Positions 1 through 64,000 of a stretch of 64,000 nt of DNA are shown here, one piece after another. The notes below the pieces were generated by a model, which saw only the letters and a program-made list of their open reading frames with translations, was not told where the DNA came from and did no database searches. A program made the position numbers and the translations under genes. The stretch comes from Torpedo marmorata (lineage: Eukaryota). The stretch covers positions 19,220,001-19,284,000 of the forward strand of contig OZ360231.1 of assembly GCA_977017645.1 (NCBI GenBank), written 5' to 3'. The first letter of the stretch is position 1, and each line of letters starts with the position of its first letter.

Positions 1-1470
1 ATGAAATGGGTGGCTTACAACTTCCTAATTTTCAAAATTATTATAAAGCAGCTCAATTAAAATTTGTTAATGAATTTTTTGATTCAACTAAATCTCCTGC
101 TTGGATTAAAATAGAATTAAATAATATAGGTGATGACTCCAAAGAAGAAATTATTTATAAATGGGATTCTAAATTAATATCAACAAAGAAAAATTCGCCT
201 ATTTTTAAATATTTGTTAGAAATATGGAACAAGACAGATAAGGAAATAGGTGGAAAAGGATTGATTTCTTCAAGGATGCCTTTATATCAAAATGGATTTA
301 TTCCATTTACTGTTAATAATCAACTATTTAAAATTTGGTTTCAAAAAGGTATTAAAAAGATTAAAGATTGTTTTGAAGCTGGGAAATTTATTACTTTTCA
401 GAGAATGAATGATAAATTTAATATATTAGATAATACACTTTTTGCTTTTTATCAAATTAGAGCTTTTTTGATTGAGAAATTAGGTTATGCTTTGATTTTA
501 CCAAGACAAAATGAATTAGAATTATTAGTTACTAATGGAGATGTTAATAAATTTATTTCTCAAATGTATAAATTGTTTCAGAGGAAATTGCCTAAAATAG
601 GATTACATAAATCAAGATTAAAATGGGAATTAGATTTGAATGTAAGAATAGATGAAAATCATTGGAAAGAATTATGTAAATTCAGTATGACGAAGATCAT
701 TAATGTTAGATACAGATTAGTACAGTATAATTTTTTTCATCAACTATATTTAACACCTAAAAAATTAAAGAAATTTAATCCGACATTATCAGGTTTATGT
801 TTTAGATGTAATAAAGAAGAAGGTTCTTTTGTACATTCTACATGGTTTTGTCCAAAAGTTTATGATTTTTGGTTGAAAGTTAAAAAATGTTTAGATAAAG
901 TATTTAAAATTACATTCCCAATGGATCCTATGATATTTTTGTTTGGAGATATTAGAAAAGTTAGTATTAAGATGAAATTAAATATGTATCAAATAGAATT
1001 TTTGCGAATTGCTTTAGCTGTTTCAAAAAAATGCATTGCTATTACTTGGAAATCTGATTTAGATTTCGGATTAGAAAGATGGCATGCAGAACTTCGTTCG
1101 TGTATACCACTTGAAAAAATTACTTATAATTTACGTAATAAATATCATTTTTTCTTAAAAATTTGGAGCCCATATATGAAAGCTGTTGGTTTAAGGATTT
1201 GAAGATCTCTGGATATCGGATCTACTGGCATACTTGACCTCCATAATAGAATTAGTTTATAGATGGCATTCCCCTTACTTTATCTTTTTCTTTCTTTCTT
1301 TTTTTTAATTTTAACTTTTTATTTTATTTTTATTAGATTAGTGGGGGTGGGGGGGTTGGGGAGGGGAGGGAGGGAGGGAGAAAATGTATCACAAATAATT
1401 TGATAATTTTATATTTTATTTTATGTATTTTGTGATTAAAAATTTTTAATAAAATATTTATTAAAAAAAA
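1..1470 (+). mobile_element. L1/Tx1-clade LINE, 3' end of ORF2 plus 3' UTR and poly(A); truncated by the window edge
   Basis: Open 398-aa frame 6-1202 starting GGLQLPNFQNYYKA with C-terminal zinc knuckle CFRC..H....CP; G-rich UTR tract ~1341-1380; AATAAA 1448-1453; A-tail to 1470. Confidence 0.88.
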
Positions 1471-3062
1471 GAGACCGATTAGTAATGGGTTTAGCAGACC
1501 GCAGTGCCAGACAACGATTACTAAGTCAAAAACAAGTAACACTTGATTCAGCATATGATACAGCCTTGGGTTTCGAAATGGCCGATAATAACTTGGACAT
1601 TAGCCAAGGCGATCCGCTAGTGGTGGGCAGATTTTCCCGCCAAGAATGCTTTTGCTGCGGGAAATGCAATCACAATCCTGATAATTGTTACTTTAAAAGA
1701 TCTACAGGGTCACATCAGAACCAAATGTCCAAGAAACAAAGGTAAAAAGGATAGAAAGAAAGGACTGAAATATGAAAAGCATTCACCCGGAGTAAGGGCG
1801 GTGGAAGAGAAGGATGAAAATACCAGCACCAGCACTGAAATAAACGACTTGGAAGAAGAAAAAACAGTGCAAGTCATGTATGTTCGCGGATTGAACGATA
1901 AAAAATCGGAATTTTACGTCGAAGTGAAAATTAATAACGAACGTCTTCGAATGGAGTTGGACACAGGGGCAGCAGTGTCGTTAATGCCACTATTTTAAAA
2001 AAGATGACTGCTACCCCACCTCACCATTAAAGGGACCGACACGGTGTTAAAAACATTCACTGGGGAGAAGGTCAAGGTGTTTGGAAAATGCAATGTAAAC
2101 GTGAAATATAAAGATCAAACACCGAAAAGATTAACCCTCAACATCGTTGATACAAGGGGCCCGCGCTGTTCGGAAGGAACTGGCTATCACACATTCAACT
2201 AGACTGGATGGAAATTGGATCCATAATGAACTTAGGCCTGGAAGATAAGGCCAAGCAACAACTAGAGCCAGTTCTCAAGAAATACCAGACGGTTTTCGAA
2301 AAAAGCCTGGGAAAAATCCAAGGAGTCCAGGCAAAATTACACCTGAAGTCAGAGGTGGAACCAAAGTTCTTTAAACCCAGAACAGTACCATTTGCAATAA
2401 AAGAAAAAATTGAATCAGAACTTCATAGATTGGAAAAAGAGGGAATACTGGAAAGAATCCAATACAGCGATTGGGCAGCACCCATTGTGCCAGTGCGCAA
2501 AGCCAACGGAGAAATCCGAATTTGTGGTGAATACAAAGTCACCATTAACCAAGCGTTGCAAATACCGGAACATCTTATGCCTAAAGCAGAAGAATTATTC
2601 CAAGCCCTGAACAGAGGAAAGAAATTTACAAAGCTGGACTTATCACAAGCATACCAACAAATAGAAATATGTGGCAATCAATACTCACTTAGGGTTATTC
2701 ACCTATACCCGAAAGCCATATGGGATATCAGCAGCCCCAGCAATATTTCAAGCGACCATGGACAAATTATTACATGGCATTAATGTAGGATGTTACCTCG
2801 ATGACATTATAATTACAGGTCGGGATGACTCTGAACACCTATCCAACCTAGAAAAAGTCCTAACTCGATTGCAACAAGCAAACGTCCGTCTGCGCCGAGA
2901 CAAGTGTGTATTTATGGTACCTTCCGTAACATATTTAGGCTTTACAATTAACAGTGAAGGAGTCCGAATGGACACCGCGGGTACCGAAGCTGTCCGCAGA
3001 GCACCCTATCCCACAAATCGCGCTGAATTGCAGTCGTTCCTGGGTTTGGTTAACCATTATAA
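1471..3062 (+). mobile_element. Degenerate Ty3/Gypsy LTR retrotransposon internal region (gag knuckle, protease, RT)
   Basis: CFCCGKCNHNPDNC zinc knuckle, LDTGA protease, RT motifs WAAPIVPV, KLDLSQAYQQI, YLDD, LQSFLGLVN spread over frameshifted ORFs. Confidence 0.9.
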
Positions 3063-3229
3063 ATACTGCATACATATGTATATATATATTTTTCACAAAG
3101 CATTTATTTTGTTGTGACGTCCTCACTCATATATACAGTGTGTGGCAGGAGAACCATTTTAGATTTGTATTAAACGGTTAATGAAGCATCTTGCCTTCAT
3201 CTACAGTGTATTTCTAAACATAGAATACA

Positions 3230-3460
3230 TGACAGATCTCTGAGGCACACCACTAGTCACAGGCCTCCAGTCAGAGAGGCAATCCTCTGCTACCACTCTC
3301 TGCCTTCTCCCGCAAAGCCAATGTCTAATCCAATTTACTGCCTCATCCTGAATACCGAGCGACTGACCCTTCCTGACCAACCTCCCATGCGGGACCTTGT
3401 CAAAGGCCTTATGAAAGTCCATGCAGGTAACATCCACGGACAGCCTCTCCTTCACCAACT
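3230..3460 (-). mobile_element. CR1 LINE RT fragment
   Basis: MDFHKAFDKVPHGRLVRK...VTSGVPQ in ORF 3201-3707(-). Confidence 0.85.
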
Positions 3461-4323
3461 CTCTGCACCTGAATCTGCATCGGCTCCAAGGCCGGTGCAA
3501 CCTCTCTAAGGCGAGGGGAGAAATCGGCCTTTTGTGTTCAGCTGGAAGGAGCCTTGAACAGCCAAAGGGAGTTGTAGAGCTGTTGGATCTTCCTTTGTTT
3601 GGACGCGAGGGGGAGGGGAAAGGAGAAAAGTGTTTGGTCTGCACTTTTCTTTGTACTCTCTTCCTCACCAGCACTGCGAGACATTCCTGCTCCACACAGC
3701 TTGTCATCAGTGCACTGTGAAAGCAGCATTAATCATGCAATACAACAATAATCCCCTTCAGAAAGGCACTCAGCTTTTGATGAAACAAAAATCATACCGA
3801 ATTGTATTGGGATTTGAATCCCAATGCCCGGTGATATTTTGCAATATCACTTTCAAACTGTGTTCTGTCATGAATGATTCCATCAAGACATTTTTTTTTC
3901 TCTCTGGCTCGTTGATTTAAAGCAAAAAAAAGCTTCAGGTGTTTTGCATTCAAAGTGGCGGGGAATGGTTTTGCTCTCCGAGTGAAGGCTTCACTGGGGA
4001 AATGTATTAGTGAGACGTGCACTAAGTGCAGATTCTGGGATCTCGGGCAAATAACGGGCTGCTGGAGGGCCTCCGAGTCAGGCAGCATCCGTGGAGAGAC
4101 AAGATCAGTCACCTTTTCGGGTCGGGACCCTTTATCTAAGTTCAAAGTTCAGATTTATTGTCAAGAGTAGATACATGACATCACATACAACCCTGAAGTT
4201 CTTTTACCTACGGGTGAGGCAGAATTACCACTTATCGGTATTGTAAACTGTACTCAAGAAAAATATATGTATATGACAGAGAGAAATGTAAACAATCTGT
4301 GCAAATACAGAAAAAAATAAATA

Positions 4324-5001
4324 CAGTAAAACCCCTGGTACCGGGCACCTATGGAGATTGGTAGATGCCGGATAAGTGTATTTTCCGGTTGCTTGAGACT
4401 TAACTCTTACAATGCCCAACTAATACACCTGCATTAAGAATAAACAGATTAAAAGACAAAAGTACTCTACTGTACTTACACTGAACAAACTTCACTTGCA
4501 TGAATCTATAAACCTTAAAGCATTTTACTTTATTTTCAGTCACATTCTTTGAAAATATTTAAACCGTCGCTGCATCTGCAGGTTCCTCCCCCTCCACAGA
4601 GCTGCCTGAAAGACGACAATAATTAACTCCCCCCCCCCTCCCCCAAGTTTACAGATAAAGCCTCTGACTGGGGTGACTCTTACTAAGCAGGGATAAGGCG
4701 ACACTTTAAGAGAGTCACCCCAACGGCGAGCGGCATCAACCAGCTCTTCATCCTGGGCGACCATTGCTGTTTCACACAACTTTATTCAAACAGCTGCTAC
4801 GAGCAAAGCATGACCAAAGCACTCCGCTGGCTGAATATTTGCTCACATCTTCACCAAAGATTTATGTGTTACTTCAGAGAACATTTACTTTTACAATTTT
4901 AAATGTACGTATTTTTACCTATTATTTTATTCTTAATTATTTAAATTTTTTATCCCGTTTTTTTTTTTTCGCTTGAATTCTGGATACCAGGTGTTTTACT
5001 G
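4324..5001. mobile_element. Non-autonomous pogo/Tigger-like DNA transposon
   Basis: TIRs CAGTAAAACCCCTGGTA / TACCAGGTGTTTTACTG; TA duplication at 4322-4323 and 5002-5003. Confidence 0.85.
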
Positions 5002-5533
5002 TATTCAGTATTTATATATTCACTGCAAAGTAAGTGTCCTTAAACGAGTCTCTGATTGAGTTTGATGTTGAGGAGTCTGATGATGGAGGGGTAGCAGCTG
5101 TTCCTGAACCTGGTGGTATAAGTCTTGTGGCACCTACACCTCTTTCCTGATGGCAGCAATAAGAACCGAGCAAGTCCTGGCTGGTGTGGATCCTTGATGA
5201 TGGCTGCTGCTCTCCAACGGCAGCGTTACCGGTAGATATTCTCGATGGTGGGGAGAGTTTTGCTTGTGATGTACTAGCCTGTGATGTACATTACCTTTTG
5301 CAAAGCTATCCGCTCAGAGGTATTGGTGCAGCATGCAGCCGGTCAGCACACTTTCCACAACACATCTATAGAAGTTTGCCAGGATTTCCGATGTCATGCC
5401 AAATCTCTGCAAAATCCTGAGGAAGTAGAGGCATTGACATGCTTTCTTCTCAATGACATTTGTGTGTTGGGTCCAGGAAAAGACCTCCGAGATAGTGACT
5501 CCCAGGAATTTAAATTTGCTCACACTTTTCACC

Positions 5534-8247
5534 CATTTTGGAAGGACAAACCAAGAAAGGACATACACGGTAAATGGTAGGGCACTGAGGAGTGCGGTAG
5601 AACAGAGGGACCTGGGAATACAGATACTTAATTCCCTGAAAGTGGCGTCACAGGTGGATAGGGTTGTAAAGAGAACTTTTGGCATATTGGCCTTCATAAA
5701 TCAAAGTATTGAGTACAGGAGTTGGGAGGTTATGTTAAAGTTGTAGAAGACATTGGTGAGGCCACATTTGGAGTATTGTGTGCAGTTTTGGTCACCTAAC
5801 TACAGGAAAGATATATAACCATATAACAATTACAGCACGGAAACAGGCCATTAGGCCCTTCCAGTCCGCACCGAACCAAACATTCCTATCTAGTCCCACC
5901 TACCTGCACCCTGCCCATAACCCTCCACTTCCTTCTCATCCATATACTTGTCCAACTTTTTCTTAAATAATAAAATTGACTCTGCCGCCACTACTTCTCC
6001 CGGAAGCTCATTCCACACCGCTACCACTCTCTGAGTAAAGAAGTTCTCCCTCATGTTACCTCTAAACCTCTGCCCCTTAATTCTTAGCTCATGTCCTCTT
6101 GTTTCAATCTCTCCTGTTCTTAATGGAAATAGTCTATCCACATCCAATCTGTCTATCCCCTTCATAATTTTAAATACCTCTATCAAATCCCCTCTCAACC
6201 TTCTACGCTCCAAAGAATAAAGACCTAATCTGCTCAATCTCTCCTTGTACTCTAGATTCTTAAACCCAGGCAACATTCTGGTAAACCTTCTCTGCACTCT
6301 CTCCACCTTGTTGATATCCTTCCTATAATTTGGCGACCAGAACTGCACACAGAACTCTAAATTAGGCCGCACCAAAGCCTTATATAATCTCAACATCACT
6401 TCCCAACTCCTATATTCTATGCAATGATTGATGAAGGCCAGCATACTAAAAGCCTTCTTCACCACCCTGTTCACATGAGTTTCCACCTTCAGGGAACGAT
6501 GCACCGTTATTCCTAAATGTTTCTGCTCTTCTGTATTCATCAATGCTCTCCCATTTACTACATATGTCCTGTTCTGATTCTTCCTACCAAAATGAAGCAC
6601 CTCACACTTATCAGCATTAAACTCCATCTGCCATTTTTCAGCCCACTTTTCTAAGCAGCCCAAATCCCTCTGCAATCCTTGAAAACCTTCTTCATTATCC
6701 ACTATTCCACCTATCTTAGTATCATCTGCATATTTACTAATCCAGTTTACCACCCCATCATCTAGATCATTGATATATATAACAAACAACAACGGGCCCA
6801 ATACAGATCCCTGAGGCACACCGCTGGTCACCTGCCTCCAACCTGACAGACAATTATCCACTACCACTCTCTGGCCTCTCCCTTCCAGCCAATGTTCAAT
6901 CCATTTGACTATCTCAGAATTTATACCTAAAGACTGCACCTTCCTAACTAACCTTCCATGCGGAACCTTATCGAAGGCCTTACTGACGTCCATATAGACA
7001 ACATCCACCACGCTACCCTCATCCACATTCCTAGTCACCTCTTCAAAAAATTCAATCAGATTGGTCAAACAGGACCTTCCGCTCACAAATCCGTGTTGAG
7101 AGTTCCTGATCAGACCCTGTCTATCCAGATATTTGTAAGTACTATCTCTGAGAACTTTCTCCATTAATTTACCTACCACAGACGTCAAACTTACAGGCCT
7201 ATAATTGCCAGGCTTCCTCCTTGAACCCTTTTTAAATAACGGAACCACATGCGCAATACGCCAATCCTCCGGCACTATCCCCATCTCTAATGACGTTTGG
7301 AAAATCACCGTCAGAGCCACTGCTATTTCTTCGCTTACTTCTCTCAAGGTCCTGGGGAAGATCCCATCGGGTCCCGGAGACTTATCCACCTTTATATGCC
7401 TCAAAAGCCCTAACACTACATCTTTTGTAATCCTTATATTCTCCATATTTATCCAATTTGCTTTTTTTATCTGGCATATCTCAATATCCTTCTCCTTGGT
7501 GAATACCGAAGAAAAGAAACTGTTCAATATCTCCCCCATTTCTCTAGGCTCCACACACAGTTTTCCGCTCTGATTCTCTAAGGGACCAATTTTGTCCCTC
7601 GCTTTCCTTTTACCATTAACGTATTTGTAAAAACCTTTTGGATTAATTTTCACCCTGCTTGCTATAGTCTCTTCATACCTTCTTTTAGCTTTCCTAATTC
7701 CTCTCTTAAGATTCTTTTTACATTCAATGTATTTTTCAAACATTTTTCAATAAGATAGAAAGAGTGCAGAGAAGATTTACTAGGATGTTGCCCGGACTTC
7801 AGGAACTGAGTTACAGGGAAAGGTTAAACAGGTTAGGACTTTATTCTCTGGAGCATAGAAGAATGAGGGGAGATTTGATAGAGGTATTTAAAATTATGAG
7901 GGGGATAGACAGAGTAAATGTAGATAGGCTTTTTCCACTGAGGGTAGGTGAGATACAAACCAGAGGACATGGGTTAAGAGTGAAAGGGGAAAAGTTTAGG
8001 GGGAACATGAGGGGGAACTTCTTCACACACAGAGTGGTGGGAGTGTGGAACGAGCTTCCAACTGAAGTGGTGAATGCGGGCTCAATTTTAACATTTAAGA
8101 GGAATTTGGACAGGTACATGGATGGGAGAGGTATGGAGGGCTATGGACTGGGTGCAGGTCAGTGGGACTAGGCAAAACAAAATGGTTCGGCACCGACTAG
8201 AAGGGCCGAAGGGGCCTGTTTCTGTGTTGCAATGTTCTATGGTTCTA
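5534..8247 (+). mobile_element. CR1 LINE 3' fragment (5534-5815 and 7747-8247) interrupted by an inverted CR1
   Basis: HFGRTNQERTY...YRKDI joins to NKIERVQRRFTRML...GQWD*; identical in layout to the copy at 33563-34485; (TTCTATGG)n tail. Confidence 0.88.
5816..7746 (-). mobile_element. CR1 LINE, 5'-truncated, uninterrupted 617-aa ORF2 RT region
   Basis: ORF 5890-7743: KSPGPDG, NYRPVSLTS, GVPQGSVLGPLLF, YADD; 3' UTR with (GTTATATG)n tail. Confidence 0.95.
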
Positions 8248-8294
8248 TGATCCCCCAGTGATCACTGGATCGTACACCACTGGTTTTCCCTTCG

Positions 8295-8620
8295 AGTGGG
8301 AAGGGGAGATATCAATGATATCAAGGGTTGGAAGAGGCTGTGGAGGGGTTGTGATGTGATAGGGTGTTGGACCGGAGGTGGAGCAGGTAGAGGGAGAGAG
8401 CACTGGCAGGGAGAAGGTTAGAGTGAGCAGTAAGAACTGGAGTAGTTACAGAGATGGAACCAGATGTTGAATACCAAAAATAAGGAATATCGATGTTCAC
8501 GCTGTTATGCTTAAGGAATGTGATGTGTTGTTCCTCAGGTTTACGTCAGGCTTCACCCTGACAATAAACGAGGCTGAGGACAAACATATTTGTACAGGAA
8601 TGGTGAAGGTAATTGAATGA
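8295..8620 (-). mobile_element. Degraded Penelope-like element 3' fragment
   Basis: Resembles the reverse complement of the GIY-YIG C-terminus and pyrimidine-rich tail at 31638-32140. Confidence 0.5.
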
Positions 8621-8629
8621 TTATGAAAA

Positions 8630-8995
8630 TAGGTTTATTGTCATAAACATTGTGCTATGCACATGTGCTCCGAAATTCTTACTTGCTGCAGCCGAACAGT
8701 GACTTTTAAAGAAATAAATACATTAAATGAAAAATAGATTAAAAAATACAATATATAGGTAGTTAATTACAGTTACCATAGTGCAAGAGAAAAAAAATGT
8801 GCCGTTACAATAGTGTAAGCAGTCTGGAGCAGTTTATGATTCATGTACCACGGGGAGGTTCAAGAGCCTGATAGCTGTTGGAAAGAAACTGTTCTTGAAT
8901 CTAGAGGTGCTGGTCTTCAGGCTTCTGACCTTCTGCTCGAAGGGAGCAGTGAGAAGAGGTTGTGGCCAGGGTGATGGGCATGATGTTGGCTGCCT
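8630..8995 (-). mobile_element. Rex1/Babar-like LINE 3' end
   Basis: RSLKTSTSRFKNSFFPTAIRLLN in ORF 8834-9133(-); tttattgtc tail. Confidence 0.75.
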
Positions 8996-9002
8996 TTTTA
9001 AA

Positions 9003-9232
9003 TGTTTTTTTAAATTAGAGGTGCAACACAGTAACCGGCCCTTCCAGCCCACAAACCCGTGCCGCCCAATTAACCTACAACCCCGAACATTTTGAACGAT
9101 GGGAGGAAACCGGAGCACCCGTGGAAAACCCACGCAGACCGGGAAGAACGTACAAACTCCTTACAGACCGCGTCGGATTCGAACCCGGGTTGCTGGCGCT
9201 GTAATAGCGCCGCACTAACTGCTACGCTAACC
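9003..9232 (-). mobile_element. tRNA-derived V-SINE (HE1-like)
   Basis: B-box GGTTCGAATCC, V-domain GGAGTTTGTACGTTC...GGTTTCCTCCCA, CR1-like 3' tail. Confidence 0.85.
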
Positions 9233-9474
9233 TGGACATTTCAGCTCTGTGACTTGTTACATTTGGTTCACTGATGCCCACATGGGTATGCAATGGGATT
9301 GTCTTAAAATTGCTGAAATTTCTGTGCTGACAGATACTGTGTGTTTACACTGATCCTGGACTTGTTTGAATCTCAGCTCAACGCTGAGTCACACAAGAAG
9401 CTTGTACCACAACTGCTTATCACAGCCGAGTTGTGGGGATCACTCAGTTGTGCTGACTTCAAGTCATTCAGCAA

Positions 9475-9930
9475 GAGGAAAGATAACATTAAGCTAGAAA
9501 GGGTGCAGAAAATATTCAGGAGAATGTTACCAGGACTGGGTACTTGAATTGTAAGGAGTGGCTGGGAATTTTCTCCCTGGAGGATAGGAGGCTGAGGGTT
9601 GACCTTATTGAGGTTGATAAGATCATTAGAGGCACATATAAGGTAAATGGTCTTTTTTCGCAAAGGTGGGGAAAACTAAAGCGCGTAGATTTAAAGTGAG
9701 AGGGAGAAGATTTAAAAGGGACCTGTGGGGCATGTTTATCACCCAGAGGGTGGTGGGTATGTGGGAAGGAGGTGGTAGAGGCAAGGGCAATTGTAATGTT
9801 TGAAAGACACTTGGACAGGTCCATGGATTGGAAAGATTGACAGGGATTATGGGCCGAACGCAGGCAAATGGAACTAGCTTGGGGAGAGAACTGAATCAGC
9901 ATGGACAAGTTATTTACTGGGCTATAAAAC
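9475..9930 (+). mobile_element. Old CR1 3' fragment
   Basis: KLERVQKIFRRMLPGL and degenerate ORF2 C-terminus. Confidence 0.75.
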
Positions 9931-9979
9931 AATCAACCAGATTTAACCCTTTGGACTCTGGCCATTTTTAATCTTTCAT

Positions 9980-10224
9980 AATTTTAAAAATGTAGACATA
10001 CAGCACGGTAACAGGCCATTTCGGCCCACGGGCCCATGCCGCCTAATTATACCCAATTGACCTACACCCCGGTACGTTTTGAACGGTGGGAGGAAACCGG
10101 AGCCCCCGGGGAAAACCAACGCAGACACAGGGAGAACGTACAAACTCCTTACAGACAGCACAGGATTCGAACCCCAGTCCCGATCGCTGGCGCTATAAAG
10201 GCGTTGCGCTAACCGTGCTGCCCT
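9980..10224 (-). mobile_element. V-SINE (HE1-like)
   Basis: Reverse complement of the copy at 50044-50297. Confidence 0.88.
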
Positions 10225-10781
10225 TCCGGACTAGGTCCATGGGTAAACCTTTACAGTACAAACACCAGTACGAACCAGCTGGTGGTTGGCTATGAAACCA
10301 GTCCCGGAAAACCGGGACACGGAGAATATACGCGCTTGCTGGTTATCCCAGAAAATCAGGACATGGAGTCCAAAAGGTTAAGGAAGTTTTTGAATCCCAA
10401 ATAAGGAAGTTTGAGAAGATAAATTTGGAAAAAGAAGGCAGCATGGACTGAGAGGTCAAGTCCTGCATTGTAACAGTTCCAGGATTCAACGGGGAGGCTG
10501 GAAAATAGGGAATATTTTCCTTGTAGTAGAGAACATTGAGAGAGATTTTCAAACCCTTGAAATGTATTGATGAGATGGGAAAAGAATTGTTCCTTGGACC
10601 GGTGACTCTGTGAACAAAGGGATACAAATGAATACAATTAGAGAAGAGCTGGAGACACAATGAGGAATGGTGGAAGGAAGCCATTTATCCCATCATTCCA
10701 TAGCTGTCTGGTTATCACCATTTATTGGCTCTTTCAGCCAGGCAATTTAGGAAACTTGAGTGTTCATCCAGTTCTTTTTAA

Positions 10782-12270
10782 AGTTCAAAGTTCAGATTTA
10801 TTGTCGGAGTACAGACATGACATCACATACAACCCTGAGATTCTTTTTCCTGTGGGCCAGGCAGAATTTCAACTTCAAGATTCAATTTATTGTCATAGTA
10901 ATAAGACAGTGTCATATTCCATGAAATTTCTTTTTGCCTGCTGCAAGGCAGACAGATTCGCCACTGGCAGAAATTGCCTAAGTGCCTCTAACATTCCTTA
11001 CAGTCAGAGAAAGAGAAGCAAAAGAGAGTCCCCCCAGAGTCACCGAGTGTCCATAGATTCGCCTCCAGCGCTTCCGCAGCCTCCGCAGCAACACAGAGTC
11101 CGGTCCAAACCATCGGCAACCCGAGCTCCAGATCCGAACCTCCAACACGGTCAGGTCGCCCTCGGCACCCCCTCGCATCCCGGTTCCGATACCTGGTACT
11201 CCTCCAGCCAGTTGGAGCCAGCCTCCAGCAGTCCGCAGCCTGGCGTGAGTCCCCCGACAGCAGTCTCCAGCAGCCCACAGCCTCCGCGGGTTCCTCACCT
11301 CGAGTCGCCAGCAGCCCGCCGCATGCACTGGTCCTTCAGCCTCAGAGCCCCTCACCGGTCCGCCGCCGTGGTCACCGTCCCGTGGGTCGTCTCCTCCGCT
11401 TCTTCTTCTCAGACGGGGGGGTGATCTTCCCGTCCTCTGGTGCCTTGCTCCAGTCCCCCGCTTCCCCGGAGTCTGCAGCCCCTCGTGGCTGCTGCCGATT
11501 AAAAGGCGCTGCCATCTTGGGCGCAGACCCCGTGGTCGCGGGATCTTAAATATAACCACTGTCGGCTCCTTTAAAGCCCGTGCGGAACCGACGGCAGTCG
11601 ACTGGGTGGCTGGACCCCGCGGAAGTGCTCCATCTCCGCTCCACGCGGGTCCGCACCAGCGGCTCCGGCAGCGCCGCCATTATGTCTGTTTGAAATGGGG
11701 CCTACTTTTTTTGCAACTTATCAGTAATGCAAAAAACTATCCACAAAAAAAGATACATATACAAAAGAGAGAAACATAAACAAAGAATGAATGCAAACAA
11801 ACTGTGTGATACAGAAAATAAATATTTAATAATAAATAAAGTGCAAAGTAAAAGTCCTTAAATGACTCCTTGATTGAGTTTGTTGTTGAGGAGTCTGATG
11901 GTGGAGGGGTAGCAGCTGTTCCTGAACCTGGCGGTGCGAGTCTTGTGGCACCTATACCTCTTTCCTGATGGCAGCAGCGAGAAAAGTGCGTGTGCTGGGT
12001 GGTGTGGATCCTTGATGATTGCTGCTGCTCTCCGACAGCAGTGTTCCCCATAGATGTCCTCGATAGTGGGGAGGGTTTTGCCTGTGATGTAAAAACACAA
12101 CGCTGGAGAAACTCAGCAGGTCAAACAGTGTACTTTATATAGCAAAGATAAAGATACTTGACCAATGTTTTGGGCTTGAGCCCTTCATCAAGGTATGTAC
12201 TGAGCTATGTCCAATACCTTCTTGCAGGGCTTTCCGCTCAGATGTATTGGTGCCCCCATACCAGGCCATA
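10782..12270 (-). mobile_element. Rex1/Babar-like LINE 3' fragment with two nested insertions (~10875-11713 and ~12090-12197)
   Basis: [20 protein letters not shown]...[15 protein letters not shown] (11858-12100 -); 3' UTR split at ~10874/11714. Confidence 0.8.
10875..11713 (-). mobile_element. GC/CpG-rich non-autonomous retroelement with LINE-type 3' tail
   Basis: Begins ttcaagattcaatttattgtc (reverse LINE tail), GC-rich body with no recognisable ORF, CAACTT repeated at both junctions (10870, 11714). Confidence 0.55.
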
Positions 12271-12311
12271 CCTTTGGGAGGACCTGGTGGACTCCATTTA
12301 TATTTTCCTAG

Positions 12312-12790
12312 ACCATAAGACCTTAGGAGCAGAATTAGGCCATTTCATCCATCGAGTCTGCTCTGTCATTCAAATCATGGATGATGCATTTTTCCTCTCA
12401 ACCCCATTCTTGTACCTTTTTCCCGTACCTTCTGGCACCCATTCTGATCAAGAACCCATCATCCTCTGCTTTAAATCTGCCCAATGACTTGGCCTCCATA
12501 TCTGTCTGTGGCCATACCCTCTGGTCATAGACTCTTCCACTGATGGGAACATCTTCTCCACATCCACTCTATCCAGCCCTTTCAATATTCAGAAGGTTTG
12601 AATGAGATCTTCCCCCTCATCCTTCTAAACACCATTGAGTACAGTCCAAGAGCCATCAAATGCTCCTCATACATTAACCCTCACATCCCCGGGATCATTC
12701 TCGTAAACCTCCTCTGCACCTTCTCCAGCGTCAGCACATCCTTCCTTGGATATGGGGCCAAAAACTGCTCACAATACTCCAAATGTCCTC
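12312..12790 (-). mobile_element. CR1 3' fragment
   Basis: Reverse strand reads LEYCEQFLAPYPRKDVLTLEKVQRRFTRMIPG; accataagacc tail. Confidence 0.75.
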
Positions 12791-12811
12791 ACAACTCTAG
12801 TTTCTTGTATA

Positions 12812-13132
12812 CAGGCAGTCCCCGGGTTACGAACGAGACCCGTTCCTAAGTCTGTCTTTAAGTCAAATTTGTAGGTAAGTCGGAACAGGTACATACAGTT
12901 CTTATTTAGCATCAGTTAGTCAAATTTCTTGAAGTAGGCATCAAGGGAGGCTTTCCTTGCATCGGATTTACGCTTTGGAGGCATGGTTACAAGGGTAAAT
13001 AACCATGATCCGACTTAAAATGGCGGACGGCGTTCTCCTTCCTCTAGCCGATGAACCGCTGAAGCCGCGCATAGTCCGTTCGTAAGTATGAGTTGTCCGT
13101 AAGTCGGACGTTCGTAACCCGGGGACTGCCTG
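12812..13132. mobile_element. Tigger/pogo-like MITE, 321 bp
   Basis: Perfect 24-bp TIR CAGGCAGTCCCCGGGTTACGAACG; TA at 12810-12811 and 13133-13134. Confidence 0.92.
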
Positions 13133-13446
13133 TACTTGGGCAGAGCAGCTCCCTTACCACGCTGTCGTGACTTGGTTGACTACCCAGCAATATTGACTCT
13201 ACCGCAAAAATAGGTGGAGATTGAAGTTCTTCTTTCTACTTTGTTCTCACCTTTGGAAAAAGTTGTTGTATCTTCCCCGTGTTTCTCAGCACCAACTTTG
13301 GACGCCTGCAGTAGGCAATAATGCGCAGGTAAAAGCATTCAGCCAGGTGTTCAATTGGCTCTCTCAGACTTGTGTGGATAAGGCGAGATCAGACTGGAGA
13401 AGACAGGATTGGTCCTCTGACAGAATTGAATGTCTTCAATAAGAGG

Positions 13447-16379
13447 GTGGTGAGAGTATGGGACGAGCTACCAGCGAAGGTGGTGAGAGTATGGGACGAG
13501 CTACCAGCGAAGGGGGTGAGAGTATGGGACGAGCTACCAGCGAAGGGAGTGAGAGTATGGGATGAGCTACCAGCGAAGGTGGTGAGAGTATGGGACGAGC
13601 TACCAGCGAAGGGGGTGAGAGTATGGGATGAGCTACCAGCGAAGGTGGTGAGAGTATGGGACGAGCTACCAGCGAAGGTGGTGAGAGTATGGGACGAGCT
13701 TCCAGCGAAGGTGGTGAGAGTATGGGACGAGCTACCAGCGAAGGTGGTGAGAGTATGGGACGAGCTACCAGCGAAGGTGGTGAGAGTATGGGACGAGCTA
13801 CCAGCGAAGGTGGTGAGAGTATGGGACGAGCTACCAGCGAAGGTGATGAGAGTATGGGACGAGCTACCAGCGAAGGTGGTGAGAGTATGGGACGAGCTAC
13901 CAGCGAGGGTGGTGAGAGTATGGGACGACCAGCGAAGGTGGTGAGAGTATGGGACGAGCTACCAGCGAAGGTGGTGAGAGTATGGGACGAGCTACCAGCG
14001 AAGGTGGTGAGAGTATGGGACGAGCTACCAGCGAAGGTGGTGAGAGTATGGGACGACCAGCGAAGGTGGTGAGAGTATGGGACGAGCTACCAGCGAAGGT
14101 GGTGAGAGTATGGGACGAGCTACCAGCGAAGGTGATGAGAGTATGGGACGAGCTACCAGCGAAGGTGATGAGAGTATGGGACGAGCTACCAGCGAAGGTG
14201 GTGAGAGTATGGGACGAGCTACCAGCGAAGGTGGTGAGAGTATGGGACGAGCTACCAGCGAAGGTGGTGAGAGTATGGGACGACCAGCGAAGGTGATGAG
14301 AGTATGGGACGAGCTACCAGCGAAGGTGGTGAGAGTATGGGACGAGCTACCAGCGAAGGTGATGAGAGTATGGGACGAGCTACCAGCGAAGGTGGTGAGA
14401 GTATGGGACGAGCTACCAGCGAAGGTGGTGAGAGTATGGGACGACCAGCGAAGGTGGTGAGAGTATGGGACGAGCTACCAGCGAAGGTGGTGAGAGTATG
14501 GGACGAGCTACCAGCGAAGGTGGTGAGAGTATGGAACGAGCTACCAGCGAAGGTGGTGAGAGTATGGGACGACCAGCGAAGGTGGTGAGAGTATGGGACG
14601 AGCTACCAGCGAAGGTGGTGAGAGTATGGGACGAGCTACCAGCGAAGGTGATGAGAGTATGGGACGAGCTACCAGCGAGGGTGATGAGAGTATGGGACGA
14701 GCTACCAGCGAAGGTGGTGAGAGTATGGGACGAGCTACCAGCGAAGGTGATGAGAGTATGGGACGAGCTACCAGCGAAGGTGGTGAGAGTATGGGACGAC
14801 CAGCGAAGGTGATGAGAGTATGGGACGAGCTACCAGCGAAGGTGGTGAGAGTATGGGACGAGCTACCAGCGAAGGTGATGAGAGTATGGGACGAGCTACC
14901 AGCGAAGGTGGTGAGAGTATGGGACGAGCTACCAGCGAAGGTGATGAGAGTATGGGACGAGCTACCAGCGAAGGTGCTGAGAGTATGGGACGAGCTACCA
15001 GCGAAGGTGGTGAGAGTATGGGACGACCAGCGAAGGTGGTGAGAGTATGGGACGAGCTACCAGCGAAGGTGGTGAGAGTATGGGACGAGCTACCAGCGAA
15101 GGTGGTGAGAGTATGGGACGAGCTACCAGCGAAGGTGGTGAGAGTATGGGACGAGCTACCAGCGAAGGTGGTGAGAGTATGGGACGACCAGCGAAGGTGG
15201 TGAGAGTATGGGACGAGCTACCAGCGAAGGTGGTGAGAGTATGGGACGAGCTACCAGCGAAGGTGGTGAGAGTATGGGACGACCAGCGAAGGTGGTGAGA
15301 GTATGGGACGAGCTACCAGCGAAGGTGGTGAGAGTATGGGACGAGCTACCAGCGAAGGTGGTGAGAGTATGGGACGAGCTACCAGCGAAGGTGATGAGAG
15401 TATGGGACGAGCTACCAGCGAAGGTGATGAGAGTATGGGACGAGCTACCAGCGAAGGTGGTGAGAGTATGGGACGAGCTACCAGCGAAGGTGGTGAGAGT
15501 ATGGGACGAGCTACCAGCGAGGGTGATGAGAGTATGGGACGAGCTACCAGCGAAGGTGGTGAGAGTATGGGACGAGCTACCAGCGAGGGTGATGAGAGTA
15601 TGGGACGAGCTACCAGCGAAGGTGGTGAGAGTATGGGACGAGCTACCAGCGAAGGTGATGAGAGTATGGGACGAGCTACCAGCGAAGGTGGTGAGAGTAT
15701 GGGACGACCAGCGAAGGTGATGAGAGTATGGGACGAGCTACCAGCGAAGGTGGTGAGAGTATGGGACGAGCTACCAGCGAAGGTGCTGAGAGTATGGGAC
15801 GAGCTACCAGCGAAGGTGGTGAGAGTATGGGACGACCAGCGAAGGTGGTGAGAGTATGGGACGAGCTACCAGCGAAGGTGGTGAGAGTATGGGACGAGCT
15901 ACCAGCGAAGGTGGTGAGAGTATGGGACGAGCTACCAGCGAAGGTGGTGAGAGTATGGGACGAGCTACCAGCGAAGGTGGTGAGAGTATGGGACGAGCTA
16001 CCAGCGAAGGTGGTGAGAGTATGGGACGAGCTACCAGCGAAGGTGGTGAGAGTATGGGACGAGCTACCAGCGAAGGTGGTGAGAGTATGGGACGAGCTAC
16101 CAGCGAAGGTGGTGAGAGTATGGGACGAGCTACCAGCGAAGGTGGTGAGAGTATGGGACGAGCTACCAGCGAAGGTGGTGAGAGTATGGGACGAGCTACC
16201 AGCGAAGGTGGTGAGAGTATGGGACGAGCTACCAGCGAAGGTGGTGAGAGTATGGGACGAGCTACCAGCGAAGGTGGTGAGAGTATGGGACGAGCTACCA
16301 GCGAAGGTGGTGAGAGTATGGGACGAGCTACCAGCGAAGGTGGTGAGAGTATGGGACGAGCTACCAGCGAAGGTGGTGG
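13447..16379 (+). repeat. 33-bp minisatellite (about 90 copies) derived from the CR1 ORF2 3' end
   Basis: Unit GTGGTGAGAGTATGGGACGAGCTACCAGCGAAG (VVRVWDELPAK) with 29-bp deletion variants; normal CR1 resumes at 16380. Confidence 0.97.
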
Positions 16380-16555
16380 ATGCAGGTTCGATTTTAACAT
16401 TTAAGAGAAACTTGGATAAGTACACGGATGGGAGGAACATGGAGGGCTTTGCTCCGGGTGCAGGTTGGTGGGACTAGGCGGAATAAATAGTCTGGCATGG
16501 ACTAGATGGGCTGAAGGGCCTGTTTCTGTGCTGTCGTGTTTTATTGGTTCTGTAG
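16380..16555 (+). mobile_element. CR1 3' end following the minisatellite
   Basis: DAGSILTFKRNLDKYTDGRNMEGFAPGAGWWD* and gggctgaagggcctgtttctgtgctg 3' UTR. Confidence 0.9.
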
Positions 16556-16664
16556 TTCATCTTGGAGAAAAGAATGTTGAGAGGAGATTTGATTAAAGGG
16601 GACATTTTTGAGGAATTTGAAGGGAGGGAAGAGACCGAAGCTGTTCCAATTCAGTACCTTTTCT

Positions 16665-16896
16665 TGTAGACCTCTATTAAGTCACCTCTCAACCTTCTTC
16701 ACTCCAGAGAAAAGTCCTAGTTCTGCTAATCTTGCCTCATAAGACTTATTTTCCAATTCAGGCAGCATCCTGGTAAATCTCCTCTGCACGCTCTCTAAAG
16801 CTTCCACATCCTTCCTGTAATGAGGTGACCAGAAATGAACACAATATTCTAAGTGTGGTCTCACCAGAGGTTTGTAGAGCTGCAACATCACCTCAC
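16665..16896 (-). mobile_element. CR1 fragment
   Basis: REVMLQLYKPLVRPHLEYCVHFWSPHYRKDVEALESVQRRFTRMLP. Confidence 0.85.
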
Positions 16897-17111
16897 GAAG
16901 AGAAAGAGAAAACAATTTGCAAGGCTTCAGGCAAAGTGAGACTGATGATACTGAAATATTAGAAAAGGGCATGAACAAGATGGGCCGAATGGCCTCCATC
17001 TGTTCTGTAGCCATTCTATGATTTGACGATCCCACAGAGGGCAAGGCCAAAATATAGAGAGAAACAAACCTCCTCTCAAAACGCATCGTTCTGCCGTTTC
17101 TGTTCCTTCAG

Positions 17112-17239
17112 ATACGACATCAAGGACGACAACACTCTACGCATCAAGAGGGTGAGCAATAGCGACGAGGGAACGTTCACCTGCGTTGGAGAGAACCAGG
17201 TGGGCATGGTGGAGGCGACTGCGATGCTCACCGTACGAG
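17112..17239 (+). CDS. ROBO2: Roundabout (ROBO2-type) internal coding exon, C-terminal part of Ig3 (equivalent to mammalian exon 6)
   Basis: Acceptor tgttccttcag|A and donor CGAG|gtaaga; 128 nt; encodes (R)YDIKDDNTLRIKRVSNSDEGTFTCVGENQVGMVEATAMLTVR, recognisably ROBO2 Ig3 (DxGxYxC-type motif); ends in phase 1. Confidence 0.9.
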
Positions 17240-18765
17240 GTAAGAGAAGGTCTTGCCATCGAGTGGACGGGAAGGGACTCCACGTTGAGCCTTCGGGCGA
17301 GGTTGGAGGATTCTGAGATGTTGCCATTGGCAACTCTGCTCTGAATGATCCCAGGCCGATTTGTGATGTGACATTCCACCTTCAAATGCCCCACTTTACC
17401 AGCATCATGGGTCCTCGAATGTGAATACTATCCCACGCCAACTGGAAAGTAAAGGGGCCTACTGCTAACTGATTCTTCATGTAGTCAGACAATTCCTATC
17501 CCTCAATGTGCTTATTTTGAGCTGCTTTGCTAAGTATTTAATTAATGTTTGTTTTTTAAATGCAATTCCTGGAGAGCCTGTATGGGAGAGGGTGAACCCT
17601 TGTTAGTGGGGGTGAGTTTGTGATGTTTGCCAAGGACCAATGAGAGGAATGCATTCCCACTTTCTTAAAGCGGTGGAGGACAATCCAGATGAGTGGCAGA
17701 TGCCTCAGGTGGAATGGGAGATCGGTGGGGGTTGGGGGGGGGGGCAGGGCTTGCAATAGGGCTGGCCTTCAAATTGCTTTCCCAAGATGGTGGCATTAAT
17801 CCTTTGATTCCCCCCCCTCCCCCATCCCATCTCCACTGCCCCAGCCCTCATTGGCCTTCCACCCGCAGGTCCTCTCGATCGTTGCTGAATCTGATGGAGC
17901 TTCCATTGTCCCATCATCAGCTGCCTCACCGAGTCAACGATCCCTTTGTCCGCTCCCCCTGAAACTACCCTCCAATATTGATGACAGAAAATTTTGGTGT
18001 TCTCTTCCTCAGCCTCTCTCTGACGTTGGCCTGTAGCAGTGTCCAGGAATATAATTTTTTCACCAGGTCCTTCCAGGAGAGGTTGCTATTTCCCTGTCAC
18101 GATAGTTTACAAATTTAGTGCCCCAATTATTTTTTTTGCCTCATTGTTCACAGAAAGGCTGCTAATCTTTCTGTTGATAAGGCAGTTATCAAGGTGTATT
18201 ACCAGAGTGTTGAACACTGAGTGGATGAAGGTACTCTGAGATTCGAACGGATCTCTCGTTGGCTGGAACGGGTTGCCCAGACAGAGGCTCTAGTCTTTGG
18301 AGACAGTATTTACGTGATTGGTCCCAGGTCTGAGGGACTTCAGTTCTGGGGGAACGGGTGGAAAAGCTAGGATTCTTGAGGCAGGAAGTACAAAGGAGAG
18401 ACGTCAAGGAGAGACGGACTTTGGAAGCGGTGCAGAGGAAGTTCACCAGGTTGATTCTAGGAATGAAGGGGCTATCTTATGAGGAGAGATTGATACAGTT
18501 TGAGAAATCAGTGATTTGAAGTTGTAGAATTCAGTATTGAATCCAGAAGGCTGTCATGTGCTCAGACAGAAGATGAGGTGCTGTTCCCGATTTGTCCTCC
18601 TTGTAGCAGTTATTGGTCAGCCTGGTTTTGCCCAACCAGACCTCTCTTGCCCATCCCCCGACCCGATCTCCCTGCATCTTAACAAAGCGACTTCAACCTG
18701 AAACATTATCTCCGCATCTCTTCCCACACATGCACCCCGATCAGCTGAGGGTTACAATACACCAT

Positions 18766-19016
18766 ATTTTAGACATACATACAGCACAGTGACAGGCCCT
18801 TCCAGCCCACAAGTCCCTGCTGCCCAAATATCCCAATTAACCTACAACCCCCTCTATGTTTTGAAGGGTGGGAGGAAACCGGAGCCCCCGGGGAAAACCC
18901 ATGCAGACACAGGGGAGACGTACAAACTCCTTACAGACAGCGCAGGATTCGAACCCCGGTTCCGATCGCTGGGGCTGTAACAGCGTTGTGCGTACCGCTC
19001 CACTAACCGTGCCGCC
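18766..19016 (-). mobile_element. V-SINE (HE1-like)
   Basis: Same family as 50044-50297. Confidence 0.85.
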
Positions 19017-19489
19017 ATAGCTGGGAGGTTTTTTTCGCATTTTTCAACAAAAGATCCTTTTGGAACCTTCTCATGAGTCGATGGAAGGACAGAAGGGGAA
19101 GGGAATCTAAAAGCTTCCCCCTCTTTTCAACCTAAAAGGACCATTTGCGAGGCCCATCCTGATGAAATATCCTTCCCCGCCCAGTTCTTGTGCGTTGACA
19201 GTGGACCACTTGGGTGTAGGATTGGACGACAACTATTTTCCAGGGATCCTGTGCCTTAGGGAAGTGTGATGAACAAAAAGGAGAACTTAAAAGCAGGTGA
19301 AAATAAGTTCAACAGGATGTGCTTTAAACAAAACCTGTTGCATATCCTGCACACACTTTACATTAAACGGACAGCCTTGTTTTCCCCAAACCTAAGTGCA
19401 CATCTAATGAGGTTCTGATATCAAGTCATGTCCAAGCTTGTGGGAGGGAAGCAATTCACTCTGCTTTCTCTCTCCCGCACATCTCATTA

Positions 19490-19752
19490 CATTTAAAATT
19501 TTTAAATTTAGACATACAGCACAGTAACAGGCCATTTCGGCCCATGAGTCCGTGCCGCCCAATTACACCCAATTAACCTACACCCCTGGTACGTTTTGAA
19601 TGGTGGGAGGAAACCAGAGCCCCCGGGGAAAACCCACGCAGACACGGGGAGAACGTACAAACTCCTTACAGACAGCGTGGGATTTGAACCTCAGTCCCGA
19701 TCGCTGGCGCTGTAAAGGCGTTGCGCTAACCGCTACGCCATCCGTGCCGCCC
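19490..19752 (-). mobile_element. V-SINE (HE1-like)
   Basis: Same family as 50044-50297. Confidence 0.88.
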
Positions 19753-19869
19753 AAAACATCAAAGGGGAATTTGAATCAGAATTCCGACCTGAAAGCTGGG
19801 AATTGCTTCCTTGTACCATGCAGGGAAACATAGGATCAGGAGTGACCATTCAGCCCTTTGATCCTGTTC

Positions 19870-21032
19870 TGGCAGATGGAGTACAATGTTGGTAAATGTT
19901 TTTTTTTTTTTTTTAATATTTTATTTAAATTTTTAAATCACAGATTACATAAAATAATTTTGCATATAATTCTCAAAAAATACATGTGATTACATTTTCT
20001 CCCCCCCTCATCCCACCCTCCCCTCCCTAACCCCTATACCCCCCTAATCTAATTAAAATTTATATAAAATAATAATAGTAAAGATAAAAGAAAAAGTAGA
20101 GATAAAAAGATAGAGCGAGGAGTCAATAAGCTTAAAAAAAACACTAATATATCTTAGAGGTTGTTTCGCCGGTAGGTCTAATATCCAGAGAATTCACAAT
20201 GTTAAACCCATAATCCTCATATATGGGCCCCAAATTTTTAATGTTGGTAAATGTGAGGTTATCCACTTTGGAAGGGAAAATGGAAGATAAGATTATTATT
20301 TAAATGGAAAGTGATTGCAGCATGCTGCCATGCAGAAGGACTTGGGAGTGCTTGTGCATGAATCACAAAAGGTTGGTTTGCAGGTGCAGCAGGCTATCAA
20401 GAAGGCATATGGAATGTTGGCCTTCATTGCTAGAGGGATGGAATTTAAGAGCAGGGAGGTTACGCTGCAACTGTACAAGGTACTGGTGAGACCGCATCTG
20501 AAGTACTGTGTGCAGTTCTGGTCTCCTTACTTGAGGAAGGATGGAGGTGGTGCAGAGGAGGTTCACCAGGTTGATTCCAGAGATGAGGAGAGATTGAGTC
20601 GTCTGGGATGGTACTAGCTGGAATTTAGAAGAATGAGAGGAGATCTTATAGAAACGTATAAAATTATGAAAGACATACTGTAGATAAGATAGAGGTAGGT
20701 AAGTTGATTCCAGTAGTGGGGGAGACTAGAACTAGGGGACATAGCCTCAAGATCCAGGGTAGTAGATTTAGGATGGAGATGAGGAGGAACTTCTTTTCCC
20801 AGAGGGTGGTGAATCTGGAATTCGCTGCCCATTGAAGCAGTGGAGGCGACCTCAGTAAATATATTTAAGACAAGGTTGGATAGATTTTTACAAAGTGAGG
20901 GAAATTAAGGGATATGGGGAAAAGGCAGGTAGGTAGAGATGAGCCGATCATCAGATCAGCCATGATCACATTGAATGGTGGAGCAGGCTCGATGGGCCGG
21001 ATGGCCGACTCTTGCTGCGATTTCTTATGTTC
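19870..21032 (+). mobile_element. CR1 3' fragment interrupted by an L1 insertion
   Basis: WQMEYNVGKC|EVIHFG, KDLGVLVHES, LYKVLVRPHLKYCVQFWSPY. Confidence 0.85.
19900..20239 (-). mobile_element. 5'-truncated L1-clade insertion with 15-bp TSD
   Basis: Poly(T) at 19900, C-rich tract, reverse strand KIWGPYMRIMGLTL* (compare KIWSPYMKAVGLRI* at 1202); TSD AATGTTGGTAAATGT at 19885-19899 and 20240-20254. Confidence 0.9.
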
Positions 21033-21212
21033 CATCATTCCATACAGTTATAGCCTATCTCAATACCATACATCGACCCTCTCTCCCTCCCCTTGCCCCA
21101 CCCTCCCCATCCCTCACTGACTCCTTAATACTTTTTATGTCTTGAGTCACGGAGGCAAACACAGCACAGAAGCAGGTCCTTCAGCCCAACATGCTCATGC
21201 GGACCAAGATCC

Positions 21213-22686
21213 ATAGAACAATAGAACCATAGAACATTACAGCACAGAAACAGGCCCCTTCGGTCCTTCTTGTCTGTACTGAACCATTTTTTTTGCCTAG
21301 TCCCACTGACCTGTACCCAGTCCATAGCTCTCCGTACCTCTCCCATCCATGTACCTGTCCAAATTCCTCTTAAATGTTAAAATTGAGCCCGCATTCACCA
21401 CTTCAGCTGGCAGCTCGTTCCACACTCCCACCACTCTCTGTGTGAAGAAGTTCCCCCTCATGTTCCCCCTAAACTTTTCCCCTTTCACCCTTAACCCATG
21501 TCCTCTTGTTTGTATCTCACCTACCCTCAGTGGAAAAAGCCTACCTACATTTACTCTGTCTATCCCCCTCATAATTTTAAATACCTCTATCAAATCTCCC
21601 CTCATCCGTCTATGCTCCAGGGAATAAAGTCCTAACCTGTTTAACTTTTCCCTGTAACTCAGATCCTGAAGTCTGGGCAACATCCTAGTAAATCTTCTCT
21701 GCCCTCTTTCTATCTTATTGATATCTTGCCTGTAGTTAGGTGACCAAAACTGCACACATTACTCCAAATATGGCCTCACCAATGTCTTATACAACTTTAA
21801 CACAATATCCCAACTCCTGTACTCAATACTTTGATTTATGAAGGCCAATATTCCAAAAGCTCTCTTTACACTATCCATCTGTGATGCCACTTTCTGGGAA
21901 TTATATATCTGTATTCCCAGATCCTTCTGTTCTACCGTACTCCTCAGTGCCCTACCATTTACTGTGTATGTCCTTTCTTGGTTTGTCCTTCCAAAATGCA
22001 ACACCTCACACTTGTCTGCATTAAATTCCATCTGCCATTTTTCAGCCCATTTTTCCAGCTGGTCCAGATCCCTCTGCAAGCTTTGAAAACCTTCTTCACT
22101 GTCCACAACACCTCCAATCTTAGTGTCATCTGCAAACTTGCTGATCCAATTTACCACTTTATCGTCCAGATCATTGATATAGATGACAAACAACAATGGT
22201 CCCAGCACAGATCCCTGAGGCACACCACTAGTCACAGGCCTCCAGTCTGAGAAGCAATCATTCACCACTACTCTCTGGCTTCTCCCATCCAGCCTTTGTT
22301 GAATCCAGTTCACTACTTCACCATGAATACCTAGCGTCTGAACCTTCCTGACTAACCTCCCATGCGGGACCTTTTCAAAGGCCTTACTAAAGTCCATGTA
22401 GACCACATCCACAGCCTTTGCTTCGTCAACGTTCCTGGTAACCTCCTCGAAAAACACTATAAGATTGGTTAAACACGACCTACCATGCACAAAGCCATGT
22501 TGACTATCCCTAATCAGTTTCTGGCTATCCAAATAATTGTATATCCGACCTTCCAATAATTTACCTACTACTGACGTCCGACTCACCGGCCTATAATTTC
22601 CAGGGTTACTTTTGGAGCCTTTTTTAAACAACGGAACAACGTGAGCTACCCTCCAATCCTCTGGCACCTCACCCGTGGCTAAGGAC
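21213..22686 (-). mobile_element. CR1 LINE, 5'-truncated, nested in an older CR1 fragment (~21157-21212 and 22687-23320)
   Basis: ORFs 21759-22667 and 21297-21755 (FADD, GVPQGSVLGP), one in-frame stop, (CATAGAAC)n tail. Confidence 0.92.
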
Positions 22687-23329
22687 TACACCCACCTACC
22701 TACATTTGGCCCACATCCCTCCCTAACCTTTCCTAACCATGTACCTGTCCAAATGTCTTTGAAATGTTGTAATTGTAGCCCCCTCCTCCATGAACTCTGG
22801 CACACGCCCACCACCCTCTGTGGGAATAAGATGCCCCTCAGGTCCTTTTTAAATCTTTTTCCCCCTCACCTTCAACCTCTGACCTCTAATTTTAGAATCC
22901 CCTAGCTTAGGGATAAACTGTGACTATTTGCCGCATCCAAGCCCTCATGATTTTATAAGACTGTATAAGGTCACACGGTAGGCTCCCCTGATCCAAAGAG
23001 AACAGACCCAGCCTCTCTATTTCCTCCACATAATTCAAGCATGTAAAATCCTCATAAATCTTTTCTGCACTCGTTCCACGTCCTTGCTATAACGGGCGAC
23101 CAGACCTGCACACAATACTCCAAGTGTGGTCTCACCAATGTCTTGTACAGTTGCAACATGACGTCTGTACTCACTGGCCTGACCGATGAAGGCAAACCAT
23201 TCTGTCCTCCGGTGTCTCTGCTTTCATGGAACTGTGGATCTGTACCCCTGGGTCTCTCTGCTCTACAACACTCTCCAGGGCCCCGACATTTACTACGCAA
23301 GTCCTTCCCTTGTTTAACTTCCAATAATT

Positions 23330-23940
23330 CTTGGTATTGAAGGAGTGCAGCGAGGGTTTACCAGACAGATCCCTGGGACAGCAGGATAGGCAGATGAAGA
23401 AAGCCTGGATGGACCAGGGTTATACTCACAGGAATTTGGAGGAATGAGAGGGGATCTCATTGAGACGTATAAATCTCTGACAGGACCAGGCAGGTTAGAT
23501 ACAGGAAGAATGTTCCTGATGTTGGGGATGTCCAGAACAAAGGGTCACAGTCTAAGGAGAAGGGAGGGCTGAGGTGAGGAGAATGCTCTTCACTCAGAGT
23601 GTTGTGAACTTGTGGAACTCCCTACCACAGAGGCTAATTCATTAGATAGATTCAAGAGGGAGTTGGATGTGGCTTGAAGGGATCAAGAGGTATGGAGAGA
23701 AAGCATGAATAGGGGGCTGAGGTCACATGATGAACAATGATAGTATTGAAGAGAATAAAAATACTTCACTCTAGAACTGAGATCAGGAGAATTCTTCATC
23801 AATAAGGGTGTCAAAGGCTATGGGGAGAATTCAGAAGACAGGAATTAAGAAGAAAAATACAACAGCCATGAGGTGAATGGCCGAGTAGACTTGATGGGCC
23901 GAATGGCCTAATTTTGCTCCTTTGTCTTATGGCCTTATGA
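23330..23940 (+). mobile_element. Old CR1 3' fragments
   Basis: Degenerate EGVQRGFTR, MRGDLIETYK, and gggccgaatggccta 3' UTR. Confidence 0.65.
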
Positions 23941-24026
23941 GTGGTGGTGTAGTCTCAAAGGGCTGAGTGGCCTACGCCTGCCCCTATATTCCATGATTCT
24001 ATAATGGACGGACATGTCACTAATAG

Positions 24027-24383
24027 AGTAGCGGCCCGCGACCTACTCCGCAGGCCGACACAGGGAGCCGTGGTCGAACACGGCGATCGCGCAGGCGGCA
24101 CGTGATTCGGACAGCCCGTTCCCATAGGCCACAATGGCAAGGAGAGAACGGGCCAATCCGTAAGGATGGATCGTGGCCCGAACAATCCTGGGCGTCGCGC
24201 CTTAGGCCACGCCCCATCAGTGACGCAGCAGTCAGGCTCGGCCCGCCTATAAAAGGCAGAGCCGACGGCAGAATAGGCAGTTCTGTCTTGACGCTCAGAG
24301 GGTGTGCATTTCCCTCTTGAACTCCAGAACTAGAGCGACGACCAACTCGACGCGCAGAGCTATAACCGTAGCGACGCGCTACA
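24027..24383 (+). mobile_element. Solo LTR (Gypsy-like), 357 bp, TSD ATAG
   Basis: Ends (A)GTAGCG...CGCTACA; ATAG at 24023-24026 and 24384-24387; internal CCAAT, TGACGCA, TATAAAA (24248). Confidence 0.85.
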
Positions 24384-25210
24384 ATAGAATCTTTTACCTC
24401 TGCAAATGTCCTTGTCTTCAGAGAGAGACTGACACACATGGTTTGGCCAACCGTTGAGCGCTAAAATTACCATATTGATATTCAGGAGAATTTCTGTTTG
24501 TTTCAGGTTCCCCGATGTTTGTATTCTGCAGCTGAATCCTCATTTTTGCTGTCCGACGCTGACCCTTTGCAGAAAGCTGCCCCATTTGTAACCCAGGTCC
24601 GATTCCCTGACAGCCATTTCCCGCTTTATCCTCTCCTCTGAACTATCCAGCATTGAATGGTGCAACTCAGTTCATCCTGCCTGCACAGCTCCTGAAAGGA
24701 ATCCTTTTTCTCCCCCCCACTCCTCCCGCCGCTCTTTCCTTACAAACTATTCTTTTTGGAATACTTCTCCAAATTCGTTCTGAAGGCTCCTGTTGATCTT
24801 CCGACCCTTTCACAGGCAGCTGGGGTTGAGAAATCCTCTGCACTGTCTCGTTGTGCCAGTCCTGTGATCACCCACCTTTTTTCAAGTTTATTGACACGGT
24901 GATAAACTTTGTTTTGCGAGCAGCCCAGTTAGTGCACTCATACATAGTTCAGTAGCTAAAAACACAGTGCAGAGTTACAGAAAGATCAGTTGGAACAGAG
25001 CCAACACAACATTATTTTACCAGTGTGAGATTCATTCCAAAACGTCACACTGTCAACTGCATCATAGGGTGTACAGAAACAGGCCCTTCAGCCCAACTTG
25101 TCCATGCCAGCCAATCTGCCCAGCTGAACTAGTCCCATTTGACTGTGTTCGACCCGTATCCCTGTAACACTTACCTATCCAATCTACCTGTCCAATTGCC
25201 ATCTAATTAC

Positions 25211-25462
25211 TTTTTTAATTTTTGAGATACAGCACAGTTAACAGGCCCTTCCGGCCCACAAGCCCGTGCCGCCCAAATACTTCAATGAACCTGCAACCCC
25301 TCCCCCATACGTTTTTAGAGGGTGGGAGCTAACTGGAGCACCCAGAGGAAACCCACGCAAGACACGGGGAGGATGTACAAATTCCTTACAGACAGCGCCA
25401 GATTCGAACCCAGGTCCCTGGCGCTGTGAAAGCATTGCACTAACCGTTGTGCTAACCATTGC
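25211..25462 (-). mobile_element. V-SINE (HE1-like), diverged
   Basis: B-box and V-domain on the reverse strand. Confidence 0.8.
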
Positions 25463-26634
25463 CAAACTAGATCAAAACCTCACAATTTGGGTCACTGCCA
25501 TTAAATGTCCCCTTAGTTGTGTCCAAATGAGCTCCACTCCCACTGTCTTGTCAAACACAGTCCCATTCCCATTCCCTGCAGTGCGCACTGGGCCCCTGGT
25601 TACACATGGGGGCCAATGGATTAAAGTCACAGCCCAAGGATGTGAGAAGCCCCAGTGTCAGTCCGCTGATGCCCCACTGGATGGATTCCGTGTTCCTTGG
25701 GCCTGGCGTGCTCACTCACGGGAGACGTGGCTGGGGTGTTGGGCAAGAGGTGCTAGTCAGTGTCCACTCTCCTTGAACAAGGCTCCACAACGAAGCGTCC
25801 CATTTCCCAGTAAGTGTGGAGGTTGGGTCAGGGCAAAGTGACCGCTCTGTTCTCTCCTGAACTCCACTCCATGGTGATGAACAGTTAAAGGAGATGTCTG
25901 TTGAATATGTAATTTTCCATTATGTAACTGCATGCACCAATTTATCAAATCTCTCTTGAAAGGTTGTGTTTATAAACTTTTACATCTGATTTTTAGTGAT
26001 GCACTGATTATTCTTTGAAAGAAGTCATTCACACTCAACTGCTCCGATCTTGGTTTGTCCAGACAGCTTCTTGCTGCCCGGGATGTAATATTCGAGTACA
26101 AGATAGGACACCATCCCTTTTCTTCTCCCTTACCATATAATTTCCCTCATCTCTCCCCTATTCCCTCCACACACCCTTCCCTCCACATGCCTTGCCCGAC
26201 CTCCCATGTCCCTCAGTCCATTTCCACCAACCTACTCCCTCCCTTGCTGAACCCTTCTCCCCCAGACTCGCTTCCACAGCCACTGCTCCCCATCTGCCCT
26301 CCCTGCCACTCTTGAGCTCCACCACCATGTACTCATCCAGACTCGCTTCCACAGCCACGTGTCCTTCCTGCCTACTTGTCTCTGTCGCCATCTGGTGCCC
26401 TGTGGATTCCAGCTCCGGTTCCAGGCCTCCTCTGTGCAAGACCTCCCAAATCCCTACTTCACCCCCACCTCCCCACCCCTTTACATTTTCGCTCAACTCT
26501 CCCACCTCCCCTCTCCAGGTATTCCTCCCACCACCTCATCTCCTGGCCAGAAGCATGGGGCTCACCATCTCTTCAGGAAGGAGAGCAAACATTCAATCAG
26601 GAGAACGACCCTATTGGTATTTGGAACTGTTGAG

Positions 26635-26824
26635 TGTTAAATGATGTAATCCATCCTCATGTGTACACATTGTATGCTTCATTCATTCTAACTTCATGAT
26701 TTCTCTATTTTTTTTTCCTTTTAAAACAAATTGTCAATTCCTTTGTTATCTCCACCTACTCCATTGTGCCCCGTCTCCAGCACACCCAGTTGGTAAGTAA
26801 TCATCATCCCTTTCATGTGGCATG
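26635..26824 (+). promoter_or_regulatory. Splicing regulatory region of the microexon: distal branch point, U-rich tract, UGC motif, YCAY (Nova) clusters, GCAUG
   Basis: No AG from 26635 to 26778; CTAAC 26688-26692; T-rich tract 26701-26722; TGC 26767-26769; YCAY at 26651, 26657, 26679, 26683, 26694, 26761, 26801, 26804, 26813; GCATG 26820-26824. Confidence 0.7.
26781..26792 (+). CDS. ROBO2: 12-nt alternative microexon (exon 6b equivalent) in the Ig3-Ig4 linker, adds AHPV
   Basis: ccgtctccag|CACACCCAGTTG|gtaagt; phase 1-1; with the upstream G reads GCA CAC CCA GTT G = A H P V, against ARPV in mammalian Robo2 e6b; long AG-free acceptor region and YCAY clusters. Confidence 0.85.
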
Positions 26825-27157
26825 ACTGTAAGTGCTTGGATCTCTCGCTCTTGGCCTCTGTTCATTCACCTGCTCTTTGTATAACCAGGGGTGGTGTTGG
26901 GGCGGCAATACAAAGGCAGAAAATCGCGGCATCTCCACGAGGGATTAGAGGCCCACCTTGGCAGCAGGGAGAGGCTGGATGGAGTTGTGCAGCAGCAAGA
27001 ATTGTCGGCGAAAAGAGAACCTGACTCGTTGAATTCCTGGGACAGTTTAATTGATCTATCTTGAATGTGTTTGAAAGAAAATGGATAGATATGTCTCTGC
27101 TGTGAAGTGTTAGATGATCTATCAGATGGCCTGAAGGCACCTGAATTATATTGTGGA

Positions 27158-27670
27158 CCACACCCTGACACTCAAATACAGATGCACACATGCATGCACA
27201 CATGCACGCACACATGCACGCACACATGCACACACTGACACTCAAATACAGATGCACTCTCACACACATGCACACGCGCGCACAGACACACACGAGTGCA
27301 CATGCATGCGGACATGCGCGTGCACATATACATACGCACATGCACGCACACATACCAGCACGCGCACAGGCACGCGCACACTCACATACATACACACTCG
27401 CCACCGCTCACACCCCCACTCTCTCTCACAGTCATGCATTCAATTACACCAAAATATTTACACACATGTAGAGACTTTACACATGCGCTCATACACAATT
27501 AATCAGAGAGAAAATGTGAGCCTGCACACAGATGTATGTGTGCACACACAAACAGCGCACACTCAACACACACATATGTGCATGCATTTCCATACACAGT
27601 TTACACATGCAAGCCACAATGCAGATAATAATGTACATGAGTGCATATGTACACACACGTGCACACAGGC
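27158..27670 (+). repeat. Degenerate (CA)n-rich low-complexity tract
   Basis: CACACATG/CACG motifs; CTGACACTCAAATACAGATGCAC occurs twice. Confidence 0.85.
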
Positions 27671-28081
27671 TTGGGGAGTGAGGAGAGCATCAATCTGCCA
27701 GCACTCACTGTCGCTGAATGAGTGCAGAGGCCCATAGGAGGGCGGGTTGTACGGAGAAAGAATACGTGGATTATGGTGGGGAGGGGGTTGGTGTGCAGCA
27801 GACAGGAGTGAAGGTGTCCTTCTACCATGGACAGTCTCAACCCTGAGTGGCTTCTAATCTCGCGTGGGGCTCTGCTTGAATGGAATGTGGCTCCCCCTCC
27901 TGCTTCTGCTCACAGTCTCGTCTGCTGCTTCTTGTGTTTGCTGCAAGTATGAGGATAGACTAAACCCAGCAAGTTCTGTGCAAATTCTGCGCTCCCTTCT
28001 GCTAATTAAGAGAAGCTATCGAGAACTGGGGCCGACTTTAACCTATGTTAACAGAGGATCAGAGGAGAAAGGGAGCCGGGA

Positions 28082-28770
28082 AGAATCAGAATCAGGTTTA
28101 TTGTCATGAATGTGTCACAAAATTTGTTGAGAGAGGAGTAAAACACGGAAGTCTGCAGACGCCATGATTGAAGTAAAGTATGCTGTTTGACCTGCTGAGT
28201 TTCTCCAGCATTGTGTTTTTATTCCATGAAATTTCTTGTTTTGCGGCAGCAGTATTGTGCAGAACAAGGTGCAAAATTACTGTAAATTACAATTCCGTAA
28301 ATACAAGATTTAAAAAAAATAAATAACTAGTTCAAAAAAGAAAAAAAGTGAGGTTAATGTCCGTGGTTCATTGTCCATTCAGAAACCTGATGGCGGAGGG
28401 GAAGAAGCTGTTTTTGTACCGTTGGGTGTTCATCTTCAGGCTCCTGTACCTCCCTCCTGATGGTAGCAGTGTGAAGAGGGCATGGCCTGGGTGGTGAGGG
28501 ACCTTGAGGATAGAGGCTGCTTTCTTGAGACACCGCCTCTTGTAGATGTCTTTAATGGAGTGGAGACTGATGCCCGTGATGACACTGGCTGAGTTCACAA
28601 CTCTCTGTAGCCTGTTCCTGTCCTGTGCATTGGCATCTCCATACCAGACAGTGATGCAACCAGTCAGAATGCTCTCCATGGTACACCTGTAGAAATTTGC
28701 AAGAGTCTTTGATGACGTACCAAATCTCCTCAAAATCCTCACGAAATATAGAGGCAGCAGAGTTTGTAGC
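28082..28770 (-). mobile_element. Rex1/Babar-like LINE 3' fragment with a short Penelope-derived insert (~28138-28222)
   Basis: ORF 28368-28787(-): [19 protein letters not shown]...HPGHALFTLLPSGGRYRS; (GATTCT)n tail. Confidence 0.85.
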
Positions 28771-29968
28771 AGCAAAGATGCACACATCAGGATACTCTTT
28801 ATCGACTATAGTTCGGCATTTAACACCATCAACCCCTCAAAACTGATCAGCAAACTCCAAGACCTGGGAGTTAACACCCCACTGTGTAATTGGATCATGG
28901 ATTTCCTCACCTCCAGACCACAATCAGTGAAGATTGGTAAGAACTTCTCCACAATCTCCATCAGTACCGGAGCAGCACAGGACTGTGTTCTTAGCCCCCT
29001 GCTCTACTCACTTTACACCTATGACTGTGTGGCTTGGTACGACAATAACACCATCTACAAATTTGCCTACGGTACCACGGTAGTGGATTGTATAAAGGAA
29101 GGGGACGAGTCAGCATACAGGATGGAGATTGAAAACTTGATTGAATGGTGCACCAACAACAACCTTGCACTCAATGTCACCAAAACTAAGGAGCTGATTG
29201 TTGACTTCAGGAAAGGAAAGCCAGAGGTATACAATCCAGTGATCATTGGGGGATCAAAGGTGGAGAGGGTGAGCAAATTTAGGTTCTTGGGAGTCACTAT
29301 CTCGGAGGATCTTTCCTGGACCCAACACACCAATGGCATCATGAAGAAAGCACGTCAGCACCTCTACTTCCTCAGGAGTTTGCGGAGGTTTGGTATGACA
29401 TCAGAAACCCTGGCAAATTTCTACAGAGGTGTGGTAGAAAGTGTGCTGACCGGCTGCATCACAGTCTGGTATGGGAACACCAATACCCCTGAATGTAAAG
29501 CCCTCCAAAAGGTAGTGGACACAGCCCAGGACATCACAGGCAAAACCCTCCCCACTATTGAGTACATCTACAGGGAACGCTGCTGTCGGAGAGCAGCAGC
29601 AATCATCAAAGACCCTCACCACCCAGCACACGCTCTGTTCTCGCTGTTGCCATCAGGAAAGAGGTATAGGTGCCACAAGACTCGCACCACCAGGTTCAGG
29701 AACAGCTGCTACCCCTCCACCATCAGACTCCTCAATAACAAACTCAATCAGAGACTCATTTAAGGACTTTATTGATTTTCTTTTTGTTCTCTCTGTATTG
29801 CACAGTCAGTTTATTTACAGTTCTTTGTTTGTTTACATGTTTTACGCTGTATACAGTTTAATTTTTGCACAACCAATTAGTGGTAATTCTGCCGCGCCCG
29901 CAGGAAAAAGAATCTCAGGGTTGTATGTGACGTCATGTGTGTACTCTGACAATAAATCTGAAATCTGA
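28770..29968 (+). mobile_element. Rex1/Babar-like LINE, 5'-truncated RT
   Basis: [44 protein letters not shown]; ends gacaataaatctgaaatctga. Confidence 0.92.
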
Positions 29969-30110
29969 GCTTGATTTTATGGAGGGAGGTAGGAGCAGTC
30001 AAGTCTAGAGTGAACAGTTTTTGGGATTCAGCTGAGACGGATGTAATCGAGTGATGTTAATGAGATGAATCATAGGCATTCTTAGAGTTGGCATGGATGT
30101 ACCATTCCAG

Positions 30111-30467
30111 TATAGCGGCCCGCGACGTACTCCGCAGGCCGACACAGGGAGCCATGGTCGAACACGGCGATCGCGCAGGTGGCACGTAATTCGGACGGCC
30201 CGTTCCCATAGGCCACAATGGCAAGGAGGGAACGGGCCAATCCCTAAGGATGGATCGTGGCCCGACCAATCCTGGGCGTCGCGCCTTAGGCCACGCCCCA
30301 TCAGTGACGCAGCAGTCAGGCTCGGCCCGCCTATAAAAGGCAGAGCCGACGGCAGAATAGGCAGTTCTGTCTTGACGCTCAGAGGGTGTGCATCTCCCTC
30401 TTGAACTCCAGAACTAGAGTGACGACCAACTCGACGTGCAGAGCTATAACCGTAGCGACGCGCTTCA
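30111..30467 (+). mobile_element. Solo LTR, 357 bp, TSD CCAG; same family as 24027-24383
   Basis: TATAGCG...CGCTTCA; CCAG at 30107-30110 and 30468-30471; collinear and nearly identical to 24027-24383. Confidence 0.85.
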
Positions 30468-30731
30468 CCAGATCGATTTAGGGCTCAATATCCTCACTAT
30501 AATTTGATTCAATGGTCTTGACAGAAGACAATGGTCTTGAAGAAATAACTATGATCTTGCACCTGCCTTTGAGGCGTTCCAAATCCATATGAAGCCAGTC
30601 AGACCTTTTCTGTTGTGCAGCAAATGTGAACACCAGCACAAAGAACAACCAGTAAAGCTCACAAAGTTAAACAAGACATCTGCGAACATTGTGTTTCTCT
30701 GACTGCAAGGGGCGCCGGGAAATGTTAATGG

Positions 30732-31218
30732 TGTTCACAAGGATGATTCTGGGGGGAAAAAAAGGGTTATCATATGAGAAGCGTTTGACAACTCTTGGCC
30801 TGTACTCGTTAGAATTTAGGAGAATGAGGGGGGATCTCATTGAAACATTTTGAATGTTGAAAGCCATGGACAGAGTAGATGTAGAAAGGTTGTTTTCCAG
30901 GGTGGGAGAGTCTAGGACAAGAGGGCACAACTTCAGGATTGAAGGGCGTCCGCTTAGAACAGAGATGCAGAGGAATTTCTTCAGCCAGAGGGCGGTGAAT
31001 CTGTGTAATTTGTTGCCACAGGCGGTTGTGGAGGCCAGGTCATTGGGTGTATTTAAGACAGAAATTGATGTTATCGATTAGCCAGGGCATCAAAGGTAAT
31101 GGGGAGAAGGCCGGGCAGTGGGCTGAGTGGGAAAATGGATCAGCTCATGATGGAATGATGGGGCAGAATCGATGGGATGAAGAGCCTATTTCTAGTCCTA
31201 TGTCATACACTCTTATGG
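30732..31218 (+). mobile_element. CR1 3' fragment
   Basis: DRVDVERLFSRVGESRTRGHNFRI...NFFSQRAVNL. Confidence 0.8.
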
Positions 31219-31637
31219 AATCTTTATCTGCCTTATGGCAGACTAAAGGCAATTTTTTGTAATATTACATTTCTGTTTTATTACATGACAATAAATAGTA
31301 TCTATTCTTTGTAGATTCGTAAACCTTGCACTAAAATATTGGATCAGATATGGGGAGAACTCTTCTGGTATTCAGTGACGTTCAAAGTGATGGTGTATCT
31401 TGTTTAATAACTCACCTTTCCTTCTTGTACACTTGTCGCAAGGTTGAGACACAGATGTCTGTCGAAATAACAAAGCGAGAGGCCATGCGGATGTCCTCTT
31501 TGAACTTCTGATTTTCTTTAAAATGTTCGGTGCCTTTTTTCTGTTTAGAGACCCAACAATGTGTTAAAGTCCTTTTCTCACCAGTTGGAATGGATCAAAA
31601 GGTGCAACATTTAATTGGTTTCCTTTTTTTTTTCCGT

Positions 31638-32142
31638 TTTGGTGCGCACCTTCGCTCTGTCCGCAGCAATGACAGTGATCTCCCAGTGGCTGACCATTTC
31701 AATTCCGCACGCCTCTCCTGCGCCGACATGTCTGTCTATGGCCTCATGCACTGCCAAACCGAGGCCATCCATAAATTGGCATTCTCCCACCGGATGGCAT
31801 TAACATCGACTTCTCTGCTTTCCTTTAGGCCACTCCCATTCTTACTCTCTTCCCCATCCCTCTGTCTCCTTCCTTCCAGCTCTCTGCCCCCTTCCCTCTC
31901 CATTCAGAGAGCCATCCCCCCCTACACCTATCACCTCAGCTTTTTTCTCTTGTGCCCTCCTACCCATATCCACCTATTACCTTTTGCCTGTGGCCTGTGC
32001 TCCTCCCCCTGCCCCTCCCCCACCTTTTTTTTATTCAGGCACCTGTCTGCTTTTTATTCATACCTTGATGGAGGGCTCAGGCCCAAAACGTTGGTTATGT
32101 TCCTTTATCTTTGCTAAATAAAGAATGCTGTGTTACCTGCTG
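31638..32142 (+). mobile_element. Penelope-like element 3' fragment (GIY-YIG C-terminus plus terminal repeat)
   Basis: RFGAHLRSVR...LPVADHFNS..MSVYGLMHCQ; pyrimidine-rich tail; ttgatggagggctcaggcccaaaacg motif. Confidence 0.75.
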
Positions 32143-33562
32143 AGACCAGATAAGGGGGGCACTTTTCTGGTATTCAGGGAAGTTCCAAGAGATGGTGCAT
32201 CTTGTTTAATAGCCCACCTTTCCTTCCTGTACACTCGTTGCAAGTTTGGGACACAGATTTCTGTTGAGATCACAAAACGAGACGTGTCGGCACTTTTGTG
32301 TAAACTACAATCGCAGCGTCTGCAGACTTTCTTGTTTAGTTTGGCAGTGCAGCACTCCATCAGTCCTGCACTGCGAGAGTTGACCTAGATTTTTGGGTTC
32401 AAGTCTACGGAGGGGGAATTCAAGTCCTGAAGGATCCATCCAGAGGATATCCTGATCCAGATGGCTGGTTTTCAGATTTACCGCAGCCCATTGACGGTGT
32501 CTAATCTCAGAGGGGCAGTGACGAGCCTGCCAGAGGCAGGATCCGTCGTACAATAATTAAACACCTCTTCATTTCTCCATCCTGGAGAGTGCCCTATAAT
32601 TCCTCGTTCTGGCTGCTGTTTTCTGATGTTTGGGCAGCTCTTGGCTATCTAATTCCACTTGGACACTGGCGGATTTTTCAAGGGTTCTAAGCAAATGCCC
32701 TCCTCTCTGTAATTGCTTTATCTTACTGAATAAAACATGATGCTCGAAGGTTTCAAAAAATGATTTAAAAAAAAGAAAATATTTCTGCCTGGGGCATCTG
32801 CATTCCATCATGAATTAAATATCGCTTTTGATGATCCATTTTCACTGAAGTGAAAACGACTTTAATAAATCATCAAGTCTCAAATCTGAAAAGGTAGTTT
32901 GCCATTTGGTAAAATAAAATCAGAAGTTGAAAGTCGAGCTCTGTCCGGTCTAACACCCCACCTTTGGTTGTTGGAGGAACTCAGCAGGTCGAGCAGCCTC
33001 CATGAGGGTGGAAAAGGAATTGTCGACGGTTCAGGTCAAGACCATACATCGTGTCCTGCACGCCATCCCGTTGTACAGGGCGGGAAGGGTTTTGTACCCC
33101 TCTGGGTCACCGGCTGATGGATAACCTCTCTCCTTCTCGTGCTGAGGCTTCCTGGGTGACAGTATTGGGGGGGTAAGTGGGGGAGCTCAGGAGCCGGGGG
33201 TGGGTGCAAGGGAATCCATGAGTGATTCACGTTCCTGTGTATGAATGGATGGACGAAGAGAGGGGTCAGCGAATCCCACTGCGGATGAATATCTAGCCAT
33301 GAAGGAAACTCAAACAGAAGATAGCCTCAAGTTCAAATTTATTGTCACATTGTACAGTGTGAAGCATTCATTTGGTTCATTTTCAGGAGCAGTCTGGCAA
33401 GTCCACTCTAATAGCTATACCAAGAACAAGAGTAAGAGCACATTACTATGTGTAGTGTCACAGTGAAAAGATTAGTACGTAAAGGGTTTATAAAATCATG
33501 AGGGGCATAGATAACATGGTTTGCTTCAGTCTTTTTCCCAGGGTAGTAGAGTCTAAAACTAG

Positions 33563-34485
33563 AGTTTGCAGATGACAAAGATTGGAGGCGTTGTGAACAG
33601 CGAAGAGGGTTTTCAAAGCTTGCAGAGGGATCTGGACCAGCTGGAAAAATGGGCTGAAAAATAGCAGATGGAATTTAATGCAGACAAGTGTGATGTGTTG
33701 CATTTTGGAAGGACAAACCATGAAAGGACATACACGATGAATGGTAGAGCACTGAGGAGTGCGGTAGAACAGAGGGATCTGGGAATACAGATACATAATT
33801 CCCTGAAAGTGGCGTCACAGGTGGATAGGGTTGTAAAGAGAACTTTTGGCATATTGGCCTTCATAAATCAAAGTATTGAGTATAGGAGTTGGGATGTTAT
33901 GTTAAAGTTGTATAAGACATTGGTGAGGGCAAATTTGGAGTATTGTGTGCAGTTTTGGTCACCTAACTACAGGAAAGATATCAATAAGATAGAAAGAGCG
34001 CAGAGAAGATTTACTAGGATGTTGCCCGGACTTCAGAAACTGAGTTACAGGGAAAGGTTAAACAGGTTAGGACTTTATTCCCTGGAGCGTAGAAGAATGA
34101 GTGGAGATTTGATAGAGGTATTTAAAATTATGAGGGGGGGACAGACAGACAGAGTAAATGTAGATAGGCTTTTTCCACTGAGGGTAGGTGAGATACAAAC
34201 CAGAGGACATAGGTTAAGAGTGAAAGGACAAAGGTTCAGGGGGAATATGAGGGGGAACTTTTTCACACAGAGAGTGGTGGGAGTGTGGAACGAGCTGCCA
34301 GCTAAAGTGGTGAATGCGGGCTCAATTTTAACATTCAAGGAGAATTTGGACAGGTACATGGATGGGAGGGGTATGGAGGGCTATGGACTGGGTGCAGGTC
34401 AGTGGGACTAGGCAAAAAAATGGTTTGGCACTGACTAGAAGGGCCGAAGGGCCTGTTTCTGTGCTGTAATGTTCTCTGGTACTAT
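33563..34485 (+). mobile_element. CR1 LINE 3' portion
   Basis: ORF 33668-34411 MEFNADKCDVLHFG...GQWD* and 3' UTR. Confidence 0.93.
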
Positions 34486-36781
34486 GTATCTTGAGAGGAT
34501 AGGTTGAAGTTGAGAGAGATTTAAAGGAAACCTGAGGGGAAACTTTTTCCCACAGAGCTTTATCCTATTAAATACAATTCAGCTCTGAGGTATGAAGATA
34601 TTCGACAAAAGAGGAGCATGTAACAGGAGGAGGAAGAAGCAGAGAAGGTAACAAAGATTTCAAATGCAGGCAAATGGAACAATTCAGGCAGACATCTTGG
34701 GTCAGCATGGGTGAGTTGGGCAGAAGGGCCTGTTTCTGTGCTGTATAATGTGATTGGAAAAGATCTTGGATGGTGGCAGAACACGTGGTGGCTATAATTA
34801 ATCAAGGGAAGGGACAAGGGGAAATGAAAGGGAAGGTGGAATGTTTCAGCTTGTGTGTGATCATAAGACCATAAGACCTGGAAGCAGAAGTAGGCTATTC
34901 AACGCATCGAGTAGTCTTGTCCGATAGGCTTGTGGAGGGCTTTGACATCTCGGTGGTGAGGTCAAGGAGAGAAAGTCTCCGGCCCGGAGCAGTGACTTAG
35001 AAGCACAGTGCGTTACCGGTTCTGTGAGTCGCGGTTATCCATGGCTCTGTCGACGTGGCCCTGCAAACAGAAATGAGCGATCAAGTCCCAAAGACCCTCC
35101 CCTGCACGTGGGGTGAGGCTGCAGCATATATTCCACATCCCAAACCGAGGGGCCGACCACTCTTTGTCTCCCACTGACGTTGCTCGACCCAACTGAGTTC
35201 CTCCAGCAGAGTTTGTTTGCCTCACTGGGAAGTTTAAGGGTCAGCTGATCGATGGGTCTGGAGTCACATATAACTCGGACTGTGTGAGTGGGGGCAAATG
35301 ACCTCTCCTTGCGGGACTGGTCAGCCAGGGAGGGGGGGGTGGTGTTTTAATTCCAGGATTTATTTGATGAACAACATTTCAATGCCCCAACTGTCAAGTT
35401 GGAATTTGACCCCTTCAATATGAAGCTTAGTCCTGGCCATTGTGTCACGATCCAATACCCCAGCTGCTAAACTCCCTCACCTCACGTCGGGGCTTGGACC
35501 GGCAGGTTATCTTTCAGCACAAGTTAACCTTCGACCCTCGGTTGACTCTAACGGGGCGATGAAATCCAAACCAAGGTGAGGATTAACCCTTTCAGCAGAT
35601 CTTCCCAGGTTGCACTGGGGCGGGGGGCTCCCTCCCTTTGCCTCTCTCTCTGTCTGCGCCTGTCCTTCTCTGCTTTTGCTTGGCTCCATCTCCGGCTGGG
35701 CTTTGTTCCGATGCTCTGTGTGTGCGCGCGTGTGTTTGTTCAGCATTGCCCGTGCATGCTGGGCCCTGAAATTGTGCTTAACCATCGTGACTTGGTAAAT
35801 ACTAACAAAATCAGTGGGTAACTTGGCATGAGTGTCGTGCTGTGGACTAAAGCCCAATTCGCGCTTGGAATCTGCGCACACTCTAGCCTGATCTTTGCTG
35901 GCAAGATTGCCGCTGCTTGCTTTCCGTCTGCTAAATCAAAGGGCTTCCGATTCCGTCCTCCAGTTATTGACCGTTTATGCTTTGGAGAACTTTACCATCA
36001 GGGACCCCTTCTTACAGGGAGAGATTCCTTCATGGAGAGGGAAGTTGTAATCAATTCACTCCTTAAAAGCTGCAGTACACTATTTCTTTTTGGTGGAACG
36101 TGGATAATTATTTAGTAAGATGGAATGCCTAACAAGCAGTCTGTGCAGATGGACTTCATAGACCCGTCAACAGCGTAAGGGCAATGGGTTAACAGACTCG
36201 CACAGATGGGAAGGCAGTGAGTTAAGTGCCCTAAAGTGCATGTTTATTTGCTGATGATAATTCACACCTCATGCACTGTTGGTTTGAATAGACTCTGTCA
36301 GCCTTGTCCACTGTCGTATTATGAATACTGACAGAGAAAAACAAAAAAAACACTAAACAAAAGATATCAGGGTTATTGGCCTTTGCAGAAAGAAGTGCTT
36401 ATTGCAGGATTAGACACGGGTGTATCAGAGGCAGGGAGGGGGTGGGGTGGGGGGAAGAAATTGGGCACAGCGCCTGTTCCCGATCCACACCTGGTCGCTG
36501 GTGGGTTAGAGGGACGGGCGAACTGTCAGGATTCCTGCTCCTGTTCACTGCTCATTGACTCCAGTCTGATGGGGAGGTGCACCCAGCAGGGATTACTGAC
36601 CGTGGTCTCATCCTGTGATCCCTGGGTTAGAGAGAGGCAGTGAGAGTGGGGTGGGATCGGGCTCCTGATCCCTCTCTGGTCAGTGGTGGGTTAATGTCAG
36701 GGTTCCTGCCACTGACCACTATCCAATGGTCCCTGGATTAACGAGGAGGGGGGATATCAGACAGGTTCACTGTCTTGTAAC

Positions 36782-37081
36782 AAAGTAAAAACACAATGCT
36801 GGAGAAACTCAGCAGTTCAAACAGTGTACTTCATGTAGCAAAGATAAAGATACATAACCAACGTTTCAGGCTTGAACCCTTCATCAAGGTATGGAAATTT
36901 GTCGGCAGGCGTCCGAACAAGAATACATTTTTCCATACCTTGATGAAGGGTTCAGGCTCAAAATGTTGGTTATGTATCTTTATCTTTGCTATATAAAGGA
37001 CACTGTTTGACCTGCTGAGTTTCTCCAGCATTATGTTTTTACTTCAACCACGGTGTCTCAGACATTCATGTTAATTTTTTG
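36782..37081. mobile_element. Penelope-derived palindromic insertion (two inverted terminal-repeat copies), 12-bp TSD
   Basis: Arms ~36783-36897 and ~36929-37044 are reverse complements; CTGTCTTGTAAC at 36770-36781 and 37082-37093. Confidence 0.8.
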
Positions 37082-37251
37082 CTGTCTTGTAACTCCTGGA
37101 TTACAGAGAGGGGCGTGATCAGATAGGGTTCCTGCCCATGCTCACTGAGTTTTGGTGAGAGGGAGAATCAGCCTAATAAATGGTCCAGGGGGAAAGTGTC
37201 AGGGGTTGGGGGAGAATGGAACTGGTTCATTGTGGGTCCTCTCTCAATTTA

Positions 37252-37585
37252 GGCCCTTTCACACTGCCGAGTACATGTGGGTTAACCGGACAATTTACCC
37301 GGTAACTTACCCGGTAATCGTGCGGTGTGAAAGGTCCCAACCGGGCAGGGCAAGTCAAATTCAACCCGGCTCGGAGACATGGAGGGGGGGCGTACTCTCG
37401 GAGCCCGGCCGAGTGAACCCACCAATTGCCTTCTGGCGGTGTGAAAGGACAAAAGTCTTACCAGGTAGGATTAGTGGAGGCGGGACCCCCCTTAAAATCC
37501 CGGGTTGCCGATTTACCTGGTAAGTAAGGCTGCAGTGTGAAAGGCCCCAGAGGTGCAGCCTTCCCGGGAACTTTACCCGGTTTCT
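37252..37585. mobile_element. PIF/Harbinger-like MITE fragment
   Basis: TTA|GGCCCTTTCACACTG start, inverted CAGTGTGAAAGGCCCC at 37533-37548, internal GTGTGAAAGG and TTACCCGG repeats. Confidence 0.6.
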
Positions 37586-37849
37586 TGGTGGGTTGGCAGG
37601 AATCGACGGTGGGAAAGGGCCATGCAGCTGACCACCCAGTCTCCCATTGCAGGTAGTGGCCAGGAAGAGGAATGCAGACCCTGTCCAACAATGGAGGAGG
37701 GGGTGATGGATGGGCAGTGGAGAGATTCAGAATGACGACAGCGTATGCAGTCATGCCAGTGACCACCCTGAAGAGGAGCAAAGGGAAGTGGGCGTTCCCC
37801 CTGGGTCACAGTCCGAGACCCCCTATCTGTCCCAGAGCCTCATGCTGTT

Positions 37850-38460
37850 GTAACTGCAGGGACAGGTTGGACACACTTGGGTAAAACATGAAAGTCTGCA
37901 GACACCGTGATTGAATTAAAAACACAATGCTTGAGAAATTCAGCAGGTCAAACCGTGTACTTTATATAGCAAAGATGGTTGGTTATGTGTCTTTATCTTT
38001 GCTTTTTAAAGTACACGGTTTGACCTGCTGAGTTTCTCCAGCTTTGTGTTTTTACTTTGGACAAACCTGGGCTGTTTTCTCTGGAGTGTCAGAGGCTGAG
38101 GGGAGACCTGGTTTATAAAATCGAGGGAAGCATTGACAGGGTGGACAGAATCTTTCTCCCAGGCTAAAAGTGTCACACACCAGAGGCCATATGTTTAAGG
38201 TGAGGGTGGGGAGGAGTTTAAACAAGATGTGTGGGCAGGTTTTTTTTACACAGAGTGGTGGGTGCCTGGAACGGGCTGCCAGGGGTAGACATGGTGGAAG
38301 CAGATGCGATAGTGGTGTTTAAGAGGCTTCTAGATATGATAGAGGGGGTGGAAGGATATGGATCGTGTGCAGGCAGCAGAGTTTTAGTTTAATTTAGTAT
38401 CGTGTTCGGCACAGACACCATGCCGAAGGGCCTATTCCTGTGGTGTAATGTTCCATGTTC
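37850..38460 (+). mobile_element. CR1 3' fragment containing a Penelope-derived palindrome (~37882-38056)
   Basis: RDRLDTLG / LDKPGLFSLE joins; inverted CAGCAGGTCAAAC / GTTTGACCTGCTG arms. Confidence 0.75.
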
Positions 38461-38529
38461 TAAACCCTTCACCAAACCCACTTGCTCTCTTCTCTGCTCT
38501 CTCTCACATGTCCTCTGGTCGACCCTCAG

Positions 38530-38654
38530 CTGCCCCTCAGTTTGTCGTCCGGCCGAGGGATCAGATCGTGGCCCAGGGCCGCTCAGCTACCTTCCCCTGC
38601 GAGACGAAAGGAAATCCTCAACCAGCCATCTTCTGGCAGAAGGAAGGCACCCAG
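38530..38654 (+). CDS. ROBO2: ROBO2-type exon, N-terminal half of Ig4 (exon 7 equivalent)
   Basis: Pyrimidine tract then gaccctcag|CT; donor CAG|gtaggt; 125 nt; [42 protein letters not shown]; phase 1 start fits the upstream exons. Confidence 0.93.
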
Positions 38655-39052
38655 GTAGGTGACATCCCAGCTCTACTCTCCTCTCCGGCTAACCACGAGG
38701 AGCTGGAGGGACTCGGCAGGTCAGTCGGAGACCCTGCTGGCCAAATGGACAGTCCGCCCGGGCTGCCTGACCTGCCGAGACCCCTCCATCTCCTCGTCCT
38801 TCGCTTCCGCAGTCCTTGTGTTTCTCTGCTTGGCAGCAACTCGAGCCCATTTACGGCTTTCCAAGACCTTCTGCACCATCAGATGGGCTCACCCCCCCCC
38901 GCCAGCTGGAGAAGCAGCATCTGCAGCAGAAAAATGTGTTTCAAGTTCAAGATTATTATCATCTGACTGTACACATACACCAGATGAAACAATGTTCTCA
39001 TGCCTCCTGGTCATTATCACGTAGCTCTTTGTGGGAACTTGCTGTGCACCTA

Positions 39053-39532
39053 CTGTATATATTCGTGTAAAAGCTGAGCCCCCCTTTTTTTAGCCCAAAA
39101 TTCAGGTATTTTTTGTATTTCGTGTGTAAAGGTCGACCCTCCCCCCCCCCCTATATTTGGCCCTGACTGCCCGCCCATCTGAGCTCCCGACCACGGACCC
39201 TTGCCCTGGCCGTCTGCCCACCAGAGTTCCGGACGCCCCGACCGCGAACCCTCGTCCCAGCCGCCCACCGGAGCTCCCGAAGTCCCGACCGCAGACCCAC
39301 TGGAGCTCCCGACGCCCCGACCATGGATCCTCGCTCCGGCCGCCCAGCCATCCGAGCTCCTGATGCCCCCAACGCGGACTTACCACTTGGTCCGGCCATC
39401 CGAGCTCCCGACAACTCGAATGAAGCAGATACTTACCACGGTCAAAAGTAGTATCTGTGCAAAAGTCAACCCCCCCAAATTTGACCCGAAAAATTGTTCC
39501 CCAAAACTTGACTATTACACGAGTATATACGG
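39053..39532. mobile_element. Tc1/mariner-superfamily (pogo/Tc2-like) MITE with GC-rich internal repeats
   Basis: TIRs CTGTATATATTCGTGTAA / TTACACGAGTATATACGG; TA at 39051-39052 and 39533-39534; internal GAGCTCCCGA repeats. Confidence 0.8.
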
Positions 39533-39564
39533 TACTGGTTCCAATTCCTACCTTGCCAATGACA

Positions 39565-40430
39565 CCAACAGGTGGTCAAGGAGGCTTTTGGCACATTGGC
39601 CTTCATCAGGCAGAGCATTGAGTGTAGAAGTTAGGAGGTCATGCTGCAGGTAAACAGGAAAGTCTGCAGACGCTGGGGTCTAGTGCAGTGCACAACAGAC
39701 CTGGAGAAACTCAGCAGGTCACGCAGCGTCCGTAGGAAGTAAAAGGCAGTTGACGTTTCAGGCCTGAGCCCTTCCTCAGGAGTGACGAATCAGGCTCAGG
39801 CCTGAAACATTGACTGCCTTTTATTTTCTGTGGCTCCTGCGTGACCTGCTGAGGTTCTCCAGCGTTCTTGAGGTCACGTTGCAGTGGTATAAGACGTTGG
39901 TGAGGCCCCATTGTGTTCAGCTTTGGTCATCGTGCTGCAGGAAAGATGGAGAGGGTTCAGAGAAGATTGCCGAGGATGTTGCCAGGACTCAGGGGCCTGA
40001 GCTACACGGAGAGGTTGAGCAGGCTGGGGCTTTATTCCTTGGCGCGCTGGAGGATGAGGGGTGATCTCACAGAGGTGTACAACATCATGGGAGGAATAGA
40101 TCGGGAGAACGCAGAGAGTCTGTTGCCCAGAGTTGGGGAATCGGTGACCAGAGGACATAGGTTTAAGGTGAGGGGGGAGAGATTTAACAGGAACATGAGG
40201 GGTAACCTTTTCACACATAGGGTGAGGGGTGTATGGAACGGGTGGGCAGAGGAGGTGGTTGAGGCAGGTACTATGGCAATGTTTTAGAAACATTTGGATG
40301 GATCCATGTATACAATGGGTTTAGATGGGTATGGGTTAAACACAGGCAGGTGGGACTAGTGTGGGTGGGACATTTCAGTGGGTGTGGGCAAGTTGTGCCG
40401 AAGGGCCTGTTTCCACACTGCATGACTCTC
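39565..40430 (+). mobile_element. CR1 3' fragment containing a Penelope-derived inverted repeat (~39650-39868)
   Basis: MERVQRRLPRMLPGLRGLSYTERL...; insert has CTGGAGAAACTCAGCAGGTCACGCAG and its reverse complement. Confidence 0.8.
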
Positions 40431-40509
40431 TAACCACAATTTTATTTCTGTGGTCATGAATGTTGCAATAGAAACACAAATGCAGGCAATCCACCGTGGT
40501 GCTTTTGTT

Positions 40510-40822
40510 TAAGTTTATTTGTCACAAATTACCTCGGACAGTCAGGTCGTTTCTTCTGCGAGCAGTCTAACAGGTTATCTCTAACATTCACACAGCCGTG
40601 TAAAGAGCACGATTTACAGAGTGTGGGATTACAATGAAAAGGAAGATCAATTAGTATCAAGCAAGGGCAGTGTGAGAGCACTTTTGTGGGGTTCATTCAG
40701 GAGCCTGATGGCTGCGGGGAAGAATCTGTCTTTAAGCCTGTTGGTGGCCGCTTTGACACTCTTGAGCCTTCTCCCCGATGGGAGGAGGGAGAAGAGAGTG
40801 TGTCCGGGGTGGGATGCTGTAT
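40510..40822 (-). mobile_element. Rex1/Babar-like 3' fragment
   Basis: Reverse strand [38 protein letters not shown]. Confidence 0.75.
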
Positions 40823-41769
40823 GAGAAATAATGGCTCCGGGATAACAGGGAGAAATTCCTAAACCTCAGCAAATTAGCGATTGTGTGCAGGCATGGTAAG
40901 GCAGTGCGGAACTCCCTCAGCGTTGCACTGCGTACGTCAGAGACTGGACGTGAACCCACCACCTTCTGACTCGAGAGATGAGCGTGCTTCACACTGAGCT
41001 ACTGACAGGGCCAGTTGGAAGGCAAACAACAGTGCCAAAGAACGACACCAGTCGTGAAATCTTCCTTCCTCTCGCATCGCCTCCAAAGTGTGTATTTATA
41101 TTTGTTCAAAAAAACTTACCGGGTTGTAGGTTAATTGGGTGTAATTGGGCGGCACGGGCTCGTGGGCCGAAAGGGCCTGTTACCATGCTGTATGTCTAAA
41201 TTTTAAAAAAAAATTAATATAGCTTCTTTGTCAATGTTCTAGACCAGGGGTGGCCAACCTTTTAATTTTTCATTTCGACATACAGCACGGTAACAGGCCC
41301 TTTCGGATCACGAGCCCGTGCCACCCAATTAACCTACACCCCCGGTACGTTCATGGGAGCTTGAGCACTTTCAGCTGTGGGAAAGACAGAGACTGTTTAA
41401 TCGAGTGCTTCATCAAAGAACTGGATGTAGAATATAGTACAGCACAGGAAAAAGCCCTTCGGCCCACAATGTCTGTGCTGAGCATGATGCCCCTGGTTCT
41501 ATCACATTTGAAATCCTGTTTTCCCATCACCCTGGACTCCCATCAATTTGCCTATCACATCAACAGGTCAACTGAGGAAGCCATCTCCACGGCACTTCAC
41601 TCTGCCTTGACCCACTTGGACAGCTCCAACTCTTATGTCAGAATGCTGTTCATTGACTTTAGTTCGGCATTCAATAATGTGATTCCCTCCAAACTGATCA
41701 CCAAACTTCGACAGCTTGGTATCAGCTCATCCCTCTGCAATTGGACCTTGGACTTTCTGACTAACAGAC

Positions 41770-42595
41770 TAACAGGCCTCACCTTCGTCCCCCTCCGCCA
41801 ACACCTCAACGAGTTCCGCGCACGCCGTGATGCCGAACTCTTCTTCCGTCGCCTCCGCCTCCGGGCTCACTTCCATGACCGTGACTCTCCACCCCCCACC
41901 CAAGACCCTTTCTCCCGCTTCAAGCCATCTTCCTCTTCCTGGACACCTCGCCCTGGCCAGCTGCCCGCTCTGGACCTTTTTATTTCCAACTGCTGCCGAG
42001 ACATCAACCGTCTCAACTTCACCACCCCCCTCTCGTATTCCAACCTCACCTCCTCAGAACGCTATGCCCTCCACTCTCTCCGCAACAATCCCAACCTCAC
42101 CATCAAACCCGCAGACAAGGGCGGTGCGGTTGTTGTCTGTCTGGCACACTGACCTCTACCTTGCCGAGACCAGTCGACTGCTCTCAGACACCTCCTCCTA
42201 CCGACCCTTCCCACAGGACCCCACCACTGCACATCAAGCCACTGTCTCCAACACCATCTCCGACCTCATCACCTGCGGTCACCTCCCCTCCACGGCCACC
42301 AACCTCATTCTCCCCCACCCCCGCACTGCCTGTTTCTACCTTCTACCCAAGATACACAAACCCAACCATCCGGGCAGACCTCTTTGCTGCTGTCCCCTCC
42401 CTCCTTTCTCCACCTATCATCTCCTGCCTTTGCCACCCCCCTTCTCCCCTCACTCTTTTCTTCGGACGCCTGCCGGCATTTTCTCATACTTTGATGAAGG
42501 GCTCAAGCCCGAAACGTCGGTTATGTATTTCTAGCTTTGCTACATAAAAGACACTGTTTGACCTGCTGAGTTTCTCCAGCATTTGTGTTTTTTAC
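41770..42595 (+). mobile_element. Internally deleted Penelope-like element (ORF N-terminal region joined to terminal repeat)
   Basis: GLTFVP...[11 protein letters not shown]...[33 protein letters not shown]; terminal repeat with hammerhead-like motif. Confidence 0.85.
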
Positions 42596-42704
42596 CCCAA
42601 TCTGTTAAGTTAGACAGTCTCTTCTCTTCCATTCTCACCTTGAATGCCCCAGGGCTGTGTGCTGAGCCCTCTCCTGCATTCCCTTTTCACCTATGACTGC
42701 GTCT

Positions 42705-45700
42705 CTTAATAACAGAGACGTGGCGACACCCACTTATCCCAGACGTAGCCATTGAGCTAGCAGGCCGCACAGCATTTCGCTGGGATAGAAACAAAGACTC
42801 CGGTAAGCGCAAGGGATGGGGGTTATGCATTTACATACACAACGACTGGTGCACTAATACCAAGATCATAGACAGACACTGTTCTTCTGACTTGGAGTAC
42901 CTGACAGTTAAATGCAGGCCTATTTACCTTCCACGTGAGCTTATCATTGTTATAGTCGCAGCAGTTTACATTCCACCGGATGCTAACGCTAGCATAGCTT
43001 TAGGCTACCTGCTCAGTGCTATAAATTCACAACAGAGCACCTATCCCGAAGCAGCCCATATCATAGCCGGTGATTTTAACCATGCAGATCTAAGGGCAGT
43101 TCTCCGGAAATTTGAACAACACATCAAATGTGCTACTAGGGGGAAAAACACACGAGATAAGGTTTATTCAAATATTAGGAACGGTTTTAGGTCAACATCA
43201 CTACCACACATAGGCCAGTCAGACCACCTATCCATATTCTTAACCCCAGCATACACTCCCCTCAGGAGAAACGTTCAACCCATCACAAAGACTGTTAAGA
43301 CATGGCCTGAAGGAGCTTCCTTTCAGCTGCAGGGTTGCTTTGAAAGGACTAACTGGGACATTTTTGAGGACCAGGACTTGGAGGAGTTCACATCAACTGT
43401 ACTCTGCTACATACAGAGCTGTGTTGACAATGTCACCGTCAACAAACACATCCGGGTGTACTCCAACCAGAAACCCTGGATGACAAAGGAAGTCAAAATT
43501 CTCCTCAAGGACCATAACAACGCCTTCAGGTCTGGCGACAGAGCCCTATACAGCGCTGCTAGAGTTAAACTGAGGAGAGGCATCAGGGATGCTAAATCGG
43601 CCTACAAGAAGAAGATCGAGGACCACTTCACCAATAACGACCCACGGCGTGTGTGGCAAGGCATCCAGCACATCACTAACTATAAGATCAGCAATAACCA
43701 TATAACATTTACAGCACAGAAACAGGCCAGTTCGGCCCTTCTAGTCCATGCCGACCACATTCTCCCACCTAGTCCCACTGACCCGCACCCGGCCCATAAC
43801 CCTCCACACCTCTCTCGTCCATATACCTATCCAATGTTTCCTTAAACATTAAAATTGAACCTGCATCTACCACTTCGGCCGGAAGCTCGTTCCACCCTCC
43901 CACCACCCTCTGAGTGAAGAAATTCCCCCTCATGTTTCCTCTAAACTTTTCCCCCTTCAATCTCAATCCATGCCCTCTTGTTTGAATCTTCCCCTCTCTC
44001 AATGGAAAAAGCCTGTCCACATTGACTTTATCTTTCCCCTTCATAATTTTAAATACCTCTATCAAATCACCCCTCAACCTTCTACGCTCCAGGGAATAAA
44101 GTCCCAGCCTGTTCAACCTTTCCCTATAACTCAAACCCAGAAACCCAGGCAACATTCTTGTAAATCTCCTCTGCACTCTCTCTATTCTGTTTATATCCTT
44201 CCTATAATTCGGCGACCAAAACTGCACACAATATTCCAAATTTGGCCTCACCAATGCCTTATATAACTTCAACATGACATCCCAACTCCTATATTCAATA
44301 CTCTGATTTATGAAGGCCAACATACCAAATGCTTTCTTCACCACCCTATCTACGTGTGACTCAACTTTCAGGGAATTATGTACCAGAATTCCTAAATCCC
44401 TCTGTTCTACTGCACTTCTCAATTGTCTTCCATTTAACATGTATGACCTTTGCTGATTAATCCTACCAAAATGTAGCACCTCACATTTATCAGTATTAAA
44501 TTCCATCTGCCATGTTTCCGCCCACTCTTCTAACTGTCCAATATCCCCCTGCAAGCTTTGATATCCCTCTTCACTGTCCACAACACCACCAATCTTCGTA
44601 TCATCTGCATACTTACTAATCCAATTTACCACCCTATCATCAAGATCATTAATATATATGACAAACAACAATGGACCCAGTACCGATCCCTGAGGCACTC
44701 CACTAGTCACCGGCCTCCAATTTGACAAACAATTTTCCACCACTACTCTCTGGCATCTCCTATCCAACCATTGATGAATCCATTTCACTACTTCGTCGTT
44801 AATACCTAATGCTTGAACCTTCCTAACGAGCCTCTTATGCGGAACCTTGTCAAATGCCTTACTGAAGTCCATATAGACAACATCCACAGCCTTCCCCTCG
44901 TCAACCCTCTTAGTAACCTCATCGAAAAACTCTATGAGATTTGTCAAACATGATCTACCATGAACAAAACCGTGTTGACTACTCCTAATCAATGCTTGTC
45001 TTTCCAAATAACTGTATACACCATCTCTAAGAACACTCTCCATTAATTTACCTACCACCGATGTCAGACTCACAGGCCTATAATTTCCAGGTTTACTTTT
45101 GGAGACCTTCTTAAACAGCGGGACAACATGAGCTACCCTCCAATCCTCCGGCACCTCCCCCGTGGCCAGTGACATTTTAAATATTTCTGTCAGAGCCCCC
45201 ACTATTTGTACACTAACCTCCCTCAGGGTTCTCAGGAATATCCTGTCAGGACCTGGAGATTTATCCACCTTTATACTCTTTAAAATAGCCAATACTACCT
45301 CTCATTAATCTTTATATTATCCATGACCTCACTGCCAGATTTCCTTACCTCACCTGGCTCAATATTCCTTTCCTTTGTAAATACTGAAGAAAAAAATTCA
45401 TTTAAAATCTCCCCCATCTCCTCTGACTTCTCACATAGCCTACCCGTCTGATCCTCAACAGTCGTACGGCTGTCGACGGTGATGCCTCGCTGGCAGAGGA
45501 ACTTAACTGTTTCTTTGCTCGCTTTGAGGTGAAAGCAGCGGAGACAGACATAACACTTCCACTAGCCTCCAACAGTCACATCCTCACTGTGCAAGAGCAT
45601 GACGTGCAGTGTGTGCTTAGAGCGGTGAATCCGAGAAAAGCTGCCGGCCCAGATGGTGTGACAGGAAGGGTGCTGAAGGAATGTGCAAACCAGCTCTCCG

Positions 45701-47360
45701 AAGTCTTCACAAAGATCTTCAACCTGTCCCTGTCTACATCCACCATCCCACCTCGCCTGAAGTCTGCCACAATCATTCCACTGCCGAAAAAGACAGTCAT
45801 CAGCGGCCTCAACGATTACCGTCCGGTAGCACTCACACCGGTCATCATGAAGTGCTTCGAGAGGCTGGTCTTACAGCATATCAAAGCCAGCCTCCCACCC
45901 ACCTTTGACCCATACCAGTTTGCCTACAGAGCAAATAGGTCCACAGAGGACACCATTGCCACTGCTCTTCACACTGCACTGACTCACCTTGAACATCAGG
46001 GGAGCTATGTGAGGATGCTTTTTATAGACGTTAGCTCTGCCTTTAACACCGTCATCCCGGGCAGACTGGTTACCAAACTTAACGACTTAGGATTTTCCCA
46101 ACCCACCTGCTACTGGATCAAGGACTTTCTGACCAATCGCCCCCAGACTGTGAGATTAGGCCCTCACCTTTCCTCCACCCTTAAACTCAGCACCGGCTCT
46201 CCACAGGGCTGTGTGTTGAGCCCCATTCTCTATGCCCTCTACACTCATGACTGTGCCCCCACTCATTCCAACAACACCATCATCAAGTTCGAGGACGACA
46301 CGACTGCGGTTGGACTTATCTCAGGAGGAGACGAGACAGCCTACAGGGATGATGTCCAAAGACTGACAGCGTGGTGTTCAGAGAACAATCTCGTCCTGAA
46401 CTCCTCAAAGACAAAAGAACTCATAATAGACTTCCGGAAGAACAGTGCAGACCCCGACCCACTATACATGAACTGTGTGGAAAGGGTCACTGCTTTCAGG
46501 TTTCTGGGTACACACATCGCAGGAGACCTCTCCTGGTCTACCAACACCACCTCAGTAGTCAAGAAGGTACAGCAGCGACTCCACTTCCTGAGCATTCTCA
46601 GGAAAATCAATCTACAGGAGAAGCTGCTAATGTCCTTCTGCCGCTGCTCCATCGAGGGTGAGCCGGCATACTGTATTCCTGCGTGGTATGCCAGCTGCTC
46701 AGCAGCGGACAGGAGAGTTCTTCAGAGGGTCATCAATATCGCTCAGAAGATCATCGGCTGCTCACTGCCCTCTTTGGAGGATTTATTCAGCACTCGCTGC
46801 CTCAGTAGAGCAGCCAACATACGGAAAGACCCATCCCACCTTGGACATCATCTGTTTGAGCGGCTGCCCTCTGGTAGACACTTCAGGTCCATTAAATCAC
46901 GGACAAACAGACTTAAGAACAGCATCTACCCCAGAGCCATACGAGAACTGAACACTGCCAAGCATTGGTTGGGATCTGTGTGACTCTCAGCACTACAATA
47001 CTACAGTCACACCTATAGAACAGTTGTATACAATTACAACTGCACCTTTTTATGCATATATTCCGGACTGCATTATTTGTATATAGAGCCACTACATTAC
47101 AACTCCACTTTGTATGTAAATATTCCCAACTGCACTACTTGTATAGAGGGCCACTGCAATTTTCAATTCTAGTAAATGTGCAATATCCAGAAGTGCAATA
47201 TTTCAATATCTCAGTTGCTTTCGTATTGTTTTGTTTTATATCTTATTGTTTTCATTTTTTATTTTTTAATTGCTGTTTGATTTGTGTGAATGCACCGTTA
47301 GGATTGCTAATTAATTTTGTTGTAGTCTGTGCAATGACAATAAAGGAATATCAATCAATC
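42705..47360 (+). mobile_element. Long Rex1/Babar-like LINE (APE endonuclease plus RT), split by a CR1
   Basis: TETW, VYIPP, IIAGDFNH, GQSDH (42892-43690); RT ORF 45529-46983 with KAAGPDG, DYRPVALT, PQGCVLSP, FEDD; (ATCA)n tail. Confidence 0.92.
43695..45456 (-). mobile_element. CR1 LINE, 5'-truncated, open 507-aa RT region
   Basis: ORF 43769-45292(-), YADD, GVPQGSVLGPLLF; (GTTATATG)n tail. Confidence 0.95.
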
Positions 47361-48286
47361 CTGTATGTGGTTCTAATTCCATAATCAAGTTTGCAGATGA
47401 CACCACGGTGGTTGGCCTGATCAGAGGGGATGATGAGACGGCCTATAGGGATGAGGTCCAGCACCTGGCCTTGTGGTGTGCTGACAACAACTTGGCACTT
47501 AACACTCAGAAGACCAAGGAGATCATTGTGGACTTCAGGCGTGCTGGAAGCCACACTCATGCCCCGATTTACATCAATGGAGATGTGGTGGAACGTGTAT
47601 CAAGCTTCAAATTCCTTGGTGTCCACATTTCCGATGATCTCACCTGGTCCCTGAACTCCTCCATCCTGATCAAAAAGGAGCAACAACGCCTTTATTTCCT
47701 GCGGAGCATCAAGAAAGTACATCTCTGTCCCAGGATATTGATGGATTTTTACCGCTGTACCATTGAGAGCATACTCACCTATGGCATCTCAGTGTGGTAT
47801 GGCAATTGTCTCGTATCGGACCGTAAAGCACTTCAGCGGGTGGTAAAAACTGCCCAGCGGATTATCAGCATCCAATTGCCCACCATTGAGAACATCTATC
47901 AGGAACGCTGTCTGGGCAGGACGAAGAGCATCATCAAGGATGCATCTCACCCTAACTATGGACTTTTTACTCTCCTTCCATTCGGTAGGCGCTACAGGAG
48001 CCTTCGCTCTCGAACCAGCAGGGTCAAGAAGAGCTTTTTTCCCGAGGTGGTGACCTTGCTGAACCTTAAATCACAGCGCTGAGTGGTACTGCACTCACAT
48101 TGTACTGTCAGTACTTTTATGATTGTTTGCTTGCTGAATGCGCTTGTTTTTATTCACACGTAGTTATTTGTATTTGTATATAGCACTATTTTTTAACTTC
48201 TGGTTGGATGCTAATTGTATTTCATTGGCTTTGTATTTTACTTAGCACAATGACAATAAAGTTGAATCTAATCTATCTAATCTATA

Positions 48287-49170
48287 TTCATGTGTTCACT
48301 AGAAGCCCCTTAAACACCACTGTTGTATCTGCTTCCATCAAAACCCCTGGCAGCCCATTCCAGGCACCCAGCACTCTCCGTGTTTTTTTTAAAAGAAAAA
48401 AACGTGCCCCACACATCTCCTTTAAACTGCTTCCAACTCCCATGACCTTTAATGCATGTCCTCTAGACCAGCTATTCTCAACCTTTTTTCCAGCTATGGC
48501 CTCCCTCGGACTCTGCTCAAAGTTTATGGGGCCCCTTCCCTGTGAAGCAGTCAAGTTTTGGTTTCTTCCGTACTTCTCTCCTACCGACTGCATAAAAAAA
48601 TATTGATGTTACGTGAGGTGAAAAGAAAACAAGGCTTTTTATTTAAATGTGCTGTGGCCCCCAGGGGGGCCGCAGGGCCCTCATTGAGAATGGCTGCTCT
48701 AATGTGTGACATTTTTACCTGTGGAAAAGATTCTGACTGTCTACACTATCGATGCGTCCCATAGTTTTATAAACCTACATCTGATCTCCCATCATCCTCC
48801 GACGTTCCAGAGAAAACAACCTCCACATGTTTGTCCAACCTCTCCCCATAACTCTCACCTTCTCAACCAGGCAACATCCTGCTGAACCTCTTCTGTTCCC
48901 TTTCCAAAGCCTCTACATCCTTCCTGTAATGGGGGCGACCAGATTTGCACATAGCATTCCAAGTGCGGCCTAACTAAAGTTTTATATAGCTGCAAAATTA
49001 CTTCCTTAATCTTATACTTGATGCCCTGACTAATGAAGGCACGCATACCATACGCCTTCTTTGACATCCTATCTCCTTGCGTGGCCATTTTCAATCTGCT
49101 TTGGACCTGAGCCCCCAGATCCCTCAGAGCATCAATGCTGTTCAGAGTCCTGCAACTAACTGTATGCATT
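48287..49170 (-). mobile_element. CR1 fragment with a nested hAT-like MITE (48469-48696)
   Basis: LYKTLVRPHLECYVQIWSP; MITE TIR CAGCTATTCTCAA / TTGAGAATGGCTG, imperfect 8-bp TSD CTCTAGAC/CTCTAATG. Confidence 0.7.
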
Positions 49171-49261
49171 TAAGGTGCATGTAAGTGACCTAACTCTAGC
49201 ATTTGTAGTTTTCCTTGCTACCCACGAGTTCCTCCATTTTACAAGCACCGGGAAATATGTA

Positions 49262-49457
49262 TTTTAACGGTACAGCACGGTAGAAGACCCTTCCAGCCCA
49301 CAAAACCTGTGCTGTCCAATTACACTCAATTACTACCCAACATACAAGTTTTTGGAGGGTGGGAGGAAACCGGAGAACCAGGAGAAAACCCATGCAGGTC
49401 ATCAGGAGGACGTACAAACTCCTTACAGACAGTGCTGAGTTCGAAGCTGGGCGCTGT
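49262..49457 (-). mobile_element. V-SINE (HE1-like), diverged
   Basis: V-domain and CR1-like tail on the reverse strand. Confidence 0.75.
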
Positions 49458-50043
49458 GATATTTATTGAGGCAGCCAGCTTTAAGTGGGAGAATGTAATC
49501 ATTGCCTCTGGAGTGCGGACACTGTTCTGAGAGGAGGACTCTGTTCTGTGCTTGGCTAATGGAGGGCAAGCTGTGAACTCTCCGGCTAATAATGCGAGGT
49601 TAAGCATAATTTGCAGAACGTGTAAGAGACAATTTGCTCACTGGAATGTGGGCTAATGGTATCATCCTTGAATCTATCAGAGTGGACCATCCATCACTGA
49701 CTAATAAAAGTATTCACCTCTTAATTAAATGGTGACATAATTTAAGAGAGTGGAGAATTTGCAGGCACTCTAATTGAAAAGCGTTAATTTGCCCACCGTG
49801 CCCTCCTGTGAGAGTCTCGGGTCACCGCGAGGGGTGGGAGAACTCCACAAGCTGTCGAATCTCTTCTGCAGGGCCTGGTTTCCAAAAGATCCCTCTGCTG
49901 TGTTCACCCTCTGGACCTTGCGTTCCAGTTAACGACAACGAGTCTATTGTCGTACACATTGTACAATGAACACGTGCGCCGAAATTCTGACTTCCTGCAG
50001 CCGAACGGGTACATGTGAAGAAAAAGTTCACACGTACCCGTAC

Positions 50044-50297
50044 GGGCGACACGGTTCGCGTAGCAGTTAGTGCGACGCTGTTACAGTGCCAGCGATCGGG
50101 ACCGGGGTTCAAATCCCGCGCTGTCTGTCAGGAGTTTGTACGTTCTCCCCGTGTCTGCGTGGGTTTTCCCCGGGGGCTCCGGTTTCCTCCCACCATTCAA
50201 AATGTATCGGGGGTGTAGGTAAATGGGGTGTAATTGGGTGGCATAGGCTCGTGGGCTGAAATGGCCTGTTACCGTGCTGTATGTTTAAATTTTAAAA
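50044..50297 (+). mobile_element. Full-length V-SINE (HE1-like)
   Basis: tRNA-like head with A-box-like CGCGTAGCAGTTAG and B-box GGTTCAAATCC, V-domain, CR1-type tail gggctgaaatggcctgttaccgtgctgta. Confidence 0.9.
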
Positions 50298-50379
50298 CTG
50301 TGATGGCAAACTAATTGAGTTAACTTAAAAGAGACAATGAGTACATGAGATAGATGGATAATAAATATTCACAGTTATC

Positions 50380-50930
50380 CTGAGAGAGCTAGGACGTTTC
50401 TCTTTGGAGTGAAGAAGGATGAGAGGTGACTTAGTAGAGGTCTACGAGATTATGAGAGGCAAAGATAGGGTGGACAGACAGTGCCTCCTTCCCAGGGCGG
50501 GAGTAGCAAACACCAGAGGACATCTGTACAAAGTGAAGGGAGGAAAGTTTAGGAGAGTCATCAGGGGTAAGTTTTTTTTACACAGAAAGTTGTGGGTGCC
50601 TGGAATGCATTGCCAGGGGTGGTGGTGGAGGCTGGAACAATAGGGTCATTTAAGAGACTCTTAGACAGTCACATGGAAGAAAGAAAATTAGAGGGTTATG
50701 AGGTAGGGAGGGTTTAGTTTTTTTTTTGGTACGAATATATAGGTTGGCACAACACTGAGGGCCGAAGGGCCTGTAGTTTTCTATGTTCTAATGGTCGACA
50801 CTTCGGGCCAACAAAAGGGTTTTTGGCTCGAAACATTCTTCTTCTCCCACAGATGCTGCTCGACGCATCGAGTTCTTCCAGCAGATTGTGAGTCGCTGCA
50901 GATTCCAGCGTCTCCCATGTGTCTGCAGTT
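50380..50930 (+). mobile_element. CR1 3' fragment followed by a Penelope terminal-repeat fragment (~50795-50930)
   Basis: MRGDLVEVYEIMRGKDRVD...TRGH; gatgctgctcgac...gagttcttccagca motif. Confidence 0.75.
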
Positions 50931-51144
50931 AACCCCAACGTGATTCCTTATTGGTTGTTAATGATTTTGGGATGGCCTTGCTGGTTTACAATTGCTAGTA
51001 CTTGCTTTCCTGGTACTTTCTCTTTCTCGATGCAGCTGTGTGAATCCCACGTCACTGTGAATCCCACGTCACTGTGATGCTAGTGTTGTCTGGTTGGCGG
51101 TGCACACTTATCGCAGTGGGGTCTCTGTTGTGTCTCCCTTCCAG

Positions 51145-51316
51145 AACCTGTTGTTTCCCAACCAGCCACCGCAGCCATCCAGCCGCTTGTCGGTGTCCTC
51201 CAAAGGTGACCTGACCATCAGCAACATCCAGAGGTCCGATGCCGGTTACTACATCTGCCAGGCTCTCACCGTGGCAGGCAGCATTCTCGCCAAGGCTCAA
51301 CTGGAAGTCACTGACG
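51145..51316 (+). CDS. ROBO2: ROBO2-type exon, C-terminal half of Ig4 (exon 8 equivalent)
   Basis: tctcccttccag|AAC ... GACG|gtaagg; 172 nt; [57 protein letters not shown]; phase 0 start matches the previous exon. Confidence 0.93.
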
Positions 51317-51464
51317 GTAAGGTGCAATACGTGGCAAGCCTTGTCTCAACTCCAGAAGTCAACAGTGGCCTCGTAGAGCTGCCGTCATTCACAGAAACAG
51401 GCCTTTCTGCCCACCTTGTCCATGCTGACCAAGTTCATGTCTGTGGTCATGTTTGTGCAACATT

Positions 51465-52075
51465 ATGAGGGGTGTAGACAGAGTAAATACAAGCAGGCTT
51501 TTTCCACTGAGGGTAGGTGAGAGAGAAACCAGAGGACATGGGTTAAGGATGAAAGGGGAAATGTTTAAGGGAACGTAAGGAGAGAACTGGAGGACATCAA
51601 GTCAAGTTTATTGTCATCTGATTGCACAAGTACAACCTGACGAAACAGCGTTCTCCGGTCCTCGGTGCAAAACATGCAGACACACAACCAGACACATCAC
51701 ACATACAGACAAACAATACAAATGCAGGACAAGAATGATATCTATAAAAATAAATAAATAAATGTTTCATTAATATGAGAGTGTCGGATGGTTAGTGTGA
51801 GCAGTTCCTTTGGTCGTTCAGCATTCTCACTGCCCGTGGGAAGAAGCTGTTCTTCAGCCTGGTGGTGGCTTAAGGGTGAAAGGTGAGATGTTTAAAGGGA
51901 GCTTCTTCGCACAGAGAGTGGTGAGTCTTGTGGTGTTACAGTCGGAAAATGGATCAGCTCATGATTGAATAGCGGGGCAGACTCGATGGGCTGAATGGCC
52001 TATTTCTTGGACTTGTAGAGTGTGGAACCAGCTGCCAGCTGAAGTGGTGAATGCGGCCTCAATTTTGACATTGAA
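51465..52075. mobile_element. Mosaic of CR1 (+) and Rex1-like (-) 3' fragments
   Basis: [24 protein letters not shown]; tttattgtc tail at ~51607; WNQLPAEVVNA. Confidence 0.65.
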
Positions 52076-54157
52076 GATAAAGACAATGCATTTCAGATTT
52101 CAACCACCCTTTGGTTGAAAAAGTTCTTCCTCAGATCCTCTCTTTTGCCTCTTCCTCATTACCCTACACCTTTGCCCTCCTCTGGGGTAAACATTCCCAC
52201 TGTCCACCCCATGTATGACCCTCTAAGCCTTTCCTGTCCGCAAACCTGTTCAAATGCGTTTGAGAAGTTGTCATTGTGCCTGCTATCCGCATAGTTTTTC
52301 AGGCATAGAGGTGGAGTTCCAGCCTGCATTTTGTCTTGGAAACGCGCGGTGGGAAGAGTTGGTGGATTCCGACGAAAGCTAATCTCCTCTTGCTCGATTC
52401 ACCGTTTTGGTTCTCAATGTCCTTCTTATCTTATTAGCTGCGGTGAATGGATTGTGGTAGAAGAGGAAGTAAGTGCTCTGTAAACCCAGTCATTAAGGCG
52501 TTCTTAGCTAGGGGATTTGTTTGAAGTGCTTCCTCCTTGCCTTTCAATCTAAGCCTTTACAAGAGGTGCTTGTGAGAAGCGATTCCACCACTTTGGAATC
52601 ACATACTGGGATTACCTGATGATCAGGCTAGCTTCTTCCACTCTGCAAGCTTTTGCACACAGCTCTGCCTCAAAACGCACTCGAAGGCACGAAGAGAGCC
52701 ATTGAGTTCCTCCAGCAATGTGTGTTTAGCTTCACATCCCAGCACCTGCCGTCTCTTGAGTGTCCCCAAAGGCAATTCTGATTATTTTTGGGTTGTGGTG
52801 GCTGCAGTCGTGTGTGGGGGGGGTTATGCATTCCTTTTCTCTCTCTCTTCCCTCCCCTCCCACACTCAGTCCTGGAGGCTTTGGCGATTAACTGTACGGA
52901 TCAGAATGACCCCAGTTTAAGCTTGGGCTGGGAGAGTTGTAGATGTGTGTCATTGAGTCAGGGGGAATTGAGAGCCCTGCTCCTGGAATGTAGGAGGGTC
53001 TTTCACCTCGTGGGACAGGGGTGGGGAGACATTTTGCACACCTGCAGTTCAGTCTGAACAGAACACCTCTGATAGAAGGGAAGGATTTCCTGGGTCAGGT
53101 TTCCTCTCGCACAGTCACAGGCTTCATTGAGCCTGTGATTATGTGTGTCTTTCCATGCATGTTTCCCTATGTTGCAGGTGTGTGTGTGTGTGTGTAAATA
53201 TTTGTGCAAAAGCATTTTGTGTATGTGTACGTGTGTGTTCTTATGCATGTGTTTGCATGTATGTGTGTGCGTGTCCATTGATGAGTGTATAAATATTTGT
53301 GCATAAGCATTTTTGTTTGTGTGTACGTGTGTGTTCTTATGCGTGTGTTTGCATGTATGTGTGTGCGTGTCCATTGATGAGTGTATAAATATTTGTGCAT
53401 AAGCATTTTTGTGTGTGTGCACGGTATGTGTTTGTATGTGTGTGTTTGTGTGCGTGTTTATATAGGTCTCCTTCCCCACCCACCCCCTGCCTCACACAGT
53501 TGAAATCCCCTGTGGCCATCCCGGTCGAGACCCGCGATTGAGTGCAGGTGAGTGAAGGCTTGAGTCGAGACATGCTGGTTAGAGTATTCACAAATAGTTC
53601 AGTGCTATCCTCCTCTCCCATGAGTTGGCAAGGGTTTGGGGGGAGGGGGAGTTTTGAAAGCCTGCTACATAAGCCTCAGAGGACTTCTTGGTTTGACAGC
53701 ATAAACTTTACACGATGTATCAGATGATCCGCAATCAGGGTTTACGAAAAGAAATCCGTCAAAAAATGTTCGATGGAAAGTCCTCTCAAGCACAGAACAT
53801 GCCTTTTCTGTGTGTGTGGTAAATTCTCTAAGATCCCCTAAACCTTTGCCATATGCTCCTCAACAATCTCTGGTTACTTTATTTTTAAATTAGAAAGGGT
53901 TTCTCAGACAGGCATAAGATTTGTTTCCTACTCCCAGATTTTTCCTTCCAATCCCTCCTTGAAGGCGATGGAAATAGCTTCCCGAGAAGGATTTGTAGTC
54001 TAACCTCTAGGCTGTGACCTCTCCAAGCTGACAAAGTGAGGCATTTTCATTGGATTCGAATTTACATGTAGATTAAAAGGTCATTTAAAATGAACGGCGA
54101 GGCAGTAATTTTTAATATCTGTCCACAAGGCTGCGTGATTCACTGAGGCAGTCTCAG

Positions 54158-54414
54158 NNNNNNNNNNNNNNNNNNNNNNNNNNNNNNNNNNNNNNNNNNN
54201 NNNNNNNNNNNNNNNNNNNNNNNNNNNNNNNNNNNNNNNNNNNNNNNNNNNNNNNNNNNNNNNNNNNNNNNNNNNNNNNNNNNNNNNNNNNNNNNNNNNN
54301 NNNNNNNNNNNNNNNNNNNNNNNNNNNNNNNNNNNNNNNNNNNNNNNNNNNNNNNNNNNNNNNNNNNNNNNNNNNNNNNNNNNNNNNNNNNNNNNNNNNN
54401 NNNNNNNNNNNNNN
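54158..54414. other. Assembly gap (257 N), followed by a GA-rich tract to ~54540
   Basis: Run of N. Confidence 0.99.
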
Positions 54415-54855
54415 GGAGAGACAGAGGGGGGAGAGACAGAGGGGGAGAGAGAGAGGGGGGGAGAGAGGGGGGAAAGAGAGAGGGAGAGAGAGGTGGGAGA
54501 GAGAGAGAGGGGGGGAGAGAGAGGGGTGGGGGAGAGAGTAATAGCTATACCTAGTGACAGTTCAGGGCTGGATTAAGAAAATTGTCGAAGGCTTGGTGTT
54601 CAAAGAGGACATTAATGAAAACATTCTTGCCTTTTATGTTCAAGGACTCATTTCTTGACATCTGTCGATTCCATTGTGACAAGACTCCCCTCAATTATCC
54701 CATTTCGTCCCTGTCTCAATTGATAATGGCCTTCAAACAGGCAATGAGAGATCATATTTACCTAATTTCATCCTGTCAGCTGCAGTAAAATCCAACACGA
54801 TAAAATAATGGACCTTCACCTCAAATTCTTGACAAGTACGCTTGCAATGTTTTTC

Positions 54856-56365
54856 GTGTGTGTCTGTGTGTGCATATGTCATTGTGTGTCATTGTGTGTG
54901 CGTGTGTGTGTGTGTGTCATTGTGTGTGCGTGTGTGTATGTGTGTCATTGTGTGTGCCATTGTGTGCGTGTGTCATTGTGTGCGTGTGCCATTGTGTGCG
55001 TGTGCCATTGTGTGCGTGTGTCATTGTGTGTGCGTGTGTGTGTGTTGTGTGTGCGTGTGTGCCATTGTGTGTGCGTGTGTGCGTGTCATTGTGTGTGCGT
55101 GTGTCATTGTGTGTGTGTGTGTCATTGTGTGTGTGTGCGTGTGTCATTGTGTGTGCGTGTGTCATTGTGTGTGCGTGTGTGTCATTGTGTGTGTGTCATT
55201 GTGTGTGTGTGTCATTGTGTGTGTGTCATTGTGTGTGTGTGTGTGTGTCATTGTGTGTGTGCATGTCATTGTGTGTGTGCGCGTGTGTGCCATTGTGTGT
55301 GTGTCATTGTGTGTGTGCGTCATTGAGTGTGCGTGTCATTGTGTGTGCGTGTGTCATTGTGTGTGCGCGTGTCATTGTGTGTGTGTGCATGTCATTGTGT
55401 GTGTGTGCGTGTGTGCCATTGTGTGTGTGTCATTGTGTGTGTGCGTGTCATTGAGTGCGTGTCATTGTGTGTGCGTGTCATTGTGTGTGCGTGTCATTGT
55501 GTGTGCGTGTCATTGAGTGTGCGTGTCATTGTGTGTGTGCGTGTCATTGTGTGTGTGCGTGTCATTGTGTGTGTGTGCATGTGTCATTGTGTGCACGCGT
55601 GTCATTGTGTGCGCGCGTGTCATTGTGTGCGCGCGTGTCATTGTGTGCGCGCGTGTCATTGTGTGCGCGCGTGTCATTGTGTGCGCGCGTGTCATTGTGT
55701 GCGAGCGTGTCATTGCGCGTGTGTCATTGTGTGCGCGCGTGTCATTGTGTGCGCGCATGTCATTGTGTGCACGCGTGTCATTGTGTGCGCACGTGTCATT
55801 GTGTCCGCGTGTCATTGTGTCCGCGTGTCATTGTGTCCGCGTGTCATTGTGTCCGCGTGTCATTATGTCCGCGTGTCATTGTGTGTGCACGCGTATCATT
55901 GTGTGTGCGCGCGTGTCATTGTGTGTGCGCGTGTCATTGTGTGCGCGCGTGTCATTGTGTGCGCGCGTGTCATTGTGTCCGCGCGTCATTGTGTCCGCGC
56001 GTCATTGTGTCCGCGCGTCATTGTGTCCGCGCGTCATTGTGTGTGCGTGTGTCATTGTGTGCGTGTGTCATTGTGTGTGTGCGCGCGCGTGTCGTTGTGT
56101 GCGTGCGCACGTGTCGTTGTGTGCGCGCGTGTCGTTGTGTGCGCGCGTGTCGTTGTGTGCGCGCGTGTCGTTGTGTGCGCGCGTGTCGTTGTGTGCGCGC
56201 GTGTGTCGTGTGAGCGCGTCGTTGTGTGTGCGCGTGTCGTGTGTGCGCGTGTCGTGTATGTGCGCGTCATTGCGTGCGTGTGTGTCATTTGTGTGTGTGT
56301 GCATGTGTGTCATTTGTGTGTGTGTGTGTGTGATTTGTGTGTGTGTGCGTGTCATTGTGTGTGTG
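54856..56365. repeat. (TG)n-derived minisatellite punctuated by GTCATT
   Basis: Units such as GTCATTGTGTGCGCGCGT, about 14-24 bp. Confidence 0.95.
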
Positions 56366-56729
56366 AAGAATTTTTAAATAACACAATGGCACAGCTATTA
56401 GACGCTCCTTGCAGGAGTATAAATCACTGGGTTGTCCTCGACAGGAGACCTGGAGTTCTGAGCACCACACTTTGGGAAGGATTTCATTCCCTTGTTGAAG
56501 GTGAAGAAGAGATGTGGGGGTGGACTGGTCATAAGTTCTGGTTGCAGACAAACCTGAAGGAAAATTTAATAGTTGCTTCAGTGGTGAGGCGTTTTGAATT
56601 GTTTATTGAATTGATTTTATATTGTCATGTACTGAGATAGAGTGAAAAGCTTCATTACAGTGCTATCCAGGCGAGTCAACCTATCAAGGTTCCAAAGGCT
56701 CCTTTTATTGTCACATGGCAACGGGAGGT

Positions 56730-59700
56730 GTAGACGGAGGGAAAGGGGGGGATGTGACGGAGTCGCTGGAGGGGAGGGGTGTCTGTGATGGAATTGATGG
56801 AGGGGAGGGGGTGTGTGTGATGGAGTCGATGGAGGGGTGTGTGCAATGGAGTTGATGGAGGGGAGAGTGTGTGATTTAGTCGATAGAGGGGTGTGTGTGA
56901 TGGAGTTGATGGAGGGGAGGGTATGTGTGATGGAGTTGATGGAAGGGAGGGTGTGTGTGATGGAGTTGATGGAGGGGAGAGTATGTGTGATGGAGGGGAG
57001 GGTGTGTGTGATGGAGTTGATGGAGGGTAGGGTGTGTGTGATGGAGGGGAGGGGTGTGTGTGATGGAGGGGAGGGGTGTGTGTGATGGAGGGGAAGGGTG
57101 TGTGTGATGGAGTTGATGGAGGGTAAGGTGTGTGTGATGGAGGGGAAGGGTGTGTGTGATGGAGTTGATGGAGGGGAGAGTATGTGTGATGGAGGGGAGG
57201 GTGTGTGTGATGGAGTTGATGGAGGGTAGGGTGTGTGTGATGGAGGGTAGGGTGTGTGTGATGGAGGGTAGGGTGTGTGTGATGGAGGGTAGGGTGTGTG
57301 TGATGGAGGGTAGGGTGTGTGTGATGGAGTTGATGGAGGGGAAGGTGTGTGTGATGGAGGGTAGGGTGTGTGTGATGGAGGGGAGGGGTGTGTGATGGAG
57401 GGTAGGGTGTGTGTGATGGGGAGGGTGTGTGTGATGGAGGGGAGGGGTGTGTGTGATGGAGGTGATGGAGGGGAGGGTGTGTGTGATGGAGTTGATGGAG
57501 GGGAAGGTGTGTGTGATGGAGGGTAGGGTGTGTGTGATGGAGGGGAGGGGTGTGTGATGGAGGGTAGGGTGTGTGTGATGGAGGGGAGGGTGTGTGTGAT
57601 GGAGGGGAGGGTGTGTGTGATGGGGAGGGTGTGTGTGATGGAGGGGAGGGGTGTGTGTGATGGAGGTGATGGAGGGGAGGGTGTGTGTGATGGAGTTGAT
57701 GGAGGGGAAGGTGTGTGTGATGGAGGGGAGGGGTGTGTGTGATGGAGGGGAGGGTGTGTGTGATGGAGGGGAGGGTGTGTGTGATGGGGAGGGTGTGTGT
57801 GATGGAGAGGAGGGGTGTGTGTGATGGAGAGTAGGGTGTGTGTGATGGAGGGGAGGGTGTGTGTGATGGAGGGGAGGGTGTGTGATGGAGGGTAGGGTGT
57901 GTGTGATGGAGGGGAGGGTGTGTGTGATGGGGAGGGTGTGTGTGATGGAGGGGAGGGTGTGTGTGATGGAGGGGAGGGTGTGTGTGATGGAGGGGAGGGT
58001 GTGTGTGATGGGGAGGGTGTGTGTGATGGAGGGGAGGGTGTGTGTGATGGAGGGGAGGGTGTGTGTGATGGAGTTGATGGAGGGGAGGGTGTGTGTGATG
58101 GAGTTGATGGAGGGGAAGGTGTGTGTGATGGAGGGGAGGGGTGTGTGATGGAGGGTAGGGTGTGTGTGATGGAGGGTAGGGTGTGTGTGATGGAGGGTAG
58201 GGTGTGTGTGATGGAGGGGAGGGTGTGTGTGATGGAGGGGAGGGTGTGTGTGATGGAGGGGAGGGTGTGTGTGATGGAGGGGAGGGGTGAGTGTGATGGA
58301 GTTGATGGAGGGGAGGGTGTGTGTGATGGAGTTGATGGAGGGGAAGGTGTGTGTGATGGAGGGGAGGGGTGTGTGTGATGGAGGGGAGGGTGTGTGTGAT
58401 GATGGGGAGGGTGTGTGTGATGGAGGGGAGGGTGTGTGTGATGGAAGGGAGGGGTGTGTGTGATGGAGGGGAGGGTGTGTGTGATGGAGGGGAGGGTGTG
58501 TGTGATGGGGAGGGTGTGTGTGATGGAGGGGAGGGTGTGTGTGATGGGGAGGGTGTGTGTGATGGAGGGGAGGGGTGTGTGTGATGGAGTTGATGGAGGG
58601 GAGGGTGTGTGTGATGGAGTTGATGGAGGGGAAGGTGTGTGTGATGGAGGGGAGGGGTGTGTGTGATGGAGGGGAGGGTGTGTGATGGAGGGGAGGGGTG
58701 TGTGTGATGGAGGGTAGGGTGTGTGTGATGGAGGGGAAGGTGTGTGTGATGGAGGGGAGGGTGTGTGATGGAGGGTAGGTTGTGTGTGATGGAGGGGAGG
58801 GTGTGTGTGATGGAGGGGAGGGTGTGTGTGATGGGGAGGGTGTGTGTGATGGAGGGGAGGGGTGTGTGTGATGGAGTTGATGGAGGGGAGGGTGTGTGTG
58901 ATGGAGTTGATGGAGGGGAAGGTGTGTGTGATGGAGGGTAGGGTGTGTGTGATGGAGGGGAGGGGTGTGTGATGGAGGGTAGGGTGTGTGTGATGGAGGG
59001 GAGGGGTGTGTGATGGAGGGTAGGGTGTGTGTGATGGAGGGGAGGGTGTGTGTGATGGGGAGGGTGTGTGTGATGGAGGGGAGGGGTGTGTGTGATGGAG
59101 TTGATGGAGGGGAGGGTGTGTGTGATGGAGTTGATGGAGGGGAAGGTGTGTGTGATGGAGTTGATGGAGGGGAGGGTGTGTGTGATGGAGGGGAGGGTGT
59201 GTGTGATGGGGAGGGTGTGTGTGATGGAGGGGAGGGGTGTGTGTGATGGAGTTGATGGAGGGGAAGGTGTGTGTGATGGAGGGGAGGGGTGTGTGTGATG
59301 GAGGGGAGGGGTGTGTGTGATGGAGGGGAGGGGTGTGTGTGATGGAGTTGATGGAGGGGAGGGTGTGTGATGGAGTTGATGGAGGGGAAGGTGTGTGTGA
59401 TGGAGGGGAGGGGTGTGTGTGATGGAGGGGAGGGTGTGTGTGATGGAGGGGAGGGGTGTGTGTGATGGAGTTGATGGAGGGGAGGGTGTGTGTGATGGAG
59501 TTGATAAAGGGGAGGGTGTGTGTGATGGAGGGGAGGGTGTGTGTGATGGAGGGGAGGGTGTGTGTGATGGAGGGGAGGGGTGTGTGTGATGGAGTTGATG
59601 GAGGGGAGGGTGTGTGTGATGGAGTTGATGGAGGGGAGGGTGTGTTTGATGGAGGGGAGGGGTGTGTGTGATGGAATTGATGGAGGGGAGGGTGTGTGTG

Positions 59701-62700
59701 ATGGAGTTGATGGAGGAGAGGGTGTGTGTAATGCAGTTGATGGAAGGGAGGGTGTGTGTGATGGAGGGGAGCGGTGTGTGTGATGGAATTGATGGAGGAG
59801 AGGGTGTGTGTGATGGAGTCGATGGAGGGGAGGGGGTGTGTGATGGAGTCGATGGAGGGTAGGGTGGTGTGATGGAGGGGAGGGGTGTGTGACGGAGTCG
59901 ATGGAGGGGAGGGTTGTGTGACGGAGTCGATGGAGGGGAGGAGGTATGTGATGTAGTCAATGGAGGGGAGAGGTGTGCGATGGAGTCGATTGAGGGGAGG
60001 GGGGTGTGTGATGGAGTTGATGGAGGGGAAGGGTGTGTGTGATGGAGTTGATGGAGGGGAGGGTGTGTGTGATGGGGTGGGTGTGTGTGATGGAGGGGAG
60101 GGGTGTGTGATGGAGGGGAGGGGTGTGTGATGAGGGGAGGGGTGTGTGTGATGGAGTTGATGGAGGGAAGGGTGTGTGTGATGGAGTTGATGGAGGGGTG
60201 GGTGTGTGTGATGGAGTTGATGGTGGGGAGGGTGTGTGTGATGGAGGTAGGGGTGTGTGTGATGGAGTTGATGGAGGGGAGGGTGTGTGTGATGGAGTTG
60301 ATGGAGGGGAGTGTGTGTGTGATGGAGTCGATGGAGGGGAGGGTGTGTGTGATGGAGTTGATGGAGGGGAGATGTGTGTGATGGAGGGGAGGGGTGTGTT
60401 TGATGGAGTTGATGGAAGGGAGGGGTGTGATGGAGTTGATGGAGGGGAGAGGTGTGTGTGATGGAGTCGATGGAGGGGAGGGGGTGTGTGATGGAGTTGA
60501 TGGAGGGGAGGGGTGTGTTTGATGGAGTTGATGGAAGGGAGGGGTGTGATGGAGTTGATGGAGGGGAGAGGTGTGTGTGATGGAGTCGATGGAGGGGAGG
60601 GGGTGTGTGATGGAGTCGATGGAGGGGAGGGGTGTGTGGTGGAGTCGATGGAGGGGAGGGGGTGTGGGATGGAGTCGATGGAGTGGAGGTGGTGTGTGAT
60701 GGAGTCGATGGAGGGGAGGGGGTGTGTGTAGGAGTCGATGGAGGGGAGGGGGTGTGTGTAGGATTCGATGGTGGGGAGGGGGGTGTGTGACAGAGTCGAT
60801 GGAGGGGAGGGGGGATGTGATGGAGTTGATCGAGGGGAGGGTGTGTCTGATGGAGGGGAGGGGTGTGTGTGATGGAATTGATGGAGGGGAGGGTGTGTGT
60901 AATGGAATTGATGGAGGGGAGGGTGTGTGTGATGGAGTTGATGGAGGGGAGTGTGTGTGTAATGCAGTTGATGGAAGGGAGGGTGTGTGTGATGGAGGGG
61001 AGGGGTGTGTGTGATGGAATTGATGGAGTGGAGGGTGTGTGTGATGGAGTGGAGGGGGTGTGTGATGGAGTTGAGGGAGGGGAGGGGCATGTGTGATGGA
61101 GTAATGGAGGGTTGGGGGGTGTGTGATGGAGCTGATGGAGGGGAGGGGTGTGTGACGGAGTCGATGGAGGGGAGGGGTGTGTGTGAAGGAGGCGATGGAG
61201 GGGAGGGGGTGTGTGATGTAGTCAATGGAGGGGTGGGTGATGTGTGATGGAGTCGATATAGGGGAGAGGTGTACGATGGAGTCGTTTGAGGGGAGGGGGT
61301 GTGTGTGATGGAGTTGATGGAGGGGAAGGGTGTGTGTGATGGAGCTGATGGAGGGGAGGGTGTGTGTGATGGAGGGGAGGGGTGTGTATGATGGAGTTGA
61401 TGGAGCGGAGGGTGTGTGTGATGGAGTCGATGGAGGGGAGGGTGTGTATGATGGAGTCGATGGAGGGGAGGGTGTGTGAGATGGAGGGGAGATGTGTGTT
61501 TGATGGGGTTGATGGAGGGGAGAGGTGTGTGTGATGGAGTCGATGGAGGGGAGGGGGTGTGTGACGGAGTAGATGGAGGGGAGGGGGGTTTGTGATGGAG
61601 TCGATGGAGGGGAAGGGGTGTGTGATGAAGTCGATGGAAGGTGGTGTGTGATGGAGTCGATTGAGGGAAGGTGTGTGTGACAGAGTCCATGGAGGAGAGG
61701 TGTGTGATGGAGGGGAGGGGTGTGACATGGAGGGGAGGGTGTGTGTGATGGAGGGGAGGGGTGTGTGATGGAGGGGAGGGTGTGTGTGATGGAGGGGAGG
61801 GTGTGTGTGATGGAGGGGAGGGTGTGTGTGATGGAGGGGAGTGTGTGTGTGATGGAGGGGAGGGTGTGTGTGATGGAGGGGAGGGTGTGTGTGTTGGAGG
61901 GGAGGGTGTGTGTGTTGGAGGGTAGGGTGTGTGTGATGGGGAGGGTGTTTGTGATGGAGGGGAGGGGAGTGTGTGATGGAGTTGATGGAGGGGAGGGTGT
62001 GTGTGATGGAGTTGATGGAGGGGAGCATGTGTGTGATGGAGTCGATGGAGGGGAGGGGTGTTTGTGATGGAGGGGAGGGTGTGTGTGATGGAGGGGAGGG
62101 GTGTGTGTGATGGAGTTGATGGAGGGGAGGGGTGTGGGAGTCGAGGGAGGGAGTGAGTGATGGAGTTGTTGGAGGGGAGGGGTGTGTGATGGAGTCGATG
62201 GCGGGGTGGGGGGTGTGTGATGGAGGGGAGGGGGTGTGTGATGGACTTGATGGAGGGGAGGGTGCGTGTCATGGAGTCGATGGAGGGGAGGGGGTGTGTG
62301 ATGGAGTCGATGGAGGGGAGGGAGTGTGTGATGGAGTCGATGGAGGGGAGGGTGTGTGAGATGTAGTCAATGGAGGGGAGGGTGTGTGTGATGGGGAGGG
62401 TGTGTGTGATGGAGGGGAGGGGTGTGTGTGATGGAGTTGATGGAGGGGAGGGTGTGTGTGATGGAGTTGATGGAGGGGAAGGTGTGTGTGATGGAGGGGA
62501 GGGGTGTGTGTGATGGAGGGGAGGGTGTGTGTGATGGAGGGGAGGGTGTGTGTGATGGGGAGGGTGTGTGTGATGGAGGGGAGGGGTGTGTGTGATGGAG
62601 TTGATGGAGGGGAGGGTGTGTGTGATGGAGTTGATGGAGGGGAAGGTGTGTGTGATGGAGGGTAGGGTGTGTGTGATGGAGGGGAGGGTGTGTGTGATGG

Positions 62701-64000
62701 AGGGGAGGGTGTGTGATGGAGGGTAGGGTGTGTGTGATGGAGGGGAGGGTGTGTGTGATGGAGGAGAGGGTGTGTGTGATGGAGGGGAGGGTGTGTGATG
62801 GAGGGTAGGGTGTGTGTGATGGAGGGGAGGGTGTGTGTGATGGAGGGGAGGGTGTGTGTGATGGAGGGGAGGGTGTGTGTGATGGGGAGGGTGTGTGTGA
62901 TGGAGGGGAGGGGTGTGTGTGATGGAGTTGATGGAGGGGAAGGTGTGTGTGATGGAGGGTAGGGTGTGTGTGATAGAGGGGAGGGGTGTGTGATGGAGGG
63001 TAGGGTGTGTGTGATGGAGGGGAGGGTGTGTGTGATGGAGGGGAGGGTGTGTGTGATGGGGAGGGTGTGTGTGATGGAGGGGAGGGGTGTGTGTGATGGA
63101 GTTGATGGAGGGGAGGGTGTGTGTGATGGAGTTGATGGAGGGGAAGTTGTGTGTGATGGAGGGGAGGGGTGTGTGTGATGGAGGGGAGGGTGTGTGTGAT
63201 GGAGGGGAGGGTGTGTGTGATGGGGAGGGTGTGTGTGATGGAGGGGAGGGGTGTGTGTGATGGAGGGGAGGGTGTGTGTGATGGGGATGGTGTGTGTGAT
63301 GGAGGGGAGGGGTGTGTGTGATGGAGTTGATGGAGGGGAGGGGTGTGTGTGATGGAGTTGACGGAGGGGAAGGTGTGTGTGATGGAGGGGAGGGGTGTGT
63401 GTGATGGAGGGGAGGGGTGTGTGTGATGGAGGGGAGGGTGTGTGTGATGGAGGGGAGGGATGTGTGTGATGGAGGGTAGGGTGTGTGTGATGGAGGGGAG
63501 GGTGTGTGTGATGGAGGGAAGGGTGTGTGATGGAGGGGAGGGTGTGTGTGATGGAGGGGAGGGTGTGTGTGATGGAGGGGAGGGTGTGTGTGATGGGGAG
63601 GGTGTGTGTGATGGAGGGGAGGGGTGTGTGTGATGGATTTGATGGAGGGGAGGGTGTGTGTGATGGAGTTGATGGAGGGGAAGGTGTGTGTGATGGAGGG
63701 TAGGGTGTGTGTGATGGAGGGGAGGGGTGTGTGATGGAGGGTAGGGTGTGTGTGATGGAGGGGAGGGGTGTGTGATGGAGGGTAGGGTGTGTGTGATGGA
63801 GGGGAGGGTGTGTGTGATGGGGAGGGTGTGTGTGATGGAGGGGAGGGGTGTGTGTGATGGAGTTGATGGAGGGGAGGGTGTGTGTGATGGAGTTGATGGA
63901 GGGGAAGGTGTGTGTGATGGAGTTGATGGAGGGGAGGGTGTGTGTGATGGAGGGGAGGGTGTGTGTGATGGAGGGGAGGGTGTGTGTGATGGGGAGGGTG
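56730..64000. repeat. G-rich satellite, core 21-bp GATGGAGGGGAGGGTGTGTGT with 18/22/30-bp variants; runs off the window
   Basis: More than 7 kb of tandem units, almost no C on the + strand. Confidence 0.97.

Follow-up and report, generated by a model that had tools for sequence, protein, structure and literature searches.

The 21.3-kb intron that separates the Ig3 and Ig4 exons of the Robo2 gene in this ray was found to contain a 12-nt microexon, CACACCCAGTTG, at positions 26781-26792 of the forward strand. We interpret it as the ray orthologue of Robo2 exon 6b, which is alternatively spliced and goes back to the last common ancestor of jawed vertebrates, and put the probability of this reading at about 0.9. 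That the microexon is real and orthologous to Robo2 exon 6b is close to certain, and the first-pass annotation had named it correctly from the raw sequence. An orthologous exon has been published, and the public gene models of the closest relatives of this ray already include the microexon. Its occurrence in mammals and chick, its inclusion in the gene models of most sequenced sharks and rays, and the conservation of neural microexons as a class from shark to human (described in the accessible text of PMC10987577 and bioRxiv 2024.09.17.613571) were already known. What is added here is an explicit minimum age, with the Robo2 exon being at least as old as the jawed-vertebrate ancestor, for which we found no printed statement in the literature searched.

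The microexon and its host gene

The window, which is the whole 64-kb stretch of DNA analyzed, contains three constitutive Robo2 exons together with the microexon and its extended splicing region:

17112..17239, forward strand: Robo2 constitutive exon 6, second half of Ig3, with a phase-1 end
26635..26780, forward strand: extended 3' splice-site region with a 144-nt AG-free zone, a U-rich tract and the acceptor CAG
26781..26792, forward strand: 12-nt cassette microexon encoding AHPV, the Robo2 exon 6b orthologue, identified from its splice sites and from Narcine RefSeq isoforms with and without AHPV
26793..26870, forward strand: downstream flank of the microexon with the consensus donor GTAAGT, five YCAY motifs and a GCATG at +28
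38530..38654, forward strand: Robo2 constitutive exon 7, first half of Ig4
51145..51316, forward strand: Robo2 constitutive exon 8, second half of Ig4

The microexon reads ccccgtctccag/CACACCCAGTTG/gtaagt in the window. Both flanking introns are of phase 1 (exon 6 ends in CGA G/gtaaga and exon 7 starts with cag/CT GCC), giving a phase 1-1 microexon with canonical AG and GT boundaries. The inclusion product, LTVR-AHPV-AAPQF, is free of stops and the skipping product, LTVR-AAPQF, is also open. The position, consensus donor, phase and preserved frame that had been claimed for the microexon all proved exact when the sequence was read again. Upstream of the acceptor, a putative branch point was found by motif match (CTAAC, with its A at 26691, or -90) and a TGC occurs at -14. 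Exon 6 codes for the latter half of one I-set Ig domain, matching positions 54-90 of the 90-position Pfam I-set model, and exons 7 and 8 together supply the complete following domain; exon 9 was not found within the 64-kb window.

A bare AG..GTRAG unit is by itself weak evidence for an exon, since 57 units of this kind that preserve the frame and measure 3-51 nt occur in the intron, and 42 of these have no stop. This abundance speaks in favor of regarding the microexon as a chance AG/12 nt/GT arrangement in a long intron that is never spliced. However, when the unit scored was AG, 12 nt and GT and the encoded peptide was required to fit the pattern [AV][RHYL]PV taken from homologues, exactly one unit was found on both strands of the window, namely the microexon itself, where 0.0085 units would be expected in the intron and 0.05 in the window (both strands). 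The microexon also has the highest pyrimidine content before its AG among the 42 stop-free units (16 of 20), and its 144-nt AG-free zone is the longest both among these units, where the runner-up has 43 nt, and among all 1470 AGs of the intron. Self-comparison of the window showed that window-internal repeats cover 40% of the intron but spare the 1.7 kb in which the microexon is located (25457-27168). No other microexon-like unit in the window has homologue support in the Narcine isoforms compared, whereas the near-identical Narcine proteins carry the same AHPV. A chance origin is therefore in effect refuted by the homologue data, and we regard it as barely conceivable.

Three further features of this region were noted. 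A second perfect GTAAGT is found at 26828-26833, 35 nt 3' of the microexon and immediately after the GCATG; its use would give a 47-nt out-of-frame exon, making it a possible candidate for a decoy or poison variant. A CAG within the microexon (26787-26789) is a candidate second acceptor that would yield a 3-nt exon, and the linker expected from such an exon was absent in 89 chondrichthyan proteins. The RNA structure predicted around the microexon showed no excess over shuffled sequences (z -0.42; 62 of 200 shuffles fold as well).

The host gene had been taken to be Robo2 and the source a cartilaginous fish, and both assignments are borne out by comparison with the electric ray Narcine bancroftii. 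Over the three window exons, 138 of 140 residues are identical to its RefSeq robo2, the two substitutions being one in exon 6 (41/42) and one in exon 8 (56/57), while exon 7 is identical throughout (41/41). Among the best 120 of 1713 matches, a 100% match was found only for Narcine bancroftii robo2, and the best PDB match of exon 7 is ROBO2. In four other rays and sharks, 36-39 of the 41-42 residues are identical for each of exons 6 and 7. The ray is accordingly an electric ray or a near relative of that group, and the two substitutions point to a species close to Narcine bancroftii or to a different haplotype.

We also considered whether the host gene could be Robo3 or another ohnologue, in which case the microexon would be an exon 6b of a paralogue for which no such exon is known. 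Exon 6 gives some room for this reading, as its identity to mouse Robo2 (28/42) is little above that to bat Robo3 (25/41). Exons 7 and 8, on the other hand, are 90% (36/40) and 89% (51/57) identical to mouse Robo2 against 70% (28/40, bat Robo3) and 64% to Robo3. An IQ-TREE tree was built from 33 Robo ectodomain segments, the window gene being represented by the Narcine protein P0135. This protein falls into the Robo2 clade (100/100), where seven chondrichthyan proteins join those of bichir, teleosts and amniotes, while Robo3 forms its own clade (100/100) and three teleost Robo1-like sequences group together at 100/99. The tree was drawn without tetrapod Robo1, Robo4 and shark paralogues other than robo2, and the missing chondrichthyan Robo1, Robo3 and Robo4 can be counted in favor of the Robo3 reading. 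Nevertheless, Robo3 is ruled out as host gene by the tree and the exon identities, and we consider a paralogue other than Robo2 very improbable.

In Narcine RefSeq robo2 models (for example P0135, residues 1-390), the first Ig domain is preceded by an unusually long and repetitive N-terminal extension, which varies in length and may be a gene-model artefact.

Occurrence of the insert in jawed vertebrates and hagfish

The Narcine RefSeq isoforms carry an AHPV insert identical to that encoded in the ray window. It is present in thirteen of the fifteen isoforms listed (27 in the cluster), for example XP_069745174.1, and skipped in the other two, for example XP_069745205.1. Among 89 listed proteins from seventeen shark and ray species, 71 contain AHPV, ARPV, AYPV or VHPV and 18 skip the insert; large protein clusters were sampled here (15 of 65, 15 of 34 and 15 of 18) and the count omits P0249, a partial Scyliorhinus torazame model whose junction is broken. 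An insert of the form xxPV was thus found in fifteen of the seventeen species. Five species (Narcine, Mobula hypostoma, Chiloscyllium punctatum, Scyliorhinus canicula and Carcharodon) have both forms at the level of gene models, and the remaining ten insert-bearing species have only the inclusion form among the proteins listed. The inclusion form was absent among the listed proteins of Scyliorhinus torazame (0/6) and Cetorhinus (0/1). In Scyliorhinus canicula, isoforms X4 and X5 differ solely by these four residues. Paired RefSeq isoforms that are four residues apart most likely rest on RNA reads. The isoform counts mirror model assembly and not the level of inclusion. The microexon had been described as hidden from annotation; this description does not hold, as the RefSeq protein models of Narcine and fourteen other sharks and rays already contain it.

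The best 120 of 1713 matches comprise 58 proteins with an xxPV insert, 58 that skip it and four with other linkers. The jawed-vertebrate proteins sampled are without chimaera or gar. ARPV was found in bichir, teleosts, gecko, waterfowl, marsupials and placentals, and the insert of mouse RefSeq Robo2 is VRPV; ARPV, which had been given as the mammalian Robo2 peptide, is thus the usual form in mammals but not the one in mouse RefSeq. The variants of AHPV observed are ARPV, VRPV, AYPV, VHPV and ALPV. In these variants the proline and valine are invariant across species, and the second residue is histidine in most sharks and rays, tyrosine in Heterodontus and Heptranchias, arginine in Mobula rays (ARPV) and in bony vertebrates, and leucine in some characiform robo2-like copies.

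An origin of Robo2 exon 6b before the split of cartilaginous and bony fishes, which the first-pass annotation had proposed, is well supported by these sequences because the xxPV insert occurs in sharks and rays (15 of 17 species) and, as ARPV or VRPV, across bichir, teleosts, reptiles, birds and mammals.

Comparison with the described exons agrees with the assignment to Robo2 exon 6b. The accessible text of Johnson, Junge and Chen 2019 (PMC6687390) describes exons 6b of 9 and 12 bp in Robo1 and Robo2, located between Ig3 and Ig4, and states their conservation for mammals and chickens. The ray exon is found in the same gene and at the same Ig3-Ig4 junction as the mammalian and chick Robo2 exon 6b and has the same length of 12 nt. 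Both encode four residues ending in PV and have YCAY motifs in both flanks. The host intron is long in both cases, with 21 kb in the ray and a span of about 25 kb in mouse Robo2. The two differ in the peptide, which is AHPV in the ray and ARPV or VRPV in mammals and chick, and in that the link to Nova is drawn by analogy in the ray. The equivalence to exon 6b that had been put forward for the microexon therefore stands on junction, length and peptide. The mammalian Robo1 exon 6b occupies the same junction and is described as homologous and Nova-repressed (PMC6687390); it differs from the ray exon in belonging to another gene, in its length of 9 nt and in carrying the knockout phenotype in mouse. 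We found no published report of a Robo exon 6b in fish, shark or hagfish in the literature searched, outside which most subscription papers lie, and the accessible parts of PMC12308364, PMC7821500, PMC11758566 and bioRxiv 2026.09.05.749416 contain nothing on a fish Robo exon 6b. The exon tables of Irimia 2014, Torres-Mendez 2019 and VastDB, also outside the literature searched, may list the exon in elephant shark.

An insert at the same Ig3-Ig4 junction was also observed in hagfish, where EGSY (residues 312-315) occurs in the gene annotated as 'robo1-like'. Two of three Myxine glutinosa models from RefSeq contain it (P0354 and P0211, against P0351 without), as do two of three Eptatretus burgeri models from UniRef (P0352 and P0353, against P0355 without), and EGSY is the only difference between Myxine robo1-like X1 and X2. 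All eight Myxine and all three Eptatretus models of the 'robo2-like' hagfish gene are free of an insert. No junction insert was seen either in the displayed proteins of mammalian Robo3 (four), Fundulus robo3, amphioxus (one), Ptychodera (fifteen) and tick (three). If the intron is of phase 1 as in the ray, the simplest reading would be that EGSY is encoded by a separate 12-nt exon, because donor read-through would start with glycine and an upstream acceptor would end in AG.

EGSY bears no resemblance to xxPV. The hagfish gene that contains it forms a long, unresolved branch in the IQ-TREE tree; the best match of its cytoplasmic part is a teleost Robo1-like protein (80 bits, against 42 or less for others), which is weak evidence of a Robo1 affinity. 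When the hagfish junction region was used as a query for Robo1 relatives in lamprey or gnathostomes, the sole match among 40 candidates was the cluster of the hagfish proteins themselves. We consider the odds evenly balanced that a microexon in the Robo Ig3-Ig4 hinge is pan-vertebrate and may have arisen twice. With two origins, the xxPV exon of Robo2 would have arisen in jawed vertebrates and converged on an older exon of the Robo1 lineage; alternatively, with a single origin, the exon would predate the Robo1/Robo2 duplication and would have been lost in Robo3 and in the hagfish Robo2-like gene. In both cases, the use of a microexon to tune the Ig3-Ig4 hinge would go back to the ancestor of vertebrates, and the hagfish insert turns the choice between single and double origin into a directly testable question.

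Two unusual linkers, HGELSVP in a turtle Robo3 and HGENSSLP in an Arapaima robo1-like protein, were set aside as single models with no skipping partner. Both inserts start with Gly-Glu and would be explained by read-through of a GTGAG donor.

Regulation and function of the exon

The accessible text of PMC6687390 describes how Nova represses exon 6b of Robo1 and Robo2 through 7-10 YCAY motifs located on both sides of it. According to the same text, the inclusion form prevails early and then declines. Robo2 exon 6b is among the NOVA2 targets in PMC4930328, and inclusion of the ROBO1 microexon falls in chick brain (PMC12871342). In the ray, twelve YCAY motifs were found within 26630-26900, seven of them upstream (-130 to -20) and five downstream (+9, +12, +21, +70 and +74). 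Ten YCAY motifs occur in 200 nt at the microexon, a number reached in 40 of 1055 windows of the intron (top 4%; mean 3.7), but it is not above that of dinucleotide shuffles (mean 8.9, P=0.36, 2000 shuffles). YCAY enrichment was accordingly rejected as proof of Nova control.

By analogy with the described exons, we consider it probable that Nova represses the microexon in the ray. As judged from mouse, the strong donor and the long AG-free 3' region with its distant branch point would lead to inclusion by default. Nova1 and Nova2, rising in maturing neurons, would then repress the exon by binding to the YCAY motifs that flank it on either side, and its shutting off as neurons mature would lower Robo2 signalling. 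Because Nova represses exon 6b, the mature brain may be the place where inclusion is lowest.

The splice signals also resemble those of the neural microexons controlled by SRRM3/4, which are described as combining a strong donor with a distant branch point and a UGC placed between this branch point and the AG (bioRxiv 2024.09.17.613571). The ray microexon matches this architecture by motif (TGC at -14, CTAAC with its A at -90 and GTAAGT), and like the exons of this class it falls in the range of 3-27 nt and preserves the frame (PMC10987577; bioRxiv 2024.09.17.613571). SRRM3/4 microexons are, however, switched on in neurons, whereas exon 6b declines with neuronal maturation in rodents and, for ROBO1, in chick. 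Given the TGC at -14 and the far branch point, SRRM3/4 may contribute to its control. The orthologous exon could thus be mostly included in cartilaginous fishes and not switched by Nova, or be an SRRM3/4-driven neural microexon. This would fit the prevalence of inclusion in shark and ray models (71 of 89 proteins, and inclusion only in ten of the fifteen species, among the proteins listed), the SRRM3/4-like arrangement and the YCAY frequency no higher than in shuffles. Against this, the isoform counts track model assembly and not the inclusion level, skipping forms exist in five species, YCAY motifs lie on both sides as in mouse, and a TGC trinucleotide is common by chance. We consider these alternatives to Nova repression unlikely.

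With regard to function, the microexon is a cassette exon with strong core signals that adds four residues to the Ig3-Ig4 hinge. Robo isoforms with and without exon 6b are described as binding Slit2 equally but differing in signalling (PMC6687390). Inclusion in the ray would by inference from mouse lengthen the hinge by four residues, leave Slit binding unchanged and strengthen signalling. The accessible part of a review (PMC7171467) describes Ig4 as a dimerisation domain, which domain 7 covers when Robo2 is folded into its auto-inhibited hairpin. A longer hinge could loosen this hairpin, in which the Ig4 dimerisation surface lies under domain 7; such a release of Ig4 from auto-inhibition is a tentative hypothesis, to which we give clearly less than even odds. 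Among the 17 PDB matches, the insert is lacking in the three displayed alignments that extend across the junction, those of 6iaa, 5ope and 5o5g.

The microexon had also been assigned a role in midline crossing. This overstates the case for Robo2. The midline-timing phenotype in mouse stems from Robo1 exon 6b, and deletion of Robo2 exon 6b alone leaves crossing and tract position unchanged in mice that are indistinguishable from wild type (PMC6687390). The same source describes Robo2 exon 6b as having no effect once exon 21 is included. Exon 6b of Robo2 is likely to adjust repulsion mildly, with some redundancy towards the exon-21 cassette, and not to act as a decisive midline switch. Four residues and an elaborate splice region have been kept for so long with no knockout phenotype in mouse spinal commissures, and this long retention suggests that Robo2 exon 6b matters somewhere beyond these commissures.

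An alternative 40-residue intracellular cassette was noted in Narcine robo2 (P0135, residues 1419-1458). It matches a 42-residue teleost cassette and is probably the equivalent of exon 21, the second Nova-sensitive exon of Robo2.

Repeats in the window

Seven fragments matching the RVT_1 model were annotated, all of them intronic:

5890-7746, reverse strand: RVT_1 fragment
21762-22685, reverse strand: RVT_1 fragment
28693-29760, forward strand: RVT_1 fragment
41223-42149, forward strand: RVT_1 fragment
43769-45301, reverse strand: RVT_1 fragment
45439-46980, forward strand: RVT_1 fragment
47315-48079, forward strand: RVT_1 fragment

These fragments are consistent with LINE-type retroelements, and three of the seven also match the short ALKBH8_N model. 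A homogeneous 33-bp minisatellite with 90 copies and 95% matches lies just upstream of exon 6 (13446-16378). Towards the end of the window, about 9 kb (54903-63992) are taken up by low-complexity tandem arrays with periods of 18, 21, 30 and 82 bp, which show an extreme strand skew with a GC skew near 0.98.
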